In this document: piece by piece, positions 1 to 64,000 of the stretch
Layout of the letters: every line of letters starts with the position of its first letter
Numbering within the stretch: position 1 is the stretch's first letter
Origin: Ostreococcus lucimarinus
Lineage: Eukaryota
Strand: one strand, 5' to 3'
Length of the DNA stretch: 64,000 nt
Assembly (NCBI GenBank): GCA_000092065.1
Contig: CP000586.1
The notes under the pieces: model-generated
Told to the model about the DNA's origin: nothing
Seen by the model: only the letters and a program-made list of their open reading frames with translations
Database searches by the model: none
Position numbers and translations under genes: made by a program

Positions 1-640
1 TCGACGAGCTTCGAGGGCACTAACCCATCTGATAACGCGTCTAAATGTTTGAGCATGATTCGCAACACCAGCGCTGGCTTCGGTCGCCGTCCTCGCGTGT
101 TCCCTACCGCGAGATACGTCTCCCCCTCGCTCACCGCCTTGTCGCTCAACGCGTCCGCCTCGCTCGCGCGCGTGAACAGCTCCGCCCCGAGCTCCATGCC
201 GCGATGCTTCAACGATCCCACGCACGCTTTCACCATTCGCAATCGCTCGCCGTCTCGAACCAACGCCGATTCCCTCGCGTCTAACATCTTTTCCCGAGTC
301 GGTTGGTTTCGGTTTCTCGCGCTCGCCATCGCCGGTGATTCCGAGTCGTCGCGTATCGTCGCGCGATCACGTCCGCGACGACGCGCGTCGTCGTCGTCGT
401 CGTGGTTGTCGCGCCATCGTCGTCGTCGTCGCGCGTCGTCGCGATTCGGTCGCGACGTCCGCGCGCGCGTCTCCCGTCTCCACCTCGCGCGGGCGCGGGT
501 TCGAGTTGTTCGAGTTCCCCTAGCGATTTCAGCGATTTCGCCCGCGAACCCGCGAACCCGCGCGCACCCGCGAGGCGGACGCCGCGAGGGTCGTTGGCGC
601 CCCGCCCGACAGGGCGCCGCGCGCGCGACCGAGCGCATCG

Positions 641-1700
641 ATGTTCTCGTCGTTCAGCATCACCGGTGCGGCGGCGGAGGTGTACGACGTCGAACTCGCG
701 TACGAAGACGCGCGTCGCGGGCGACGCGACGGCGAAAAGGCGTCGACGACGACGACGACGACCGAGGTGACGTTCGACTCCAAGGAGGATCCCGAGGAGG
801 TGATTGATAAACTCGTGAAACAGCGACGAGATCTGCCGTACGAGACGGGATACGAATGCGTCGTCATCCGAGCGCTTTGCTCGGCGTCGAAAGTCGCGAT
901 ACAGCTCGGGGTGGAGAAGTATCAACCGAGACCGGTGGCGTTGAAGGTGACTTCGAATGGAAAGATGAACGCGGGACAGTCGCACTCGAGCTTGGCGTCG
1001 GTGCTCAAGCACTGTCAGCTCGGCTCGCTGCGGAAGCTGAGCGTGCAAGATGGATTGTTGTCCACGGTTTTGTCTTTACGAGATAAATGGACCTCGGTTC
1101 GAGAGTTGGACATTTCGAACAACGCGTTGGAAACGCTGCCGAAAGAGCTGTTCGCGCGTTTCCCGTACCTGGAGGTTCTTCGTTTGGACGGGAATAAACT
1201 CGCGACTTTGCCCAACTTGAACGCGTTCACGCTTCTCAAAGAGTTGCATGCGAACGGCAACGCGTTGTCAACGCTGCCAATCGACATGGTGGAAGATTTG
1301 GATTTGGAAGTTTTGTCCGTCGAGTTCAACCGCTTGAGCAAGCTGCACGTCAAGTTGAAGGATTTGTCCAAACTGCGCGTGTTGCGGTTACTTGAGAATC
1401 CCATAGAGACGCTGCCCCGGTTGAATAAGACCGCCAATCAAGAGTGCTTATCGCTCGCAAACGTGAATGTTTCGAGGAATGGAGCAACAGGCGGTGTCTC
1501 CGTACAGGTTCGCGAAACGAGCTCGTCTTACTTTTCCAGCATAGTAGGCGGCAAGACAACGTCCAAGGAAAAAGCGTACAACGCTTTCCTGAGCTTGATC
1601 TTTCGTAGCAGTGAATGTCAAAACGCATTACTCGTCGCCGCCGTCGCGGTGATCGCGTCGAAGAGCCGAGAAAACTGCGAAGCCATAGTGCTGACCGAAG
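641..1700 (+). CDS. LRR-ARM-patatin-like phospholipase multidomain protein, exon 1 of 7 (N-terminal region plus leucine-rich repeats); whole gene 641-4583, about 1166 aa
   Basis: ATG at 641. LRR consensus repeats are visible (LDISNNALETLPKELF..LEVLRLDGNKLATLP..LKELHANGNALSTLP..LEVLSVEFNRLSKL..LRVLRLLENPIETLP). The frame ends at a donor CTGACCGAAG|gtgcgagc in phase 1. Confidence 0.7.
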
Positions 1701-1777
1701 GTGCGAGCGTTCGACCGCTTCTTCACTCTGGGGAAAATTTACATGTGAAACTGACCGTACGTCCGTCCGCACCACAG

Positions 1778-1932
1778 GAGCCGTGAATCATCTCATAAAT
1801 ATCGTCCATTCGTCGAATAAATCGCTGGTGTACGAGGCATCGCGCGCGTTGGCGCATATTTGCGGCGCACCGAACCTGGCGCGCGCGCTCAATGAAATGC
1901 ACGTCACGGAAGCAGTCGTTAATTTAATTCAG
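1778..1932 (+). CDS. LRR-ARM-patatin protein, exon 2 of 7 (armadillo-like repeat)
   Basis: Acceptor accacag|GA restores the frame (G+GA=Gly). It encodes AVNHLINIVHSSNKSLVYEASRALAHICGAPNLARALNEMHVTEAVVNLIQ and ends at donor CAG|gtgagtat. Confidence 0.65.
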
Positions 1933-2025
1933 GTGAGTATCCGAATTAATTCCGATATGAATAATTTCGTTCGAATTTCGCGTTAAAAGTTCATATACTA
2001 ATTTACTGACTCTATACGTGCATAG

Positions 2026-2103
2026 GACTCGAGCGAACTGCGAAATAGATGTGGATTGATTATTTTGAACGGTCTCGTCGGTTCTTCACACGACGTATCC
2101 CGG
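2026..2103 (+). CDS. LRR-ARM-patatin protein, exon 3 of 7
   Basis: Acceptor tgcatag| is followed by 26 codons (DSSELRNRCGLIILNGLVGSSHDVSR) and donor CGG|gtaagcgt. The intron carries a ttactgac branch-point-like motif. Confidence 0.6.
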
Positions 2104-2160
2104 GTAAGCGTGTTTCACATCGGTTGACGCAAGAATCTAACTGATCCTTTCGTAACGCAG

Positions 2161-2208
2161 GCATGTTATTCCGACAAATTAATCGGACGCTTGACAGAGT
2201 TCGTGGCG
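2161..2208 (+). CDS. LRR-ARM-patatin protein, exon 4 of 7
   Basis: Acceptor taacgcag| is followed by 16 codons (ACYSDKLIGRLTEFVA) and donor GCG|gtgcgtac. Without splicing, the read-through hits TGA. Confidence 0.55.
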
Positions 2209-2270
2209 GTGCGTACTTGCGTAAATAATTGCATCGTGAAAGTCTGAATTAATTAAATAATTTCCCTCAG

Positions 2271-2591
2271 GCGATTGATGAGCATATGCGGCTATTAGCG
2301 CTGAGAACTTTGGGTACTTTCGCTTTCGACGAAACTAATAAACGTGCGATGCTCAAACTGCGCGATCTCCACTCGATTCTCGTCGTATTCGCGCTCCGCC
2401 CGGAATTAAAGGCGGCGAGCGTTGCGGTGAAGAAGGAATCGATCCGAGTATTGGCTATTTTGGGCGAGAACGAGCTCGTGCGCCAGGCCACTGGTGCGCC
2501 TCCCATCACTGGTCGTGGTATACGCATTCTTGCGCTAGATGGTGGTGGTATACGCGGTAGAGCGACGTTGAAGATGTTGAAAAGAATTGAG
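2271..2591 (+). CDS. LRR-ARM-patatin protein, exon 5 of 7 (ARM repeat plus start of patatin domain with Gly-rich oxyanion motif DGGGIRG)
   Basis: Acceptor ttccctcag| precedes the ARM-like text LLALRTLGTFAFDETNKRAMLKL..IRVLAILGENELVRQ. This is followed by GRGIRILALDGGGIRGRATLKMLKRIE, the patatin GGGxRG motif. Donor is GAG|gtgaggaa. Confidence 0.7.
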
Positions 2592-2658
2592 GTGAGGAAT
2601 TATTTCATTTATTTATTTAGAGCTTGAATTCACGAATTTTTTGTTTCGTCGCGATCAG

Positions 2659-2727
2659 GAAGGAACTGGTCGTCCGATTCACGAATCATTCGATTTGGTG
2701 TGCGGAACGTCTACTGGTGGCATATTG
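2659..2727 (+). CDS. LRR-ARM-patatin protein, exon 6 of 7 (patatin nucleophile elbow GTSTG)
   Basis: Acceptor gcgatcag| precedes EGTGRPIHESFDLVCGTSTGGIL, which contains the GxSxG serine-hydrolase motif of patatin/PNPLA enzymes. Donor is TTG|gtacgaaa. Confidence 0.7.
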
Positions 2728-2813
2728 GTACGAAAACGCCCGTCTAGAGCGCACGAATTAATTATTTCGCCGTGAACAATTATTTTTTACTAACCAACAC
2801 ATTTTGCTCGTAG

Positions 2814-4583
2814 GCCACGGCGACGTCCATCAAAAAGCTCTCATTGGAGCACTGCGATAAGATTTATGTAAATCTTGGCAGCAAAATCTTCAGTCAAACA
2901 ACGCACAACGAAGAGACCTCTGGATCGAACTCTTGGCTCGGCAGTGTTGGTTCCATGTACACGAGTGGAAAGCAACAACTTCTCGCGACGACGCTCTATA
3001 GCAGCAAGCACAACACCTCGACCTTTGAAACCCTCGTTAGACAAGAGTGCAACCCTGAAGCAGAAGAGCCAACGTGGATAGACACCGCTGCGTCGGGCGG
3101 TCCGAAAGTTTTCTGCGTTTCTACCCAAACGAGTCAAAATCCGGCGCAGCCGTACTTGTTCAGAAATTACACGTATCCGGCTGGCAGTACGAGTGCGTAT
3201 TCCCAGGCAGGTAGTTGCGAATATCTATTGTGGCAGGGTGTCTGTGCATCCGCCGCTGCACCATACTACTTGTATGTTGACGCCTTTGCGATAGAAAACG
3301 AGCGCTGGGTTGATGGAGCCATGACTTGCAACAATCCGGCGATGATGGGTGTCCAGGAAGCTCGACGACTTTGGCCAGACAAGAAAATTGACTGTGTCGT
3401 GTCCCTCGGAAGTGGTAACTTCATCCCCCACGAGAGAGATCCACCCATTTCTCTCGTCGCTTTGGCCAAAGATGTCTTGTTTGACAGCGCTTGCGACACT
3501 GAACGCGTTCATGAAAGCTTGAGTACGCTTTTGCCACTCATACCCGGGGCGCAATATTTCAGGTTCAACCCGGTTGACGAGCGTTGCAAGATAGAAGTCG
3601 ATGAAACGGATGTTGGTGCACTCCAAGGCTTATTTGACGCTACTGAAGAGTACATTGTGGCAGAGAAGGAGATGTTCGACAAGGTATGCCATTTATTGAG
3701 AGACGTCGACGACACAGATGAGGTCACCGCCAAACTTCTCGACACGGAAATTAGCGGAACGCGCAGTGGTGTTCTAGTTTTGGAAGCGCCCCGTTACGAA
3801 GAGGAACTTTCTGAATGTACTTCTGCCTTGAAGAATTTTTGTGCTTTAAGATCGATATCGATACAGTGCGCAGATTACTCCGCCAATAGACCCATGAATC
3901 CGGGCGAAGCACTGAGCCATCTGAACACGGTGGCGGAGACGTCGACTGCAGCAGTGATTCATTTCAACTGCCACGCCGATTCTGACGGATTGATTCTCAC
4001 TTGGCAGAAAGATGTCACTGCTATTGCTGAGCCTAGCTCGGTCGCTGAACTATTTCTCAGTAGGTCTGGTAGCCCGTATGCGTCAGTCAGCGAACACTGT
4101 GAAGCTGAGGCCCACATTGAGGTGCATGGAATATTGCATACTTTCTCAGGCAAGCACGTGCAAGTGAACGATGTCGGCGAGCGCACGTCGTCATACTTGT
4201 TTAAGCGTACTGTCCCAATGGACTACCTGGACGGATCGACGAGTCGAGAGTTATTTGGTTTATGGCGTGGGAAGATCATCGTTTCTCAAAGTTCACTTCC
4301 ATCCTCACTCGTTGCGGCGTGGCTTGAAGCCGGGGCGAAATGTGTGGTCGCACCGTGCAAGGAAGGCGGCGTCGTTAACGTTGAAAGCGAACAGACAGAC
4401 TTTATGGCTGCATTCTATCACGCACTTTTTGTTGTGGGCGCGGATGCTACTGCGGCGATGAGCGCAGCTGCCATCGTGCAGCCGGCGTGCTCGTATTACC
4501 GTTGTCACGTTCTTGTTCAAGGTGGAATCGTGGCACTTCGTCCTGACGAAGAGTTTGACTATGATTTGGATGCGCACGTATAG
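2814..4583 (+). CDS. LRR-ARM-patatin protein, exon 7 of 7 (rest of patatin domain with catalytic Asp motif DGA, plus roughly 400-aa C-terminal region of unknown function)
   Basis: Acceptor ttgctcgtag| is followed by a long ORF containing ..LWQGVCASAAAPYYLYVDAFAIENERWVDGAMTCNNPAMMG.. (patatin DGA/G catalytic dyad Asp). The stop TAG is at 4581-4583. Confidence 0.75.
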   Translation, partial: ATATSIKKLSLEHCDKIYVNLGSKIFSQTTHNEETSGSNSWLGSVGSMYTSGKQQLLATTLYSSKHNTSTFETLVRQECNPEAEEPTWIDTAASGGPKVFCVSTQTSQNPAQPYLFRNYTYPAGSTSAYSQAGSCEYLLWQGVCASAAAPYYLYVDAFAIENERWVDGAMTCNNPAMMGVQEARRLWPDKKIDCVVSLGSGNFIPHERDPPISLVALAKDVLFDSACDTERVHESLSTLLPLIPGAQYFRFNPVDERCKIEVDETDVGALQGLFDATEEYIVAEKEMFDKVCHLLRDVDDTDEVTAKLLDTEISGTRSGVLVLEAPRYEEELSECTSALKNFCALRSISIQCADYSANRPMNPGEALSHLNTVAETSTAAVIHFNCHADSDGLILTWQKDVTAIAEPSSVAELFLSRSGSPYASVSEHCEAEAHIEVHGILHTFSGKHVQVNDVGERTSSYLFKRTVPMDYLDGSTSRELFGLWRGKIIVSQSSLPSSLVAAWLEAGAKCVVAPCKEGGVVNVESEQTDFMAAFYHALFVVGADATAAMSAAAIVQPACSYYRCHVLVQGGIVALRPDEEFDYDLDAHV

Positions 4584-4616
4584 AAATACTAGACAATAGT
4601 TTTAAAAACTTATAGA

Positions 4617-7331
4617 CTATTCTACTTCGATGTCCCCCAAACTTTCAGCGTACTTTTTCAACTCCTTCTCATTGATGACTTCGACGGACTCGACCCAACC
4701 AACGTACTGAAGAATACTGTAAGTCAACACCTTACCGGCATCTTGGATGATCGCCCAGATGATGACGTAAAGCCAACAATATCCGGACAGCTGCCAGGAA
4801 ATTCCTACCATGCCGTTTCCGAAAGGCCAGTACACCGCTAAAAGAGTCGACGCTCCAGTGGCGATGATGAAGGCGCCGACCAAGATGACACTTGGAGCGC
4901 GCGACCAGAACCAGCCCTTGGTTCTCGAGTTAAATACTGAGAAGTAATCAGAAAGACTGATTTTCAAGTAAATAAGCGTCTGGATCTCTCCGTATGACAT
5001 CGCTGGGAGACCAAGTTGAGACCAAGTGCTCGTTGGATCAACCGATGATAACGCTGAGCTCAGCAGAAGTACGGATGATGCCAAGGCTGTCAAGCCTATA
5101 GCGGAAGATACGATGTACAGGATATTCAAATCCCATTTTTCTGGTTGCATGGAAGCGTGCACGTTATCGTACGCCACAGAAATAATGGTTCCATCGTTCA
5201 ATATCGTAATCGTAACAAGTGCGATGACCGGAATAGCAAAGTGCTGCGGCCAAGACTCATTGAACTGACTAGGATGATAGAATATACACGAGATGAAGAA
5301 AAAGAACAACAACTGCTCTGTACACGCCACCCGATAAATCACAAAGTTTTTCATTCTTTGGAAGATTTTGCGGCTCGTGACAATCGCCGTAACGATGGTG
5401 GACAGACCGGGTTCGGTGAGAACAATATCAGCCGCAGCTTGCGCCGCGCTCGTAGCACCTTGTACAGCAATTCCGACATCCGCCCGCTTTAACGCAGGCG
5501 CATCATTCACACCGTCTCCAGTCATGCCGACGAGCATCCCTTGCTGTCGCAAAGCTTCTACAATCAGATATTTGTGCTCTGGGAATACTTGTGCGAATCC
5601 GTCCGCCTTTCGACACAGTTCACCATAATCTCGTCCTAGCGTGGTCGCCTTCTCTAGTTCCTCCGCTTTCATGAGAGGAAGTTTTTCAGTGCCAAGCACG
5701 TTTGTGCCCATACCCAACGTTCTGCAAGTTTCAACCGCAATGGCGCGGTGATCACCGGTGATCATTTTCACACTGACACCAAATTCGTTGGCGCAGTCAA
5801 TGGTATGCTTTGTGTCCGGGCGAGGAGGATCCAAAAAGGTCAAAATACCCAAAAATTCGAACTCGTTGCTATTGTTCTTTGTTTTCGCCACCGCGAGCGA
5901 ACGAATACCGCGATGAGCTAACTCGAGAACGTGCTTCTCGACCTCTTGACCGATCGTGGACTTGTTTGCACTCAACTCTAAAACCACGTGCGGGGCACCT
6001 TTCGTCACCTTGAACACGTTACCGTTCTTCTCCTTGATCGTGCTTTCTGTGCGCTTGATGGCTGGATCAAACGGAGTGTGATCGGTCTGTTCGTAATCGT
6101 TCAATGCGCTGATGTTAACAGCGTTTAATACCAAAGTATCGAGGGCGTCCTTTGGCGGCTCCCACCATTTCGCCGCCAACGCCGCGAGTTTGAGGACTTC
6201 TTCACGCGAAACACCCGGAACAAAGATTGGTAAATCCTTCTGAAGAACCATCTTGTTCAGAGTGAGCGTTCCTGTCTTGTCTGAGCACAAGATTGTCATA
6301 CCCGCCAACTCTTCAACAGAAGAAAGCCGCGCTACGATGGCCTTCTCCGCCGCAAGTTCATGACAACCTAAAGCCAACGTCGTCGTACAAACCACTCGCA
6401 AAGCGATAGGAATAGATGCAACAAGAAGGACTACGTTGAACGCTAAGACCTCCCAGAAATCAACCCCGATAGAAAGTAAATAAATGAACACCAGAGTACA
6501 GATGAAGAAACCGACAGCGACCAAGATGTATGTAATCTCTCTGAGTACTTTTTCAAAGTGCCCGAGCTCATCGACTCCTTGAACTAAGTCCGCGGTTTTC
6601 CCAAAGAACGTCTGGCTACCCGTCGCTGTGACGGTAGCTTCGATTTCTCCGCGCGTCACGGTGGAACCCATTTTTGCTTCCGCACCTGGAAACATTGCGA
6701 CCGGCAACGATTCCCCCGTGAGCGCGGATTGATCCACTTGAATAGGTTTTCCATCTCTAATCGTGCAATCCGCCGGGATCGCACCCCCCGCGCCGAGGAC
6801 GACGATGTCCCCGGGTACTAACTTTGTGGCGTTGATGATGTACACGCGTCCTTCGCGTTTCACCGTCGCCTCCGGTTTCAGCGACTCTCTCAACGCCGCG
6901 ATGGCGTCACCGGCCTTCATTTCCTCTATAAACCCCACGAGCACGTTCAACAATTGCAGCACCACCAACACGATGACGTCCACGAGACCATCCATGGACT
7001 GATGAATGTACGTCTCGATGGATTCGATGAGGATGGCTGCCCAGATCATCATCGGCATCGGTTGTACGAACTCCAACGCGAGTTTCAACCACATGCTATC
7101 CTCCTTCACCTTGAGCTGATTAGGTCCGAATAACTCCAACCTACGCGCCGCCTCGTCCTCGTTCAAACCGCTCTCGCCGGTGTTGAGCAAACTCTCGCGC
7201 TCGACGCCCATGTAGAAGCGCGCGTCGTCCGTCGTCTCCGTCCCATACGCCGCGCTGTCCTCCTTTCCTCGCCCGAGAAGCGGTGTCGAGCGAAGATCAG
7301 CGTCTTCATCTTCGCCTCCGCCGCGCGACAT
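4617..7331 (-). CDS. Plasma-membrane-type P-type H+-ATPase (P3A ATPase)
   Basis: The ORF carries the phosphorylation motif CSDKTGTLTLNKM and the hinge motif GDGVNDAPALKRADVGIAV. The N-terminal ..EDEAARRLELFGPNQLKVKEDSMW matches PMA/AHA proton pumps, and about 10 TM segments are present. The ORF track opens at a TTG at 7433; the first ATG (MSRGGGEDED) is at 7331. Confidence 0.9.
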   Translation of the reverse strand: MSRGGGEDEDADLRSTPLLGRGKEDSAAYGTETTDDARFYMGVERESLLNTGESGLNEDEAARRLELFGPNQLKVKEDSMWLKLALEFVQPMPMMIWAAILIESIETYIHQSMDGLVDVIVLVVLQLLNVLVGFIEEMKAGDAIAALRESLKPEATVKREGRVYIINATKLVPGDIVVLGAGGAIPADCTIRDGKPIQVDQSALTGESLPVAMFPGAEAKMGSTVTRGEIEATVTATGSQTFFGKTADLVQGVDELGHFEKVLREITYILVAVGFFICTLVFIYLLSIGVDFWEVLAFNVVLLVASIPIALRVVCTTTLALGCHELAAEKAIVARLSSVEELAGMTILCSDKTGTLTLNKMVLQKDLPIFVPGVSREEVLKLAALAAKWWEPPKDALDTLVLNAVNISALNDYEQTDHTPFDPAIKRTESTIKEKNGNVFKVTKGAPHVVLELSANKSTIGQEVEKHVLELAHRGIRSLAVAKTKNNSNEFEFLGILTFLDPPRPDTKHTIDCANEFGVSVKMITGDHRAIAVETCRTLGMGTNVLGTEKLPLMKAEELEKATTLGRDYGELCRKADGFAQVFPEHKYLIVEALRQQGMLVGMTGDGVNDAPALKRADVGIAVQGATSAAQAAADIVLTEPGLSTIVTAIVTSRKIFQRMKNFVIYRVACTEQLLFFFFISCIFYHPSQFNESWPQHFAIPVIALVTITILNDGTIISVAYDNVHASMQPEKWDLNILYIVSSAIGLTALASSVLLLSSALSSVDPTSTWSQLGLPAMSYGEIQTLIYLKISLSDYFSVFNSRTKGWFWSRAPSVILVGAFIIATGASTLLAVYWPFGNGMVGISWQLSGYCWLYVIIWAIIQDAGKVLTYSILQYVGWVESVEVINEKELKKYAESLGDIEVE

Positions 7332-7570
7332 CGTCGCGTCGTCGCCGATCGACGCGCGACGCCCTCGCCTTCGGCGCCCTAGAATGGGGTGTTGGCGCTC
7401 GCGTCGGGCGTCGTCGATGTTAGCTTTATTCAACTTTATTAGTCATCGCAACGCGTCGAATACGCGTTTATCGATTTATCGCGCGCGGCGACGGTGCGTC
7501 TTTCAACACTAAAGGCGAGCGAGCGGCGCGCGGCGAGCCGCAGACGCGCGCGCGCGACGTCGAGCGCGGC

Positions 7571-8659
7571 ATGAGCGCGGACGTCGAGCGCATCGGATTG
7601 GTGCGCGGCGAACGGGTGCGGCGAACGGACGCGGAAAACCACGGATGGCGCGCGACCAAGCTCGCGTTGGGCGCGATCGCCGTCCTCGCGGCGGTGTGCG
7701 TCGGCGTTGGAGGACGCCGTGGACGCGCGATCGGGGCCGCGTTCGGGGGACTGGCGCGCTTGGGAGTGGGGGCGGATAGCGCGGATAGCGCGGAAAGCTG
7801 GACGCACGAGGACTGGCGCGTGGTGAGCTTCGTGGACGCAGAGTACGAGGACATTGGCAAGCGCTGGTATCACCGGTTGTCAAACTTGGGGTACAAAACG
7901 CATTATCTCGTGGCTTTGGACGATGAGGTGTACGACAAACTAGAAAAGGCAAAGCTCAGGGTGTTGCGCGCGCCCGGCTTTACGTTAGAAAAGGGAGGGG
8001 ATCTGTCTGACTTTTGGCGGTTCCGGTTGACGTACTTGGCGGATGAAATCAAACGCGGGCACAACGTGCTGTTGTCGGATGTGGATGTCATATTCGCGCA
8101 TCACTACGATCCTGTCGTGATTTTCAACAAAGCTGGAGACGAGGAAGTAGATATTTATCACTCACTTGGCGCTGGTTGGCCGCATTCGGCAAAGAAGCAG
8201 TGGGGATTCTCCATCTGCATGGGCTTTTCAGCCTTCAGAGCGACTCGCGCAACTGAGCAAATTCTGGAAGCCGCGGTGAAGGTCTGCGACCACGAAGCAC
8301 ACTGTGACGACCAGGTGGTGATGAATGAACTGTACATGAAATATCTCCAAATGTCTTGGACGACGAATTTAGCGCACGGCGAGCGTAAGGGCATATCTCG
8401 CAATACGATGATTCCGCTCGTCGTTAAGACGTTGTCGAATCTCGTCCCTAGAATTGATCTTAAGGATATGACTCCTATCAAGCCGTCGTCCAAGAATGTG
8501 CAGTGCTTCGGGCACACCCATCATGTCGATGGTGGTCACTGGGCCGTGGCGCCGATCATCGAAAAAGACGGTAGAGCCAAGGTTGACGTGTGGGACCAGT
8601 TGCACGACGAATGTTTCCCGGCAACGATTAGCGCTCTAGGCGCGCAGTGGACGCATTGA
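7571..8659 (+). CDS. Type-II membrane nucleotide-diphospho-sugar transferase family protein (Nucleotid_trans / GT77-like glycosyltransferase)
   Basis: An N-terminal signal anchor (LALGAIAVLAAVCVGVGG) is present. A DxD-like motif LLSDVDVIFAHHYDP and downstream ..GFSICMGFSAFRAT..VVMNELYMK resemble the PF03407 family. Confidence 0.5.
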   Translation: MSADVERIGLVRGERVRRTDAENHGWRATKLALGAIAVLAAVCVGVGGRRGRAIGAAFGGLARLGVGADSADSAESWTHEDWRVVSFVDAEYEDIGKRWYHRLSNLGYKTHYLVALDDEVYDKLEKAKLRVLRAPGFTLEKGGDLSDFWRFRLTYLADEIKRGHNVLLSDVDVIFAHHYDPVVIFNKAGDEEVDIYHSLGAGWPHSAKKQWGFSICMGFSAFRATRATEQILEAAVKVCDHEAHCDDQVVMNELYMKYLQMSWTTNLAHGERKGISRNTMIPLVVKTLSNLVPRIDLKDMTPIKPSSKNVQCFGHTHHVDGGHWAVAPIIEKDGRAKVDVWDQLHDECFPATISALGAQWTH

Positions 8660-8690
8660 TGATGCGTATAGTAATTGAATCGTCATTGGC

Positions 8691-8695
8691 TGTAA
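8691..8695 (+). terminator. TGTAA poly(A)-signal-like motif, about 30 nt downstream of the glycosyltransferase stop
   Basis: ..cattggcTGTAAtcaag.. follows the TGA at 8657-8659. Confidence 0.35.
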
Positions 8696-8833
8696 TCAAG
8701 TAAGTAGACATCGCATACTTTGAAACAATGCGCGCGCGAACGCCGTGGTCGATTTCGTACGTCGCGTGAAAGACAGCTCAGGGCAGAAGACGTCACTCGA
8801 CGACGGATCTCGCGCGCGTAAATTGACAGTCGC

Positions 8834-10102
8834 ATGCTTTCCACCGTTCGAAGTCGCGGTACGCGCGCGATCCCGGGCACTCATTCGCTCTGGAACGTCC
8901 TCGTGCGCGACGACGGTGTGGAAGATGGCAGCGCGAGCGGGGGTATGATGGGGAAGTCGTTCGGTGATAAAAGGCGCGCATACAGCGCGCAAACGCGCGT
9001 TGCGAGCGCGTACGCCGGTGGTTTCGATGTATACGGTAAGCTGGGTTTCGTTCGCTCACCGTCATTGCTACCGTTCGCGGCGAGTGCGCACGGAGTGGGA
9101 AGGCGCCGCGCACCCGGGGCGATGACCTCTCAGACGAGAAATTTGTTTGGGTTCGGAAGGAAGAAAGGTGGTGAAGCAGTGGCGGAAATGACGACTGCAG
9201 GTGGCGCCGCGGAAACGTTGACGAGCGCGAGCGATCTCGCACCGGTCGTCGGATCGCTGGCGAGCGAAGTAGTACCGGTGGCGTCGCAGAGTTGGCCCAC
9301 GACGGCGGCGCTCATGTACGCGATGGAGTATTTCCACGTCGCGCACGGGCTTGAGTGGTGGTTGGCCATCGTTGGGGCGACGGTATTTATGAGGACTATC
9401 ACGTTTCCGTTGATCGTGATGCAAATGAGGAACACGGCGAAGATGCAGTTGTGTAAGCCAGAACTTGAGGCACTGCAAGCGAAGATGAAGTCGAACCCTC
9501 AACAAGACCCGGAATTGGCGAATGCGTATTACAAAGAGATGCAGAAGGTGTGGAAAAAGTACGACGTAAATCCAGTGAAGAGTTTCGCGCCGATACTCAT
9601 CAACGCGCCGGTGTTTATCTCTTTTTTCTTTGCCATTTCTAAAATGGCTCAAGGTGTTCCATCTTTTGAAAGCGGCGGACCTTCGATGTATCCCGATCTT
9701 TCCATGGCTGATCCAACGTACTCGTTACCTATTCTGTCTTCGCTGACTTTCTTAGCTTCAGTCGAGCTCGGGGCGGTGGAGGGTATGCAAACCAGTCAGA
9801 GCGCTCAGATGAAATGGTTTCTTCGCGCGTTAGCCGTGGCCATGGTTCCGCTCACCGCGAGTTTCCCCCAAGGCGTCTTCGTGTACTGGATCACGTCCAA
9901 CATATTCTCCGGATTTCAAACTTCCATCACGCGCACGAAGGCTTTCAAATCTACGATGGGCATCCCCGACGTCTCCGCCGTCGCCGAGGCGCCCGCCGAA
10001 GCCGCGCTCGGTCGCGTCCAACTCGACCGTTTCCAAAAGAAGTACGGCGCCACGCCCACGTTGCACAAGCGTCCACCGACGCAAAAGCAGCGCAAGAAAT
10101 AG
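8834..10102 (+). CDS. OXA1: Oxa1/Alb3/YidC-family membrane protein insertase
   Basis: Conserved core WWLAIVGATVFMRTITFPLIVMQMRNTAKMQLCKPELEALQAKMK..YKEMQKVWKKYDVNPVKSFAPILINAPVFISFFFAI. An Arg-rich N-terminal presequence is present. Confidence 0.85.
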   Translation: MLSTVRSRGTRAIPGTHSLWNVLVRDDGVEDGSASGGMMGKSFGDKRRAYSAQTRVASAYAGGFDVYGKLGFVRSPSLLPFAASAHGVGRRRAPGAMTSQTRNLFGFGRKKGGEAVAEMTTAGGAAETLTSASDLAPVVGSLASEVVPVASQSWPTTAALMYAMEYFHVAHGLEWWLAIVGATVFMRTITFPLIVMQMRNTAKMQLCKPELEALQAKMKSNPQQDPELANAYYKEMQKVWKKYDVNPVKSFAPILINAPVFISFFFAISKMAQGVPSFESGGPSMYPDLSMADPTYSLPILSSLTFLASVELGAVEGMQTSQSAQMKWFLRALAVAMVPLTASFPQGVFVYWITSNIFSGFQTSITRTKAFKSTMGIPDVSAVAEAPAEAALGRVQLDRFQKKYGATPTLHKRPPTQKQRKK

Positions 10103-10321
10103 ACGTTCGACTTTCCTAGTCTAGCTTTACATGTCATAGAAACGTCATCTATAGCGACTCGCGTCCCGCGCGCGCGCGCGCGCATCCACATCGCTCCGAT
10201 TTGTCACTGTTTGCGCATACGAATCGTAAACCCCAGACATTCCGATTTTTCCCTCGCCGCTCGCGTCGCCCCGTCCCGCGCGGGTCGGTCGCGCGACGCG
10301 AGTGCTCGACCCGCGCGCGCG

Positions 10322-11752
10322 ATGTTGGCCGCGCGCGCGTCGTCACCGCTCGCGGTGACGCGCGCGAGCGATGCGCGCGTCGTCGTGCGCGCGCGATCGA
10401 CGGCGACGGCGACGAGCGCGTCGGCGTTCGCGTCGACGCGTTCGCGCGCGCGCATCAACGGATACGGTGGAATCGTCGCGCGAACGCGCGCCGTGACGAA
10501 GACGCGCGCGAGCGATGAAGCGCGCGCGAGGGCGTGGGGACGAACGCGCGAAGTCGGCGTCGCGGGCGAGCGCGCGAGCGGCGCGGACGCGGACGCGGGC
10601 GCGCGGAATCGGGCGGCGCGACGAGCGACGGCGCGAGACGCGCGCGCGGGGGGCGCGGCGGGAGGAAATCTCGGCAACATCGTCACGGGGGACGAACGCG
10701 CGTGGTGGCGAGACGTTCGAGCGAATGCGTCGGCGAACGCGAGCGGGAGCGAGGATTCTGGGAGCGAAGACGAGGGCGCGGACGCGCCGCAGAAGAATAC
10801 GTTGGTGAGTTTGTTGTCGGGCTTTGTGAGTCGCTTGGTGAAGCCTTTGCAAGATTTCGGCTTTGGGCGCACGCGCTTGTGGGAAGGAGGCGTTGGGTTA
10901 TTTATGATAACTGGTGTCGCGCTTTCCTTCGTGATTTGGGGATGGATCCAAGGCTTGCTGAGCTTTGCGCGCAAAAACTCGTATCAGGCATTTATCGAGT
11001 TTCCGGTGGCGTGCGGGATCCAAGTCGGCACGAATGTTCGAATTCGTGGCGTCAAGGCTGGTTCCGTGCTGAGCGTGCAACCGAGCTTGGAGAAGGTCGA
11101 AGTGCTTGTGGAGATGGACGACAAGAACGTTCCCATACCTCGCAACTCTCTCATAGAGGCAAACCAAAGCGGTTTGATCGCAGAAACAATCATTGACATC
11201 ACTCCCGCCATCCCGATTCCAGTGGCTCAGTGGGGGCCTTTGGATTCTGGATGTGAAGGTGAGGGCGTGATCGTGTGTGATCGGGGTAAGATTAAGGGTC
11301 TGCCGGGGGTGAGCATGGACGAACTCGTCGGTATTTGTACGAAGCTCGCGAGAGAGATGGAAAGGCAAGACGGCATGAACAAGATGTTCGATACGACCGA
11401 CACGGCTAGACGACTGATGACGACTTTGCAACCGCTTCTTCGTGAGGCGGCGCAAATCGCCCAAGAGCTCCGACCGATGATGCAAGGAGTGAACGAACAA
11501 GGCACTTTGGACACGCTCGAATCGCTCGCCGGTCAGACATCAGCCACCGTGGAAGACATCAGAAAGCTCAAGGATGCAATTTTGACCGAGGAGAATCAAG
11601 AACTTCTTCGACAATCCATTTCGACGCTCACGAAGACGCTGCAACACGTCGAAAAGGTGAGCGGGGATATTAGTAGTGTGTCCGGTGATCCGAGCACTCG
11701 CGCAAACTTGCGACACTTGATTCAATCGCTGTCGCGATTGGTTGACGCATAG
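10322..11752 (+). CDS. TGD2: TGD2-like MCE-domain (MlaD) lipid-transport protein with plastid-type transit peptide and C-terminal coiled coil
   Basis: The presequence MLAARASSPLAVTRA.. leads to a TM helix (VGLFMITGVALSFVIWGW) and an MCE domain (FIEFPVACGIQVGTNVRIRGVKAGSVLSVQPSLEKVEVLVEMDDKNVPIPRNSLIEANQSGLIAETIIDITP). The six-frame ORF begins upstream at 10211; the ATG at 10322 is preferred. Confidence 0.75.
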   Translation: MLAARASSPLAVTRASDARVVVRARSTATATSASAFASTRSRARINGYGGIVARTRAVTKTRASDEARARAWGRTREVGVAGERASGADADAGARNRAARRATARDARAGGAAGGNLGNIVTGDERAWWRDVRANASANASGSEDSGSEDEGADAPQKNTLVSLLSGFVSRLVKPLQDFGFGRTRLWEGGVGLFMITGVALSFVIWGWIQGLLSFARKNSYQAFIEFPVACGIQVGTNVRIRGVKAGSVLSVQPSLEKVEVLVEMDDKNVPIPRNSLIEANQSGLIAETIIDITPAIPIPVAQWGPLDSGCEGEGVIVCDRGKIKGLPGVSMDELVGICTKLAREMERQDGMNKMFDTTDTARRLMTTLQPLLREAAQIAQELRPMMQGVNEQGTLDTLESLAGQTSATVEDIRKLKDAILTEENQELLRQSISTLTKTLQHVEKVSGDISSVSGDPSTRANLRHLIQSLSRLVDA

Positions 11753-11810
11753 ACTACTCTTAATTCTAACCGCTAATTAGCATGTTCTATTTGCGACGCA
11801 CGCTCTGCGA

Positions 11811-12182
11811 TCACGCCGTCGAGCTACTCCCCTCGGGGTACTTGCGCAGAACCACTCCGGTCGACTCAACCGCCGTCTGCACCGCAGACAGCGCGTTCGT
11901 AAAATCACGAACCTCGTCATCTAGCGATTCCGCATGCGCAGCTTTCAGCGCTCGAACCGTCGTGGTTTTCGTGAAATACTCTTCGCTGTCCTTGATCGTC
12001 GCGGCCCACGTTTCGGACCCACTCACTCGTCCACCGAAGATGCGTAACGCGCGCGCCGCGCCCTTCAACTGCCCATACGCGAACCCAGCCTTGCCACCGT
12101 CGAGGAAACCTTCGTTAAACCCGCTCTGAATAGTTTCTGCTTTCCCCTCTTCCAAGCCTTCGAGGTATCCGGCGTTGTGATG
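11811..12182 (-). CDS. Yae1-domain protein (Yae1/LTO1 family, Fe-S assembly adaptor-like), exon 2 of 2
   Basis: GxxxG-repeat Yae1_N signature HHNAGYLEGLEEGKAETIQSGFNEGFLDGGKAGFAYGQLKGAARAL. This exon has no in-frame ATG. An acceptor ..tatcgtcgcgcgcag| lies upstream. Confidence 0.6.
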   Translation of the reverse strand, partial: HHNAGYLEGLEEGKAETIQSGFNEGFLDGGKAGFAYGQLKGAARALRIFGGRVSGSETWAATIKDSEEYFTKTTTVRALKAAHAESLDDEVRDFTNALSAVQTAVESTGVVLRKYPEGSSSTA

Positions 12183-12269
12183 CTGCGCGCGACGATAAAG
12201 TCATCGGGACGGTCAGTCTTTGCTCGGCTGCGCGCGCGCGACTTTCGACGGCTCGCGGCATCAGCGCAC

Positions 12270-12380
12270 CTTGCGTCGCTCGACGTCGGCGTCGGAAACG
12301 TGCTGCACGCAGTCGTCTTCGCGTGAGTCGTCGCCCGCATCGTCGTCGTCAGACGCCGCCCACGCGTCCACGCACGGCAT
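12270..12380 (-). CDS. Yae1-domain protein, exon 1 of 2 (acidic N-terminus)
   Basis: ATG at 12380 opens MPCVDAWAASDDDDAGDDSREDDCVQHVSDADVERRK, followed by donor AAG|gtgcgctg. Splicing joins RK to HHNAGY in frame, reproducing the Yae1 motif spacing. Confidence 0.5.
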
Positions 12381-12522
12381 GGCGCGAGGCGACGTCTGGG
12401 GACCCGCGGCGAGAGTGCGCGAGAGCGCGCAGCGCGTTTTGATTTTACGCGCGGGCGCGAATAGGACGTGAAACGACCGATTAAACGCTCGAAATGTTTT
12501 GCAAAAAATACGCTCTAATAAA

Positions 12523-14004
12523 CTAAACGAGAAGAGGAGAGTCTAAGACGGCGTACCCCGCCGCGACGCCGCCTTCGTCGGAAGTCGCCGCCTTCGTCCG
12601 GAGCAAACTCCCACCGTGTTTATTGATCACGATCTCGTCGCCTACGCGGAGATAACTACCGTAAATACCTAACTCGGACAGTGTTTCGATTTCGAGCACC
12701 TTACCGGCGCGAACGGTGAGCGTTTGATGAGATGGAGGGAGAATGCGTTGCATGAGAATGAACGCGCCCAAGTCTCCGCCGAGTTCAAGTCGTTTGCGCA
12801 AATCGTCCGAATACAAATTATTTCCACCACCCTCACGCTGAGGCTTTAAGACGTAGCCCGCTGGATTCGCGAGTGCGAGTTTAATCGCCTCGGTGCCTTC
12901 GTCGCCGTCTAAGGAATACAAATCTGCAAAGACACGTCGCATGTCCGCGGCGCGTTCCGGCATGAACGATTCGAGCACGCCCGCTTCTGCGAGCTTTTGT
13001 TGCACCTTCTTCGATCCCGCCAAGTGCATTGCCACCGAAGGGCTCTTCAAAGCGTTCGATTGTTCGATTAACAACCGTGCTGACCATTCGCCACTGGTCG
13101 GATAGTCCGACGGGGTGTATCCGGCTCGAAAGTACACCAAGCCGATGTCGTCGCCTCGAAACGTGAGCGTTCCGTCGCGCAACGCGCCCTCGGCGTTTAC
13201 TTCGGCTAAAGTCGCTCTGACGGTGTGAATTCCGTGCGTTTCGAATATATAATGCGAGATGTGCCGCTGATCGAACATATTACGCTCGTTCGGCTGAACC
13301 ACCATCATGATTTTCCCTTTACTCCCCATCGCTTTCCATCCCGCCGCGAGGACGTCGCCCGCGCTCGAGAGCGCGTCGTTCTGTGGCATCGCGTCGAAAT
13401 CCACCACTTCTCCAGGTTTCGCCGACCACGCCGCTAAGTGTCTATGCATCGCGCTCACCTTCGATCCGAGCGCCATGAACGACGTGCTCACCGTGTTCAC
13501 CTCGACTTGCAAAGGCAACCCGCTCGGCGCGTCGAGCATGTAATCGCTTCGCAACACGCCAACCTCCGCCTTCTGTCTCCCCTCTTGCCCGCCGCTCCGT
13601 TCGTACACGTCCCACAGCGCGGCCGTGAATGCATCGTTCTTAATCGCCCCCCGCAGCGTTTCCCTCAGGAATCCATCGTCCCTCGACACTCCGTCGTACA
13701 GCTCCGCGAACGCCGGCGACGTCGCCTCGGCGAGCTCGTACGCGCTCCTCGGAAACGTCGTCGGCGCGCACGACACCGGCGCGTGCGTGAACGTCCCCGC
13801 TTCGTCTCCTCCGATCATCAATCCGTGTTCGACGCAGTACGCCACCGCTTCCACCGCGCGCGCGCTCGTCGCGCCCTCGCGCACGAGCCCGCGGTTTCCC
13901 GCCCCGGTCGTCGTCGCCGTCGCTCGCGTCGTCGTCGTCCCGCGTCGTCGTCCCATCGTCGCGCGCGTCGTCGCTCGCGTCGTCGTCGCGCGCGTCGTCG
14001 CCAT
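12523..14004 (-). CDS. GSS: Eukaryotic-type glutathione synthetase
   Basis: Diagnostic segments are ..VLKPQREGGGNNLYSDDLRKRL.. and the N-terminal substrate-binding region AVAYCVEHGLMIGG..FTHAPVSCAPTTFPRSAYE. The length is about 490 aa. Confidence 0.85.
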   Translation of the reverse strand: MATTRATTTRATTRATMGRRRGTTTTRATATTTGAGNRGLVREGATSARAVEAVAYCVEHGLMIGGDEAGTFTHAPVSCAPTTFPRSAYELAEATSPAFAELYDGVSRDDGFLRETLRGAIKNDAFTAALWDVYERSGGQEGRQKAEVGVLRSDYMLDAPSGLPLQVEVNTVSTSFMALGSKVSAMHRHLAAWSAKPGEVVDFDAMPQNDALSSAGDVLAAGWKAMGSKGKIMMVVQPNERNMFDQRHISHYIFETHGIHTVRATLAEVNAEGALRDGTLTFRGDDIGLVYFRAGYTPSDYPTSGEWSARLLIEQSNALKSPSVAMHLAGSKKVQQKLAEAGVLESFMPERAADMRRVFADLYSLDGDEGTEAIKLALANPAGYVLKPQREGGGNNLYSDDLRKRLELGGDLGAFILMQRILPPSHQTLTVRAGKVLEIETLSELGIYGSYLRVGDEIVINKHGGSLLRTKAATSDEGGVAAGYAVLDSPLLV

Positions 14005-14137
14005 CCGCGTCCACCGCGCGCGCCGTCGCGCGTCGACGTGCGTCGCCGGGAGTCTTCGACGCGGTCGAGGACGCCGAACGCGAAAACACGCGCGCGGAGA
14101 CTCGCCGGTTCGGAAAAATTGGATCCGTTATAGTGCT

Positions 14138-14193
14138 ATCTTGGGTCCGCCCTCAGTGGTCGTCCATCTTGGGTCCGCCCTCAGTGGTCGTCC
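14138..14193. repeat. 28-bp tandem duplication in GSS/CPAP divergent promoter
   Basis: atcttgggtccgccctcagtggtcgtcc occurs twice back-to-back. It is flanked on both sides by gccggttcgg (14104-14113 and 14194-14203). Confidence 0.85.
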
Positions 14194-14245
14194 GCCGGTT
14201 CGGCGACGCGTTTGAACGCGCGCCACATCGCGCGCGACGACGGCC

Positions 14246-15871
14246 ATGAGCCTGGACGACGTCCCGATCAACGGCGATCGAACGAGGACGTGGGAGGAGA
14301 TCATCGCGAGCGCGCTGGAGGGGGACGGCGGGACGACGACGACGACGACGACGACGCGCGACGACGACGATGCGGATTGTTTAAAGTCAACGCCGACGAG
14401 GAGTTACTTGAAAAAGGGGACGCGAGCGATGCGGACGTCGCCGTTGACGCCGAAAACGGCGGGAACGACGCCGAATGTGACGAACGCGCGATCGAAGGTG
14501 GGGCGCGCGCGAGGGATGAGCCCGAGGGGGGGGGGGGAAAGAGGAACGGGGACGACGACGGCGGAACGACGAAGAGGAACGACGACGACGACGAGTCCGA
14601 GTCCGAAAATCGCGTTCGGGAGGCGCGAAGAGTCGCGCTCACCGCGACGAGCAGGTGGTGGGTTGTTTGACCACGACGTGAACGTTCAACCGTCGACGAT
14701 GGAGGCGTGGAGAGAACATAAAGCGAGGAGCGCGAGGGAGACGAAGGAATTCGAGGCGCTCGAGTCGCGGTTGTGGAGCGAGACGAAGGCAAAGGAAGAG
14801 GCCGAGAGGCGATCGTTCGATGACGTGAGATCGGGTACGGTCGTTCGTGACTTTGTCTCTTCGTCGACTGCGGAGGAAGAGGAAGCGCGCGCTGCCTTTG
14901 AGCGCGCCAAGGCGAGTCTGGCGAGCGAAAGACAACGATTCGCCGACGAACGGGCGGCGTGGGAAGCGAAAAGAGACGACGCCGAGGAAGCGTTCAAGGC
15001 TGAGTGTGAGGACGTGCGCAGACAGTTCAAGCGCGAAAAGGCGGCGTTGATGCGCGAGGCGGAGGCACACTTAGCACTACCCACGAAACAGGAGCGCAAT
15101 GAAGCCAAGTTTCTTCGCGAACAGCTCGAGCGCAACGAGGCTGAATTCAAAGCCGAGCAACAACGAGCCAAGCTCACGGTGGATCGCCTGCGGCAACAAA
15201 TCGTCGATCTGACGAACGAAATTTCGGAACTTCGCATGGAGAAAAGGTTGCTGGAAGAGAAGTGCGAGGTATCGAATCGTTTGCAAGCGAAGGCTTTGTC
15301 GACGACGCCGCCTCGTCGAGTCGAGCCGGTCGTCGAGATCGCTTCGCCCGCGAGTTCGCGGCCTGGGATGACGATTTCGTCGGAACCGAGTCCATCTAGG
15401 CGTGTATATGCGGATGATACGACGTACTTTGCACCTCGTGCGCTCAGTGTGCGCGATCCGCTCCCGAGCGTGAGCGATAAAGTTCGATTACGAAGCACCG
15501 CGGGTCTCGAACGCGAGATTCCGCACGAGGATGGTCGGGTCGAGCGCGTCTTTGCTGACGGTCGTCGCGTCGTATTTTTCGCAAACGGCACGATTAAGGA
15601 AATCGATGGTCATGAAACGACTATTTTCTTCACCAACGGTGATATCAAACGCACTCACCAAAACGGTATCATCGAGTATTACTACTTCGACGTCGAGACG
15701 TGGCACACCACGCACCCAACCGGCGTTGAGCTCTACCATTTCGTTCAAACCAATCAAGTCGAACTTCACGCCGCGGGCGACGAGCCCAAGGATAAGGAAA
15801 TCTTATTTCCAGACGGAACCCTTCGTCGCGTTTACTCGAACGGCTTCGAGGAAGACGTGGCCGGATTGTAA
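14246..15871 (+). CDS. CPAP/SAS-4 (CENPJ)-like centriolar protein: coiled coil plus C-terminal TCP10_C/G-box domain
   Basis: The C-terminus FADGRRVVFFANGTIKEIDGHETTIFFTNGDIKRTHQNGIIEYYYFDVETWHTTHPTGVELYHFVQTNQVELHAAGDEPKDKEILFPDGTLRRVYSNGFEE matches G-box repeats of CPAP. A long coiled coil lies upstream. Confidence 0.8.
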   Translation: MSLDDVPINGDRTRTWEEIIASALEGDGGTTTTTTTTRDDDDADCLKSTPTRSYLKKGTRAMRTSPLTPKTAGTTPNVTNARSKVGRARGMSPRGGGERGTGTTTAERRRGTTTTTSPSPKIAFGRREESRSPRRAGGGLFDHDVNVQPSTMEAWREHKARSARETKEFEALESRLWSETKAKEEAERRSFDDVRSGTVVRDFVSSSTAEEEEARAAFERAKASLASERQRFADERAAWEAKRDDAEEAFKAECEDVRRQFKREKAALMREAEAHLALPTKQERNEAKFLREQLERNEAEFKAEQQRAKLTVDRLRQQIVDLTNEISELRMEKRLLEEKCEVSNRLQAKALSTTPPRRVEPVVEIASPASSRPGMTISSEPSPSRRVYADDTTYFAPRALSVRDPLPSVSDKVRLRSTAGLEREIPHEDGRVERVFADGRRVVFFANGTIKEIDGHETTIFFTNGDIKRTHQNGIIEYYYFDVETWHTTHPTGVELYHFVQTNQVELHAAGDEPKDKEILFPDGTLRRVYSNGFEEDVAGL

Positions 15872-16006
15872 TAATTTAAAAAAGTCAACGCGCGCGCGAA
15901 GCCAACTCAACCCAAAAAGCCGCAGATCGCACCATTCGTTGACGCGTGTCACGCGTCTACGCGAGCAGACTTCGTCGAGCCTGTTCCCGTCAAACGCACA
16001 CGCACG

Positions 16007-16456
16007 ATGACGTCTTTAGATTTACGCACCGCCACGCTCGAGCAGCTCAAAGTCGCCGACGAACAGCTCCGCGAGGAAGTCACGTCGTACTCGGAATCTT
16101 TGCAGATGTTGAGCAAAGCGGTGAGTCGATACCACTCCTCGGGATCGGCGATCGAAGAGCTGTCGAAAGAAACTGTGGGTAAGGACATGCTCGTCCCACT
16201 CACGGAGTCGTTGTACGTGCCGGGTAAGATTGCGGCGGTCGATAAAGTCTTGCTCGACGTCGGCACGGGGTACTTCATCGAGCACGACACCGAGAAAGGG
16301 ATCGATTACTGTAAGCGCAAGGTGAACTTTATTCGAGATAACATGGAAAAGTTGATGGAGCTCGTGGGTAAGAAACGCAAGCAATTGTTGCTGGTGCAGG
16401 ACTTTCTGCGAGCGCGCACGCAAGAGGCGGCGCAGGCGCAGGCAGGGGCGAAATAG
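16007..16456 (+). CDS. PFD5: Prefoldin subunit 5 (alpha-type prefoldin)
   Basis: 149 aa. Coiled coil, beta hairpin (LVPLTESLYVPGKI), coiled coil, and the N-terminus ..LEQLKVADEQLREEV.. fit alpha-class prefoldin. Confidence 0.8.
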   Translation: MTSLDLRTATLEQLKVADEQLREEVTSYSESLQMLSKAVSRYHSSGSAIEELSKETVGKDMLVPLTESLYVPGKIAAVDKVLLDVGTGYFIEHDTEKGIDYCKRKVNFIRDNMEKLMELVGKKRKQLLLVQDFLRARTQEAAQAQAGAK

Positions 16457-16498
16457 GCTAAGTATTAATTACAACTTTAGACACTTTAGACCGACTCG

Positions 16499-17515
16499 TC
16501 ATTCATCCTCCTCAACCTCGACTGTGTTCTGGAGTATTTCCGGAGGTGGACCATCGAGAGACATGGTAAAATGCGCTAGAAACTCCGTGTTGCCCTCTTT
16601 CGCGCCTTTAATCGGCGAAGTGGTGTGATCGATGTACTCGAATCCGTACAGTTTGGCGCCTTGAATGACGTTTTCAATCACCTCCTTGTGAACGTTTGCG
16701 TCTCGAACCACGCCTTTGGAGCCGATTTGACTTCGCTTGGCCTCAAATTGAGGCTTGATCAGCACTAACATCGTCCCCCCTGGCTTTAATATTCTACAAA
16801 TCGCTGGTAACACCTTTAGGACGGAGATGAATGACAGATCCAACGTCACGACGTCGACGATGTCTGGAAGGTCCGTGACGTATCGTAAATTTGTGCGCTC
16901 CATGATGATGACTCTCTCGTCTTGCCTAATCTTCTCAGCCACTTGACCGTACCCCACATCAACCCCGTACACCTTCTTCGCTCCGCTCTGGAGTAAACAA
17001 TCGGTGAAACCGCCCGTGCTAAGCCCAGAGTCGAGCGCCGTACATCCCGAGACGTCCACGCCAAAGTGCGCGAGCGCCTTTTCCAACTTCAATCCCGCTC
17101 GACACACAAACTTCGGCTGCTCCGCGATGACTTCAATCTTCACGCTCGGCTTGAGTTTCGTTCCAGCCTTCGTCACGGGCTGTCCATCGACCAATACCTT
17201 CCCCTGCGCGATCCAACTCTGCGCCACGTTGCGCGACAACTCGGGATTACGCGCGACGGTGAGTTCATCCAACCTTTGTTTCGCCCCCGTCACCGGCGCC
17301 GCGACGCGTCCGCTCGTCTCCGCTCGCGCGTTCTCGCTTCTCTCGTCCCCACTCGCGCTCGCGCTCCATCGTCGCGCGCGTTCGCGTCGTCCCGCGCCCG
17401 CCGCGCGCGTCCCGCTCGCCGCCTCGCCTTGGCACCGCCGCCACCGTTCTCTCGCGCACGCGCGCGTCACCGCCCCTCGCGCGCGCGTCGCCGCGCGCGC
17501 GAGCATCGCGCGCAT
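16499..17515 (-). CDS. TlyA-family rRNA 2'-O-methyltransferase (S4 RNA-binding plus FtsJ-like domain), organelle-targeted
   Basis: S4 domain (RLDELTVARNPELSRNVAQSWIAQGKVLVDGQPVTKAG) and FtsJ fold (CTALDSGLSTGGFTDCLLQSGAKKVYGVDVGYGQ..DLSFISV..) are present, with an Arg/Ala-rich presequence from the ATG at 17515. The longer six-frame ORF to 18310 overlaps the opposite-strand gene and is rejected. Confidence 0.75.
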   Translation of the reverse strand: MRAMLARAATRARGAVTRACARERWRRCQGEAASGTRAAGAGRRERARRWSASASGDERSENARAETSGRVAAPVTGAKQRLDELTVARNPELSRNVAQSWIAQGKVLVDGQPVTKAGTKLKPSVKIEVIAEQPKFVCRAGLKLEKALAHFGVDVSGCTALDSGLSTGGFTDCLLQSGAKKVYGVDVGYGQVAEKIRQDERVIIMERTNLRYVTDLPDIVDVVTLDLSFISVLKVLPAICRILKPGGTMLVLIKPQFEAKRSQIGSKGVVRDANVHKEVIENVIQGAKLYGFEYIDHTTSPIKGAKEGNTEFLAHFTMSLDGPPPEILQNTVEVEEDE

Positions 17516-17692
17516 CTCGCGCGTCGCCTCGCGCGTCGGCGCCCCTCTCGCGGTCCCCGCGTCCCGCCGTTTCGCCGTCTCGGCGTCGCGGTGTCCCGGT
17601 CCAACGACCGCGACCGACCAAACCCTCGCGGCGACGGCGGCGACGGCGCACTCGCGGACGCGCGACGACGACGTCGACGCGCGCGGCGAACG

Positions 17693-18643
17693 ATGACGAT
17701 GCCGATGACGACGCTCGCGAGCGCGTCGCGATCGCGACCCGGAACGACGACGACGACGACGACGACGACGGCGCGCGGTGGACGAATGCGCGCCTCGAGC
17801 CGCCACTCGAGTCGTCGAGGCGACCGCGTCGTCGGACGCGTCGCCGAGGGTGGGAAGAGCGAACGCGGACGCATGAAAGATGAAGAAGAGTACGCGAAAT
17901 TCGTCGAAGAGGCGCGAACGTGGACGGCGTACGATCCGGAAGCCGTGGGTGGGGAGAACGCGACGCCGCCGTGGGAAAAGGAATTGCAAGACGCCATGCG
18001 CGAGGGACCGTGGCCGTGCTGGGACGCGGACATTCCCGAGAGTGATTTCGTGGATGAACCTCGATTCATGTCGTTCACGAAACCTCCGGAGAAGTACGAC
18101 CCGTTCAAGGAGAAGATCGTGAATTACAAGGCCAAGGTGAAGGAGGAACAAAAGAGGGCGGTGGCGAAGACGCGGGAGGAGGTGAAGTCGCAGCGCTTCA
18201 TGTCCATGGCGGGTGACATACGGTTGAAGAATAAGTACGAAGACGACGAATCGGCGTGGGATCACGAGAAAATCGTGGAACTGATTAATTTTCCCGATGA
18301 CATCAGACACAAGATGATGAGCGTGAGCGTGGAGGTGTACGACCCTCGGTTTCCGTACGACTTCACGGGGATGGGCGCGCCTCCTTTGACGACGGAGGAG
18401 TTTTTAGAATCCATCGGTCGCTTGCAACCGGATGGTGAGTCCGATCTCGACCGCGTCGCGAAGTTGGCGGAAAAATACGGCTCAAAGGTACCGGAACTCG
18501 CCGAGGAAGATCCCGCTGCCATCTTGCAGACGCGCTCGACGTTTGAATTACAGAACGCGATGGACATCGGGGATGAAGGCGGCGTCGAAATCAGTAAAAC
18601 GGAGATTTCAGACCTCGTGGACAGCGATGACGAACTTCCTTAG
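17693..18643 (+). CDS. Conserved-looking hypothetical protein (Thr/Arg-rich presequence, acidic C-terminus)
   Basis: A clean ORF follows the ATG at 17693. The mature part EEEYAKFVEEARTWTAYDPEAV..WPCWDADIPESDFVDEPRFMSFTKPPEKYDPFKEKIVNYKAKV.. has non-repetitive, protein-like composition. No family recognised. Confidence 0.4.
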   Translation: MTMPMTTLASASRSRPGTTTTTTTTTARGGRMRASSRHSSRRGDRVVGRVAEGGKSERGRMKDEEEYAKFVEEARTWTAYDPEAVGGENATPPWEKELQDAMREGPWPCWDADIPESDFVDEPRFMSFTKPPEKYDPFKEKIVNYKAKVKEEQKRAVAKTREEVKSQRFMSMAGDIRLKNKYEDDESAWDHEKIVELINFPDDIRHKMMSVSVEVYDPRFPYDFTGMGAPPLTTEEFLESIGRLQPDGESDLDRVAKLAEKYGSKVPELAEEDPAAILQTRSTFELQNAMDIGDEGGVEISKTEISDLVDSDDELP

Positions 18644-18711
18644 ACTATTAGCCTACCAATGTGATTCGATTCAAATTCCTAGATTTTCTAAAGCTGCTTT
18701 GCGCGTTACGA

Positions 18712-19833
18712 TCACTTTGACGCCGTCATTGCTTTTCGTCTCGCCTCGGCGTACGTTTTCGCAAGTTCGCCATCGGGAGAGTAGAAGACGGCATCGACGA
18801 TAGAAGAACCCTCGCGCGCGCGTAATTCTACCTCCCACCCCAGTTGGTACTTGTCTAGATCCGCGAAACGCTCCTTGCGGCTCGCGTGTTCCTCTGGAAG
18901 GTCCGCGATCGGCCCTCTGGGCACTAAGATGTTCGCGTCGCTCGCGCTGAGCGTCTCTAACTGCGTCGCCCTCGTTTGCGTTGGAGCCATCGGTTGGACG
19001 ACGGGGCGGCTGATCTCAATCTTTGACAACGCCTCCTCCGCTTTCTCCATCGCTGTCTGCTTCGCCGCGGTCGCCTTCATCGTATCTTGGTCAAACGTAC
19101 CCGACGTCGTCGTCTCGTCCGTCACCGCGAGCGTGACGACTTCCAATCGACCTTTACACTCCTTGACGAGTTTGTCCAACGCTCGGTACGTCGACGGATC
19201 CATGGTAAACGTCACGCTCGCCTCGCTCGCGCTCAAGTCGTTGGTTTCTACTTTCCCGCTATTTTCTCGCACGAACGCCATCAAACTTTCCTCCTTTGCG
19301 CTCGGCACGACGGCGGCGAAGCGCATCTCCGCGCGCTTTATTGGAAATATTTCTTGCAGCTTTGGCAGCGCTTCCAACGCTTGTTGCTTGGCGCTTCGCT
19401 TGGGATCGACCGAAAAGTGTATGTCTCTCAGCGCACTTTCGATCATTCCCGGTGGATACGGTCTGTTCGTCCCCGGATTCACGCACTTTTCCACCAGCGT
19501 CGTCACCGCGTCCCGAAACGCGCTCTCGCTCTCCGCTTTCCTCTCCCTTTCGCTCACCTGCAGCTCTCCCTTGGCGAGGATGATCTCGCATATCTTCCCC
19601 CGATCCGTCGTCCCGTACGCCCTGACCAGCTCCTCGTCCCTCGCCACGACGCCCTTGCTCACGTTCACGTACACCTCGCTCGACTGCAGGACGTTGTCCA
19701 AATCCTTCTCGTGCCCTCGTCGGTAGCTCAGGACGGTGTTTTTGTAACACGCGATCTCGAACCGCGAGCCGTGAGTTTTGTGTCGCACCACGGCGACGTT
19801 GGTGAGTTTCTTGATTCCCACCGGTTGGAACAT
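18712..19833 (-). CDS. SBDS: SBDS (Shwachman-Bodian-Diamond) ribosome maturation factor with C-terminal extension
   Basis: The N-terminus [55 protein letters not shown] is near-identical to the SBDS consensus. ATG at 19833. Confidence 0.85.
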
Positions 19834-19914
19834 CGCGCCGCGCGCGCGGGAATGCGGCGCGGCGGGACGAATTCCCGCATTCCCGGGCGCGCGCGGGACG
19901 TCGGCCGAACGAAC
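19834..19914. promoter_or_regulatory. 81-bp bidirectional promoter/5-prime-UTR region between SBDS (minus) and LSM4 (plus)
   Basis: ATG codons of two well-supported divergent genes are 81 bp apart. GC-rich spacer gcgccgcgcgcgcgggaatgcggcgcggcgggacgaattcccgcattcccgggcgcgcgcgggacgtcggccgaacgaac contains an inverted-repeat-like gaatgcggcg...cgaattcccgcattc. Confidence 0.5.
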
Positions 19915-20262
19915 ATGCTTCCGTTGACGCTGCTCAAGACGTCGTGCGGGCACCCCATGCTGGTGGAGCTGAAGAATGGAGAGACGTACAACGGCACGCT
20001 GGCGTCGTGCGACACGTGGATGAACGTGCACCTGAAGGAGGTGATTTGCACCTCCAAGGATGGCGATCGGTTTTGGCGAATGGCGGAGTGTTACGTGCGC
20101 GGGAACACGATCAAGTACGTGTGCGTGCCGGACGAGGTGCTGGACGTGGTGAAGGAAGAGATGAAGAATCGTCCGCAGGGCGGCGGTCGAGGCGAGGGCG
20201 GTCGAGGCGGTCGCGGCGGTCGCGGCGGGCGCGGTCGCGGAGGCAGGGGACGAGGCGAGTGA
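19915..20262 (+). CDS. LSM4: U6 snRNA-associated Sm-like protein LSm4 with C-terminal RGG tail
   Basis: [75 protein letters not shown] is an Sm fold, followed by (GGRG)n. It is divergent from SBDS with an 81-bp spacer. Confidence 0.85.
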
Positions 20263-20550
20263 GCGCGCGCGGTTCGCCGCGGGACGACGCGGCGACGCGT
20301 CGGAATAGCACACGTAGTTTGTCACACGAGTTACTTAGTCACGCGTTCGGCGCGGTTTTCCGCGCGTTTTCCGCCGTCTCGTCCCTCGCGCGTTCGCGCC
20401 GGTTCGAACCGGCGCGCGCGCGCGCGTTTCGCGCGCGCGTCGAGGGTTTAGGCTGTGCCGCGTCGATGGTTTCGGATGGGTCGGCGTCACACGCGCGCCG
20501 TTCGCGCGCGCGGTCGTCGCTCGATCGCGCGGTCGCGCGGTCGCGCTGAG

Positions 20551-23500
20551 ATGGAGCTTTTGCTCGAGTTCGACGACGACGCGCACTACCTCGACGACGA
20601 CGCCCGCGCGCGACGCCGCTCGACGTCGTCGTCCGCGGTCGTTGGGCGCTGGGCGCGGGACGACGACGACGACGACGACGACGAGACGTACGTCGCGGCG
20701 ACGCTGCGCCGAGCGGTGCGGCGATGCGCGCCCGGAAACGATGGAAGCGATGACGACGCGAACGATGCGTTCGAGGCGCTGACGCGATTCGTGAGCGATG
20801 GGGACGAGGACGCGCTCGCGCTGACGGTCATCAAGTTGTTGGAACTCGTGGGCGGGGACGCGGCGGTGATGATGGCGCGAGGAGACGATGAAGACGACGA
20901 TGGGAACGAAAATGTGGGAGAAAATGATGAACACGGACACGGGATGGACGTGGCGATCGCGAGATGCGACGCGGGGTACGTGAAATTGGGCGTGGAACTG
21001 GCGAGGACGATGCCGGAGACCAAGTACGGGCCGAGTCATCGAGGAGCGTTGTTGCGAGGCGTGCGGCACGTGTTGCGGTCGTACATGGGGAATTGTCACG
21101 CGGTGTGCGAACAAGGCGTGGTACAGGAGCTGCTGCGCTCGCTCGACGCGCTTTTGAGATCGAATGAAAACGGCAAAGCCGACGGTGATGTGAAAATCGT
21201 CGCCGAGTGCGCTCGACGCGCGGCGGGATTTTCCATGTCGGCGCTGGATTTGAAAGTGTGGCTAGAGTTAGCCGCGGCGAGCACGCCCGAATCTAGAGGG
21301 TTCCTGCTAGATCAACTCAACATGACGCTGCAGACGAGGTTTAGCACCGGTCCAGCGGAATTGTTCCTGTTGGATGGGGAAAGTAGCGGGATATTAGGCT
21401 CGGCGCAACCCAAGTGGCCGTTTACGGAAGGTTTGGCTTTTGTGACTTGGGTGTACTTGGAAAGCGTTTCTGCGTCAGAGACTACCGCTGCGTCAGCAGC
21501 ATCGTACGCTGCTGCCGCTTCAGCATCGCAGGTCGTGGATGCATCTCCACTCGCCGCCGCTGCAGTTGCCGCCGCCGCCGCGGGCGAAGACGAAGTGCAC
21601 ATGCCGCGGCTGTTTAGTTTTTTATCCGCCGAAGGACAAGGGGTTGAATGTTACTTTCACGATGGTTTCTTGATTTTAGAGACAAATGGTGTTAAAGAAT
21701 CCAGAATGACGCTCCCGTTCTCTCACAAATTCCCTCTCAAGCGATGGTTTTGCTTGGGAATTGAGCATAAACCAGCGAGCGTTCGAACCGGCGGAGCCGA
21801 AACCCGGCTGTACGTGAATGGTATATGTGTCGAAACCCACAAGTTTGATCTACCGAAAATAAGCAAGCCACTTGGGTTCTGTTGTATAGGTACAAATCCT
21901 CCAGCAGCTATGGCCGGGCTACAACGTAAGCGGCGTCAATGCGCACTGTTTGCAAGTCTCGGACCAGTGTACATTTTCAAACAGGCGCTTGGCGGTCATG
22001 CGATGAAGGCACTTTCAGCGCGTGGTGGATCTTATGTTCCGCGATTTTCATCGAACGATGACAAAGGAGGCGATGTCAACGTCGAAGATGTCTTAGATAA
22101 GGTATTAGCACCGACTATACTTCAGGTTCTCCATCCTCGAATGGCGAGCAAGAACTACGTCTTGGATATTTCTCCTGCAGGAGTGTCCATCGAGTCCAAA
22201 GCGGCCCTGTTGGGCGGCACAACTGTAGCGAGGCGCAACTTGATGCGAGACTCTATTTGGGCATCGTGTGAAAGTGGACCAGCCATCATGCTACCGTTCG
22301 CGTGTCCGTTGGTTAGCTCAAGGAATTTAGCACCGGAGATTTCAGATGCTCATGACGATTTCGCCAGTGCGGGTTTATCCATACGTTCAGTTATCGGAAT
22401 AATAGCCGGTGCGTGCGAAAACCATCCTCCAAACTTGAAAGTCATGGAAGACAAAAACGTCCCAAGTCTCTTGGCGCACGCTTTACCGTTCGCTATGGAT
22501 GCTCTACGTCGACAGTTTTCTGGCGACATTCTCGACGACGAGGAGGAAGCCATTCTTGACGCCATTGAGCATCTCTTATCCGTGTGTAAGAGCGAGAAAG
22601 TGTTATCAAAGCAGCTTCTTTCTACGCTTGTGTTGGACTTCAAACCTTGGAACGGCTCCGGAGCACGCGTAGTTCGGCGTCGCTTGAACATATGTTCTTC
22701 GCTCTGTAACACGAGCCCAGATTTGATGCAAGAAATTTCAGCGCTGCAACTTCTGTTTGATAATGGACGTCGTTGGCTTTCACCAGCGACGTCTCTAATG
22801 GGAGGAATACTGCATAGTAGTTCTACGAAGTCAGTTATGGATGATAGAGGAGAATTACGGGTATCAGAGAAGGAGTTGCTGGGATTGATAGACGACTTGT
22901 TGGTGTCCGTGAATTTACTCGTCAACACCAGTGAACACATGGACGCAAAAGTTGAAATCATAATCGGCTTTCTTGCAGAGTGCCCGTGCCCTCACATGCT
23001 CTCAGCTACCATAAAGCTAGTCCATTCAATGATTGTCTCACCTAAGGCTGATAGAGCGAACGAATTTTTATTTGCCTTTGTGTCCAAAGGAGGTGTCGAG
23101 GTCTGCATGGGTCTCATGCGCGCACTTGCTCTCCGAGGAAAATTTGATCATCAACTTCAGGGTGTGCAGGGCTTGTTTGCCGAATGTGTGAGATTATTTG
23201 GCTATATGTTAGAAACCGGGTGCGTGAGCGCAAATAAAACGACCGAAGTAGGCGGTAGCAAGAAGGTCACCAAGGGAAGCATAGAAAGAGCTGTTCGGTA
23301 TGCTTTCATCAAAGGCTCAGCTGAACTGCTAACAGTTGACGTGTACGAGGCGATCATTCAGTCCTCTATCTCAATCAATCTCGCAAGCATAAACATGACT
23401 GAGCCGGCTCGGCTCATCAGCGGTGGTATGCTTGGATCTATGCTCTCAACTCTACCGAAGTGCGAAGAGAGTGTGTCTAGTCGAGCGCTGAACGACGTCA

Positions 23501-26500
23501 TGTTGATTGCGTGCGCATACGCAGACAATCGCAACTTATTACTTTCTTTGCCCGAATTCCCAGAGTGGTTAGTGGAGATACTCGTGCAGTCCACAATCTC
23601 TAGCGCGTTGAGTGCTGCAAACGACCTGCTAATGATCCTGTTGCAACATTCAATGCGATTGCCGGATGGTTGGCGCGTTCTTGAGACAGTGATTGAATCG
23701 ATCAAGATGGTCACCAAAGATGATGTAAAAAAGCGAGCCGAAGTCCAGCAGCTAGTATTGCAAAGCTTGGCGACGTTTATGATCAGTGAGTTGAAAGGCA
23801 TAAGCGTTTCAGATGATAATCGAACAAAGAAGTCGAGAGAAAACCTGAGCGCAAACAGCAACGCAACGTTTGAAAACATCATCGCTTTGTTAGACATGAT
23901 TGAAGATCATTTGAGGTTACTTAGCGCTGAGTCACTATCGCCAATTCATTCATACGATATTGGTAAGATCTCGAACGCCCTAGTCTGCTACGGGGCATAC
24001 GCTACGGACTCAGCAAATGGATGGGTCAACCGTTGTCGCTTGATTGAAGGTCTCGTCGCGACGCCAAGCGCAGGTTCAACAGCAATGGGCGGTCAATCTC
24101 TCGAACTGCTACGTCTCACGCAGCAAATGATAAATTTTATGGTCGGTATGCAATGCACTGGTGCAGATTCATACTCACTGTTGCTGAAGGATGATGAGTT
24201 GGTCCTCTTATTTCTCAGACTCACTCTCGCGTATTTTCGCGAAGAAGATCTTCCAATAGATGACGATTCGTATGATAGCGCCCTACCGCTGATGCCGGCA
24301 CATATCGTGAATACACTGCCGTCGCTAACCTCCGGTAGTTCTTCGATTTCCGATGCGATTGTATTTGAGGCAAAGCATCTGTGGGGCACGACACAGTCGA
24401 GCGAGGCTGGTAAGAAGTTGGCAGTGTTGCACAACCTGCTTGTACCTCTGTTGCAAGCGGCATCGGTGCGTAAAACGGCTCGTCTCGCACCAGGAGCCAT
24501 AGCGCTTCTGTTAGACGAAGTTTGGCGGTACTCAAAACTCAAGGGACGAAAAGTGGTGTATATCAAGGCGATCACCACTTACTTGATCGCCTTGGTTGCT
24601 CGCTGGCGGGAAGTCATCGTTGCGGGCGAGAAGGATGATATCTCTCCAAAGCTGCGTTCGCTTGCATCAGGATCGTTGAGCTCAGCAATAATATCTCTAT
24701 GTTCAGCTGAGTGGACCAAGATACTCATGTCGTCAACAATCAAGGAAACGCTCATATGTGTAGTCAAATCAACGCCTATGGGTGAAACGCGAAACAGCGT
24801 CGTAGCCGCCCGAGGCCCAGATGCGACAGAGTCGAGACTGAGTGCGCAGAGAGCTGTTCATCACACAAGGACAGATACTTTCAAAAAGTTTGTGACGACT
24901 TGGGAAGGTGAATACGTGCACATCTCTATGTCGTCGAAATGGCTCGCAGCGCTCTCAAAGGAAGCTTCTAGACGTACTCTATCCATCGCCGCCGAAGGCG
25001 AAAAGAAAAGCGAAGTTATCGTCGCTTGGGAAGGTTACATGAGAGCCTTGCAAGCGAGTAATTCTCTGGTGACGAAAATTAAGGATGATGGCGATGTCGC
25101 ACGTTTAGGAATCGACCCATCAGAGAGCGGTAGACGACGTCGTTACTCTCTTTCTCGCATGGCGATGCGACAGCGTTTAACGCATTTGGCACCAGTCGAC
25201 TCAAAGGCGATGGAAATTAAGCTCCCTGTCCGACAACAGCATGACGCATCGGACGACGAAGATGACCTTCCTCTGAGTCCACAGCGATCGATGAACAACG
25301 AAGAGTTAAACGAGGTGATGGCTGCCACTGCCGCACTGGCAGTCGCGGCAAATCGTAGCGAAGTAAAGAAGTCCAATTATGAGTGTTCTGCGACAATGGT
25401 CACTCCTCTGGACATCTACAGTGGCAAATTCACAATCTCTGACAAGGAAATGATATTTTACACCGAAGACAACTCGCACGTCTGGTCTTGGCCCCTGGAG
25501 CATCTTCATCAAGTTCAAAGTCGAAGATATTTGCTTCGTCGAAGCGCTCTGGAATTTTTCATGCTAGACCGCATGACTTACTTTATTGATTTCGGTACTG
25601 CTGAACAAAGGCGGCAAGTTTTCCGCGTGTTGATCAAGCTGAAGCCCAAAAATTTCGTTCCACTCTATCTTGAGACCAGTAAGCCGGAAGCTTTGCTCCG
25701 CAAAAGTGATATCACGTCACGGTGGATTCGTCGTGAAATTTCAAATTTTGACTATATCATGGCGCTGAATACACTTGCCGGAAGAAGTTACCAAGACATA
25801 ACGCAGTATCCAGTGTTCCCGTGGGTTCTCACGGATTACACCTCGGAAACTCTAGATTTGAGCAATCCAGACGTGTATCGTGATTTGCGGAAGCCTATCG
25901 GAGCGCTGAACCCAGATCGACTTGCGAGAATCAAGGAGCGCTACGACTTTTTTGACGACCCTGAAATCCCGAAGTTTCATTACGGGAGTCATTATAGCTC
26001 ATCTGGAACGGTCTTATTCTATCTCTTGCGTGTCGATCCATTCACGACGCTCGCATATGAGCTGCAAGGTGGTAAATTTGATCATGCAGATAGACTTTTC
26101 CACGACATTGCTTCGACGTGGAAGAGTTGCTACAATGACATGAGTGACGTCAAAGAGCTTGTACCTGAATTCTTCTACCTTCCAGAAATGTTCAAAAATG
26201 TCAACAATATTGACTTCGGAGTCACTCAATCTGGTGAGAAAGTCGACGCCGTCATACTTCCTCCGTGGGCAAAATCACCGGAAGACTTCGTCGCAAAGCA
26301 GCGCGAGGCTCTTGAGAGTGACTACGTCAGTAAGAACCTTCACCACTGGGTCGATCTCATTTTTGGCTACAAGCAAAGAGGCAAAGCTGCAGAGTCTGCG
26401 TGTAATGTTTTCTACTATATGACCTATGAAGGTGCAGTTGACGTCGAAGCTATTCAAGATCCAATCCTGCTGAAGGCAACGCAGGATCAAATTGCTTGCT

Positions 26501-27846
26501 TCGGGCAAACTCCCTCGCAGCTTCTGACCATACCACATCCTGGTAGGCAACGCGCGGCTGATTCAGTTATCGGGTGCCATTGGTTATTTGATAACGGCGA
26601 CAAAGTGAACGACTACCTTCTCAATACACCAAGTTACGCTGACAACCGTGTCGCCTTCATGGACATTCTCTCCACCGGTCAACTAGTCGTAATATCCACA
26701 GCTTTGGAGATGAAGACGCATCGCTTCATGCCAAGTGTGCCAAGTGGTGCGGGGTTACCATTTACTTTTGAGCCTGCGAAAGAACAAAGCACGCTCGGTT
26801 CGTTCATGGGTTCGATTCGTCGACGAGCTGGATTTACTGATGTCACAGAAGCTGTGAAATTTAACGCCAAACTTGATCCAAAGCTGATCAAGCCTGGTCG
26901 AAAGCTTCCGTGCGCCATGCTTCCCGGCGGACGTCACGTGGTTATTGGTGGTCACGCCGATAACTCATTGAAGGTATTCAACTGCGAGAACGGGTCGATA
27001 GAGAGTAATGAAACGGGCCACCGCGCGCCTGTAATTTCGATTTCAATCTCCGCCGACGGGAGAGTTCTTGCGACTGGATCTGTCGACGGTACGATTGGAA
27101 TCTGGCTTATCAGAATACCAACGGAGAAAGTTACACTAGGTGAGAATCTACGAGAAACAATCGCTCCAATCATTCGAGTCGACGTCAACTCCATTTTCAA
27201 CGAAGGATCAACCGTTGCAAACGTCATTGATCGTTTGACAACTGACGATGCTCCGACGACAAAGATGACGCTAAATGGGCCCATTAGCTTACTGAAAGGG
27301 CATGGTGAGTCAATTACATCGCTCGCCATAAACACGAACTTGGATTTAATTTTGGCGGTGACTCCAGCTGCTGGGGCTTCTCTTTATTCCGTGATGAAAG
27401 GCGCCGCCATGGTCACATTTCCCAACCTTCGAGGTTCCCTTTGCGCTATTTCTGACGAAGCCTTTTTGGTTGTTTGGAACGAGTTGCAACGCACACTCAC
27501 TGTGGTATCATTGAATGGAAACATCATCTCAACAATTTCTTTGGTGGATACGTGTTCCACTTTAACCACGTTACTTGTTTCGAAGGACGGTTATCATCTC
27601 GTGGCTGGCACGGCATCCAGTGAGGGAAAAGTGGCTGTAGTTGCTTTTGACTTACCCTCGTTACGTTTGCGCCATCGCTGGGAGTTCGAATCGAATTCCG
27701 ACATCAGTCAAGTCGTCATGACGGCTGACAATACGAATATACTCGTCTCGACGCACGAAGGAGCCGTGAGGGTACTGGTAGATCCAAGTCTCGCGGCGCG
27801 AGTACTTGAGTCCGCTTTGCAAGCTGGCTGGTCGTCAGTCGTTTGA
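20551..27846 (+). CDS. BEACH-domain protein of the neurobeachin/LRBA/LvsA type (ConA-like lectin, PH-like, BEACH, C-terminal WD40)
   Basis: BEACH core ..DITQYPVFPWVLTDYTSETLDLSNPDVYRDLRKPIGALNPDRLARIKERY..FHYGSHYSSSGTVLFYLLRVDPFTT... An upstream ConA-like region and WD40-like repeats at the C-terminus are present. The ORF is 2.4 kaa with no stops; ATG preferred at 20551 (MELLLEF). Confidence 0.9.
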   Translation: MELLLEFDDDAHYLDDDARARRRSTSSSAVVGRWARDDDDDDDDETYVAATLRRAVRRCAPGNDGSDDDANDAFEALTRFVSDGDEDALALTVIKLLELVGGDAAVMMARGDDEDDDGNENVGENDEHGHGMDVAIARCDAGYVKLGVELARTMPETKYGPSHRGALLRGVRHVLRSYMGNCHAVCEQGVVQELLRSLDALLRSNENGKADGDVKIVAECARRAAGFSMSALDLKVWLELAAASTPESRGFLLDQLNMTLQTRFSTGPAELFLLDGESSGILGSAQPKWPFTEGLAFVTWVYLESVSASETTAASAASYAAAASASQVVDASPLAAAAVAAAAAGEDEVHMPRLFSFLSAEGQGVECYFHDGFLILETNGVKESRMTLPFSHKFPLKRWFCLGIEHKPASVRTGGAETRLYVNGICVETHKFDLPKISKPLGFCCIGTNPPAAMAGLQRKRRQCALFASLGPVYIFKQALGGHAMKALSARGGSYVPRFSSNDDKGGDVNVEDVLDKVLAPTILQVLHPRMASKNYVLDISPAGVSIESKAALLGGTTVARRNLMRDSIWASCESGPAIMLPFACPLVSSRNLAPEISDAHDDFASAGLSIRSVIGIIAGACENHPPNLKVMEDKNVPSLLAHALPFAMDALRRQFSGDILDDEEEAILDAIEHLLSVCKSEKVLSKQLLSTLVLDFKPWNGSGARVVRRRLNICSSLCNTSPDLMQEISALQLLFDNGRRWLSPATSLMGGILHSSSTKSVMDDRGELRVSEKELLGLIDDLLVSVNLLVNTSEHMDAKVEIIIGFLAECPCPHMLSATIKLVHSMIVSPKADRANEFLFAFVSKGGVEVCMGLMRALALRGKFDHQLQGVQGLFAECVRLFGYMLETGCVSANKTTEVGGSKKVTKGSIERAVRYAFIKGSAELLTVDVYEAIIQSSISINLASINMTEPARLISGGMLGSMLSTLPKCEESVSSRALNDVMLIACAYADNRNLLLSLPEFPEWLVEILVQSTISSALSAANDLLMILLQHSMRLPDGWRVLETVIESIKMVTKDDVKKRAEVQQLVLQSLATFMISELKGISVSDDNRTKKSRENLSANSNATFENIIALLDMIEDHLRLLSAESLSPIHSYDIGKISNALVCYGAYATDSANGWVNRCRLIEGLVATPSAGSTAMGGQSLELLRLTQQMINFMVGMQCTGADSYSLLLKDDELVLLFLRLTLAYFREEDLPIDDDSYDSALPLMPAHIVNTLPSLTSGSSSISDAIVFEAKHLWGTTQSSEAGKKLAVLHNLLVPLLQAASVRKTARLAPGAIALLLDEVWRYSKLKGRKVVYIKAITTYLIALVARWREVIVAGEKDDISPKLRSLASGSLSSAIISLCSAEWTKILMSSTIKETLICVVKSTPMGETRNSVVAARGPDATESRLSAQRAVHHTRTDTFKKFVTTWEGEYVHISMSSKWLAALSKEASRRTLSIAAEGEKKSEVIVAWEGYMRALQASNSLVTKIKDDGDVARLGIDPSESGRRRRYSLSRMAMRQRLTHLAPVDSKAMEIKLPVRQQHDASDDEDDLPLSPQRSMNNEELNEVMAATAALAVAANRSEVKKSNYECSATMVTPLDIYSGKFTISDKEMIFYTEDNSHVWSWPLEHLHQVQSRRYLLRRSALEFFMLDRMTYFIDFGTAEQRRQVFRVLIKLKPKNFVPLYLETSKPEALLRKSDITSRWIRREISNFDYIMALNTLAGRSYQDITQYPVFPWVLTDYTSETLDLSNPDVYRDLRKPIGALNPDRLARIKERYDFFDDPEIPKFHYGSHYSSSGTVLFYLLRVDPFTTLAYELQGGKFDHADRLFHDIASTWKSCYNDMSDVKELVPEFFYLPEMFKNVNNIDFGVTQSGEKVDAVILPPWAKSPEDFVAKQREALESDYVSKNLHHWVDLIFGYKQRGKAAESACNVFYYMTYEGAVDVEAIQDPILLKATQDQIACFGQTPSQLLTIPHPGRQRAADSVIGCHWLFDNGDKVNDYLLNTPSYADNRVAFMDILSTGQLVVISTALEMKTHRFMPSVPSGAGLPFTFEPAKEQSTLGSFMGSIRRRAGFTDVTEAVKFNAKLDPKLIKPGRKLPCAMLPGGRHVVIGGHADNSLKVFNCENGSIESNETGHRAPVISISISADGRVLATGSVDGTIGIWLIRIPTEKVTLGENLRETIAPIIRVDVNSIFNEGSTVANVIDRLTTDDAPTTKMTLNGPISLLKGHGESITSLAINTNLDLILAVTPAAGASLYSVMKGAAMVTFPNLRGSLCAISDEAFLVVWNELQRTLTVVSLNGNIISTISLVDTCSTLTTLLVSKDGYHLVAGTASSEGKVAVVAFDLPSLRLRHRWEFESNSDISQVVMTADNTNILVSTHEGAVRVLVDPSLAARVLESALQAGWSSVV

Positions 27847-27911
27847 GATTTTTAGCACAAAAATAGCATTCATGGTAATGAAACAGTTATTAGCACTTAG
27901 TTTTACAATTT

Positions 27912-30164
27912 TCACGCGGCATGCGACCCAAAACCTTTATGGCCGGGCAACACTACGCTTTCATGGATCGCGAGAGCATAATCTTGCGCGATGCTCGGGT
28001 TCGAATGTTCCAGTTCACGGAAGCTGTCTGTGTGGCTCACTTCATTCCATTGCTGCTGACCAATCTTCACGGCGGCTTTCCATAGAGGCGCGTTCCGGGA
28101 CAAAGACGCGATTTTAGCGGCAGCAGCCGCGTTTTTCACGTTCAACTCCTTCCTCATACGATCTATGCAGTAGCCCGGTAAGCCGTCGATTTTCAAACGT
28201 TTGGCGAGCTCATACAGTTCAAGCAACATGTCCGCCTGCGGATGCACGGGGATTTGGTAAATCCAGCGTAAAGCGGCCAAAACGACGGGTACACTGGAGT
28301 CCGTGATGACTATACGCTTCATAGAATCCTTTTCGGGTGAAACCATGCGACGAACGGTGAAGGAAACGACGACAAAAAAGCAATAGAGAGCCCTCACGAG
28401 AAGAGCCATGATGGTTCCGAGATAGCGATAGTAGTGCTGCGTGATTTTCATCGCGTCAGGCTTACGTTCGAGCGCAGCAGTCATCGGAGACTTTTCCATG
28501 AGCTCTGCGAGATATTTTGAACCCTCTCTCACGACTTCTGTGTGAGCGAAAATCTTGCAATCACCGACGATGAACTCCAAGTCACCCGTGTCGTGCGAAC
28601 CTTTGATGGGCACGTGAAGTGACCCCCCAAGCAAACCTCCTTTCGAGCCGTATACACCCCTTTCATTCAGCTGCGTGAGAATATTTTGCTCAAGATTAGA
28701 CTCAATTTCGGTCTCTTGAACAGCTTCGTCCAGTTCTTTGCCTTCGCCTCTCGTCGCCACAGCGCCGCCCTCTTCGTCGCCCTCGTCGTACTGAGGGATT
28801 TTGCCCGTGTACGTCATATTCAACTCACTTTCTTCTTCTCCCGTGGGGAATGGAAGATAAGCTTCAAGATTAATCGCTATACACACACCAGCTTCCTCTG
28901 GAGAAGCTCTGATACTCGGATCACGGGAACCGTGCAAGATGACAAGGGCGCCGTCGACGCACGCCCCGGCGTGGCTAAATCGCGGGTCGGTGTCGGATTC
29001 CGGGTTGAGTCGCGCCCACTCCGCGGTAGGAAAGTGAAAGACGTACGTGTCACCAAGCACATCGTCTTGCAACAATACTCGGCCGCCATGGACGATCCAA
29101 TTCGCACCATACACGCAAGATAAGAAGGAAGTTCTCGGACTCGGCACTTGCCCGGCTCGCGCCACCATCGTCCAACGCGGCGTACCCGCCGCAGAAAGCT
29201 GAAGGACCCAAACAACCATTTCGATGGAAGTTTCGTTTGGACTTAAGATATAAAGCGTCGAATTTCGTGCCGCCATCGCGCACGCGTCACCACCAACCGG
29301 ATGCTTCCACTGCGTGTCGATGGTGAGCCATTCCGATTCCGCCAAGTCGAACCCATACAGATCATTATATATGACAACATCCTGTCCCGGCTGCACATCC
29401 TTCCCCGCGAAAACGAACAAGACGTTATCGGATATGCACATGCAATGTCCCGTGCGCGACGGCGGGGGGTCACCGATGACGTCCACCAGCGTCCACGTGC
29501 ACGCCACAAAGTCGAACACCCACAAATCGTTCAAGCATCCGAATTGCCCTTGACCACCGAAAACGTACAGCAAATCCCCGTGCACGACCGCGCCGTGTCC
29601 ATATCGACCCGGGGGCACGCCAACTTCGCCATCCGCCGCCGTGGCGGCGACTTCGTAACACGCCCCTCGTCCGCTCCACCTGTACACGCTCGTCACGAAT
29701 TCTCCCTCGTGCGCCAATCCTCCGTACGTGTACACCTCGTCCTCCCACACGAACGCCGCGGTTCCGACGAAGTAACCTTCTTCATCTTCGTACCCATCCT
29801 CATCCTCGTCATCGTCCCCATCGAACGCGTTCGCGCCGTCGACGGCGTCCTCTTCTTCGCCGAACTCGTTTACGCGTCCCGCGCGCGTCGTCGTCGTCGT
29901 CGTCGTCGCCCCGCCCCGTCCGATCGTCACCTCCGTCGTCCGACGCGCGACGCGCGCGCGTTCGATCGTCGTCTCGCCCTCGCGCGCGATCCCGCGCGCG
30001 TCGTCTCCGAGTCCTTCGTCGTCGTCTCGCGTCAGCGCGTCCGCGAGCGCGTTCAAAAACGCCGCGCGCGATTGCTGCGGCGCGACGCCCTTCGCCCTGG
30101 CCAGCGCGCTGAGCTGCTTCGTCGTCATCGACGTCAGCGGCACGCCGTCGTGTTCGAGCGCCAT
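27912..30164 (-). CDS. LZTR1-like protein: N-terminal SAP-like motif, acidic linker, Kelch repeats, BTB/POZ domain(s)
   Basis: Kelch blades (..YTYGGLAHEGEF..; GRYGHGAVVHGDLLYVFGG..; PSRTGHCMCISDNVLFVFAG..) precede a BTB (GDLEFIVGDCKIFAHTEVVREGSKYLAELM..). ATG at 30164 (MALEHDG). The six-frame ORF extends further 5-prime without an ATG-supported start. Confidence 0.7.
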   Translation of the reverse strand: MALEHDGVPLTSMTTKQLSALARAKGVAPQQSRAAFLNALADALTRDDDEGLGDDARGIAREGETTIERARVARRTTEVTIGRGGATTTTTTTRAGRVNEFGEEEDAVDGANAFDGDDDEDEDGYEDEEGYFVGTAAFVWEDEVYTYGGLAHEGEFVTSVYRWSGRGACYEVAATAADGEVGVPPGRYGHGAVVHGDLLYVFGGQGQFGCLNDLWVFDFVACTWTLVDVIGDPPPSRTGHCMCISDNVLFVFAGKDVQPGQDVVIYNDLYGFDLAESEWLTIDTQWKHPVGGDACAMAARNSTLYILSPNETSIEMVVWVLQLSAAGTPRWTMVARAGQVPSPRTSFLSCVYGANWIVHGGRVLLQDDVLGDTYVFHFPTAEWARLNPESDTDPRFSHAGACVDGALVILHGSRDPSIRASPEEAGVCIAINLEAYLPFPTGEEESELNMTYTGKIPQYDEGDEEGGAVATRGEGKELDEAVQETEIESNLEQNILTQLNERGVYGSKGGLLGGSLHVPIKGSHDTGDLEFIVGDCKIFAHTEVVREGSKYLAELMEKSPMTAALERKPDAMKITQHYYRYLGTIMALLVRALYCFFVVVSFTVRRMVSPEKDSMKRIVITDSSVPVVLAALRWIYQIPVHPQADMLLELYELAKRLKIDGLPGYCIDRMRKELNVKNAAAAAKIASLSRNAPLWKAAVKIGQQQWNEVSHTDSFRELEHSNPSIAQDYALAIHESVVLPGHKGFGSHAA

Positions 30165-30354
30165 GTCGAGCGCGTCGACGTGTGCGGCGCCGATCGCGTC
30201 GCATCGCGCCGATCGTCCCGACGCGCAACACCCAGCCAGACGCGCGCGAGACGTCGACGCGGCGCCGGCGAGGACGCGAAGGGAGCGACGGGAGCGACGC
30301 GAGCGACGCGAGCGCGCGAACGCGCGAACGCGACGACGGGACGACGCGCGCGGG

Positions 30355-32049
30355 ATGGACGAGCGCGCGCCGCTCGTCGGTGGACGCGAGCGCCAACACC
30401 CAGGCCGGGCGACCGATGGGGACGGAAGCGCGCGCGCGGGACGACGGACGGACGTGGAGAGCGGGAAGGCTGAGCGAGGACGCGCGCGAGGAGTGAGTGG
30501 ACGGACGGTGACGTACGCGGGCGCGTTCGTGGTGTTGTCGGCGTGCGCGTGCGCGCTGCTCGGAGGCGGACGGTTTCCCGTGGACGCGCTGCCGAGAGCG
30601 GCGCGGGGGTTTCTATTTAGACGCTTGCGAGCGAAAGATGAGGCGATGACGGCGCAGTTGAGCGCACCGGCGGTGTTTGATGATTTCTGCCGGGCGATCG
30701 GGAGGGACGGCGCGTGCAAAGATGTCGTCGCCGCGCGCGCGGGACTCGGCGCGGTGGGCGAGGAGACGTTTGAAGCTTTGGTGGATCGGGCGAGAGCGAT
30801 GAAACGTGATGAGAGCGACGATAGCGTCGGGTTCTTAGGAGCTTACGATGGGATGATGTCGGGGATGTTGGATCAACCTCGGACTTTCGTGAAGCTTGTC
30901 CCGGAGTGGGCCACGGCTGGGCTGGGTTTTGAAGGCGGCGCCGACTCCAGCGACGGTGCGGAGGCGAAGAAGTTGAGCCTCTTCGTCGCGGACGTCTTTC
31001 CATTGCTGCGTAAGTATCCAGACTGGGATATGTCTGATACGAACGCCATTCGCTTTCTCACTAGACACATCAATGAAGAAAACTTCAGCGTCGATGACGT
31101 CGAGTTGTCTGATTTCATGCGCGCCTCGAGCTCCACGGCGGCTCTTTCCAAGAGGGAAAAGAGCACCATCCGTGGTGTCTTACCTCCCAAAGACGTCAAT
31201 CGACGCGTGCCACTTTCACCGCACGCTTCATCCGATGAGACGCACGGGGTGCACCATTTCTTGACCAGACTGCCGGCGCTCGGCAAGGTGGAATTACGAG
31301 CGAAAGACAACAGGCTTCCCACGAGCTTTGATGCGCGCGTTGCGTACCCGAAATGCTCTCGACTTTTAGGCGCGGTCAGAGACCAGGGTAGATGTGGGTC
31401 CTGCTGGGCCGTTGCGGCGACGGAAGTCATGAATGATCGTCTCTGCGTCGCCACTGACGGCGAAAACGCGGACGAGCTCTCGCCCCAATACGCCCTCTCG
31501 TGCTTCGACAGCGGCTCAGGTTGTGACGGTGGCGACGTCTTAGACACTTTACGGATCGCATTCACCAAGGGTATACCATACGGTGGTATGTTAGACTCGA
31601 ACGCGTGCTTACCGTATGAGTTTGAGGCGTGCGATCATCCATGCATGGTTGCTGGCACGACGCCGCAGAGCTGTCCAGCGAAGTGCGCGGACGGTTCCGC
31701 CTTGTCCTTTGTTCACCCCACATCCGAGCCATACACGTGCCCAAAAGGAGACGTCACGTGTATTGCGAGAGAGATAATGGAAAACGGTTCCGTGGCTGTG
31801 ACTTTTGGACCCGTCTACGCCGACTTCTACAGGCACACGGGCTCGGGTGTGTACACGGTCCCCAACGACGCTGGCGAGCCACTCGGACAGCACGCGACGA
31901 AGCTCATCGGTTGGGGGGTCTCGGAAGAGGGAGAACATTACTGGTGGATGGTGAACTCGTGGAGAAACTGGGGTGAAAACGGCGTGAGCAAAGTGCGCAT
32001 GGGTGAGATGAATATCGAGTCGGGCATTGCCGCGATCGCCATGAAGTGA
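30355..32049 (+). CDS. Papain-family (C1) cysteine protease, cathepsin-B-like, with signal anchor and long pro-region
   Basis: Active-site Cys context DQGRCGSCWAVAATE. The His/Asn region ..HATKLIGWGVSEEGEHYWWMVNSWRNWGENG and an occluding-loop-like Cys-rich insert are present. A hydrophobic segment AFVVLSACACALLGG lies near the N-terminus. Confidence 0.85.
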   Translation: MDERAPLVGGRERQHPGRATDGDGSARAGRRTDVESGKAERGRARGVSGRTVTYAGAFVVLSACACALLGGGRFPVDALPRAARGFLFRRLRAKDEAMTAQLSAPAVFDDFCRAIGRDGACKDVVAARAGLGAVGEETFEALVDRARAMKRDESDDSVGFLGAYDGMMSGMLDQPRTFVKLVPEWATAGLGFEGGADSSDGAEAKKLSLFVADVFPLLRKYPDWDMSDTNAIRFLTRHINEENFSVDDVELSDFMRASSSTAALSKREKSTIRGVLPPKDVNRRVPLSPHASSDETHGVHHFLTRLPALGKVELRAKDNRLPTSFDARVAYPKCSRLLGAVRDQGRCGSCWAVAATEVMNDRLCVATDGENADELSPQYALSCFDSGSGCDGGDVLDTLRIAFTKGIPYGGMLDSNACLPYEFEACDHPCMVAGTTPQSCPAKCADGSALSFVHPTSEPYTCPKGDVTCIAREIMENGSVAVTFGPVYADFYRHTGSGVYTVPNDAGEPLGQHATKLIGWGVSEEGEHYWWMVNSWRNWGENGVSKVRMGEMNIESGIAAIAMK

Positions 32050-32125
32050 GCTTTTAGTTTTTAGTTTTGTGCTAATCATTAAAGAAGACAACGTTCTAGA
32101 ACGCAACCACCTTCCCTAAAACCGC

Positions 32126-32445
32126 TTAGTGCGCAACGAAAGCCTTACCCGCCTTGGAGCCGCTCGGGATCACCTTCAACGTGTTGAAACGAACGGTCTT
32201 GGACAACGGGCGGCACTGGCCAACGACAACCTTGTCGCCTTCGTTGCATCGGAAGCACGGGGAAATGTGCGCGGAGATGTTGGTGTGGCGCTTCTCGTAA
32301 CGCTGGTACTTGCGAATGAAGTGCAAGTAATCCATGCGCATCACGATCGTGCGGTTCATCTTCGTGGACTTGACGACGCCCGTCAAGATGCGACCGCGAA
32401 TGGACACGTTACCCGTGAACGGGCACTTCTTATCGATGTACGTCC
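32126..32445 (-). CDS. RPS11: 40S ribosomal protein S11 (uS17), exon 3 of 3
   Basis: [91 protein letters not shown] is near-identical to eukaryotic S11. The acceptor is ctcgatcgtag|. Confidence 0.9.
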
Positions 32446-32640
32446 CTACGATCGAGGTAAAAATCAATCAGTCGTCAGTCTCACAGTCTCCTCGCTTTTC
32501 TCATCAACCCTCTTCGCCGTCATCGCGTCGTCATCCGCCCGCGCGTCCCGACCCTCGCCTCGCCGCGCCCTAGAACCCCAAGCAAGCCCTAGAACCCGCG
32601 CCATCGCGCGTTCGAAATCCCTCTCCTCGTCTTCACGCAC

Positions 32641-32741
32641 CTTCGATCGCCTCGCGCGGCGTCTTAAACCCGAGACCAACATTCTTATAGTATCGGTTAC
32701 CACCCTTGCCCGGCGTCTTCTTCTTCGTCGCGGACGCAAAC
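32641..32741 (-). CDS. RPS11: 40S ribosomal protein S11, exon 2 of 3
   Basis: Encodes ..[30 protein letters not shown](G), flanked by acceptor gtgcgtag| and donor |gtgcgtgaag. The phases join exon 1 (phase 2) and exon 3 (phase 1), giving a 158-aa product. Confidence 0.75.
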
Positions 32742-32861
32742 CTACGCACATCGATCGAATCATTCGTCAGTCGTCCGCACCCGCGATCGCTTCGCCCTTC
32801 GCATCCTTCGCGCGCGCGCGCGCCCTTCGCGACCGAGCGCGGCGCTCGTCGTCGCACGCAC

Positions 32862-32917
32862 CCGACGTTCACCCCGAGTTGCTTCTGGAAAGCGCGTTCG
32901 TGTTGCTCGGCAGCCAT
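32862..32917 (-). CDS. RPS11: 40S ribosomal protein S11, exon 1 of 3
   Basis: ATG at 32917 opens [19 protein letters not shown]. The donor is GTCGG|gtgcgtg. Confidence 0.65.
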
Positions 32918-33191
32918 GTTTCGCGGACTGCTGCGGCGGAGAGAGACGGCGCGGCGCGCGCGCGGGGCGACGACGCGCGCGCGACGACGCGGGCGCGATC
33001 GATGACGGGATTTCACGGCGCCGCGCCCATTTTTTTATCCCGGGCGCGCGCGTTCGTTTTCGCTCGCACATGGCGTTCGAGGGTGATTGAATGCGAGAGA
33101 TTCGCGCGCCGCGTCGCGCCGCGCGTCGCGTCGCGGATAAAGCGTCGGCACTTCGCGGCTGACGTGCGCGCTCGACCGATCATGTTTGCCC

Positions 33192-33193
<2 letters not shown>

Positions 33194-33223
<30 letters not shown>
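33194..33223. repeat. (ACG)10 trinucleotide microsatellite in the 725-bp spacer upstream of RPS11
   Basis: The run acgacgacgacgacgacgacgacgacgacg is read directly. Similar ACG/CGT runs recur inside coding regions (e.g. 14335-14360, 17744-17770, 20661-20684, 47824-47857). Confidence 0.8.
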
Positions 33224-33642
33224 TGCGCGCGCGCGCACGCGCGGGCGCGACGACGAACGACGACGCGAACGAACGCGAGCGTCGAACGCGTGGAACAGGC
33301 GACGCCGTGGGCGACGCGAAGCGTGGATTTCGCGAACACGGATGGGGCGACGCGGGAGCGGGCGTGCGGGACGAGCGACTGGGCGCGCGTGGACATGGCC
33401 AAGGCGAAGTGCGTGCACCCGGATCGACCGGTCGCGAAGTTGTGCGGGGATTGCCCGCGACGGAAGTGAGAGGGCGACGATCTCGGTCATCGCAAACGAC
33501 GCGAAAAAGCGATTAATCATTGATTCATTTTTTCGACGAGGGGGACGCTCAGAGGGCGAGACGCGCTCGGATGGCGCGCTCAGAGGACGAGACGTGTAGT
33601 GAAACCTTAATTAAATCGTCAAACCTGATTGTTCCCATCGCC

Positions 33643-35754
33643 TCATCGCTTTTCGTGGCGCACACGCGAGACGCCGAAATAAAATGTGGCCAAGTACACT
33701 GGGACGCTGAGCGACGCGTACAGCAACGACATCCACTTTCCGCGCTCGGCGAGCGAAAACGTTCGCAGCACGGACTCCCCCGTGATCGCATCGCATTGGC
33801 TTTGATTGGAGAAAAACATGCGTAAAAGCCGTAAAGATGATTCTGGCAAGGACATGGACTCGATCAAGTCGTCTAAACCGCCCGTGTCTGAGCCGCAGTG
33901 ATCAAAGAATTCGCGGCCGTCGTACTCGTTCACCATGATCGACGACCACGCCCACTGGATGAACGAGATATTGTACAACCATCTCCACGCGTTGTGTATC
34001 GTGCGAGCTCGAATGAAGAAACCTCCGACTAACATGTTTATCGTTGCGTAAATTGGGAGCACGCTCGCGGGGCCGACGTCACCCGGAATCGCAGCTGAGA
34101 TCGTGCAGCCGATCAGCTGCGAGATGGTGAAGTTCACGAGACAGGTGAAAACAAAAAAGAAGAACGCAATCGCGGTTGGATTGAGCCCGACGCACCAATA
34201 CAAAACCGCGGAGAAAGACAAAGAGGCGAGGATGGTCATGGGCATTTCGGCGATAATTTTTGAAGCGACGTAATTTCCCGGACGATAATAGCTTTCGTGA
34301 AACTCGCGAGTGTAGACTTCGCGCTCAAATTTCACTTCTTCCACGTGGACTTGTGCCATGAACGACGGTAGTATGCACGCGATGAACATGATGCCGTTGG
34401 TGTTCAATATCCCAGTTGGAGTCTTTTTCTGCTGATAGAAAAACGCGCTCAGCAGAGCGGCGAGAATGACGTACAGACCACATCTTGTAAACCAGAAGAT
34501 CGCGTAGCGCCATTTTGGGGCATCCTTATACCGAATCATGATGCCCAACTCAGTGAATGGATTGTGCGCATATTCTGAATCTTTGCCTGTGCCGTTGGTC
34601 TTTGAAGATTCGGTGTTGATCGTCACCGCGTTCATCGGCAGTTTGAGCGACGTGATTTCTGCCACGTGCTCCAAGTTGGACGCGCGCAGGCTCGATTCGG
34701 CGTAATATTTGGCGCACTCCTGACCAGTGGATATGGTGTCGATAAAGTACTCTGCGATGTTAAAGCCAGCCTCGTATGGAAACCCTTGATTGATGAAAAA
34801 GTCCATGGGATTGTGCCCAGCTTCGCCGAAATACGCGAGCATGCCAGAGGTGAGCAAAATCAACTTGTTGAAAGATTGGTAGATCGGCATGGAAGGTTGG
34901 TGAACGGTCACCAGGAGCGTGCGACCATCCTCCGCTTGAAGTCTGGATAGACAATTGATCACATCAGCTGCCATTGAAGAGTCCAAACCCGAAGTAGGCT
35001 CGTCCAAGAACATCGCTCTGGGATTTGACGTGCACAGCGCGGACGCGACGGCCAATCGCTTGAGCTCTCCACCGCTTATCCCGCGAATCACGTGGTTGCC
35101 GACTAGGGTATCCCGACACTTTGAAAGATTCATCTGATCAATCACGTGCTCCACTAACTCCAACTTACGCTTTACGTCCTCAGTTGACGTGCCAGGAAGC
35201 TTGATCATCGCTGCAAACGTAACTGTCTCCGCGACAGTCGCGCCTCCGAAGAAGGCTTCATGTTGCGGAACATACGCCGTGTACTTCTTGATCGTCGCCA
35301 AACTGGGCACCACACCATCAAAGAGAATCTTACCACGTATCCTGCCTTCCGTCTTGCGCCCAGATATTATGTCCAAGAGCGTCGTCTTCCCAGATCCAGA
35401 CTGGCCCATCACCGCACACATCGCGCCTCTTTCGATGACTCCGCTGATTTCGTTCAAAATGACCTTGGTACGCGCCACTGGTTCGATCGAGGACTCTTGC
35501 TTGCAAGTGCAGGAGTTGTGAACTGATCCAGATGAGACTTTAATGTCGCATCCCACGCCGTCGAGCGCGATGGTAAGACCGTTTTGCTGCGATGAAATCG
35601 AGGCCACACGATGAGCACCGTGGTGCTTTGCTTCGAGCACACCTTGCTGCAACTGTTTCGCTGTTTCGATGTCGACGCACGACACGCTATCTAAGCTGTT
35701 TGCGCTCGAGAGATTATTTGCAGTTCCGTCATGCCGAGATTGCCTTGCGCCCAT
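33643..35754 (-). CDS. ABCG-family (white/WBC-type) half-size ABC transporter
   Basis: Walker A GQSGSGKTTLLDIISGR, signature ISGGELKRLAVASAL, Walker B MFLDEPTSGLDS and a 6-TM ABC2 domain are present. The ATG at 35754 (MGARQSRHDG) is preferred because the longer ORF would overlap the 3-prime end of UTP11. Confidence 0.85.
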   Translation of the reverse strand: MGARQSRHDGTANNLSSANSLDSVSCVDIETAKQLQQGVLEAKHHGAHRVASISSQQNGLTIALDGVGCDIKVSSGSVHNSCTCKQESSIEPVARTKVILNEISGVIERGAMCAVMGQSGSGKTTLLDIISGRKTEGRIRGKILFDGVVPSLATIKKYTAYVPQHEAFFGGATVAETVTFAAMIKLPGTSTEDVKRKLELVEHVIDQMNLSKCRDTLVGNHVIRGISGGELKRLAVASALCTSNPRAMFLDEPTSGLDSSMAADVINCLSRLQAEDGRTLLVTVHQPSMPIYQSFNKLILLTSGMLAYFGEAGHNPMDFFINQGFPYEAGFNIAEYFIDTISTGQECAKYYAESSLRASNLEHVAEITSLKLPMNAVTINTESSKTNGTGKDSEYAHNPFTELGIMIRYKDAPKWRYAIFWFTRCGLYVILAALLSAFFYQQKKTPTGILNTNGIMFIACILPSFMAQVHVEEVKFEREVYTREFHESYYRPGNYVASKIIAEMPMTILASLSFSAVLYWCVGLNPTAIAFFFFVFTCLVNFTISQLIGCTISAAIPGDVGPASVLPIYATINMLVGGFFIRARTIHNAWRWLYNISFIQWAWSSIMVNEYDGREFFDHCGSDTGGLDDLIESMSLPESSLRLLRMFFSNQSQCDAITGESVLRTFSLAERGKWMSLLYASLSVPVYLATFYFGVSRVRHEKR

Positions 35755-35933
35755 GTTCGTGAGCGGTGCATTCTGAAGTCTGAAATCTGAGTTTGCCTCG
35801 TGGTTATCAACTCGACGAGATTGAACGTTCACGAATCGACAGGTGAAATCACGGTATCGTGTCAGTATAATTACATTCAAGCTAAAATAATCGCTACTGA
35901 AGACGAATGGGATTCGCGCACGGACACTCGCAT

Positions 35934-36734
35934 CTATTTCTGGCGTTCTTGCTTCCATTTGAAGTACGACGTCTTTGTTCCATCGGGATTCGTCTTCGTA
36001 ATCTTCACCTTGTGCCCTTTGGAGTGAGAAATGACTTTTTGCATCGCCATCTCTGCGCTCATGTCCTTCAGCTTCTTCGCTCGTTCATCGTAGGCGGTGT
36101 ACGTCTTGTACGCACCCTTCTGCATCCGCGTGAGCCTCTTCATAGAAATCTCCGATGCGCCAGTGCCGCTCGAGCCGGCGGCGCCGTCGCTTCGCACGCC
36201 GACCACCGCGTCTTCGTCCTCCAACTGCGCCCGACGAGGACGATTGAATGTTCGATTCACGAGCTCAGGGACGGTATCGAAATGCTCCGCCGCATCGAAA
36301 CTTTTCGCCTCTTCTTCCGTGTCAACGAAGACGGTGTGTTTGCGCTTCACCGGAACGCCGATACCGTGCAAATTTCGCTTCATCTTCTCCACCTTCTTAC
36401 CCTCAATCGCCGCCTTCATTTGCACGTACTTCACATCCTGCGTCTTCATCACCCGTAACTCTTCTTCGGTGTATTTGTTCTGTTCCGTGCTCCTCGCCAC
36501 GTGCACCCCGTCGTCCGTCTTCGCCTTTTGCATGGCAAAGTAAAACTCATCCGGATTCCTATACGCCGCCTTTCGCTTCAACGCGTTGATCGCATCTTCC
36601 TTCTTGTGATAATCTCTCGCGCGAAGCACGTAATCCTTCTTCTTCTCCAGCAAACCGAACCGTTTGCGCTCGCTCAACTGCGACCGCTCCTTGTGCGTCT
36701 TGCGTTTGACGGCGTTACGAAGCGAGCTCGACAT
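35934..36734 (-). CDS. UTP11: U3 snoRNP protein UTP11
   Basis: MSSSLRNAVKRKTHKERSQLSERKRFGLLEKKKDYVLRARDYHKKEDAINALKRKAAYRNPDEFYFAM matches the UTP11 family N-terminus. 266 aa. Confidence 0.85.
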   Translation of the reverse strand: MSSSLRNAVKRKTHKERSQLSERKRFGLLEKKKDYVLRARDYHKKEDAINALKRKAAYRNPDEFYFAMQKAKTDDGVHVARSTEQNKYTEEELRVMKTQDVKYVQMKAAIEGKKVEKMKRNLHGIGVPVKRKHTVFVDTEEEAKSFDAAEHFDTVPELVNRTFNRPRRAQLEDEDAVVGVRSDGAAGSSGTGASEISMKRLTRMQKGAYKTYTAYDERAKKLKDMSAEMAMQKVISHSKGHKVKITKTNPDGTKTSYFKWKQERQK

Positions 36735-36947
36735 CGCGTCCGCGCGTCTCGCGCGCGCGCGATCTCGGTGTCTTCGCCGCGCTTTGTTTCACCGCGTTTC
36801 GCCGCGTCGCGCTTCGCCGCTTCGCGCTTCGCCGCGTCGGCGTCGTCGAATGGCGCCGCCGCCGGGACGCCGCGGGACGCCGCGGGACGCCCCGCTCGGA
36901 CGCGAGGCGGCGACGTTCGGCGGCAGTCGGACGCGCGCGGGCGATGG

Positions 36948-37394
36948 ATGCGGGGCGCGCGCGATGAAGACGACGATGCGCGCGCGATGGCGGCGCCGGT
37001 GACGCGCGACGACGCGATGCGCGTGCTGGGACTGGACGAGCGCGACGCGAGGAATCCGAGCTTGGTGAAGCGAACCGTGCGCGAGCGCGCGTTGGATGCG
37101 CATCCCGATCGCGCCACGGGGTCGCGCGAGCGATTCAGCGCAGTGATGGCGTCGAGAGATATACTTTTGAGCGACCTACGGGGCGGAGGGACGAATCGAG
37201 GGTTCACGATGGCGGAGAGCGCGGCGCGGCGAGCGACGGATAACGCGCTGCCAAAGCACTTCAAGTCGTTCATCGTCGCGACGGCGTTGGTTTTAGTCGG
37301 TGTGTCGTGCGTCAGGACGAACGCGGGCGAGAGGCGTAAAGCGAGAAGTCCACTGGTGAGAGACGCCATGGGTTTACCGCCTAGCGATGCGTGA
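36948..37394 (+). CDS. Small J-domain (DnaJ-like) protein with C-terminal TM segment
   Basis: J-domain core AMRVLGLDERDARNPSLVKRTVRERALDAHPDRATGSRERFSAVMASRDILL, including the HPD tripeptide. It is followed by the hydrophobic segment FIVATALVLVGVSCV. The start is ambiguous (36948 or 36993). Confidence 0.6.
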   Translation: MRGARDEDDDARAMAAPVTRDDAMRVLGLDERDARNPSLVKRTVRERALDAHPDRATGSRERFSAVMASRDILLSDLRGGGTNRGFTMAESAARRATDNALPKHFKSFIVATALVLVGVSCVRTNAGERRKARSPLVRDAMGLPPSDA

Positions 37395-37451
37395 GTAGTA
37401 TACTAGCGATGCGTGTAGTGTATAGCAGTTGTATAAAAGTGCTCGTCTCAA

Positions 37452-39824
37452 CTAACTTTGCTTGGCTTTGACGCTCGTAGGCGTCCACCAATCCTCCGCG
37501 AGCACGACGACTTGATCACCCGGATTCAGTCTGACTCGTTTGTCCTTTCGCGGAGAAATGGCGAGTTCACCATCAGCGCGCATGATGCCCAACGCGATTT
37601 CGTCCCGTTCGCGAGCGCGCTCGCAAATCGTTCCCCAGTACACTTCGGCGTCATTTTCAGTGACAAATTCATTGTACATGCGCATGTACAGCTCTTTGCC
37701 CTGCTTTTCGAGCAGATAGTCAAACAAACCAGCGAGTTTGGTGTTGGCAGAAACTTGAAGAAGCGCGCCGCCTATGAGATTGTCGTGTAAAATCACGTCA
37801 ACCGTACCGATGCCAGCATACATATCCTCAGCCACCCTCTTTGCCACTTCACTCGACAACTCAGAGACGATATGAGGAGCGTGACCCGTGTCAGCTCTTT
37901 TTGATAAATACGCGACTTGCATGATTGATGACAGTGCGTGACTGTCTTGCGTTGCGTCGTCGCTATCTGTTGGGGGCATGATCAAAACCGCTCCCGCTTC
38001 GTGCACACGATTTTGTTCCAACGTCGCTCTCTTCTGGGCGTCCATGGCCACGTGTTTCACGTTGCAATTCGTGTTCCCTTTTAAAATACTTTTATCGAGC
38101 TCATAATTGTTGATGAGGGTTATACTCGAGCCAGGTGGAGCTAAGACTAGCATGTCTTCGAGCACACTAGAACTCTCCTCGTTCCAACCGAGCATGACAA
38201 CTTTGCGGGGAGCCGGCATCCGGACCGGGCATCTAAGCATTGTCAAGTGCTGTGATCCCGGAGGAGGAATATTCTCGTTTTTATTGGACCCTTTCCGCTT
38301 CGCAATATCTGCTTCGATCGTGGACTTGTTGTCTGCCACGACGGTGACTGCCCCGCTTGGTCCAATGACGTCAGTCTCGCTCGGACCAAGGATCATGCCT
38401 TCTGCGTTGGTAATTCCGACCAGTGTAGTCGTGTTGAACATTCTCCAGGCTTCCTGGAATGTCTTACCCGCTAGACTTGGGTGCGAATACGTGTAAAACT
38501 CAGAACTATCGTTGGATTGAAGCATGAGATCTTCAAATAATTTACTTCCGCCTGGTTGCATGATGGAGTAAGCTTTGAGTTTCGACAACTCTCCAGTGCC
38601 GTTGACGACGCAGAATTCGCCATGTTTATTCCCTTCTTTCTCAGTCAAATCGACCGCGAGAGCGACACCATCATCGATTTCAGATCTGCGAGTGGGAGAT
38701 TGAACGATGACGTTTGGCCCTCGACCACCTGTGATGCCGCCGCCAGAACGCAAATTCAACACCGCCGCCGCCTTTTGGCTCTCGACAGTGTCCTCGTTCT
38801 CGCCGTCATCGTGCAACACCACGACCCGCTCGGCCGCCCAAGCGTTCACTCGATCCAAGTCTTCAGCATTATGAGCTTGACCCGAGCGAGTTACGACGGT
38901 CAGCGGAGGACTATCCTGGAGTTCATCTTCAATGGTGGCGTCCATCTCCTCCTTGTCCCTGTTAGCCAGTAAAACCACCGGCCTTTCGAAACCAATCCCT
39001 TCGCTCTTTGCCACGGCGACTTGTTTCAGTAACGGAATCAACTGCTCATTCCAGTTCAATATTACGGTATGATTCTGTTCGAACACCTTACTGTTCCCCG
39101 TCTTTACCTCGTCAACCTTGCTCGCGATTTCGTCAGACACAACGCCGATTAAAATTGCAAAGGTGAACATCCCACAAAACACAATCAGTTGTGCGACGAC
39201 AACACTTTTCCAGTTCTCTTCTGCCGTACTGTCCGCTCCAGGAACGTCATTCAACCAATAAAACGTCTTTGCAATGGATGCACCCCACTCTTCTTCGCTC
39301 ACGTGCCTGTACACCGCCGCCGCGGCGAGGACGAGCGGTACCATCGCCGCCGTGATCATAAAAACTTTCCCATACAACGGCCAGCCGAAAACTCTCTGCG
39401 CAACGTACATCCCGTTCGATCGCGCATTATTCAACCGATCTTCGAAACTCGTGCTCGCGCTCGCGTGCGCTGGCGCCGGCGTCGGCGGCTTGCGCACGCT
39501 CGTCCAACCGCCACCGAGCGCTCCGGCGACGACACACGCGCCGGCGACGCCCACCGCGCGCGCCCGCACCACCGCTCTCCGCGGTCGTTCAGCGTGCGAA
39601 CAATCATTCACACTCTCCGTCGTCTTGCCGAGCATGGCGTCCATCGTGCGCGCGTCCAGCGCGCGTCTTCGTCGTTCGAGCGTTGCATCTTCGTCCCCGT
39701 CGTCGCCGTTCGAAGCCGCCACGACGACGACCGCGCTCGTGCGGCGCGTGCGCGACGCGCGCGAGGCTCGTGCGAGTGGTTTCGACGCCGAAACGCGCGC
39801 GCGCAGCGCGCGGTTCGCGAACAT
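37452..39824 (-). CDS. CASTOR/POLLUX/DMI1-like putative cation channel (TM pore region plus tandem RCK/TrkA-like domains)
   Basis: The TM region (..VFMITAAMVPLVLAAAAVY..; ..VVVAQLIVFCGMFTFAILIGVVSDEIASKV) is followed by NHTVILNWNEQLIPLLKQVAVAKSEGIGFERPVVLLANRDKEEMDATI. This matches the conserved DMI1/CASTOR linker (..NHILILGWSDKLGSLLKQLA..AERDKEEME..). A second RCK-like half is present. The ORF track opens at a GTG at 39836; the first ATG is at 39824. Confidence 0.65.
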   Translation of the reverse strand: MFANRALRARVSASKPLARASRASRTRRTSAVVVVAASNGDDGDEDATLERRRRALDARTMDAMLGKTTESVNDCSHAERPRRAVVRARAVGVAGACVVAGALGGGWTSVRKPPTPAPAHASASTSFEDRLNNARSNGMYVAQRVFGWPLYGKVFMITAAMVPLVLAAAAVYRHVSEEEWGASIAKTFYWLNDVPGADSTAEENWKSVVVAQLIVFCGMFTFAILIGVVSDEIASKVDEVKTGNSKVFEQNHTVILNWNEQLIPLLKQVAVAKSEGIGFERPVVLLANRDKEEMDATIEDELQDSPPLTVVTRSGQAHNAEDLDRVNAWAAERVVVLHDDGENEDTVESQKAAAVLNLRSGGGITGGRGPNVIVQSPTRRSEIDDGVALAVDLTEKEGNKHGEFCVVNGTGELSKLKAYSIMQPGGSKLFEDLMLQSNDSSEFYTYSHPSLAGKTFQEAWRMFNTTTLVGITNAEGMILGPSETDVIGPSGAVTVVADNKSTIEADIAKRKGSNKNENIPPPGSQHLTMLRCPVRMPAPRKVVMLGWNEESSSVLEDMLVLAPPGSSITLINNYELDKSILKGNTNCNVKHVAMDAQKRATLEQNRVHEAGAVLIMPPTDSDDATQDSHALSSIMQVAYLSKRADTGHAPHIVSELSSEVAKRVAEDMYAGIGTVDVILHDNLIGGALLQVSANTKLAGLFDYLLEKQGKELYMRMYNEFVTENDAEVYWGTICERARERDEIALGIMRADGELAISPRKDKRVRLNPGDQVVVLAEDWWTPTSVKAKQS

Positions 39825-39904
39825 GCCGACGCCCACGCGCGCCGTTGTGCAACCGGTCGGTCGCCTTCATTTTGTGCGTCGTCGCACAGGGACGTTTGCG
39901 CGGC

Positions 39905-42040
39905 TTACAAGTCTAATTTCGGGTGCGCCATGCGCAATAAATCGATCGCGACGGTCGCAGCGTCGCCACTTTCGGCGCGAAGACGATTTAAACGCGCGGT
40001 GGCGCTCGCTAGGACGGCGTCGTCGAGCGCCGCGGACGCTCTAGCGATGGCGTCGTCGAGCGCTACGGCGTCGACTGAGGCGGAAGCTTTCGCAATGTCG
40101 ATCTCAGCGGAGAGTTCTTTGATGGTTGTCGACGCTTGCTGGGCATCGATGAAACGTTTTTCTTCGACCGCGGCAGTCTTGACGCGCTCGAGCTCGGCGA
40201 TGCGAGATGACAGGTCGGTTTCACGCTGACGGGCGGATTCGACACACCGCTTCTCATCGCGGGTGCGTTCAAGCGCCTTTTCGGCTTCGTCAAGCCGGGC
40301 ACGCGCGCTCGTTTCGGCTGTGATGAATGTGGCCAAGTTATTCAGCGCATTTTGCTTGCTCGATAGATCCGTCTCGCGCTGGTGAAGCGTCTCTTGAAGA
40401 CTCGCCGTGGCGTTCTCTGCCTCGGTGGCGATGTCTTGAACTTCTTTCAACTCTTCTGGAGCTCCGCTGGAAACTTCTTCAGTAGTTTCGTCAAAATTTT
40501 GCAAGTCATCAGTTGCAGCGTCTCGTCGACGCGCGGCATCGGCAATAGTTTGCCGCAGTAAGCCCTCTTCTTCTAAAAGCTGCGTGCGTTCAATTTCTTT
40601 TTCGTGAAGCTTGTTTTCCTTGGCCTGGAGCTCGGCGCGTAACGACGCAATCTCGTCTCTTAATTCGCTCAAGGGCGCATCCAAAGCAGCTCTCTTCTCC
40701 GAAATATCTACTAAATTCTTTTCCAACGATGTGCACGTCGTCTGTGCTTCGTCCTTTGCGACCATCAAAGCATTCTTTCTTGCTTCTCGCGCTATGGCAG
40801 CGGCGCGCTGGGCTTCATGTTGTGAAGACATCGCATCGTCCAGTTGTCGACGTTTCGTTTCGGCAAATTGCTGAATTTCGTCCATACTCGAACAAATTTC
40901 CGCAATCCACGTTTTCAAAGCTTCAGAAGCTTCAGCCAAGCAATCGCGGAACTCATTCTCTGCAGCAAAGAGCTTCGCTATCATCTCAGAGTATGCGCGT
41001 CGAGCGCCCTCTATAGATTCTTCGAGGCGAGCGGCAGCTTCGAAATCGTCCTTTCCGATGGCACCTTCTTGCTCGAGCTTGAACTTTTCTATGGTTTCTA
41101 GTAATTTTGTACACTCTTTTGCGGATACCAACCGTTTTGAGGTCGCAGCGACCCGTCGCGCTTCGGCGCTTTCGTACGCCAACTTTGCTGGCTTAAATCT
41201 CACGTCCGACGCCTTCAACAATCCACGGAGTTCCACGCGCGCGTCTCCTCTATCATCACCAACGATAGGTGTCGCTGACTCGTCCTCCTCACTCGGCGTC
41301 GCCACTGCGAACTCGAACGCATCGTCGCCTCCCACTTCAACTTCGTCAAAGACGGGTGCGTCCTCGATGGACACCTCCGCCTTCGCCATCATCGTCGCCT
41401 CGAAATCCATTAATCCAGCGCCGGCTTCACGACGCCCGTACCCGATTCTGGGTTTCTCACGTCTCCACGAACTATCGGGCGTCGACGCATTGTTGAGGCC
41501 GAACAAATCGGCCGGAGAAATTGGCGTCGTCGGCTTCGGCGACGCGTCAACCGTCGGAGAAATCATCGTCGCATTCATCGCCATGGGTGGCGTTTCATTC
41601 AGCGTCAACCCCGAGAACAAATCCAATCCACCACTCGCCACCGTCGTCGTCGCCCGCGGCGTCTCCACGACTTCTCGAAACGCGCCTCCGTTCGCGACTT
41701 TGTCCACCGCGTCGTTTGCCAATTCCTCCAACGCGCCGAGCGCCTCGAGCGCGTCCTCGTCTCCCGCCTTGGCGCGCTGTCGAACTCCTTCGATCATCCT
41801 GCGCGCTCGATTGATCTTGGAGAACTTGATCCCATCGTCTTCGGCGCTCGTGAGCGCGTCTGCGAGCAGATTCGACGCGCGATTGACGAGCTCGTCGAGC
41901 GACATTTCGTTCGCATCCGGCGTCTCGCTCGCCCCGCGCGCCGTGGCGTTGGGCGTGAGCGGCGACGACGACGGCGACGACGACGGCGAACGCGCGTTCG
42001 CGCTCGGCGACGCCGCGACCGCGCCGCGACGACCGAACAT
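39905..42040 (-). CDS. Long coiled-coil protein with UVR-like motif (unknown function)
   Basis: 711-aa ORF. The region from about aa 330 has heptad-rich, Glu/Ala/Lys/Arg-rich composition. The motif ..KDDFEAAARLEESIEGARRAY.. resembles a UVR domain. The N-terminal 300 aa are Ser/Pro/Thr-rich and look disordered. Confidence 0.45.
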   Translation of the reverse strand: MFGRRGAVAASPSANARSPSSSPSSSPLTPNATARGASETPDANEMSLDELVNRASNLLADALTSAEDDGIKFSKINRARRMIEGVRQRAKAGDEDALEALGALEELANDAVDKVANGGAFREVVETPRATTTVASGGLDLFSGLTLNETPPMAMNATMISPTVDASPKPTTPISPADLFGLNNASTPDSSWRREKPRIGYGRREAGAGLMDFEATMMAKAEVSIEDAPVFDEVEVGGDDAFEFAVATPSEEDESATPIVGDDRGDARVELRGLLKASDVRFKPAKLAYESAEARRVAATSKRLVSAKECTKLLETIEKFKLEQEGAIGKDDFEAAARLEESIEGARRAYSEMIAKLFAAENEFRDCLAEASEALKTWIAEICSSMDEIQQFAETKRRQLDDAMSSQHEAQRAAAIAREARKNALMVAKDEAQTTCTSLEKNLVDISEKRAALDAPLSELRDEIASLRAELQAKENKLHEKEIERTQLLEEEGLLRQTIADAARRRDAATDDLQNFDETTEEVSSGAPEELKEVQDIATEAENATASLQETLHQRETDLSSKQNALNNLATFITAETSARARLDEAEKALERTRDEKRCVESARQRETDLSSRIAELERVKTAAVEEKRFIDAQQASTTIKELSAEIDIAKASASVDAVALDDAIARASAALDDAVLASATARLNRLRAESGDAATVAIDLLRMAHPKLDL

Positions 42041-42084
42041 GACGCGTAGCCGTCCGCAATGCGCGACGCACTGCGGCCGAAGCG

Positions 42085-43350
42085 ATGATTAATCGCGCCT
42101 TCGTCGGCGTGCGACGCGCCGTCGTCGCGACGACGCGCTCGCGCGCGGGACGCGACGTCCCGCGCTTCGCGCTCGCGCGCGCGCAGTCCGGGGACGCGTC
42201 GAGCGCGTCGAGCGGGGAATTCGAGACGGTGGGCGTGGTGAAGCGGCGATTGCACGAGCTCGAGACGCGCGTGGACGCCGCGCTGGAGATCGCGGACGTG
42301 CGCGGGTTGCGTAAAAAGTACGAGGCGTTGGATGAGGCGAGCGCGGCGGGGGACTTGTGGGATGACGTGCGGAAAGCGAAGGCGCTGATGGCTGAACTCG
42401 TGGGCGTGCGGGAGGAATTGGCGGCGGCGAGCGAGTTCGAGGCGCACGTGGACGATGCGCGCACGGCTTTGGAGCTCGCGGAGAGTGGAGAAGTGGAGAG
42501 TGAGATGAGCGAAATGCTGCGAGAGGCACTGACGAGCGTGGAGGCGCTGGACAAGGCTTTGGACGCGTGGGAGCTGAGACGGCTACTAGGAGGGAAGTAC
42601 GACGCGTTCGGGGCGGTTTTACAGATATACGCCGGTGCTGGGGGGTTGGACGCGCAAGACTGGACGGAAATGCTCGAACGAATGTATTTAGGGTGGTGTG
42701 AAAAGAGAGGATTCGCCGTACGCGCGACGGAGCGATTGGAAGGCGAGGGTGGAGGATTGAAGACGGCCACGCTCGAAGTCGAAGGGCGCTATGCGTACGG
42801 ATATCTGAGCTCGGAAAAGGGTACACATAGACTGGTGAGGCAGAGTCCGTTCAACAAAGACGCAGCACGCCAGACGAGTTTCGCTGCCGTCGATGTGATT
42901 CCGCTCTTCGAGGAAGACATGGAGGAAGTTGTGAAAGTGCCGGACACCGATTTGGAAGTCACGACGATGCGTTCGGGCGGTGCAGGCGGTCAAAACGTTA
43001 ACAAAGTTGAGACGGCGGTTCGAATTAAGCACATTCCAACTGGTATAACTGTTAAAGCCGAAGAACATCGCACGCAACAGTTGAACAGGCAAGCGGCGAT
43101 GTTGAGAATCAAAGCAAAACTCACCGCGTTGGCTGAGGAAGCGCGCGTGGCGGACATCGCCGAACTTCGAGGGGACATCGTCAAGGCGGAGTGGGGTCAG
43201 CAAATTCGAAACTATGTACTGCATCCGTACAAACTTGTTAAGGATGTTCGAACGGGAGTCGAGACAAGTGACGCTAATAAAGTCTTAAACGGTGCTCTCG
43301 ACGAGTACATGAATGGATATTTGCGCTGGAAGGCGGCATCGGATAGGTAG
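42085..43350 (+). CDS. prfB: Organellar (bacterial-type) peptide chain release factor 2
   Basis: The SPF tripeptide ([15 protein letters not shown]) is specific for RF2 stop recognition, and the GGQ motif [25 protein letters not shown] is present. An N-terminal presequence is present. Confidence 0.9.
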
Positions 43351-43352
43351 AA

Positions 43353-43365
43353 TTACAATATTACA
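43353..43365 (-). terminator. Two TGTAA poly(A)-signal-like motifs for RIOK2 (minus strand), inside the 34-bp spacer shared with the RF2 3-prime end
   Basis: Plus strand aattacaatattacag equals minus strand cTGTAAtatTGTAAtt. It lies 20-30 nt downstream of the RIOK2 stop. TGTAA is the established poly(A) signal of green algae. Confidence 0.4.
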
Positions 43366-43383
43366 GACATCATAGCAAGCTAT

Positions 43384-44961
43384 TTACCCCCAAAATGAGT
43401 CGACTACCTTAGACACTTTCTCTTTATGTCCGCGCCCGTGCTTTTCTTTCGAGTGATTCACCTTGGGCGCGCCAAAGTTGCTGTGCTTGCTGTTTTTACG
43501 TTGCTTCTCAAGCTTCAACCGCTGTCGTATAGCGTCGGCGGCAGCGGCGGGATCGACTGACATCATCGATGCCGTTTCCATTGCAAGCTTTTTCTGAGCC
43601 GCTTTTCGTTCTTTTCTCAATTCCGCTTTGCTCGGCGCCACGCTCGGCGCTTGCCGTCGAGCCCGGCGTTGCTCGGAGCTTTCGTCTGAATCTGTCACTG
43701 AAGGTTCCTCAAACGCTCGATGATTGAATTCCTTCATAGGCCCAACTTCTTCGTCGTACGTGCCGCGTTTGTTGATCCCATCCTCTTCGTTCATCGCAGC
43801 CTGAACTTGCGCTGCTAGATCGGCGATTTCGTCGTCGTTGAGCTTTAAGTCATACTGAGGTTCCTTGTCTTCTTCTAGCTCTTCTTCTACCGCCTCTTCT
43901 TCCTCTTCTTCCTCGTCGCCTTCATCACTTGATAGATCTAATTCGCGCTCCGAGCTCGCCGACCGTCCGTCTTCGAAAACTTGCGCGGTATAATCCTCGA
44001 GCTCTTTCTCTTGATTCTTCGTGAAACCGCTCGCTCTCAACTGAACGTCGATGGCTTGGCTTGGGATGGATTCGGCGACTACAGCTTTAAAATCGGGATC
44101 TGGCTCGCCCATGGGATCGTCCTCGGCGCGATAATCCCAATGTCGAACAAAAAATCTATGCAAACACTTCACATCTCGCCAAAACAACTCCTCGGCGTTC
44201 GGATGGTTCGTGGAAATCATCTGAGGGAAGTCGATGATGATGAGCTTCTTTTTCTCGTTCAACATCAAGTTGAACTCGTTGTAATCGCAATGTACCAACC
44301 CGTGTTTCGCAAGCTTGACGATGTTTTTCATACAGTCGCGGTAAATCTCTCCAGGATTATCTGGGTCGCGTATCTGCCTCAAAGGCGCCCCACGAACGAC
44401 GGACATCAACACTGCGTGCCTATTCGCATCGATTGGTTCCGGCACGGGAAATCCGTATTCGTACAAAGCCACCATGAATTGATGTTCTTTCATCGCTGCC
44501 AAACGGGACAAATACAACCAATTGTATTGCGTCCGTTTACCGAGATAATCTCTCTTACTCTTCACGTCCCTAAAAGAAGTTCGTCCCAATCGGTGAAGCT
44601 TGAGCGCCATCTGCCGTCCTTCGCCGTCTACGACTTCGTACACGTCCGACTCTTTCCCGACGCCAATCTTTCTCCCAACCCCAACGATCGACCCACGATT
44701 AACAAACGCCTTCAGTGCTAAAAAATCGTACCCAAGCGGCGTCAAGCGGTACCCGTCGTACTCCTTATTTTCGTGATGCACCAACTTGTGCTTCAGGAGC
44801 TCTTTAATGTGCTTGAACCCACCGCCGCGCTTCAACCCGGCGATGGCGTTGATGAGCTGCACGGGGACGATTTCGTGGTTCTTCATTCCCATCTCCGTCG
44901 CGACGAGCACGCGCCAGGTGTCTTTGTCGAGGTATCGGAGAATGTTCACGTCAAACTTCAT
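43384..44961 (-). CDS. RIOK2: RIO2 serine kinase (RIOK2)
   Basis: N-terminal winged helix MKFDVNILRYLDKDTWRVLVATEMGMKNHEIVPVQLINAIAGL, then RIO domain ..NRGSIVGVGRKIGVGKESDVYEV..HGLVHCDYNEFNLML.., with an acidic C-terminus. Confidence 0.9.
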   Translation of the reverse strand: MKFDVNILRYLDKDTWRVLVATEMGMKNHEIVPVQLINAIAGLKRGGGFKHIKELLKHKLVHHENKEYDGYRLTPLGYDFLALKAFVNRGSIVGVGRKIGVGKESDVYEVVDGEGRQMALKLHRLGRTSFRDVKSKRDYLGKRTQYNWLYLSRLAAMKEHQFMVALYEYGFPVPEPIDANRHAVLMSVVRGAPLRQIRDPDNPGEIYRDCMKNIVKLAKHGLVHCDYNEFNLMLNEKKKLIIIDFPQMISTNHPNAEELFWRDVKCLHRFFVRHWDYRAEDDPMGEPDPDFKAVVAESIPSQAIDVQLRASGFTKNQEKELEDYTAQVFEDGRSASSERELDLSSDEGDEEEEEEEAVEEELEEDKEPQYDLKLNDDEIADLAAQVQAAMNEEDGINKRGTYDEEVGPMKEFNHRAFEEPSVTDSDESSEQRRARRQAPSVAPSKAELRKERKAAQKKLAMETASMMSVDPAAAADAIRQRLKLEKQRKNSKHSNFGAPKVNHSKEKHGRGHKEKVSKVVDSFWG

Positions 44962-45266
44962 GGCGGCGGCGGCTGAAGCGTGACGGTGACGACAGCGGCG
45001 GCGTCACTATCCAGCGAACGCGCGGCGAGCGTGTGCGAGCGACAAACACCGTTGCTCGCCGAGCAACGGTGTTTGTCGCGCGCGTCGAGACGATGACGGT
45101 CGGTACGTTGCGCGGTGGTGGTCGAGGCACGCTCTGGGGACAGGTGCGCCGAGACGTTCTCGTGGACAAGTAAGAATTTCTTTTGTTTACAACATAAAGG
45201 ATGCGTAGCAATAGTAAGGCGTGACAATGTGTGCTTTTTTTCGTGTTTTTGTACATTTGCTTCGTG

Positions 45267-47261
45267 TCAAGCGCGCTGGCCGCGATCGAGGGCGTTTTGC
45301 CTCGATGCGAGCGTGGCGGAGAGCTGCGAAAGCCGAGCGTGCGTGCTGCCGTCAATGACCAGCGGCGGAGTGATGTGCAAGCCTGGGCCTTCGCCTATGA
45401 GGAACTGTAGAAGCGTTTGCGCGCGACCGTAAGTGTCCGACGCAGTCTGCTTGTTCTCCGCCAATTCCTCCCGAACGCCTTCTTTTGCGAGCTTGCAGAT
45501 TTGTTGGTACACCAACTCCATGCCGTCGGGAAGCGCCGAATTCATATCGAAGCCAGCGGCGTTGCAAGCCGCCGCTGCCTTTTCGGCGCGCGTATGGGCG
45601 GCTTGAAACGCTTCTCCGATTCTCACTGTCGCGCGCTTAGCACTGACGGCCATCGAGCTTCCTGCTGTGGGGGAACTATCTGCGGACGAAGTGCTCGCGC
45701 TCGTCCCACTGAGCGCGATGGATGATGACTTTTGCTCGGTCGTGAGGATTTCAGACGCGAATCTGTGCGCCGTGCGCAGCGCTGCGAGAGAAATCAAGCC
45801 CAAGGATAGCGCCTCGAGCTTGCTTCCCGCGTTCCAATGTTCCATCGAACTGTCGCGCAGCACCGCGGCGGCTTTCTCTAAAACGCCCACGCGCACTCCG
45901 AGTTGCGCGACGAGTATTTGAGACTGCGTTTGCGCGCGCGCGGCGAGCGTCATCGGTTGACTCGAAGGCGATGTCCCTCGCGACATGCGCGCGCGACCTC
46001 CGAACGTGGCACCCGCCCCATCCCTTGGACTGAGTGACATGCGCGACAACGGCGACGAACCGAGTGACGGCGAGCGCATCGCCGTAGACTTTGGCCCACT
46101 CGCTCCTGGCGACGATACCAAGACGTAGTCGCCACCGATATTCATCTTATCCCCATTTTCTTGCACTTTTGTAGACGTCGGCACCGGACGACTGATCGGT
46201 CGTTGCGCTTGTTCCGCGAGACGTATCGACGTCGGCGACGGGCTCGCGCTCTCGACATCCATATCAAACGGCATCGTTTCGCTATCGTCGCTACAGCCGC
46301 TCCGAGAAATCCTTCCCTGCGAATTCTGAGCGCCTGGTTTCGTCGGAATGCCGACTCCAACGTCGGCCGCTTTCAAGAACGGATGATTGAAAAACTCTTC
46401 AAAAGAGATGCGATTCGCGGCGTCGCGGTGAAGCAAGCCGCGAAGTAAGTCGATGCACTCAGCCGACAACCCTTGGGCGATGTGGATGGGAATCTTGAAC
46501 TCGGTCTTTTGAATGTTGCGCAGGAGCTGCACTTGATTTTGCCCCGTGAACGGCACGGTACCGACGAGCATCTCAAACAATATCGCCCCCACGCTCCACA
46601 AATCCGCCTTGGCGTCGTATCGCTGATAATTCAAAACTTCGGGCGCCATGTACAGCGGACTCCCGCACACGGTGTCCGCCATCCCTTCGCTGTCGCGAAT
46701 GTATCTCGCGAACCCAAAATCAGCGATTTTCAACTCGGCGTTCAAATCGTTCGAAGTCAACAGCAAATTTTGCGGTTTCAAATCTCGATGCACGATCTGC
46801 GCCTTGCGCATCGCCTTGAGCCCCCTCGCGAGCTGAAGCATGAAACGTCTCGCCGCGATTTCTTCCATCCTTCCGTGCCTCTTGATGAACTGACTCAGAT
46901 CCCCCCCCCCACAATATTCCAACACGATGTACACCGTCTCGTTCGAGCTCTGCATATCGATAAACCGGAGAATATTTTCGTCTCGCATCCTTCGCATCAC
47001 CTCCACCTCGAGTTTCAAACTCTCCCTCAACTTTTTACTCAACCGCTCGCACGCGATCTCCTTCACCGCCACCACCGCCCCCGTCTTCACGCACGTCGCT
47101 CGCCACACCGTCGCGAACGACCCTCGACCGAGCGTCGCGTCGTCCAGCGCCCACCTCTCGCCCACCGTTCGCCGTCGTCCGCTCGCCCCGCGCGCGCGCG
47201 TCGTCCACCCCTCTCGCGACGCGTCCGCCACCCCGCGCGTCCCATCCGTCGTCCGCGTCAT
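45267..47261 (-). CDS. ATG1: ATG1/ULK-family serine/threonine protein kinase
   Basis: Kinase subdomains: GRGSFATVWRA, VAVKEI, HRDLKPQNLLL, ADFGFAR, GSPLYMAPEV, DLWSVGAIL. This is the ULK-type N-terminal kinase. The C-terminal region is helical, MIT/EAT-like. ATG at 47261. The six-frame ORF continues to 47714 across a 72-bp tandem repeat; that extension is uncertain. Confidence 0.8.
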   Translation of the reverse strand: MTRTTDGTRGVADASREGWTTRARGASGRRRTVGERWALDDATLGRGSFATVWRATCVKTGAVVAVKEIACERLSKKLRESLKLEVEVMRRMRDENILRFIDMQSSNETVYIVLEYCGGGDLSQFIKRHGRMEEIAARRFMLQLARGLKAMRKAQIVHRDLKPQNLLLTSNDLNAELKIADFGFARYIRDSEGMADTVCGSPLYMAPEVLNYQRYDAKADLWSVGAILFEMLVGTVPFTGQNQVQLLRNIQKTEFKIPIHIAQGLSAECIDLLRGLLHRDAANRISFEEFFNHPFLKAADVGVGIPTKPGAQNSQGRISRSGCSDDSETMPFDMDVESASPSPTSIRLAEQAQRPISRPVPTSTKVQENGDKMNIGGDYVLVSSPGASGPKSTAMRSPSLGSSPLSRMSLSPRDGAGATFGGRARMSRGTSPSSQPMTLAARAQTQSQILVAQLGVRVGVLEKAAAVLRDSSMEHWNAGSKLEALSLGLISLAALRTAHRFASEILTTEQKSSSIALSGTSASTSSADSSPTAGSSMAVSAKRATVRIGEAFQAAHTRAEKAAAACNAAGFDMNSALPDGMELVYQQICKLAKEGVREELAENKQTASDTYGRAQTLLQFLIGEGPGLHITPPLVIDGSTHARLSQLSATLASRQNALDRGQRA

Positions 47262-47530
47262 CCCGCTCGAGTCACTCTTTCGTTTTCCTTCGCGTCCCGG
47301 GACTTCCCGCGCTTCGTCGACGCGTTCGAATCTCGTCGACGCGCGACGTTCGCGTTCGAACGGCACCGTCCTCGCGTCGTCGTCTTCGGGTGGTTCTTCG
47401 ACGCGTCGCTCGCGTCCGTCGCTCGCGTCGTTCGGCGCGTCGATCGACGTCGTCGCGCGCTCGGCTCCCGGCGCCGCGCCTCGGCGTCGCCGCGCGACGC
47501 CCTCTCGCGTCGCCGCGCGCGGGCGCGAGG

Positions 47531-47674
47531 CGTCGCGTCGTTCGGACCCTCTCTTGGCGACAACCCTCGCGTGGCGAAGACCGCGTCGACGCGCGGGTGT
47601 CTCGTCGCGTCGTTCGGACCCTCTCTTGGCGACGACCCTCGCGTGGCGAAGACCGCGTCGACGCGCGGGTGTCT
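47531..47674. repeat. 72-bp tandem duplication, 2 copies with 1 mismatch
   Basis: Unit cgtcgcgtcgttcggaccctctcttggcga(c/g)a/gaccctcgcgtggcgaagaccgcgtcgacgcgcgggtgtct occurs at 47531-47602 and 47603-47674. On the minus strand it would encode the 24-aa repeat ETPARRRGLRHARVVAKRGSERRD twice. Confidence 0.85.
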
Positions 47675-47749
47675 CGCGCGCGCCGCGACGACGGCCGCGA
47701 CGCGCGCGCCGCACCGCGCGACGGCGGCGCGATCGCGATCGCGATCGAG

Positions 47750-47822
47750 ATGGCGGCGCGGTGCGCCTCGACCGCGCGCGCGGCGACGATTCGCCGTGGA
47801 CGCGGGCGCGCGACGCGCGCGA

Positions 47823-47858
<36 letters not shown>

Positions 47859-49222
47859 GGACGACGACGGGACGACGGCGCGCGGCGCGCGGAGGCGCGG
47901 GAGACGCGCGAGGGCGCGCGAAAGTGACGCCGGGAAGCGATGGCGCGACGCGGGCGCGCGACGCGGGCGCGGCGCGCGGCGACGGTGGGGGCGGGACGAC
48001 GGCGCGAAGGACGACGACGCGACGACGCGAGGACGCGAACGCGGGGGGGAGGGAGGGAGGGACGCGCGCGAACGGTCGCGCGCTCGCGACGCTCGGAATG
48101 GCGAGCGCGATGGGGATCGATTTTGAGGGACCGGGGAGCGTGATAACGGCGATCGGGGTGCTGGCGGTGATCATCACGGCGCACGAGTGCGGGCACTTTT
48201 TCGCGGCGCGAGCGCGGGGGATACACGTGAACGCGTTCGCGGTGGGGTTCGGGCCGAATCTTTTCACGTATCGCGGACCGGAGGTGGAGTATAGCTTGAA
48301 AGCGATCCCGCTCGGGGGATACGTGGCGTTTCCGGACGATGATGAGGATTGTCCGTACCCGGAGGACGATCCGGATTTGTTGCGCAACAGGCCGACGAGC
48401 GATCGCGCGTTGGTCGTCTCCGCGGGCATCATCGCCAACGTGCTTTTTGCGTTCGGGATTTTGTACAACCAAGTCACCACGGTTGGATTCGCGGAGCAAA
48501 AATTTGAACCCGGAGTCGTCGTCAAGGCGTTTACGAGTTCGTCGGTCGCGCGAGACGCGGGCATCGAGGCGGGCGATATCATTTTATCCGTCGACGGCGA
48601 AAAACTGGCGGCGAGCGGGAAATCGGTGGGTAAAGTCGTGAACGCGGTGAAAAACTCGCCGAACGATGTCTTGAAATTCGAGCTCATGCGAATCGGCGCG
48701 GACGGGGCGCCCGAGGTGAAGATTGTCGAGTTGCGCCCGAGCGCGACGCCGACTGGCGACGGTAAAGTCGGCGTCAAGCTCGAATCCAACTCGAGCGTAT
48801 CCAAACATATCGCGAGCAATCCGATCGAGGCCGCTTCGTTGGCCGGTAATGAATTCGCTCGGTTGACGGCTTTGGTGTGGAAAAGCCTCTCTGGTTTGTT
48901 CCTGCACTTTGACGACAACAAGTCGCAGGTGAGCGGGCCCATCGCCATCGTGGCCACGGGGGCAGAGGTGATGCGAAGCGATGTCAGTGGGCTGTATCAG
49001 TTCGCAGCAGTCATCAACATTAACCTCGCCATCGTCAACTTGCTTCCTTTACCAGCGCTCGACGGTGGATTTCTACTACTCATCGCCATCGAAGCCGCGC
49101 GGGGCGGGAAGAAGATTCCGCTCGAAATTGAGCAAAGCATCACAGGCGCGGGCGTGCTGTTCCTGTTGATTTCGGGCGCGTCGTTGATACTTCGAGACAC
49201 GATAAATTTGATTCCTCATTAG
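47750..49222 (+). CDS. RseP/S2P-type M50 site-2 protease with PDZ domain, plastid-type presequence
   Basis: HExxH zinc motif AVIITAHECGHFFAARARG, a PDZ domain (..GIEAGDIILSVDGEKL..) and the LDGG motif NLLPLPALDGGFLLLIAIEA are present. The catalytic core starts near 48098 (MASAMGIDFEG). The Thr/Arg/Ala-rich leader from ATG 47750 is plausible as a transit peptide but is not certain. Confidence 0.75.
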
Positions 49223-49408
49223 CCATACTTTTACGACTTAGATTCGGCACGCTTTCAATAGCCTTTGTAAACGCGCGCGCGCGCGAAAAACGAGCCCCTC
49301 GAGCGCGGTCGTCGTCGTCGTCGAACGCGGTGGTTGAACGCAATTGCTCGTTTTCGCATTACTCATATTCGCTAAGAATTAATTGTTCGCTAATTTTACG
49401 CCATGAAA

Positions 49409-49771
49409 TCAAAGGTAAATGTTCGCGGTGCGCTCCTTGAACTTCAACTCTCGCGAGTCGCGCTTGTTCACGCCCTCCGCAACCTCGCGTTCGCGCTTGA
49501 CAGTGTACAATTGCGCAACTTTGGTCTTCAAGATACCGAAGTGGTGCGGCTTGAACTCCTTACGCGTGCTTTGACGCATGCGCAACTGGAACAACATCTT
49601 CTTGCTCTTCGTCACCTCCTCCAAAAGCGCCTCGTTGGACAAATCCTTGAAATCCTTCACCTTGGTCGGCTTGAGCGCGGTGTACTCATCCTCCGCCGCG
49701 GCGTCGCCCTCGGCGCGCACGACCACGGTCGCGGCGCGCTTGGGCGCACTGCGTCCGGAAACCTGCATCAT
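49409..49771 (-). CDS. RPL29: Plastid 50S ribosomal protein L29 (uL29c) precursor
   Basis: uL29 core KDFKDLSNEALLEEVTKSKKMLFQLRMRQSTRKEFKPHHFGILKTKVAQLYTVKRE follows a short transit peptide (MMQVSGRSAPKRAATVVVRAEG). Coordinates are taken from the ORF track; my hand count of the ATG is 1 nt off. Confidence 0.75.
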   Translation of the reverse strand: MMQVSGRSAPKRAATVVVRAEGDAAAEDEYTALKPTKVKDFKDLSNEALLEEVTKSKKMLFQLRMRQSTRKEFKPHHFGILKTKVAQLYTVKREREVAEGVNKRDSRELKFKERTANIYL

Positions 49772-49890
49772 CGTAAAAAACCACCCACTTCGTCAGTCCA
49801 CGCGCTTCCTCGCCCTTCGCCCTCGCTCGCCCTTCGCCCTCGCCTCGCGCTCGGGTTTCAGGGTTTCCCAAAGATGACGATTTCACCCTG

Positions 49891-49902
49891 CCCCCCCCCC
49901 CC
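49891..49902. repeat. Homopolymer C12 tract (a second C9 tract lies at 50107-50115) in the RPL29/RPE intergenic region
   Basis: Read directly from the sequence. Both tracts lie in the same 685-bp divergent promoter region. Confidence 0.8.
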
Positions 49903-50456
49903 GCGCGCCATCCTTCGCGACTCCCGCCCACGCCGCGCGCGCGCGTCGTCGAACGTAATTTCCTCCGCCCATCCCTCGACCGTCGTTCGTCATCGCGCGT
50001 TCGCGCGCGCGTCACCCCTCGCGCCATCGCCCGCGTCCGCGTCCCGCCTCCTCGCGCGCGTCGTCGTCGTCGTCGTCGTCGCGTCCTTCGCGCGCGGGTT
50101 CGCGCGCCCCCCCCCCGCGTCGATCACTTTTCGCGCGCGTCCACGCACCTTGATCGCGCACGTCGCGCGCGTCGCGGAGGACAACGAAGTCGCGGCGAAC
50201 ATCGAGGCGCGTCGTCGTCGTCGAGTGAGGCGGCGACGGCGCGACGGGCGCGCGTCGTCGCCATCGGGGCTGTCGACATCGCGCGAACGAGTCGTGGAAT
50301 ACGACGTTACCCCCACGACCCGTTCTGTGATAATATAGTGATCAGACACGCTCGTATACCCGAATGTCCGAATTTTGGATCGCGGCCGACCGGCCGCCCC
50401 TCGCCGCGAAAACCTGAAGTGCGCGCCCCGCACTCGCCGTCGAATCGATCGGGATC

Positions 50457-51254
50457 ATGTTGTCCGCGTCTTCGTTTACCGGCGTCAAGGTGTGCGCGCG
50501 CGCGAGCCAAAACAACCGCACGCGCGGTGCGCGCCAAAGCGTGCGCGTCAGCGCGAACGCCAAGGTGGACGCGTGCGATAAAAACAGCATCATCGTGTCC
50601 CCGAGCATCCTGAGCGCCAACTTCGCGAAGCTCGGCGAGGAGATCCAAGCGATCGATAAGGCTGGCGCGGAGTGGGTGCACGTGGACGTCATGGATGGGA
50701 GATTCGTGCCGAACATCACGATCGGACCGTTGGTCGTGGACGCGATTCGACCGGTGACGGATAAGGTGCTGGACTGCCACTTGATGATCGTGGAGCCGGA
50801 GCTTCGCGTGGCGGATTTCGCGAAAGCGGGCGCGGATATCATCTCCGTGCACGCCGAAGGCGCGGCGACGATTCACTTGCACCGCACAATCAACCAAATC
50901 AAGGATTTGGGGTGCAAGGCGGGCGTCGTGCTCAACCCGGGGACGCCCGTGAACGTGCTCGAGTACATCATCGAAGAGGTCGACTTGATCCTCGTCATGT
51001 CCGTCAACCCGGGCTTCGGCGGTCAATCGTTCATCGAATCTCAAGTCGAGAAGATTGCGCAAATCAAGAAAATGTGCGTCGCCAAGGGTGTGAACCCGTG
51101 GATCGAAGTCGACGGTGGCGTGTCCCCGGCAAACGCGTACAAGGTGATCGAAGCCGGCGCCAACGCCCTCGTCGCCGGCTCCGCCGTCTTCAACTCTCCG
51201 GACTACGCCGCGGCGATCGCGGGCATCAAGGCCAGCAAGCGCCCGGGTGCTTAA
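50457..51254 (+). CDS. RPE: Ribulose-phosphate 3-epimerase, plastid-targeted
   Basis: [74 protein letters not shown] is near-identical to the RPE consensus. An N-terminal presequence is present. Confidence 0.9.
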
Positions 51255-51427
51255 ACGCCCCGCAAACGATCGATTAAACTCTATTCCCCTCGATCATTGT
51301 TCGCGTATTTTGTCATAAACTCAACGCAGTGCGAGAACACCGCGCCGCCCCGACGCCTCGCCGGGCGCACATCTCGTCGCGCGCGACGCGCGCTCGCGCG
51401 AGCGGTGATCTCACGACCGGTGTCGCG

Positions 51428-53500
51428 ATGCGCGTCGCGCTCGCGCGCACCGCGCGAGCCTCGGCGTCGACGTCCCACGCCGCGTCCTTCGCCGCCGCGT
51501 CCTTCGCCGCGCGCGACCTCGCGCTCGATTTCGACGTCGTCGTCGTCGGTGGAGGGCACGCCGGGACCGAAGCCGCGGCGGCGGCCGCGAGGAAAGGCGC
51601 GCGCACGGCGTTGGTGACGCCGAATCCGTATAAAACGATCGGAGAGATGAGCTGCAACCCCTCCATCGGCGGCTTGGGCAAAGGAACGCTCGCGCGCGAG
51701 GTCGACGCGCTCGATGGTTTGATGGCGCGCGCCGCGGATGGGGGAGGCATTCAGTTTCGGATGTTGAATTCGAGCAAAGGCCCGGCGGTTCGAGGGGCGC
51801 GGGCGCAGATGGATCGCGAGTTGTACAAGGGAGAGATACAACGGTTGGTGAGCGCCGTCGGCGGCTTGGACGTCGTCGACGCGGCGGTGGTGGACTTAGA
51901 CATTGACCACGCGAGCGATGGATCGCGAGGAGTGATGCGAGGGGTAGTTTTAGACAATGGGCGCACGTTGCGCGCGAAATCAGTGGTGATCACGACTGGG
52001 ACGTTTTTGAACGGCGTGTTGCACATCGGCTCCAAGCGCGTCGTCGCGGGAAGACTCGCAAACGATACCACGCAACAGGCAGATTTAAAAGCGGGCGAGG
52101 CGGCGCACAGCTTGGCGCGAACACTTTATGGTATAGGTTTTAAGATGGGACGCATGAAGACCGGGACACCGCCGAGATTGGATGGGAAGACGATTGATTG
52201 GTCCGCGTGCGCGCCTCAACCAGGGGACGCAGTCCCGGTCCCTTTTGCGTTCACCTCGTCGAGTCGACCGGTGCACGCGGAGGCGTGGAAACCACCCGCT
52301 CGGCAAATAATGTGCCATAGCACGTATACAACGTCGGAGACTGAAAAGTACATCGCGGCAGCGCCTAAGTCAAAGTACGAGCTCGACGACGTCGAATCGC
52401 CGACGACGCCGAGATATTGTCCATCCATCGAGTCTAAAGTGAGAAGATTTCCAGGGCGCACCCATCGAATTTGGCTCGAACCGGAAGGTTTAAACACCGA
52501 TGTCGTTTATCCGAATGGAATCACGAATAATCTAGAACCCGAATTGCAGAAAGAAATGGTTCGCACCATTCCCGGTTTGGAAAACGCCGTGATACTCAGC
52601 CCCGGATACGGCGTCGAGTACGATTACGTGGATCCGCGAGAATTGCGAATAACGTTGGAGACGAAGCGCATACAGGGTTTGTTCTTAGCGGGACAGATCA
52701 ACGGCACGACTGGATACGAAGAAGCCGCGGCGCAGGGCGTCATCGCTGGAGCCAATGCGGCGAGCGTCGACGGCGAAGAATTTGTCGTACCGCGATACTC
52801 TAGCTACCTCGGCGTTCTCGTGGATGATTTGACGAGCAGAGGCACGAGCGAGCCATACCGCATGTTCAGCTCGCGCGTGGAGTATCGGTTGAGCATTCGT
52901 TCCGACAACGCGGATCTGCGTCTCACAGAACTCGGCGAACGGTACGGCGTCGTCTCCGCGGAGCGCGCTCGCGCGGCGGCCAGACGACGCACGTTGGTCG
53001 AACAAGCCGGTGGTGCACTCGACGCGATCACGCTCATACCATCTCGATGGCAAGCGTACGCGCCGGACCTACCGATCGCCAAGCACGGTCGACATCTCAG
53101 CGCGTCCAATATGTTGGCGCAAGGTTGGGACGTCGACAAAATTCTCCGCGTCGTCGCGGACGTCCTCGGTCCTTTGGATCCGCACGTGCGAGCGCTGCGT
53201 TCTGTAAACGAAGAAGATCGAAGCGCGTTCGAGTGCGCGGCGATCGAGGCGTATTACAAACCGTACATCGAGCGCCAGGCGCAGGATATCGACGACATGC
53301 GCCGCGAGGAAGAGCTCGCGATTCCGGAAACCTTTGATTACTCCGCCATCGACAATTTATCTCTCGAAGATCGAGAAAAGCTCGAGGCGGTGCGCCCGAC
53401 GACGTTCGCGCGCGCGAGTCGAATCTCCGGCGTCACCCCCGCGGCGCTACTCTCGCTCCTCCGAGTCGTGACGAAAAAATCGACGGTGAAACAGCGTTAG
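51428..53500 (+). CDS. MTO1: MnmG/GidA (MTO1-like) tRNA uridine 5-carboxymethylaminomethyl modification enzyme, organellar
   Basis: FAD-binding site [29 protein letters not shown] and GidA-family blocks ..MSCNPSIGG..; ..[10 protein letters not shown].. are present. About 690 aa. The ORF track opens at a GTG at 51329; the first ATG is at 51428. Confidence 0.85.
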
Positions 53501-53544
53501 AATTCTTTTTAGATAACAACAACCTAGGTAGCACGCAGCGCAAA

Positions 53545-54357
53545 CTAAAGCGCCCGCACGCCGACGATGGACTCCACTTGTTGCAGCGCTTCCAGCGCGC
53601 GCGCGCGCGACGCCGGGTCTTGTATCCCTCCCAATTCCTTCCGCACCTCCCCGAGCTCGCCCTGCACGTACTCCACCTGCGCCCCGGATAGAATTTTGTC
53701 GAGCTTCTTTTCCGGCGCAAACTTGGCTAAAACCCCCTCGTCTCGCACCCCCGCGTACTTCATCGCCGTCGTCATGTCCACCAACCCCGTCTTCGCCCCC
53801 ACCGGTCGCCCGTTCTCGAACAGCATCAGCGTCGGAAACCCGGTGACGGCGTACGCGCTCGCGTAATCCGCGTACGCGTCCACGTTCATCCTCGCCACGC
53901 GCGTCTTCGACCCCGCTTCCTCGAGCTTTTCCGGCAATTCCTCCCAAATCGGTTCCAATCGCTTGCAGTACGGACACCACGGCGCGTAAAACTCCACGAA
54001 CACCGCCCCCTCGCGTCTCGTCACCTCGCGCTCGAAATTCTCCGGCGTCAGCTCCACCACCCCGTCGTCCCCGCTCGCCGCGCGCGCCGTCTCGAATCCG
54101 CGCGCGCGCGTCGCCGCCGCGCGCATCACCACCCCCCCCGCGATCGCGCGCGCGAGCCCTCGCCGCGTCCCGCCCCCGTCGCCGCCGCGCGCCGTCGCGT
54201 CGTCGTCGTCGTCGTCGTCGCGCGTCTTCCGCGCGTCGCGTCGCCCCGTCGTCGCGCCGTCGTCCCGCGCCGCGCGTCGCGCCGCGCGTCGACCGCGTCG
54301 CGACGCGCGCCGTCGCCCGACCGCGGGCGTCGCGAGACCTCGCGCGGGCGTCGCCAT
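53545..54357 (-). CDS. Thioredoxin-fold protein with atypical WCPYC redox motif and presequence
   Basis: Thioredoxin-like text ..VVELTPENFEREVTRREGAVFVEFYAPWCPYCKRLEPIWEELPEKLEEAGSKTRVARMNVDAYADYASAYAVTGFPTLMLFENGRPV. CxxC=CPYC is glutaredoxin-like, where WCGPC would be canonical. A C-terminal extension of about 80 aa is present. Confidence 0.65.
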   Translation of the reverse strand: MATPARGLATPAVGRRRASRRGRRAARRAARDDGATTGRRDARKTRDDDDDDDATARGGDGGGTRRGLARAIAGGVVMRAAATRARGFETARAASGDDGVVELTPENFEREVTRREGAVFVEFYAPWCPYCKRLEPIWEELPEKLEEAGSKTRVARMNVDAYADYASAYAVTGFPTLMLFENGRPVGAKTGLVDMTTAMKYAGVRDEGVLAKFAPEKKLDKILSGAQVEYVQGELGEVRKELGGIQDPASRARALEALQQVESIVGVRAL

Positions 54358-54908
54358 GTCGACGCGCGTCGCTTTGACGCCGCGCCGACGCGTCGCCCCG
54401 CGCGACGGACCGGGGTGTTTTACATCCCGTATTCATGTATGTGAATACGTGATCCAGTGACGTATATAAACCACGACGAGACCCATCGCGGGGACGATCG
54501 CGGGGACGCTCTACTATTATTATACGACCACGACGCTCTTATTGAAGTCACGGATCCGGTATATAATGAACCCCGAACGCCGTCGAGGGGACCCATCGAT
54601 CGCGTCGACGGCGCGCGACGGCGGACGACGACGCGCCGCGCTCGAGCGCCTTGATCCTTCGCGACGCGACGCGAACGCGCGACGATCGATCGATCGATCG
54701 AGCGCGACGCCTCGACGCGACGCGACGCGACGCGACGCGAATCGCGCACCGGGACATTCGCGCATTCGGCGGTTACGACGATTGCCGACACGCGGCGAAT
54801 CGAATCGCGCGCGCCGAGCGCGACGCGACGCGACGGGACGATCGCGGGGAATCGCGCGACGGCGAAACGATCGCCGACGTCGAACGGGCGCGCGCGCGAT
54901 CGATCGAG

Positions 54909-56165
54909 ATGGAACGCGCGGTCGCGCGCGCGACGGGACGAGGCGCGACGACGACGACGCGCGACGACGGGACGCGACGACGGGACGCGACGCGAACGAC
55001 GCGAGCGACGCGAGCGATGCGAAGGGCGCGAGCGATGAGAGACGGTGGGGATCGTGGTGACGATGGCGGTGAGGCGACGCGCGCGATCGGGATCGAGTGT
55101 CGGACGAGCGCGGGGGACAGGCTGCGGGAGACGCTCGCGAGGGAGGGCGGGCGAGGGTTCGAGCGAGACGCGAGACGCGCGCTCAGGGAGCTCGTCGCGA
55201 TGGGGTACACCGCGGGGGAGGGCGCGGAGAGCGCGGAGTGCGATCGGGATTGCGTGATCGGACGCGCGGCGATGACGAGGATGGAGGTGGAGGATATCAT
55301 GTACCTGAGCGCGGCGCGGGAAGTCGTGCGAGCGGGCGGCGGCGGCGGCGAGGCGAGCGACGCGCGGGAGAGCGCGGCGGATGACGGGCGAGGGCGCTTG
55401 CGGTTGATGCATCGATGTCAACGGCTTCAGGAGCTCTTACCGAAAGGTTCGGATGAGTTCATGATCAATTTGGTGCTGCGCGTGATCGATAACGTGTCCA
55501 AGCATTCGCATAAAGTCGGGTTGACGCACGCGGTGAAGACGTCGACGTTGGCGGACGTCTACTCAAAGTGCGCGTCTTTCGGTTACTTTTTACAGGCGAG
55601 CGAGCGAAGGTTAGAGCTCGAGCACTTCGTATCGACGAACGTCGACTTCGTGCACTTGGAAAAGCTGGCGTATCCCAAAAAGTTGGCGCGGTACGGCGTG
55701 TTGCGCAGCGGCTTGAAGGCGCTCGAGGGTTCGACGCCGAGCGCCGTCGCGTCGCGCGTCGCCGGGTACGAGGTGCCGGTTCCCTTGCGAGTTCCGGGGG
55801 GAATTCAGATTCAAAACGATATGGTTTCGCTGAAAGAGTACATCGACGAGATGGGTCCGTCCGCGCGCGCGCACGCGGCGCGCATCGCCTCTGTAGAGGC
55901 GACGGAGGTGTTGCAACTGCACGTCGCCTCGCTCTTCGCCGGCGATCGAGGACGAGTGCTGACGAGTCTGGGGCAGTTTCGGCGCAAACCGCATCGAAAC
56001 GGAGGAAACGATACCGCAGACGAGCAACGCGTGTCGGTGCACGTGAATCAGCTCAAACACATCGTTCTCGAGGCGTGCGCGTTCGGCGCGACTCTAGCGA
56101 AGATTGAAGCTTCCATCGACTGCGAGTCGATCGAGTCGTCGAAGCCGCTTTTAACTCGCTTGTAA
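54909..56165 (+). CDS. Hypothetical protein (conserved-looking C-terminal 280 aa, unknown family)
   Basis: The ORF has protein-like, non-repetitive composition (..MINLVLRVIDNVSKHSHKVGLTHAVKTSTLADVYSKCASFGYFLQASERRLELEHFVSTNVDFVHLEKLAYPKK..). The first ATG is at 54909; the ORF track opens at a TTG at 54651. Confidence 0.4.
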   Translation: MERAVARATGRGATTTTRDDGTRRRDATRTTRATRAMRRARAMRDGGDRGDDGGEATRAIGIECRTSAGDRLRETLAREGGRGFERDARRALRELVAMGYTAGEGAESAECDRDCVIGRAAMTRMEVEDIMYLSAAREVVRAGGGGGEASDARESAADDGRGRLRLMHRCQRLQELLPKGSDEFMINLVLRVIDNVSKHSHKVGLTHAVKTSTLADVYSKCASFGYFLQASERRLELEHFVSTNVDFVHLEKLAYPKKLARYGVLRSGLKALEGSTPSAVASRVAGYEVPVPLRVPGGIQIQNDMVSLKEYIDEMGPSARAHAARIASVEATEVLQLHVASLFAGDRGRVLTSLGQFRRKPHRNGGNDTADEQRVSVHVNQLKHIVLEACAFGATLAKIEASIDCESIESSKPLLTRL

Positions 56166-56243
56166 TCAATGTTTTTGAATACCTTAGAAGGAAAACGAGG
56201 TTGATACAACTTCCTACCGTGCTAATTCGTTATCGCTAGGTCG

Positions 56244-57137
56244 TTATCGACGACCGATTCCGCTCTTCGCCGGCCGCGGCTTGACTTCTGTTTCGTTCAC
56301 GGCGTGCAAGTAAATGTTATTCGGCGTGTTTGACAGCGGGTTGTCACCGCCCTTGCTCCAATCGTACGACACCGCGTACGCGTAAATCGTCCCATCGCGA
56401 TTGAAGTTCCCGCACGAGATGGGTGCCGAACACTTGGTCATGTTCTTTAGGCGTTGCTTACTATCCTTGTCCCAAAAGTTGAAGTTGCCGTCGGCGCCCG
56501 CGGTGACGAACGTTCCAAACGTCGGGTGGAACGAGATGGAGTTGACGGCGTAAATGTCTTGCGTGCCTTCTCTGTGACATTTGAAAGTAAAGTTCTTGCT
56601 TTGCAAATTGTCTTCCACGTGCTGAACCGCGACGCGTCCTTCGATGGAGCCGACCAAGTAGCCCGAGCGATCGGGAAACGTGGCGACGCATCGCGTCTGA
56701 TACTTGAGCGGCGATAACAACTGCTTGTACGGCACTTGCGGGTTGCTCAAGTTGAAAATCTGAATCTGTCTCTCGGCACATCCCACGACGAGCAAAGGGT
56801 GCGTGACATCTAACGCGTAACACCGTTCGGGGAGCTGAACCTGGAGCGCGGGATTCGGCTGACGCGTGTCCCAATACTTCAACGTTCGATCCCAAGATCC
56901 GGTGACTAACAACCCCACCTGTTCGATCCACGCCATGTGTCTGATCGCCCCATCGTGCTGCGCGATCTGCGTCGCCTGCCCGCTCGCCAAGTCCCATTTC
57001 TTCGCGATGTTATCGCACCCGCCCGTGAACACGCTCGCGCCGTCGCTCGACCACGAGCTACACAGCACCGGCGCCTCGTGCTTCGTCGACGCCTTCGGCA
57101 TCGCCTGCCCATTGTTCGCCACCTCATAGCAATACAC
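56244..57137 (-). CDS. RAE1: RAE1/Gle2 mRNA export factor (WD40), exon 2 of 2
   Basis: ..YCYEVANNGQAMPKASTKHEAPVLCSSWSSDGASVFTGGCDNIAKKWDLASGQATQIAQHDGAIRHMAWI..VSYDWSKG.. is near-identical to RAE1 orthologues. The acceptor is ..gatgtag|GTGTAT. Confidence 0.85.
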   Translation of the reverse strand: MYCYEVANNGQAMPKASTKHEAPVLCSSWSSDGASVFTGGCDNIAKKWDLASGQATQIAQHDGAIRHMAWIEQVGLLVTGSWDRTLKYWDTRQPNPALQVQLPERCYALDVTHPLLVVGCAERQIQIFNLSNPQVPYKQLLSPLKYQTRCVATFPDRSGYLVGSIEGRVAVQHVEDNLQSKNFTFKCHREGTQDIYAVNSISFHPTFGTFVTAGADGNFNFWDKDSKQRLKNMTKCSAPISCGNFNRDGTIYAYAVSYDWSKGGDNPLSNTPNNIYLHAVNETEVKPRPAKSGIGRR

Positions 57138-57247
57138 CTACATCGCGTCTCGACGCACCGCGTCGTCTCGTCAGTCCCCGTCGTTCGCTCGTTCGCTCGT
57201 TCGCTCGTTCGCGTTCGCGTTCGCGTTCGCCTCGCGCGTTCACGCAC

Positions 57248-57391
57248 GTCTCCGTCCCACGCCGTCGCCACCAAAAAATTCCCCGTCGGCGACCACGACA
57301 GCGAGCTTATCCCATCGTTCGGCGGATTCGCCACCAGAAAGTCCCCGTTCGGGTTCGCCGGCGCCTGCGTCGCCGCCTGTCCCCACGACAT
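57248..57391 (-). CDS. RAE1: RAE1/Gle2, exon 1 of 2
   Basis: ATG at 57391 opens MSWGQAATQAPANPNGDFLVANPPNDGISSLSWSPTGNFLVATAWDGD, with donor |gtgcgtgaac. The 110-nt GC-rich intron has a branch-like gactgac and a (CGTTCGCT)n microsatellite. Confidence 0.7.
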
Positions 57392-57412
57392 CGCCTCGCC
57401 TCAACGATCCCT

Positions 57413-57580
57413 TCCGTCGTCCTTCGTCCGTCGTCCGTCGTCCTTCGTCCGTCGTCGGTCGGTCCGTTCGCTCGCGCGTCGTCGCGTCGATCGGTCCGCG
57501 TCTTCGCGCGTCGCGCTCGCGTCGCCGCGCCGTTTTTTCGCGCGCCGTTTTTTCGCGCGCGACGAATCGCGCGCGACGAA
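57413..57580. repeat. Cluster of short tandem repeats in the RAE1/TrpD divergent promoter
   Basis: (TCCKTCG)n heptamer array at about 57413-57468; 15-bp unit gcgccgttttttcgc x2 at 57527-57556; 12-bp unit gcgcgacgaatc x2 at 57557-57580. Confidence 0.75.
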
Positions 57581-57612
57581 TCGCGACGCGCGTCGGCGCC
57601 AACTTTTTATCG

Positions 57613-59043
57613 ATGCACGAGCGCGTACTCGATCGTCTTCGAACGCCATCCCCGAGTGCGATGCGCGACGCGCGCGCGTCGTACGAAACCCCGTCCCGGG
57701 CGCGACACGTGACCGCGCGGACGCCGGGCGACGCCGATCGCTCGCGCGCGCGCGCGTCGCACACCGGGACGCGACGCGGCCGACGCGCGAAGACTGCGCG
57801 CGATCCGAGCGCGATGCGCGCGTTCAACGCGCCCGCGGCGACGGCGACGCGCGGTGCGGTGACGACGGCGACGCGACGACGACGCGCGACGACGATGGAG
57901 GGACCGAGCGCGACGATCGCGGCGACGACGATGCGCGCGAGGCGATGGGAACGCGCGCGAGGGTGCGGGAACGGGCGCGCGGGACGCGCGGTCGTCGCGC
58001 GGGCGACGGCGAGGCGCGCGGCGGTGGATCTGCGGAAGGTGATCGAGGATTTGTGCGAGGGGGCGGATTTATCCGAGGAGGACGCGCACGCGGCGATGGA
58101 GGCGCTGCTGGACGCGGATCCGACGCAGATCGCGGCGTTTTTGGTGCTGCTCCGGGCGAAGGGGGAGACGGCGAGCGAGATGGCGGGGTTGGCGCGAGCG
58201 ATGCAGTCGAGAGCGGTGACGGTGGACGCGGGGGACGACGTGCTGGACATCGTCGGCACGGGGGGGGACGACGCGGGCACGGTGAATATTTCCACTGGAT
58301 CGTGCGTGTTGGCCGCCGCGGCGGGAGCGAAGGTGGCGAAACACGGTTCGCGATCGGTGTCTTCGCTGTGCGGGTCGGGCGACGTGCTGGAGGCGCTCGG
58401 CGTGGACATCGAGCTGGGACCGGAGAGCATGAAGCGCTGCGTCGAGGAAGTCGGCGTCGGATTTATGTTCGCGCCGAGATATCATCCGGCGATGGCGAAG
58501 GTCTCGCCCGTGCGCAAGGCGCTCAAGGTGCGAACGGCGTTTAACATGTTGGGCCCGATGTTGAACCCGGCGCACAGCAAGTACGCGCTCGTCGGCGTGT
58601 ACAGCACGGGGGTGCAGCAACTCATGGCGGACTCGTTGATGAAGCTTGGGATGAAGAAGGCGTTGATCGTGCACTCCATGGGATTGGACGAACTCACGCC
58701 GGCGGGACCCGCGGACGTCGTCGAGGTGACGCCGAGCGGCACGCGCGCGTACACGTTCGAGCCGAAGGATGTCGACATTAAGCCGTGCACGCTCGAGGAT
58801 TTGCGCGGCGGCGACCCGACGACAAACGCGAGAATTTTGCGAGCCGCGTTGGAGGGTGAGAAGGGCCCGGTCGCCGAGACCCTGATTTTGAATGCCGGCG
58901 TCGCTATGGCGGCCGCGCAGCAAGCGAAGGACGTCGTGGAAGGCATCGCCATGGCGAGAGAGGCGCACGAGAGCGGCAAGGCGGGCAAAACGCTCGACTC
59001 CTGGATCAAGCTCACCCAAGAATTGAGAAAGACCGAGGCGTAG
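57613..59043 (+). CDS. trpD: Anthranilate phosphoribosyltransferase (TrpD), probably plastid-targeted
   Basis: Family blocks ..LDIVGTGGDDAGTVNISTGSCVLAAAAGAKVAKHGSRSVSSLCGSGDVLEALGV..; FMFAPRYHPAM..; NMLGPMLNP.. are present. An Arg/Thr-rich leader runs from the ATG at 57613; an alternative start is at 57814. Confidence 0.85.
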   Translation: MHERVLDRLRTPSPSAMRDARASYETPSRARHVTARTPGDADRSRARASHTGTRRGRRAKTARDPSAMRAFNAPAATATRGAVTTATRRRRATTMEGPSATIAATTMRARRWERARGCGNGRAGRAVVARATARRAAVDLRKVIEDLCEGADLSEEDAHAAMEALLDADPTQIAAFLVLLRAKGETASEMAGLARAMQSRAVTVDAGDDVLDIVGTGGDDAGTVNISTGSCVLAAAAGAKVAKHGSRSVSSLCGSGDVLEALGVDIELGPESMKRCVEEVGVGFMFAPRYHPAMAKVSPVRKALKVRTAFNMLGPMLNPAHSKYALVGVYSTGVQQLMADSLMKLGMKKALIVHSMGLDELTPAGPADVVEVTPSGTRAYTFEPKDVDIKPCTLEDLRGGDPTTNARILRAALEGEKGPVAETLILNAGVAMAAAQQAKDVVEGIAMAREAHESGKAGKTLDSWIKLTQELRKTEA

Positions 59044-59109
59044 ATTTTTAATGCAGTTATTTTCGTTTCGCTATTCAATCAATGAGTGTTTCGTTACTAA
59101 ATGATCCGT

Positions 59110-60252
59110 CTACTTCTCGGCTTCCTGCTTCTTTGAAACCGCTCCCATCTGCGAAGGATCCATCGACGGGTACTTGGTCGCGTGCCCCACCGCGGCCGGC
59201 GCAGGCATGGGGATCGCCACATGCGCCGGCATATCTGGCGGTAAAGCCTGCCCATTCGCTGGAGCTTCCACACCTGGAGCCATCATCATCACGGTTGGTG
59301 GCGGTGCCGGCGCAGACCCTTGGTTGCCGCTCGCTTTTTTCGCCGCCGACTTGCCCCACTGGAGTCGGCATCGCTCTCCGTTGATTTCGAGATTTATCGC
59401 CGCATCTTCCGCCGCCTTCTCCGCACCTTCGCGCGTGGCGAAAGTGATGAACGCACATTTCTTCGTCCCAATCACGCGAATGCCCTTGATTTCGCCGTAC
59501 TGATAGAAGCGCGAGTTGATGTCGTCCTCGGTGACCTTTTCCGGGTCGACGCCGCCTACAAACAACGTGGTGATGCTCGCATCTTCGGGTGGCGTCAACT
59601 TTTGGCTCGGTCGCTCTTTCGCGCGTTTGAGCATTTGTTCCGCCACCGGATCGTTCGTCCCGAAGTATCTATCCTTAATATTTTGCTTTCTCAACTCTGG
59701 CGCCGCGCTCAGTTCCGGCATGTGCGTATCCCCGTTGCAAGGTCGATACGGACAATCGTTCCTCGTGCACGCGTTTCTCAACCAAAACGTGCATATCGGC
59801 GTTTTATTCTTGTTATAATACGGCTTCTTCCTCGCCAACCGCATCAACAGTTCGTTATTTTTCTCCTTCCCATCCTTCTCGTACGCGTCCTCGCCCTCGT
59901 CCAGCTTTTTCGCGATCTCATTCACCGCGAAATCCCGGTTCACCGAGCTCGACGGCAGCGCGCTCCCTCCCGCGCGTCCCAGCGCGGCGTCCCGCGCGGC
60001 GACGGGTATCCCGTAATCTAAATCCAGCAGGCACACCTGGCACACGTTCTTCGCCTGCGCGATCTCTTTGCACACCACCGTCTTCTTGTACCTCGCCTCG
60101 TTCCCGGGTCGCCAGCGAAACACGGTGAAGGGGCGACCGCTGATCGCGCACTCGCCGCCGAGCGGCATCTTTTGCACGCGCACGTACGGGTTGGGGCCGA
60201 GGCAGTCCTCGCACACCACCGGGAATTCCCTGGCCTCGGATTCGTCCGACAT
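59110..60252 (-). CDS. RBM22: Pre-mRNA splicing factor RBM22/Slt11 (zinc-finger plus RRM)
   Basis: MSDESEAREFPVVCEDCLGPNPYVRVQKMPLGGECAISGRPFTVFRWRPGNEARYKKTVVCKEIAQAKNVCQVCLLDLDYGIPV, a CCCH finger (ICTFWLRNACTRNDCPYRP) and an RRM (TLFVGGVDPEKVTEDDINSRFYQYGEIKGIRVIGTKKCAFITFATRE) are present. Confidence 0.9.
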   Translation of the reverse strand: MSDESEAREFPVVCEDCLGPNPYVRVQKMPLGGECAISGRPFTVFRWRPGNEARYKKTVVCKEIAQAKNVCQVCLLDLDYGIPVAARDAALGRAGGSALPSSSVNRDFAVNEIAKKLDEGEDAYEKDGKEKNNELLMRLARKKPYYNKNKTPICTFWLRNACTRNDCPYRPCNGDTHMPELSAAPELRKQNIKDRYFGTNDPVAEQMLKRAKERPSQKLTPPEDASITTLFVGGVDPEKVTEDDINSRFYQYGEIKGIRVIGTKKCAFITFATREGAEKAAEDAAINLEINGERCRLQWGKSAAKKASGNQGSAPAPPPTVMMMAPGVEAPANGQALPPDMPAHVAIPMPAPAAVGHATKYPSMDPSQMGAVSKKQEAEK

Positions 60253-60458
60253 GACGCCTCGAACGCGTCGCGGTGTGACGGCGGCGGTTCGACGCGGGCG
60301 TCCCGCGCGCGCGATGCGCGGCCGCAGCGACGCACACACGGACGCGCGCGCGCGGCTCGCGCGGCGGGACGCGCGCGAGCGCGCGAGGCGTCGTCAAGGG
60401 GGGCGATCTCGGCGCGCGGCGCGCGCGGCGACGAGAAAACGCTTCGGGACGGCGCGCG

Positions 60459-63350
60459 ATGGCGCGTTCGAACGATGCGGATGCGTCGGCGATGGCGTCG
60501 TTGGCGTCGGCGAGGCGGTACGCCTATCTCAGTTCGATCGTGCACGCGGAAGAAGACGATGAGGATGACGTCAGGACGCGCGCGATGGGGACGCTGAGCG
60601 CGATGGTGGCGAGCGTGGGGTTGGATGCGAGCGTGGCGCGCGCGTTGGAGAGCGTCGTGAGCGGGACGCCGAGCGCGAGCGCGCGGGCGCCGGGGACGTC
60701 GGCGAGTCTGCTGCCAGAGGTTTCGATGAAAGACTTTGAGGGGTATCTACGACGAACGCGGGAGCGCTACGCGGAGTTCGTGGAGCAGCGAGCGTACGCG
60801 GCGGCGGCGCGAGCGACGCCGGAGGAGCGGAGCGAGGCGCGGTTGCGGCGGTACGAATTAGAAGAGGGCGTGAGTGAATTAAGCAGCGTGCCGGACTTGT
60901 TCTTCGACGAGACGTTTGATTTGAGTCGACCGGAGACGTTTGCACGGGCGTGTGCGGGATTAGAGGATCAGAGCTTGCGGAATCTAGCGCGCGCTTCCAT
61001 GGATGCGCAGGAACATTTAAGCGCACACTTGGATACGATCGAGCAGCATTTGATTCGAGAGATCATCGCGAAGAGCGATGAGTTCTTTGATGCGCTCAAG
61101 GAACTGCGCGATCTTCACGACTCGATGACGGAGACCCAAATCACGGTTGGTTCGATGCGTCAAACCGTCAGGAACATTGGCGAACACTTGGTCAAGCCGG
61201 GGCAGCTCATGATAGACTTGAACGACAAGCGGGACAAAATGCAAGGATTGACTGAAAAATTTGCATCCATCGCCGCGCTTCAACAAATGCGTTTGGATAT
61301 GGACGTTTTCGTTGAGAGTACGGATTATCCAGGCGCGCTGCAAATCGCAGAGGATATTAGGAAAACTTTGGCGGATGACAGAGTGCTCGCCGAGTTGTCG
61401 TGTTTCAGAAAGCTTCCAGAGCACATCGAACGGACGGTCAGTAAAGTGCGAAACGTCATGATTAGTGATTTCGTAGCGGGTGCAAGCCTACCGAGGGACG
61501 CCAAGGCTGTCGTCTCCCCGAAAACACTCGAACATCTGTCAAAGGTTGCCGCGGCGAACGGATTGAAACCGCCGGCTGCGAATTTCAACGAAGCGCCCCA
61601 GTTTGGCGATAAGAGAGGAAACGTGCTCGACACTACGATTCCACCTTTTATCGCACTGTTATTTTCCGGAAGTTCCTTTGTTTGCGATGCACTCGAGGCG
61701 TGGTCGTCTGCTATGTCGGAAGACGTGCGCCAAATCGAGCACGTCGCCGTAGACGTGATGCTCAGTCGAGTCACGGGGGAGCGAGTCAAGAGCTCGACGA
61801 CGTGCATGGAAGAAGGCGTGTTTGACTCCGCGTACGCGAATGCTATTCGAAAGTTACCCGGTGAGGTCTTTGTGGAGATGCTCGTGGCGTTGACAGAGAC
61901 GTTCAACGCGTACTTTGAACGGGCCAACCAAATCAAACTCGTAATTCGTGGCGTCATCGGTAACGATGAAGAGGCTTTAACGCAGCTTCGTTCGATCGAT
62001 GAAAATTTAATATTGGCCGCGCACGAAGCCGCGACAAACTTTGATTACGTGTGCTCGCAGACCGCTTTGGCGACGTCTAATGAGGCTTTGAATAAAGTCA
62101 TAGACATCGCACAAGGACGATTTGCGAAAATTCTTGGCATTCGAGCTCCCATGAACATCAACTTGAGCGCTCGAGAGTTCATGCGAATCATGGATGCGAC
62201 GAACGGATTCTTAGACTTGGCCGAATCGCTTGGCAAGCATCGCTGTCTCAGCCTTCGTTCAACGGTTGCAAATCAAAGCAAAGCGTTCATCCGCGAGCAA
62301 CACGCCACGGCTTCAACAAAGCTCGTATCTTTGCTAGAATGTGAGACGTGGGCGCTCGCAAAGTTACCAAAACACTTTCAAGCACTCGTAGACGCATTAG
62401 CAGATGGTACGAGTAAGCTTCCAGATGTCATGAGCGAAGATGTAGGCGATGCATCGTTCGTCGTCGTGGCGGATGAAAAATTTCACCCAGTGAATAGCGC
62501 CGTGCTACTTCTGCAAATGTTGACCGACTACGTGCGCCTTGCGCGCCAGATTCCGTCTCTCTCCACGGAAGTGACGCATCGAACGATAGATCTCGTGAAG
62601 CAGTACAATACGGCCGTGTGTCAACTCATTCTGGGTGCGGGCGCGATGCAAGTGTCCAAGCTGAAATCCATCACTGCGAAACATTTATGTTTGGCGCAGC
62701 AGAGCGTTTCGCTCTTCGCATCTCTTCTTCCAACCTTGCAAGAAGCCATGTGCGCTCTAATCGAAGGCCCAAAACACGTCCTTCTTCGTCAAGAGTTCGA
62801 GCGGATGCTGCGAGATTTGAAGCTGCACAAGAGTGAAATTCACGACAAGCTCGTGAGCATCATGCGCGATCGAGTGGAGTTCCATTTGCACCGCTTGGCC
62901 TCAATCGTCGAGTCTCTGCGCGACGAAGGCAACGTAAAGCAAGTCGATGGAGCAAGCGATTTCGCGATTTCGTTAACGAAAGAGATGGGAACTTTGCGAC
63001 GCGTCATATGTGAATTATTATCTGAAGACGACAGACGAGACGTTCTTGGCCGCGTACGCGACGAAGCCGTCGCGTCGATCGTTTCGCGAGTTCAGTCTTT
63101 GGAATCGGGAGACAATTTGCGAATTATCGCGCAGCTGAGTGTTGACTTAGACGTTTGCGCCGATTCCATGAAGGAGATGCCGGTATCAGGCGCCGATGCG
63201 TCTGAAGACGCGCTTGCGTCGCTCGCGAGCGCATTTCGATTAAAAGTACCCCCGCCCGTCGTGAATGAACCGGCAGACGACGTCTCCGCGCGAGAAAAAG
63301 AACAAGTAGGGCAAAACAAAGCAGCGGACGATAAACCTAGCACCGATTAG
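60459..63350 (+). CDS. Vesicle-tethering complex subunit, VPS54/syndetin-like (GARP/EARP-type), tentative
   Basis: 963-aa ORF at about 50 percent GC. The mid-N-terminal region (..FFDETFDLSRPETFARAC..LEDQ..LDTIEQHLIREIIAKSDEFFDALKELRDLHDSMTETQITVGSMRQTVRNIGEHLVKPGQLMIDLNDKRDKMQ..) resembles the Vps54_N/DUF2451 organisation. The family call is from memory only. Confidence 0.4.
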   Translation: MARSNDADASAMASLASARRYAYLSSIVHAEEDDEDDVRTRAMGTLSAMVASVGLDASVARALESVVSGTPSASARAPGTSASLLPEVSMKDFEGYLRRTRERYAEFVEQRAYAAAARATPEERSEARLRRYELEEGVSELSSVPDLFFDETFDLSRPETFARACAGLEDQSLRNLARASMDAQEHLSAHLDTIEQHLIREIIAKSDEFFDALKELRDLHDSMTETQITVGSMRQTVRNIGEHLVKPGQLMIDLNDKRDKMQGLTEKFASIAALQQMRLDMDVFVESTDYPGALQIAEDIRKTLADDRVLAELSCFRKLPEHIERTVSKVRNVMISDFVAGASLPRDAKAVVSPKTLEHLSKVAAANGLKPPAANFNEAPQFGDKRGNVLDTTIPPFIALLFSGSSFVCDALEAWSSAMSEDVRQIEHVAVDVMLSRVTGERVKSSTTCMEEGVFDSAYANAIRKLPGEVFVEMLVALTETFNAYFERANQIKLVIRGVIGNDEEALTQLRSIDENLILAAHEAATNFDYVCSQTALATSNEALNKVIDIAQGRFAKILGIRAPMNINLSAREFMRIMDATNGFLDLAESLGKHRCLSLRSTVANQSKAFIREQHATASTKLVSLLECETWALAKLPKHFQALVDALADGTSKLPDVMSEDVGDASFVVVADEKFHPVNSAVLLLQMLTDYVRLARQIPSLSTEVTHRTIDLVKQYNTAVCQLILGAGAMQVSKLKSITAKHLCLAQQSVSLFASLLPTLQEAMCALIEGPKHVLLRQEFERMLRDLKLHKSEIHDKLVSIMRDRVEFHLHRLASIVESLRDEGNVKQVDGASDFAISLTKEMGTLRRVICELLSEDDRRDVLGRVRDEAVASIVSRVQSLESGDNLRIIAQLSVDLDVCADSMKEMPVSGADASEDALASLASAFRLKVPPPVVNEPADDVSAREKEQVGQNKAADDKPSTD

Positions 63351-63374
63351 ATCGTCCTCACGTGTATAACAATT

Positions 63375-63379
63375 GTAAA
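63375..63379 (+). terminator. TGTAA poly(A)-signal-like motif downstream of the VPS54-like stop
   Basis: ..ataacaatTGTAAagctaagc.. begins 25 nt after the TAG at 63348-63350. Confidence 0.35.
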
Positions 63380-63401
63380 GCTAAGCATCCTCACGCGCGC
63401 T

Positions 63402-63827
63402 TCAGTCGCCCAGCGCGTCCAATTTCGCTTGAATATCCGCCCTTCGTCGCCTCGCCTGCCTCCCCCATCCCGACGCCATCGATAATTCATACCTCAGCGT
63501 CTCTCGATCCCTCTCCCGCTCTCTCTGAGCCTTCCCATCCCGCACCATTCCGAGCGCGCTCGCCAACCCGCTCGCGACGCCCGCCACCGCCCCCGCGCCG
63601 AGCGCGAACACCAGCCCCCCGCCCGCCGCCGCCGCCACCAGCCCGCTCACCGCTCGAAACACCGACAATTCTTCCATCTGTTCCGCCTCGCGCGCCATCT
63701 CCTCCGCCGTCGCGCGCGTCTTTCGCGTCTTGTCCCCGTCGAACGCGCTCAATTGCATCGACCGCGCGGGCGCGCCGCGCGTCGTTCGCGCGCGCTCGCG
63801 CGCCGCGCGCGCCGCGCGTCGGAGCAT
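63402..63827 (-). CDS. Small hypothetical membrane protein (Gly-zipper TM helix, basic presequence)
   Basis: ATG at 63827 (MLRRAARAARERAR..). A hydrophobic Gly/Ala-rich segment LVAAAAGGGLVFALGAGAVAGVASGLASALGMV is followed by a charged C-terminus. The ORF track opens at a TTG at 63914. Confidence 0.35.
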   Translation of the reverse strand: MLRRAARAARERARTTRGAPARSMQLSAFDGDKTRKTRATAEEMAREAEQMEELSVFRAVSGLVAAAAGGGLVFALGAGAVAGVASGLASALGMVRDGKAQRERERDRETLRYELSMASGWGRQARRRRADIQAKLDALGD

Positions 63828-64000
63828 CGTCGCCGCGCCGTCGCCGCGCCGCGCCGTCGTCGCGTCGCGCGCGCCGGTCTGACGCCGCGCCGTCGCATCG
63901 ATTCGACGCGTCAATTCGCGTCGCGCCCCGATGGGCCGCGCGCGGCGCCAGGCCGCGCAGCGCGCGTTCGATCGCGAGCGCGACGATCGCGCCGCGCGCC

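What the first reader, a model, noticed from the sequence alone, without database searches (positions are those of the whole stretch)
37452..39824. CASTOR/POLLUX/DMI1-family channel homologue
The linker after the last TM helix (NHTVILNWNEQLIPLLKQVAVAKSEGIGFERPVVLLANRDKEEMDATI) matches the signature region of the plant nuclear-envelope cation channels DMI1/CASTOR/POLLUX. Those channels are required for symbiotic Ca2+ spiking. A homologue in a free-living alga would speak to the pre-symbiotic ancestral role of this family, which can be Ca2+-regulated.
Basis: partly seen in the sequence, partly recalled or inferred. Interest (0 to 1): 0.55.

Follow-up and report, generated by a model that had tools for sequence, protein, structure and literature searches.

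The report
Algal CASTOR/POLLUX-family channel, not a DMI1 orthologue
The gene encodes a real ion channel of the same broad family as the plant symbiosis channels DMI1/CASTOR/POLLUX, but it sits in a separate green-algal branch with a different pore, so it says little directly about the ancestry of symbiotic calcium spiking.

Summary
An intact, intronless 790-aa ORF lies at 37452-39824 (-). It matches Pfam Castor_Poll_mid (E=3e-15) and aligns with the crystallised LjCASTOR gating ring over residues 242-777 (E=5.5e-27). An AlphaFold model superposes on that ring with TM-score 0.83. The protein has an M1, pore helix, loop and M2 pore followed by two tandem RCK domains.

- The quoted 48-aa "signature" is the first beta-alpha-beta of RCK1. 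It is 42% identical to CASTOR but also 23-44% identical to bacterial homologues.
- In a 156-sequence NJ tree the protein falls in a eukaryotic-algal clade. Its named members are chlorophytes plus Vitrella. The clade is split from everything else with 98% bootstrap. CASTOR-like proteins group with bacterial homologues (90%).
- Pycnococcus carries both types.
- The filter is DVPGAD. It is neither ADSGNHA (CASTOR type) nor TVGYG (K+ type).
- The CASTOR Ca(III) ligands and the Arg/His partner residues of the Ca(I) site are lost. The Ca(II) glutamate is kept.
- The N-terminus looks like an organellar presequence.

Chlorophyte homologues, including one from Micromonas, are already published (Völkner 2021). 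This is an ordinary new member of a known family. I could not test its relation to the plastid PEC channels.

The parts
37452..39824 (-). Complete intronless CDS, 790 aa plus stop: the channel subunit
   Evidence: ORF list. A 99.6%-identical protein (P0001; 3 aa and 4 nt differences) lies on a metagenome contig with the same neighbours. Orthologues at 59-69% identity keep the same gene order.
39693..39824 (-). Residues 1-44: basic, acid-free N-terminal stretch, probably a cleavable organellar presequence (inferred)
   Evidence: The first 40 residues hold 9 R/K, 0 D/E, 8 S/T and 10 A. AF2 pLDDT is below 50. Identity among close orthologues is only 25%, yet the composition is kept. No targeting predictor was available.
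39501..39572 (-). Residues 85-108: weakly hydrophobic Ala/Gly/Val segment preceded by Arg residues; possible extra TM or signal-anchor
   Evidence: Kyte-Doolittle peak 1.69. The pattern 'ACVxAGAL' is conserved in orthologues. AF2 confidence is low, with a helix only at 97-103.
39387..39446 (-). Residues 127-146: helix preceding M1
   Evidence: AF2 secondary structure. Y140 is invariant in alignment A1.
39297..39377 (-). Residues 150-176: outer pore helix M1
   Evidence: Hydropathy peak 2.25. AF2 helix 150-176 with pLDDT about 80. Aligns with MthK M1.
39249..39287 (-). Residues 180-192: pore helix
   Evidence: AF2 helix 180-192. Gap-free alignment with the MthK pore helix.
39213..39248 (-). Residues 193-204: selectivity-filter loop D193-V-P-G-A-D198-S-T-A-E-E
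   Evidence: The gap-free phmmer alignment places DVPGAD on the TVGYGD of MthK (E=0.0055). The clade-wide motif is LN(N/D)(V/I)PGAD(x)T, against W(T/V)F(V/I)ADxGxH in CASTOR-like proteins and LDPGT in bacterial ones.
39099..39212 (-). Residues 205-242: inner helix M2 (TM about 205-229) continuing as the linker to the gating ring
   Evidence: Hydropathy peak 2.62. AF2 helix 205-242. The pore module 127-242 is the best conserved region, 79% among orthologues.
38295..39098 (-). Residues 243-510: RCK1.
   Evidence: Pfam Slo-like_RCK at 280-350 and Castor_Poll_mid at 414-507. Alignment to LjCASTOR RCK1. E442 corresponds to CASTOR Ca(II) ligand E493. G276, N499 and K500 replace Ca(III) ligands S345, D553 and D554.
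37455..38204 (-). Residues 541-790: RCK2
   Evidence: phmmer alignment to LjCASTOR residues about 584-853. AF2 Rossmann-like beta-alpha pattern with pLDDT 85-94. Foldseek superposition on the CASTOR/DMI1 rings.

Best explanation
The ORF encodes one subunit of a tetrameric, ligand-gated cation channel. Each subunit has a K+-channel-type pore (M1, pore helix, filter loop, M2) joined to two tandem RCK domains. By analogy with CASTOR, DMI1 and BK channels, four subunits would form a cytoplasm-side gating ring that opens the pore.

The protein belongs to the CASTOR/POLLUX/PEC superfamily. It is not an orthologue of the nuclear DMI1/CASTOR/POLLUX channels. It belongs to a separate clade found in chlorophytes and a few other plastid-bearing algae.

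Its filter reads DVPGAD where K+ channels have TVGYGD and CASTOR has AD(S/A)GNHA. It is therefore most likely a poorly selective cation channel, possibly permeable to divalent ions, rather than a K+-selective one.

Gating by Ca2+ is possible. The Ca(II) glutamate is kept and the Ca(I) acidic pair probably is. The Ca(III) site and the Arg/His lock are missing, so Ca2+ gating cannot simply be transferred from CASTOR.

The basic, acid-free and poorly conserved N-terminus, together with the clade's restriction to plastid-bearing lineages, makes an organellar location the most likely one. The plastid envelope, as for Arabidopsis PEC1/2, is my first choice.

Shown: gene integrity, family membership, architecture, clade placement, filter sequence and site conservation. 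Inferred: tetramer formation, selectivity, gating ligand and location.
For: Family and architecture:
- Pfam Castor_Poll_mid E=3e-15 and Slo-like_RCK E=8e-7.
- LjCASTOR E=5.5e-27 over residues 242-777.
- AF2 model with pLDDT 75.7, showing M1, pore helix, loop and M2, then tandem Rossmann-like domains.
- Foldseek hits on the CASTOR and DMI1 rings (target TM 0.80-0.83), then Slo1, Slo2 and GsuK.
- The pore aligns gap-free with MthK (E=0.0055).

Clade placement:
- NJ tree of 156 sequences and 592 columns. The split of A from the rest has 98% bootstrap, B+C has 90%, and the Mamiellophyceae-like subclade has 92%.
- HMM scores of 600, 336 and 351 bits against the A, B and C profiles.
- Named clade-A members are Nephroselmis, Pycnococcus/Pseudoscourfieldia, Bryopsis, Pedinophyceae, Pleodorina, Chlamydomonas eustigma, Myrmecia and Vitrella.
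- Pycnococcus also has a separate POLLUX-type protein.

Functional constraint:
- Identity among orthologues is 79% in the pore against 25-33% in the N-terminus.
- Synteny is conserved.

Presequence-like N-terminus.

Literature:
- Chlorophyte homologues branch outside streptophyte PEC plus CASTOR/POLLUX.
- PEC1/2 carry transit peptides, sit in the inner envelope and carry K+/FACC-like currents (PMC8644588; PMC13535249).
Against: - No targeting predictor or experiment supports the plastid location. CASTOR and POLLUX themselves were once mislocalised to plastids (PMC8644588).
- I could not obtain AtPEC1/2 sequences, so the relation of clade A to PEC is untested.
- The tree is NJ on simple distances. 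Clade A has long branches, so its position outside (CASTOR-like + bacterial) could be partly long-branch artefact.
- Filter-loop pLDDT is only about 59 in a monomer model.
- Selectivity and gating ligand are inferences from sequence alone.
Confidence: 0.7

Rival explanations
1. First reader's reading. The protein is the algal counterpart (orthologue or pre-duplication ancestor) of DMI1/CASTOR/POLLUX. It would sit in the nuclear envelope and act as a Ca2+-regulated channel in nuclear Ca2+ signalling.
For: Co-linear homology with the CASTOR and DMI1 gating rings. The Ca(II) glutamate is conserved (E442) and the Ca(I) acidic pair probably is (E382/D384 in the pairwise alignment). Völkner et al. 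inferred a single PEC/CASTOR/POLLUX ancestor in the green lineage.
Against: The protein is separated from the CASTOR-containing group with 98% bootstrap, and bacterial homologues are closer to CASTOR than it is. A chlorophyte, Pycnococcus, has a distinct POLLUX-type gene 50% identical to LjCASTOR alongside a clade-A gene. The filter is DVPGAD rather than AD(S/A)GNHA, whose D265 is essential in CASTOR. S345, D553, D554, H463, R589 and R590 are not conserved. There are two strong hydrophobic helices plus one weak one, against four TM in CASTOR. The N-terminus looks like a presequence.
Confidence: 0.1
2. Same channel type, but in another compartment (mitochondrial inner membrane, ER, vacuole or plasma membrane) rather than the plastid envelope.
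For: Arg/Ser/Ala-rich, acid-free presequences are shared by mitochondrial and plastid targeting in prasinophytes, so the composition cannot distinguish them. Not all clade-A members show such N-termini.
Against: The named clade-A members are all from plastid-bearing lineages, including the chromerid Vitrella. The only experimentally localised non-nuclear relatives, PEC1/2, are plastid inner-envelope proteins.
Confidence: 0.17
3. A generic prokaryote-type RCK/TrkA K+ channel, a recent bacterial transfer, or bacterial contamination of the assembly.
For: Full-length homologues are widespread in bacteria. 549 loci were confirmed in Actinomycetota, Chloroflexota, Acidobacteriota, Bacteroidota and other phyla. 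One relative is named 'Trk K+ transport system NAD-binding subunit' by JGI.
Against: The gene is embedded among eukaryotic nuclear genes (Utp11, RIO2, ATG1, BEACH, ABCG), and the gene order is conserved in a related species. It clusters with eukaryotic algal proteins, not with the bacterial group. There is no TVGYG filter and no NCBIfam prokaryotic family match.
Confidence: 0.03

Closest known systems
LjCASTOR / LjPOLLUX / MtDMI1 (nuclear-envelope channels of land plants; PDB 6o6j, 6o7a, 7vm8)
   Same: Same superfamily and domain order: pore followed by a tandem-RCK gating ring that contains the Castor_Poll_mid region. Co-linear alignment over about 540 residues. Predicted ring superposes at TM 0.80-0.83. 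Neither has a TVGYG filter. The Ca(II) glutamate (E493 in CASTOR, E442 here) is conserved.
   Different: Only 22-24% identity. Different clade. Filter is DVPGAD against AD(S/A)GNHA. Ca(III) ligands and the H463/R589/R590 lock are absent. Two to three hydrophobic segments rather than four. N-terminus is presequence-like.
Arabidopsis PEC1/PEC2 (POLLUX-like plastid envelope ion channels, At5g02940 and At5g43745)
   Same: Non-nuclear members of the same superfamily, with N-terminal transit peptides, about 800 aa, and probably an odd number of TM segments (PMC8644588). The window protein has a presequence-like N-terminus, 790 aa, and 2+1 hydrophobic segments.
   Different: Orthology is not tested because no PEC sequence could be retrieved. 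In the published tree, chlorophyte homologues lie outside streptophyte PEC plus CASTOR/POLLUX. A Mesostigma protein (P0152, filter region FVAAPDNRE), which may represent the PEC type, does not fall in clade A.
Bacterial Castor_Poll_mid channels (about 620-650 aa, 2TM plus tandem RCK; for example in Naasia aerilata, Herbiconiux, Levilinea)
   Same: Same architecture, without the N-terminal extension. 23-28% identity to the window protein. The RCK1 start motif is shared.
   Different: Filter is LD(P/A)GT(M/V). They are closer to CASTOR than to the window protein. Prokaryotic genomic context.
BK/Slo1, Slo2 and GsuK tandem-RCK K+ channels; MthK
   Same: Pore plus RCK gating-ring design. Foldseek E about 1e-22 over about 780 columns for Slo1 and Slo2. 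MthK pore aligns gap-free.
   Different: 12-15% identity. No voltage sensor. The K+ signature TVGYG is replaced. MthK has a single RCK per subunit.

Membership tests
CASTOR/POLLUX/PEC superfamily (Pfam PF06241) | Castor_Poll_mid domain above Pfam's gathering score | tested here: met
   56.6 bits against a cutoff of 26.7, E=3e-15, residues 414-507. This is lower than for the bacterial P0117 (102.6), the Pycnococcus POLLUX-type P0183 (114) and Mesostigma P0152 (90).
CASTOR/POLLUX/PEC superfamily (Pfam PF06241) | Two tandem RCK domains co-linear with the CASTOR gating ring | tested here: met
   phmmer to 6o6j over residues 242-777, E=5.5e-27. Foldseek target TM-score 0.83.
CASTOR/POLLUX/PEC superfamily (Pfam PF06241) | M1, pore helix and M2 pore immediately N-terminal of RCK1 | tested here: met
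   Hydropathy, AF2 helices 150-176, 180-192 and 205-242, MthK pore alignment E=0.0055.
DMI1/CASTOR/POLLUX nuclear-channel clade | Phylogenetic placement with LjCASTOR/DMI1 | tested here: not met
   The clade A split from the rest has 98% NJ bootstrap. CASTOR-like plus bacterial sequences group at 90%. HMM scores are 600 (A), 336 (CASTOR-like) and 351 (bacterial).
DMI1/CASTOR/POLLUX nuclear-channel clade | Filter AD(S/A)GNHA with the essential Asp265 (Kim 2019) | tested here: not met
   The filter loop is N192-D-V-P-G-A-D198-S-T. CASTOR-like representatives keep ADxGxH.
DMI1/CASTOR/POLLUX nuclear-channel clade | Three gating-ring Ca2+ sites of CASTOR | tested here: inconclusive
   Ca(II) E493 corresponds to E442 and is kept. 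The Ca(I) residues D442/D444 correspond to E382/D384 in the pairwise alignment, which is off by one in the MSA. The partner residues H463, R589 and R590 are lost. Ca(III) S345, D553 and D554 correspond to G276, N499 and K500 and are lost.
DMI1/CASTOR/POLLUX nuclear-channel clade | Four predicted TM segments | tested here: inconclusive
   Two strong segments (M1, M2) and one weak hydrophobic segment at 85-108. The AF2 model gives no confident helix there.
DMI1/CASTOR/POLLUX nuclear-channel clade | Nuclear-envelope localisation and a role in nuclear Ca2+ spiking | not testable with these tools
   Needs imaging or genetics in the alga.
PEC (plastid envelope ion channels) | Orthology with AtPEC1/2 | not tested
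   No PEC sequence was retrievable. Word-index searches returned none, afdb50 was unavailable, and the paper's supplements are not held.
PEC (plastid envelope ion channels) | N-terminal plastid transit peptide | tested here: inconclusive
   The composition fits: 9 R/K and 0 D/E in the first 40 residues, disordered, and poorly conserved. No predictor was available, and a mitochondrial presequence would look similar.
PEC (plastid envelope ion channels) | Inner-envelope location and K+/FACC-like conductance | not testable with these tools
   Experimental properties reported for Arabidopsis only.
Canonical RCK-gated K+ channels (MthK, GsuK, BK) | TVGYG selectivity filter | tested here: not met
   DVPGA occupies the TVGYG positions in a gap-free alignment. 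Only the following Asp is shared.

The most novel reading that the evidence does not exclude
Clade A, with the conserved pore loop LN(D/N)VPGAD, is an old and functionally uncharacterised lineage of organellar cation channels in chlorophytes and some secondary-plastid algae. It would be distinct from both the nuclear CASTOR/POLLUX type, which at least one prasinophyte also has, and the streptophyte PEC type. If so, the green ancestor had more than one family member, contrary to the single-ancestor scenario. The Mamiellophyceae protein would then be a minimal model for a new filter chemistry in plastid Ca2+/K+ flux.
Probability: 0.3. Interest if true: 0.5.

Novelty: new member of a known kind. 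Interest (0 to 1): 0.25.

Why it matters
The gene shows that a picoplanktonic green alga keeps a pore plus tandem-RCK channel of the CASTOR/POLLUX/PEC superfamily. That is useful as a compact, intronless candidate for organellar cation or Ca2+ signalling in a tractable alga. It does not bear directly on the origin of symbiotic nuclear Ca2+ spiking, because it is not the DMI1-type lineage. Chlorophyte homologues were already known. The modest added value is in three points: the distinct DVPGAD filter, the partial loss of the CASTOR Ca2+ sites, and the hint that two family lineages already coexisted in early chlorophytes.

Tried and rejected
1. Retrieving named land-plant PEC1/2 and CASTOR/POLLUX sequences.
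- The three word-index searches returned only close relatives. The queries were the window protein, a trimmed 9-sequence clade-A alignment and P0152. The last search did identify P0152 as Mesostigma viride.
- The supplements of Völkner 2021 are not held.
- afdb50, which would have listed Arabidopsis POLLUX-like entries, is not installed.
- Literature searches for At5g02940, At5g43745 and the filter strings gave no sequences.
- Delaux 2015 is not held.

A 5-sequence alignment worked.

3. NCBIfam gave no match for any family member.

4. The comparison with the near-identical contig (4 nt differences) was too close to say anything about selection.

5. I considered and rejected a pseudogene or chance ORF, because the ORF is intact, the pore is 79% conserved and synteny is kept. 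I also rejected bacterial contamination, because the neighbours are eukaryotic.

6. I corrected my own MSA-based reading of the Ca(I) site. The pairwise alignment shows SEIDD opposite SDLDN, so the acidic pair is probably retained.
Full report
**The feature.** The minus strand carries one uninterrupted ORF, 37452..39824. It starts at ATG and encodes 790 aa. A GTG lies four codons upstream. The next gene on the same strand ends at 39905, so there is no room for an upstream exon. The surrounding window is a gene-dense, intron-poor eukaryotic nuclear region. Its genes include a BEACH protein, a P-type ATPase, a patatin-like protein, a Kelch protein, an ABCG transporter, Utp11, an RF-1-type release factor, RIO2 and ATG1. 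A 99.6%-identical protein (three substitutions, four nucleotide differences) sits on a metagenome contig with the same neighbours. An orthologue at 65% identity keeps the gene order RF-1, about 715-aa protein, channel, small ORF, Utp11, ABC. Relatives at 59-69% identity come from metagenome, Tara and NCBI assembly sources. These facts, with GC of about 58%, fit a Mamiellophyceae-type picoalga. No tool named the species.

**Checking the observation.** The quoted peptide is residues 251-298. Pfam finds Castor_Poll_mid (E=3e-15, residues 414-507) and Slo-like_RCK. phmmer against the PDB aligns residues 242-777 co-linearly with the crystallised LjCASTOR soluble domain (E=5.5e-27) and with MtDMI1 (E=4.7e-22).

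**Anatomy.**
- Hydropathy shows two strong helices (peaks at 154-172 and 208-226) and one weak Ala/Gly/Val segment at 85-108.
- An AlphaFold2 model built on 23 sequences has mean pLDDT 75.7 and pTM 0.65. It gives a pre-M1 helix (127-146), M1 (150-176), a pore helix (180-192), a loop (193-204) and M2 running into a linker (205-242). Two Rossmann-like RCK domains follow. Residues 1-45 and 66-126 are disordered.
- Foldseek puts the LjCASTOR and MtDMI1 gating rings first (E about 1e-33 to 1e-32, target TM 0.80-0.83). Slo1, Slo2 and GsuK follow.
- The pore alone aligns without gaps to MthK (E=0.0055). D193-V-P-G-A-D198 lies on T59-V-G-Y-G-D64.
- Among close orthologues the pore module is the most conserved part (79%). 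The first 44 residues are the least conserved (25%).
- The first 40 residues have 9 Arg/Lys and no Asp/Glu. The orthologues share this composition.

**Placement in the family.** An exhaustive HMMER search of 1.84 billion representatives found 2850 relatives. Local BLAST, a 156-sequence NJ tree and bootstrapping resolve three groups plus an intermediate pair.
- **Clade A.** It contains the window protein. Every member I could name is from an alga: Nephroselmis, Pycnococcus/Pseudoscourfieldia, Bryopsis, a pedinophyte, Pleodorina, Chlamydomonas eustigma, Myrmecia and the chromerid Vitrella.
- **Group B.** It contains LjCASTOR, a Pycnococcus/Pseudoscourfieldia protein named 'ion channel POLLUX' (50% identical to LjCASTOR) and an Ancoracysta protein.
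- **Group C.** These are about 620-650-aa bacterial proteins. 549 loci were confirmed across many phyla, including complete genomes of Naasia and Herbiconiux.
- **Bootstrap support.** The split between A and the rest appears in 98/100 bootstraps. B+C appears in 90/100.
- **Independent profile test.** The window protein scores 600 bits on an HMM of clade A built without its close relatives. It scores 336 on B and 351 on C. LjCASTOR scores 732 on B, 427 on C and 321 on A.
- **Intermediate pair.** P0125 and the Mesostigma viride protein P0152 lie between A and B+C.

The window protein is thus not a DMI1/CASTOR/POLLUX orthologue, and bacterial homologues are closer to CASTOR than it is. At least one chlorophyte carries both types.

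**Pore and ligand sites.** The pore loops are group-specific.
- Clade A has LN(N/D)(V/I)PGAD(x)T.
- Group B has W(T/V)F(V/I)ADxGxH. This is the CASTOR AD265(S/A)GNHA motif, whose Asp is essential (PMC6697748).
- The bacterial group has LD(P/A)GT(M/V).

Of the three CASTOR Ca2+ sites:
- The Ca(II) glutamate E493 is kept as E442. This position is nearly invariant family-wide.
- The Ca(I)/Mg pair D442/D444 is probably kept as E382/D384 in the pairwise alignment. The large MSA is shifted by one residue here.
- The partner residues H463, R589 and R590 are replaced.
- All three side-chain ligands of Ca(III), S345, D553 and D554, are replaced by G276, N499 and K500.
- Groups B and C largely keep these residues. 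Clade A does not.

The quoted 'signature' segment is the start of RCK1. It is 42% identical to LjCASTOR, 23-44% to bacterial homologues, and up to 60% within clade A.

**Mechanism (inference).** Four subunits should form a 2-TM pore under a tandem-RCK gating ring, as in CASTOR and BK. Replacing TVGYG by DVPGA, with acidic residues at 193, 198, 202 and 203, argues against K+ selectivity. It favours a cation channel that may pass or bind divalent ions. The gating ligand is uncertain. Ca2+ is possible but not transferable from CASTOR. Three observations make an organellar location most likely: the presequence-like N-terminus, the conserved weak hydrophobic segment (which would give an odd TM count, as proposed for PEC1), and the restriction of named clade-A members to plastid-bearing lineages. 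I judge the plastid envelope the likeliest site, by analogy with Arabidopsis PEC1/2. Those proteins carry transit peptides, reside in the inner envelope, rescue K+-uptake-deficient yeast and underlie FACC-like currents (PMC8644588; PMC13535249). None of this was tested here.

**Comparison with what is known.** Völkner et al. (2021) already included chlorophyte homologues from Chlamydomonas, Coccomyxa, Micromonas pusilla and Ulva. They found them branching outside streptophyte PEC plus CASTOR/POLLUX. A Chlamydomonas review lists two 'POLLUX-related' genes. JGI already names the most divergent orthologue cluster of the Mamiellophyceae-like subclade (P0013) 'ion channel POLLUX/CASTOR'. The existence of an algal homologue is therefore not new. 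My tree is compatible with the published topology if the Mesostigma-type pair represents PEC. It adds that bacterial homologues attach on the CASTOR side and that one prasinophyte has both types. That conclusion rests on NJ distances and lacks land-plant PEC sequences, which I could not retrieve by any route.

**Verdict.** The ORF is a real, conserved member of the CASTOR/POLLUX/PEC superfamily. It lies in the chlorophyte-type clade, has a distinct filter and only partial conservation of the CASTOR Ca2+ sites, and is probably organellar. It is a new member of a known kind and of modest interest.

Noticed in passing
window 2001-6000, 22001-28000, 34001-36000: GC drops to 48-51% over some genes (patatin-like and P-type ATPase, the 2463-aa BEACH protein, the ABCG transporter). 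The rest of the window is 56-68% GC. This is marked gene-to-gene compositional heterogeneity and remains unexplained.
   Followed up: partly
window 36948-37394 (+): A small 148-aa ORF lies between Utp11 and the channel gene and is also called on the related contigs. It has an 'AHPDR' motif and a weak DnaJ match (E=0.008, below Pfam's cutoff), followed by a C-terminal hydrophobic tail. It may be a membrane-anchored J-domain protein.
   Followed up: partly
window 33643-35958 (-) and 35934-36734 (-): The ABCG ORF, taken from its first ATG, overlaps the end of the Utp11 ORF by 25 nt on the same strand. In the related species the ABC gene is shorter (676 aa) and starts downstream of Utp11. The true start here is therefore probably a later ATG.
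   Followed up: no
window 39905-42040 (-): The 711-aa upstream neighbour has no Pfam match. It is Ala/Glu/Leu-rich and looks like a coiled coil. It is conserved as the channel's neighbour (718 aa) in the related species.
   Followed up: no
proteins P0098, P0095, P0091, P0148, P0116: These proteins of 618-759 aa (four of them 618-643 aa) have no N-terminal extension and look prokaryote-like. They carry the CASTOR-type pore motif (for example WTFVADPGTH) and are 40-44% identical to the LjCASTOR soluble domain. This suggests that the nuclear-channel lineage has close bacterial relatives. Their source organisms were not identified.
   Followed up: partly
proteins P0078/P0210/P0211 and P0183/P0216/P0217: Pycnococcus provasolii and Pseudoscourfieldia marina each encode a clade-A protein and a separate POLLUX-type protein. 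This does not fit easily with a single family member in the green ancestor.
   Followed up: partly
window residues 76-125 of the channel (nt about 39450-39599): In all Mamiellophyceae-like orthologues, Arg residues precede the conserved Ala/Gly/Val hydrophobic segment. A Pro-rich stretch and an Ala-x-Ala-like motif follow it. This resembles a signal-anchor or a second targeting signal. It was not tested.
   Followed up: no

What the first reader, a model, noticed from the sequence alone, without database searches (positions are those of the whole stretch)
47531..47674. Near-perfect 72-bp tandem duplication between the ATG1/ULK kinase and the site-2 protease
Two 72-bp copies differ at one base. 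The duplication sits where the six-frame ORFs of both flanking genes overlap on opposite strands (ATG1 minus extension to 47714, S2P plus extension from 47390). If translated on the minus strand it adds an in-frame 2x24-aa Arg-rich repeat (ETPARRRGLRHARVVAKRGSERRD) to the kinase N-terminus. If not, it is a recently duplicated element of a shared promoter or 5-prime-UTR region. Near-identity implies a recent event or a copy-number-variable minisatellite.
Basis: seen in the sequence. Interest (0 to 1): 0.5.

Follow-up and report, generated by a model that had tools for sequence, protein, structure and literature searches.

The report
Polymorphic promoter tandem duplication in Ostreococcus
The 72-bp tandem duplication is real but non-coding: it is one of at least five overlapping tandem-duplication variants found in wild populations of a tiny marine green alga (Ostreococcus), at a small mutation hotspot between two back-to-back genes, and its kind and mechanism are ordinary.

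Summary
Window 47531-47602 and 47603-47674 are head-to-tail 72-bp copies that differ only at 47562 (A) versus 47634 (G). The window is from an Ostreococcus-like green alga. The repeat lies in the 488-bp spacer between the ATG of the ATG1/ULK kinase (47261, minus strand) and the first ATG of the M50/PDZ site-2 protease (47750, plus strand).

It is not coding. No in-frame ATG lies upstream of either gene. Orthologues start at the downstream ATG. Wild alleles carry 26-, 29- and 53-bp duplications at this site that would shift the reading frame.

It is not an assembly artefact. An independent Tara Oceans scaffold has the same 72-bp duplication with the same junction. Three other contigs of the same species have one copy.

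Fourteen haplotypes give nine distinct sequences. They fall into a single-copy class and duplication classes of 9, 26, 29, 53 and 72 bp, all within about 90 bp, with 1-5 bp of junction microhomology. This is the most variable spot in 8 kb. A 16-nt motif, GACCCTCNNNTGGCGA, occurs 1-4 times depending on the allele.

Best reading: a recurrent microhomology-mediated slippage hotspot, in effect a small variable-copy repeat in a bidirectional promoter or 5' UTR. A regulatory effect is possible but was not tested.

The parts
47531..47602 (.). 72-bp tandem copy 1, on the kinase side. It carries a private A at 47562.
   Evidence: It is absent from the single-copy alleles L001, L002 and L006.
47603..47674 (.). 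72-bp tandem copy 2, on the protease side. The junction with copy 1 reads GTCT|CGTCG, and the junction microhomology is 2 bp (CG).
   Evidence: Tara scaffold L009 has the same junction.
47545..47577 (+). Two adjacent instances of the 16-nt motif GACCCTCNNNTGGCGA in copy 1, at 47545-47560 and 47562-47577. The second has one mismatch.
   Evidence: TRF also reports a period-17 sub-repeat.
47617..47649 (+). Two adjacent instances of the same motif in copy 2, at 47617-47632 and 47634-47649.
   Evidence: The motif count per allele is 2 in the single-copy allele, 3 in the 26/29-bp duplication alleles, 4 in the 53/72-bp duplication alleles, and 1 (inverted) in sister lineage L003.
47582..47593 (.). 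12-bp perfect palindrome CGCGTCGACGCG inside copy 1. The right-hand ends of the 26-, 29- and 53-bp duplications seen in other alleles fall inside it or within a few bases of it.
47654..47665 (.). The same 12-bp palindrome inside copy 2.
47262..47749 (.). 488-bp divergent spacer (74% G+C) between the two start codons. It is a shared promoter and/or the 5' UTRs, has no ATG on either strand, and is the most polymorphic segment of the 8 kb compared.
45267..47261 (-). ATG1/ULK-type Ser/Thr kinase coding sequence (664 aa), starting at the ATG at 47261.
   Evidence: Pfam: Pkinase 1.2e-69 and MIT_ATG1 4.6e-07. It is 80% identical to the O. tauri kinase family protein.
47750..49222 (+). Site-2 protease coding sequence (Peptidase_M50 plus PDZ), 490 aa from the first ATG. 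An alternative ATG lies at 47822.
   Evidence: Pfam. The sequence around the 47750 ATG is conserved in sister lineage L003. Both start variants exist as called proteins in the public collection.

Best explanation
The 72-bp repeat is a non-coding tandem duplication that is polymorphic in natural populations. It lies in the spacer between the divergently transcribed ATG1/ULK kinase and site-2 protease genes of an Ostreococcus species. It is one allele of a local hotspot: a segment of about 90 bp that has duplicated repeatedly, each time with different end points. The hotspot segment already consists of two degenerate 17-bp motif copies plus a 12-bp palindrome, flanked by CG-rich low-complexity DNA. 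The most likely mechanism is inferred, not shown. During replication the nascent strand re-anneals out of register at very short direct repeats (1-5 bp), which is replication slippage or microhomology-mediated tandem duplication. Once two copies exist, unequal exchange or gene conversion could act on them. The consequence is a change in the copy number (2, 3 or 4) and spacing of a 16-nt motif in the shared upstream region. This is most likely neutral or weakly regulatory. What is shown: the duplication is real, it is not translated, it varies among wild haplotypes, and the site is exceptionally prone to duplication. What is inferred: the slippage mechanism and the lack of a strong functional effect.
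For: Single-copy alleles differ from the window by a clean 72-bp gap, with almost identical flanks. The same 72-bp duplication and junction occur in an independent Tara assembly, L009. Fourteen complete haplotypes give 9 distinct sequences. They fall into a single-copy class and duplication classes of +9, +26, +29, +53 and +72 bp, all mapping to window-equivalent 47603-47674. Junction microhomologies are 2, 3, 5 (or 1), 1-2 and 2 bp. Across about 8 kb aligned for 9 haplotypes, the only other indels of 6 bp or more are an (ACG)n microsatellite and one 54-bp in-frame duplication in the kinase. Nucleotide diversity is 0.020 in the 250-bp bin holding the repeat, against 0.0024 overall. If duplications fell uniformly in the spacer, three of them would share a segment with P = 0.034, and the 9-bp one would also fall inside with P = 0.006. 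The unit is specific to this locus. The 241-million-record metagenome scan returned only five stretches, and each one carries this locus's flanking sequence. A viral-contig scan with a second sub-string of the unit returned nothing. Sister lineage L003 has its own 24-bp tandem duplication at the homologous position. O. tauri has a 41-bp x 3.5 array in the same spacer. Published work shows that microhomology-mediated tandem duplications cluster locally on a scale of about 100 nt and depend on G+C content and microhomology length (PMC8639346). A preprint reports that they are the dominant route to tandem duplications (bioRxiv 10.64898/2026.02.28.708716).
Against: Microhomology at the 72-bp junction is only 2 bp (CG), which is trivial in DNA that is 74% G+C, so it does not by itself point to a microhomology-dependent mechanism. 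Single-strand DNA folding of the region is no more stable than shuffled sequence (z = -0.05 and +0.28), so a hairpin-driven mechanism has no support beyond the 12-bp palindrome. The two 72-bp alleles (window and L009) sit on different flanking haplotypes. Within each allele both copies share the same state at the 47598/47670 C/T polymorphism. I cannot tell whether this means two origins or one old origin followed by recombination or gene conversion. Neutrality is assumed, not tested. About two-thirds of the sampled haplotypes (9 of 14) carry an extra copy of the same 26-29-bp core through different events, and selection could also produce that pattern. All haplotypes other than the window come from metagenome assemblies. 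These can collapse or mis-join repeats, and one contig, L012, is a fold-back chimera at exactly this site.
Confidence: 0.78

Rival explanations
1. Adaptive change in regulatory-site dosage. Independent duplications of different lengths were each retained because they add copies of a transcription-factor site, the GACCCTCNNNTGGCGA motif or the 26-29-bp core. This would change expression of the ATG1 kinase and/or the site-2 protease, in the way TR34/TR46 duplications raise cyp51A expression in Aspergillus fumigatus.
For: The 26/29-, 53- and 72-bp duplications are nested and all double the same core. The motif count rises from 2 to 3 to 4. The motif is the only part of the unit still recognisable in the otherwise poorly alignable spacer of sister lineage L003, where it is inverted, as an orientation-independent site could be. 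Alleles with a doubled core make up 9 of the 14 sampled haplotypes. A known precedent is described in PMC9239056.
Against: There are no expression data and no known factor for the motif. The motif occurs nowhere else in the 64-kb window apart from one weak 1-mismatch hit at 4849, and it is absent from the O. tauri and lucimarinus-like orthologous spacers. The 9-bp duplication and the L003 24-bp duplication do not include the motif. A mutational hotspot alone predicts nested events. The haplotype sample is small and not random.
Confidence: 0.13
2. The repeat is translated as an Arg-rich 2 x 24-aa N-terminal extension of the ATG1 kinase, or as part of the protease leader.
For: Long ORFs on both strands run through the repeat, and 72 is a multiple of 3.
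Against: There is no ATG on either strand in 47262-47749. All six frames are open here because of the high G+C content. Orthologues start at the ATG corresponding to 47261. Frameshifting 26-, 29- and 53-bp alleles are common in nature. The 151-aa 'extension' has no Pfam match.
Confidence: 0.02
3. Assembly artefact: a single copy was wrongly doubled in this assembly.
For: Short-read assemblers can mis-handle repeats. Several metagenome contigs end at or in this segment, and one (L012) is a fold-back chimera there.
Against: The two copies differ by one base. An independent Tara scaffold has the same 72-bp period and junction, with two differences between its copies. Other sizes of duplication at the same site recur across independent samples. 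The 29-bp allele is identical in five contigs, four of which carry four different ENA sample accessions.
Confidence: 0.04
4. The unit is a fragment or terminal repeat of a mobile element, a viral insertion, or a structured RNA gene.
For: None was found. This reading was considered because tandem repeats sometimes mark such elements.
Against: Sub-strings of the unit occur nowhere else in the window. Exact-match scans of the metagenome and viral collections returned only this locus or nothing. There is no Rfam match with E < 0.29 in 46900-48300, and the single weak hit lies in the (ACG)n tract, not in the repeat. Folding gives z about 0.
Confidence: 0.01

Closest known systems
Microhomology-mediated tandem duplications (MTDs), described in Schizosaccharomyces pombe (PMC8639346) and reported across microbes in a preprint (bioRxiv 10.64898/2026.02.28.708716)
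   Same: A segment that is single-copy in other alleles is duplicated head to tail. Sizes of tens of bp match (55, 68 and 92 bp at ssp1). Several different duplications cluster within about 100 nt. The sequence is G+C-rich. The alleles segregate in natural isolates.
   Different: The 72-bp junction has only 2 bp of microhomology. The S. pombe survey considered pairs of 4-25 nt, and only the 29-bp allele (5 bp) reaches that. New occurrence, reversion and dependence on Rad27/Okazaki-fragment processing are untested here. The S. pombe cases were mostly in genes, whereas this one is in a promoter or 5' UTR.
Promoter tandem repeats TR34, TR46, TR53 and TR120 of Aspergillus fumigatus cyp51A (PMC9239056, PMC6390761)
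   Same: A series of nested tandem duplications of different lengths lies upstream of a gene. They share a common core and coexist in natural populations.
   Different: There, the duplicated SrbA and AtrR sites, the higher transcription and the selecting agent (azoles) have been demonstrated. Here no binding factor, expression effect or selective agent is known, so the resemblance is structural only.
Multi-allelic promoter indel markers in the related alga Bathycoccus prasinos (PMC11539686)
   Same: Intergenic or promoter length polymorphisms with 2-3 or more alleles segregate in wild Mamiellales populations and can be detected in environmental DNA.
   Different: Those indels are 200-2000 bp and were not described as nested tandem duplications. 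The variants here are 9-72 bp and are resolved to the base.
Classical minisatellites / variable-number tandem repeats (VNTRs)
   Same: The unit length is 10-100 bp and the copy number differs among individuals.
   Different: The array has at most two full units. Alleles differ mainly in which sub-segment is duplicated, not in the number of copies of one fixed unit.

Membership tests
Microhomology-mediated tandem duplication (MTD) | Head-to-tail duplication of a segment that is single-copy in the ancestral or alternative allele | tested here: met
   L001, L002 and L006 have one copy with near-identical flanks, and the window has a clean 72-bp insertion.
Microhomology-mediated tandem duplication (MTD) | Identical short sequence at both ends of the duplicated segment. 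One definition needs 1 bp or more (bioRxiv 10.64898/2026.02.28.708716). The S. pombe genome survey used 4-25 nt (PMC8639346). | tested here: inconclusive
   The 72-bp allele has 2 bp (CG), the 9-bp allele 2 bp, the 26-bp allele 3 bp, the 29-bp allele 5 bp (CGACG), and the 53-bp allele 1-2 bp. This meets the 1-bp definition. Only the 29-bp allele meets the 4-nt definition. Two bases of CG are expected by chance in this composition.
Microhomology-mediated tandem duplication (MTD) | Local clustering of independent events on a scale of about 100 nt | tested here: met
   Five length classes fall within window-equivalent 47603-47674. Uniform-placement simulation gives P = 0.034 and 0.006.
Microhomology-mediated tandem duplication (MTD) | Arises anew during replication and reverts at high rate | not testable with these tools
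   This needs ultra-deep sequencing of clonal cultures or mutation-accumulation lines.
Minisatellite / VNTR | Tandem unit of about 10-100 bp whose copy number varies among individuals | tested here: met
   There are 1 versus 2 copies of the 72-bp unit, and the 16-nt motif occurs 1-4 times.
Minisatellite / VNTR | Multi-copy array (several to many units) that changes by gain or loss of whole units | tested here: not met
   The maximum is 2.1 copies. Alleles differ in the end points of the duplication, not in unit count.
Coding tandem repeat in the ATG1 kinase N-terminus | Lies downstream of an in-frame AUG in the mature mRNA | tested here: not met
   The first in-frame ATG is at 47261, and there is no ATG on either strand in 47262-47749. 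A spliced upstream exon cannot be excluded without RNA data.
Coding tandem repeat in the ATG1 kinase N-terminus | Reading frame preserved among natural alleles and conserved in orthologues | tested here: not met
   The 26-, 29- and 53-bp duplications shift the frame. O. tauri and P0037 start at the downstream ATG. The unit is not conserved in L003, L017 or L018.
Enhancer-type promoter tandem repeat (cyp51A TR34/TR46 type) | Tandem duplication located upstream of the coding sequence, with nested alleles sharing a core | tested here: met
Enhancer-type promoter tandem repeat (cyp51A TR34/TR46 type) | The duplicated segment contains transcription-factor binding sites | tested here: inconclusive
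   A 16-nt motif is retained, inverted, in sister lineage L003. It is absent from more distant orthologous spacers and from other promoters in the window. No factor is known.
Enhancer-type promoter tandem repeat (cyp51A TR34/TR46 type) | The duplication raises transcription and is under selection | not testable with these tools
   This needs reporter assays, allele-specific expression data and population-frequency data.
Dispersed repeat / mobile element | Copies at multiple unrelated loci | tested here: not met

The most novel reading that the evidence does not exclude
The hotspot could be a selected 'expression dial'. On this reading, wild Ostreococcus populations have repeatedly and independently raised the copy number of a lineage-specific 16-nt cis-element (1, then 2, 3 and 4 copies) in the shared promoter of the autophagy-initiating kinase ATG1 and a chloroplast-type site-2 protease. 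Several alleles would be kept at intermediate frequency, which would be parallel regulatory evolution by tandem duplication, like cyp51A TR34/TR46 but in marine picophytoplankton.
Probability: 0.12. Interest if true: 0.6.

Novelty: new member of a known kind. Interest (0 to 1): 0.33.

Why it matters
Taken alone, the 72-bp duplication is an ordinary young tandem duplication in non-coding DNA. What adds modest value is its context. The same 90 bp has duplicated at least five different ways within a species whose haplotypes otherwise differ by only about 0.2-0.4% over 8 kb. A sister lineage and O. tauri carry their own repeats at the same spacer.

This gives three practical uses. First, it is a ready-made multi-allelic marker, scorable by PCR or read-mapping, for tracking Ostreococcus genotypes in metagenomes, as was done with promoter indels in Bathycoccus. 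Second, it is a natural test site for rates of microhomology-mediated duplication in a G+C-rich green alga. Third, it is a candidate for testing whether promoter duplications tune ATG1 or S2P expression.

It also shows that bacterial-style gene calls on eukaryotic metagenome contigs produce spurious N-terminal extensions. Those extensions happen to record non-coding variation and can be mined for it.

Tried and rejected
1. Coding reading. Rejected: see the rival explanations (no upstream ATG, frameshifting natural alleles, orthologue start positions).

2. Hairpin or cruciform as the driver. DNA folding of the duplicated segment (200 nt) and of the single-copy segment (115 nt) is no better than dinucleotide shuffles, with z = -0.05 and +0.28. 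Only the 12-bp palindrome remains as a weak lead.

3. Avoidance of upstream ATGs as evidence that the whole spacer is 5' UTR. There are zero ATG or CAT triplets in 488 bp, but dinucleotide-preserving shuffles expect only 0.89, and P(0) = 0.38, so this is not informative.

4. Structured RNA. An Rfam E-value search of 46900-48300 found only a spurious mir-598 hit (E = 0.29) in the (ACG)n tract.

5. Dispersed or viral origin. No copies were found elsewhere.

6. Unequal exchange between the two 12-bp palindrome copies present on L002-type haplotypes as the origin of the 72-bp duplication. Rejected because the observed junction (GTCT|CGTCG) is not the one such an exchange would create.

7. L012's odd N-terminus (MAKTASWPS) as a real inversion allele. 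It is a fold-back at the very start of a 5.6-kb contig, where bases 2-144 and 152-330 are inverted copies of overlapping sequence. I treat it as an assembly chimera.

8. Known plant promoter motifs (TCP site II, E2F, CGCG box), recalled from memory. Only partial resemblances were seen, at the level expected by chance in this composition, so I did not pursue them.

9. Species assignment beyond 'Ostreococcus sp.' was not achieved. The kinase is 80% identical to the O. tauri protein and 75% identical to a widespread unnamed group of proteins that I took to be O. lucimarinus-like. The window's exact kinase sequence is not in the public protein collection.

Full report
**1. Observation**

Window 47531-47602 and 47603-47674 are two head-to-tail 72-bp copies. 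They differ at one position, 47562 A versus 47634 G. Tandem Repeats Finder gives period 72, 2.1 copies, 97% matches and score 286. This is the top-scoring tandem repeat in the 64-kb window; the next best scores 121. Two sub-strings of the unit were searched with up to 3 mismatches. They occur only at these two places, against 0 expected from shuffles.

**2. Where it sits**

- The minus-strand gene is an ATG1/ULK-type kinase (Pkinase 1.2e-69, MIT_ATG1 4.6e-07).
- The plus-strand gene is a site-2 protease (Peptidase_M50 3e-53, plus PDZ domains).
- The best named relative of the kinase is O. tauri, at 80% identity. A widespread unnamed group of proteins, which I took to be O. lucimarinus-like, is 75% identical. 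The window therefore comes from another Ostreococcus-like Mamiellophyceae species. I could not name the species.
- The first in-frame ATG of the kinase ORF is at 47261. The first ATGs of the protease ORF are at 47750 and 47822.
- The repeat lies inside a 488-bp spacer (74% G+C) between two divergent genes. It ends 76 bp before the protease ATG and starts 270 bp upstream of the kinase ATG.
- The 815-aa and 610-aa ORFs exist only through bacterial-style GTG starts, and because stop codons are rare in this composition. Six ORFs in different frames overlap the site.

**3. It is not coding**

- There is no ATG on either strand in 47262-47749.
- The O. tauri protein and a 96%-identical sister-lineage protein (P0037) both begin where the 47261 ATG is.
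- The 151-aa 'extension' has no Pfam match.
- Wild alleles carry duplications of 26, 29 and 53 bp in the same segment. These would frameshift either ORF.

**4. It is real and polymorphic**

Bacterial-style gene calls on metagenome contigs read through the spacer. Their spurious N-termini therefore record the spacer sequence. Using those proteins I retrieved contigs of the same species. One exact-match metagenome scan for a 21-mer of the unit added more.

Between fixed anchors, 14 complete haplotypes give 9 distinct sequences and six length classes:

| Length between anchors | Change | Haplotypes |
|---|---|---|
| 115 bp | single copy | L001, L002, L006 |
| 124 bp | +9 bp, CGGGTGTCT doubled | L011 |
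| 141 bp | +26 bp | L020 |
| 144 bp | +29 bp | L008, L013-L016, L021; L005 partial |
| 169 bp | +53 bp duplication, plus 1 bp from a substitution cluster | L010; also implied by proteins P0153 and P0157 |
| 187 bp | +72 bp | the window and Tara scaffold L009 |

The alignment of the window with L001 and L002 shows a clean 72-bp gap with almost identical flanks. L009 has the same period and the same junction, GTCT|CGTCG. This makes an assembly artefact unlikely.

The window and L009 differ in flanking haplotype. The left flank reads GCGCGCGGGCGCGAGG in the window and GCGCGTCGACGCGAGG in L009. Within each allele both copies share the same state of a C/T polymorphism: GGGTGTCT in the window and GGGCGTCT in L009. 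So the 72-bp duplication either arose twice or is old and has since recombined or undergone gene conversion. I cannot decide between these.

The loci retrieved for three contigs (L004, L005 and L007) stop inside or beside the unit. One contig, L012, starts there with a fold-back chimera. This is what one expects where several alleles co-occur in a sample.

**5. It is a hotspot**

- In an alignment of about 8 kb for 9 haplotypes, the only other indels of 6 bp or more are the (ACG)n tract encoding the protease poly-Thr stretch and one 54-bp in-frame duplication in the kinase.
- Nucleotide diversity is 0.0024 overall but 0.020 in the 250-bp bin with the repeat, and about 0.01 in the two neighbouring bins.
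- More than half of the 64 segregating sites lie in 47277-47859, and many are changes at adjacent bases.
- All five duplications map to window-equivalent 47603-47674. The 26/29-bp segment is nested in the 53-bp segment, which is nested in the 72-bp segment.
- If duplications fell uniformly in the spacer, three would share a segment with P = 0.034. With the 9-bp duplication also inside, P = 0.006.
- Sister lineage L003 has an otherwise poorly alignable spacer. It carries its own 24-bp tandem duplication (TTCCGGGTGTYTTCGCGCCGCGAY, twice), which overlaps the protease-side end of the unit.
- O. tauri has a 41-bp x 3.5 array in the same spacer.

**6. Anatomy of the unit**

- The unit contains two adjacent copies of the motif GACCCTCNNNTGGCGA. 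TRF reports this as a period-17 sub-repeat, so an older duplication of about 17 bp is likely.
- It also contains a 12-bp perfect palindrome, CGCGTCGACGCG.
- The motif count is 2 in the single-copy allele, 3 in the 26/29-bp alleles and 4 in the 53/72-bp alleles. It is 1 in L003, in inverted orientation. It is 0 in the O. tauri and lucimarinus-like spacers and effectively 0 elsewhere in the window.
- The right-hand ends of the 26-, 29- and 53-bp duplications fall inside the palindrome or within a few bases of it.

**7. Mechanism**

Junction microhomologies are short: 2 bp for the 72-bp allele, 2 bp for 9 bp, 3 bp for 26 bp, 5 bp (CGACG) for 29 bp, and 1-2 bp for 53 bp. This fits replication slippage or microhomology-mediated tandem duplication. 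That process is reported to depend on G+C content and microhomology length and to cluster on a scale of about 100 nt (PMC8639346). A preprint reports that it dominates the formation of tandem duplications in microbes (bioRxiv 10.64898/2026.02.28.708716).

The inference is weak for the 72-bp allele, because a 2-bp CG match is trivial in this sequence. Single-strand DNA folding gives no support for an unusual structure (z about 0).

One nearby observation points to template switching. A cluster of three substitutions at 47520, 47521 and 47523 on L002-type haplotypes creates a second exact copy of the 12-bp palindrome 66 bp from the first.

**8. Function**

Nothing here shows an effect on expression. 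The neutral reading is favoured for three reasons. The unit is not conserved beyond the closest lineage. The motif is not a general promoter element. A mutational hotspot alone predicts nested events.

The selective reading cannot be excluded. Three different events double the same core, and 9 of the 14 haplotypes carry such a doubling. The motif is also the only recognisable remnant in L003. The structural precedent is the cyp51A TR34/TR46 series (PMC9239056).

**9. Comparison with known systems, and verdict**

This is a new example of a known kind: a young tandem duplication that is polymorphic in populations, at a slippage hotspot in a bidirectional promoter or 5' UTR. Promoter indel polymorphisms are already used as strain markers in the related alga Bathycoccus (PMC11539686). 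High intergenic diversity and an excess of multi-nucleotide polymorphisms are documented for O. tauri (PMC5498103).

Its non-coding and copy-number-variable alternative is supported, and its coding alternative is rejected. Interest is modest (0.33). The locus is a good marker and a good test site for microhomology-mediated duplication, but it is not a surprise.

Noticed in passing
window 45992-46045 (minus strand, kinase coding sequence): Several wild haplotypes (L002, L009 and L011, plus proteins P0145, P0147, P0155 and P0156) carry a perfect 54-bp in-frame tandem duplication of this segment. It doubles the 18-aa stretch SLSPRDGAGATFGGRARM in the low-complexity linker of ATG1. The window has one copy.
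   Followed up: partly
window 47820-47877: An (ACG)n microsatellite encodes the poly-Thr tract near the protease N-terminus. Its length varies among haplotypes in steps of 6 bp.
   Followed up: partly
window 47482-47505: CGGCGTCGCCGCGCGACGCCCTCT is one of the few patches of the spacer conserved in sister lineage L003. It contains the inverted repeat GGCGTCGC..GCGACGCC and lies just on the kinase side of the repeat. It is a candidate for a genuine cis-element.
   Followed up: no
window 47520-47523 versus L002, L009 and L011: A three-base substitution cluster (GCGCGCGGGCGCG to GCGCGTCGACGCG) creates a second exact copy of the 12-bp palindrome CGCGTCGACGCG, 66 bp from the one inside the unit. This looks like a templated (template-switch or conversion) mutation rather than three independent changes.
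   Followed up: partly
L003 5683-5698, compared with window 47545-47560: The GACCCTCNNNTGGCGAC motif is present once in the sister lineage but in the opposite orientation relative to the flanking genes. This implies a small inversion of about 20-25 bp between the lineages.
   Followed up: partly
window 14138-14193: A perfect 28-bp x 2 tandem duplication (ATCTTGGGTCCGCCCTCAGTGGTCGTCC) lies in another divergent spacer, between ORFs 12523-14004 (minus strand) and 14246-15871 (plus strand). A 22-bp x 2 duplication lies at 37381-37424. Young tandem duplications may be common in the spacers of this genome.
   Followed up: no
L017 3001-3487 (O. tauri KZ155774.1): The annotated O. tauri kinase gene range begins 486 bp upstream of where the main coding exon aligns. 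This implies a tiny first exon (MGDRKCP...) and a 5' intron of about 480 bp that contains a 41-bp x 3.5 A+T-richer tandem array. The gene model may be doubtful, or it may hint at a 5' intron in this gene family.
   Followed up: partly
L012 1-330 (ERZ27286415 k119_688801): The contig starts with an inverted fold-back of the spacer. Bases 2-144 match window 47446-47588 on the plus strand, and bases 152-330 match 47494-47316 on the minus strand. This is probably an assembly chimera formed at the repeat.
   Followed up: yes
P0151 and P0154 (787 aa), equivalent to window ~47675-47690: These haplotypes carry a 12-bp deletion in the CG-rich right flank of the unit (RRARRGRRRGARETP becomes RRARRGPRETP in the spurious ORF). 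This is one more length variant next to the hotspot.
   Followed up: no
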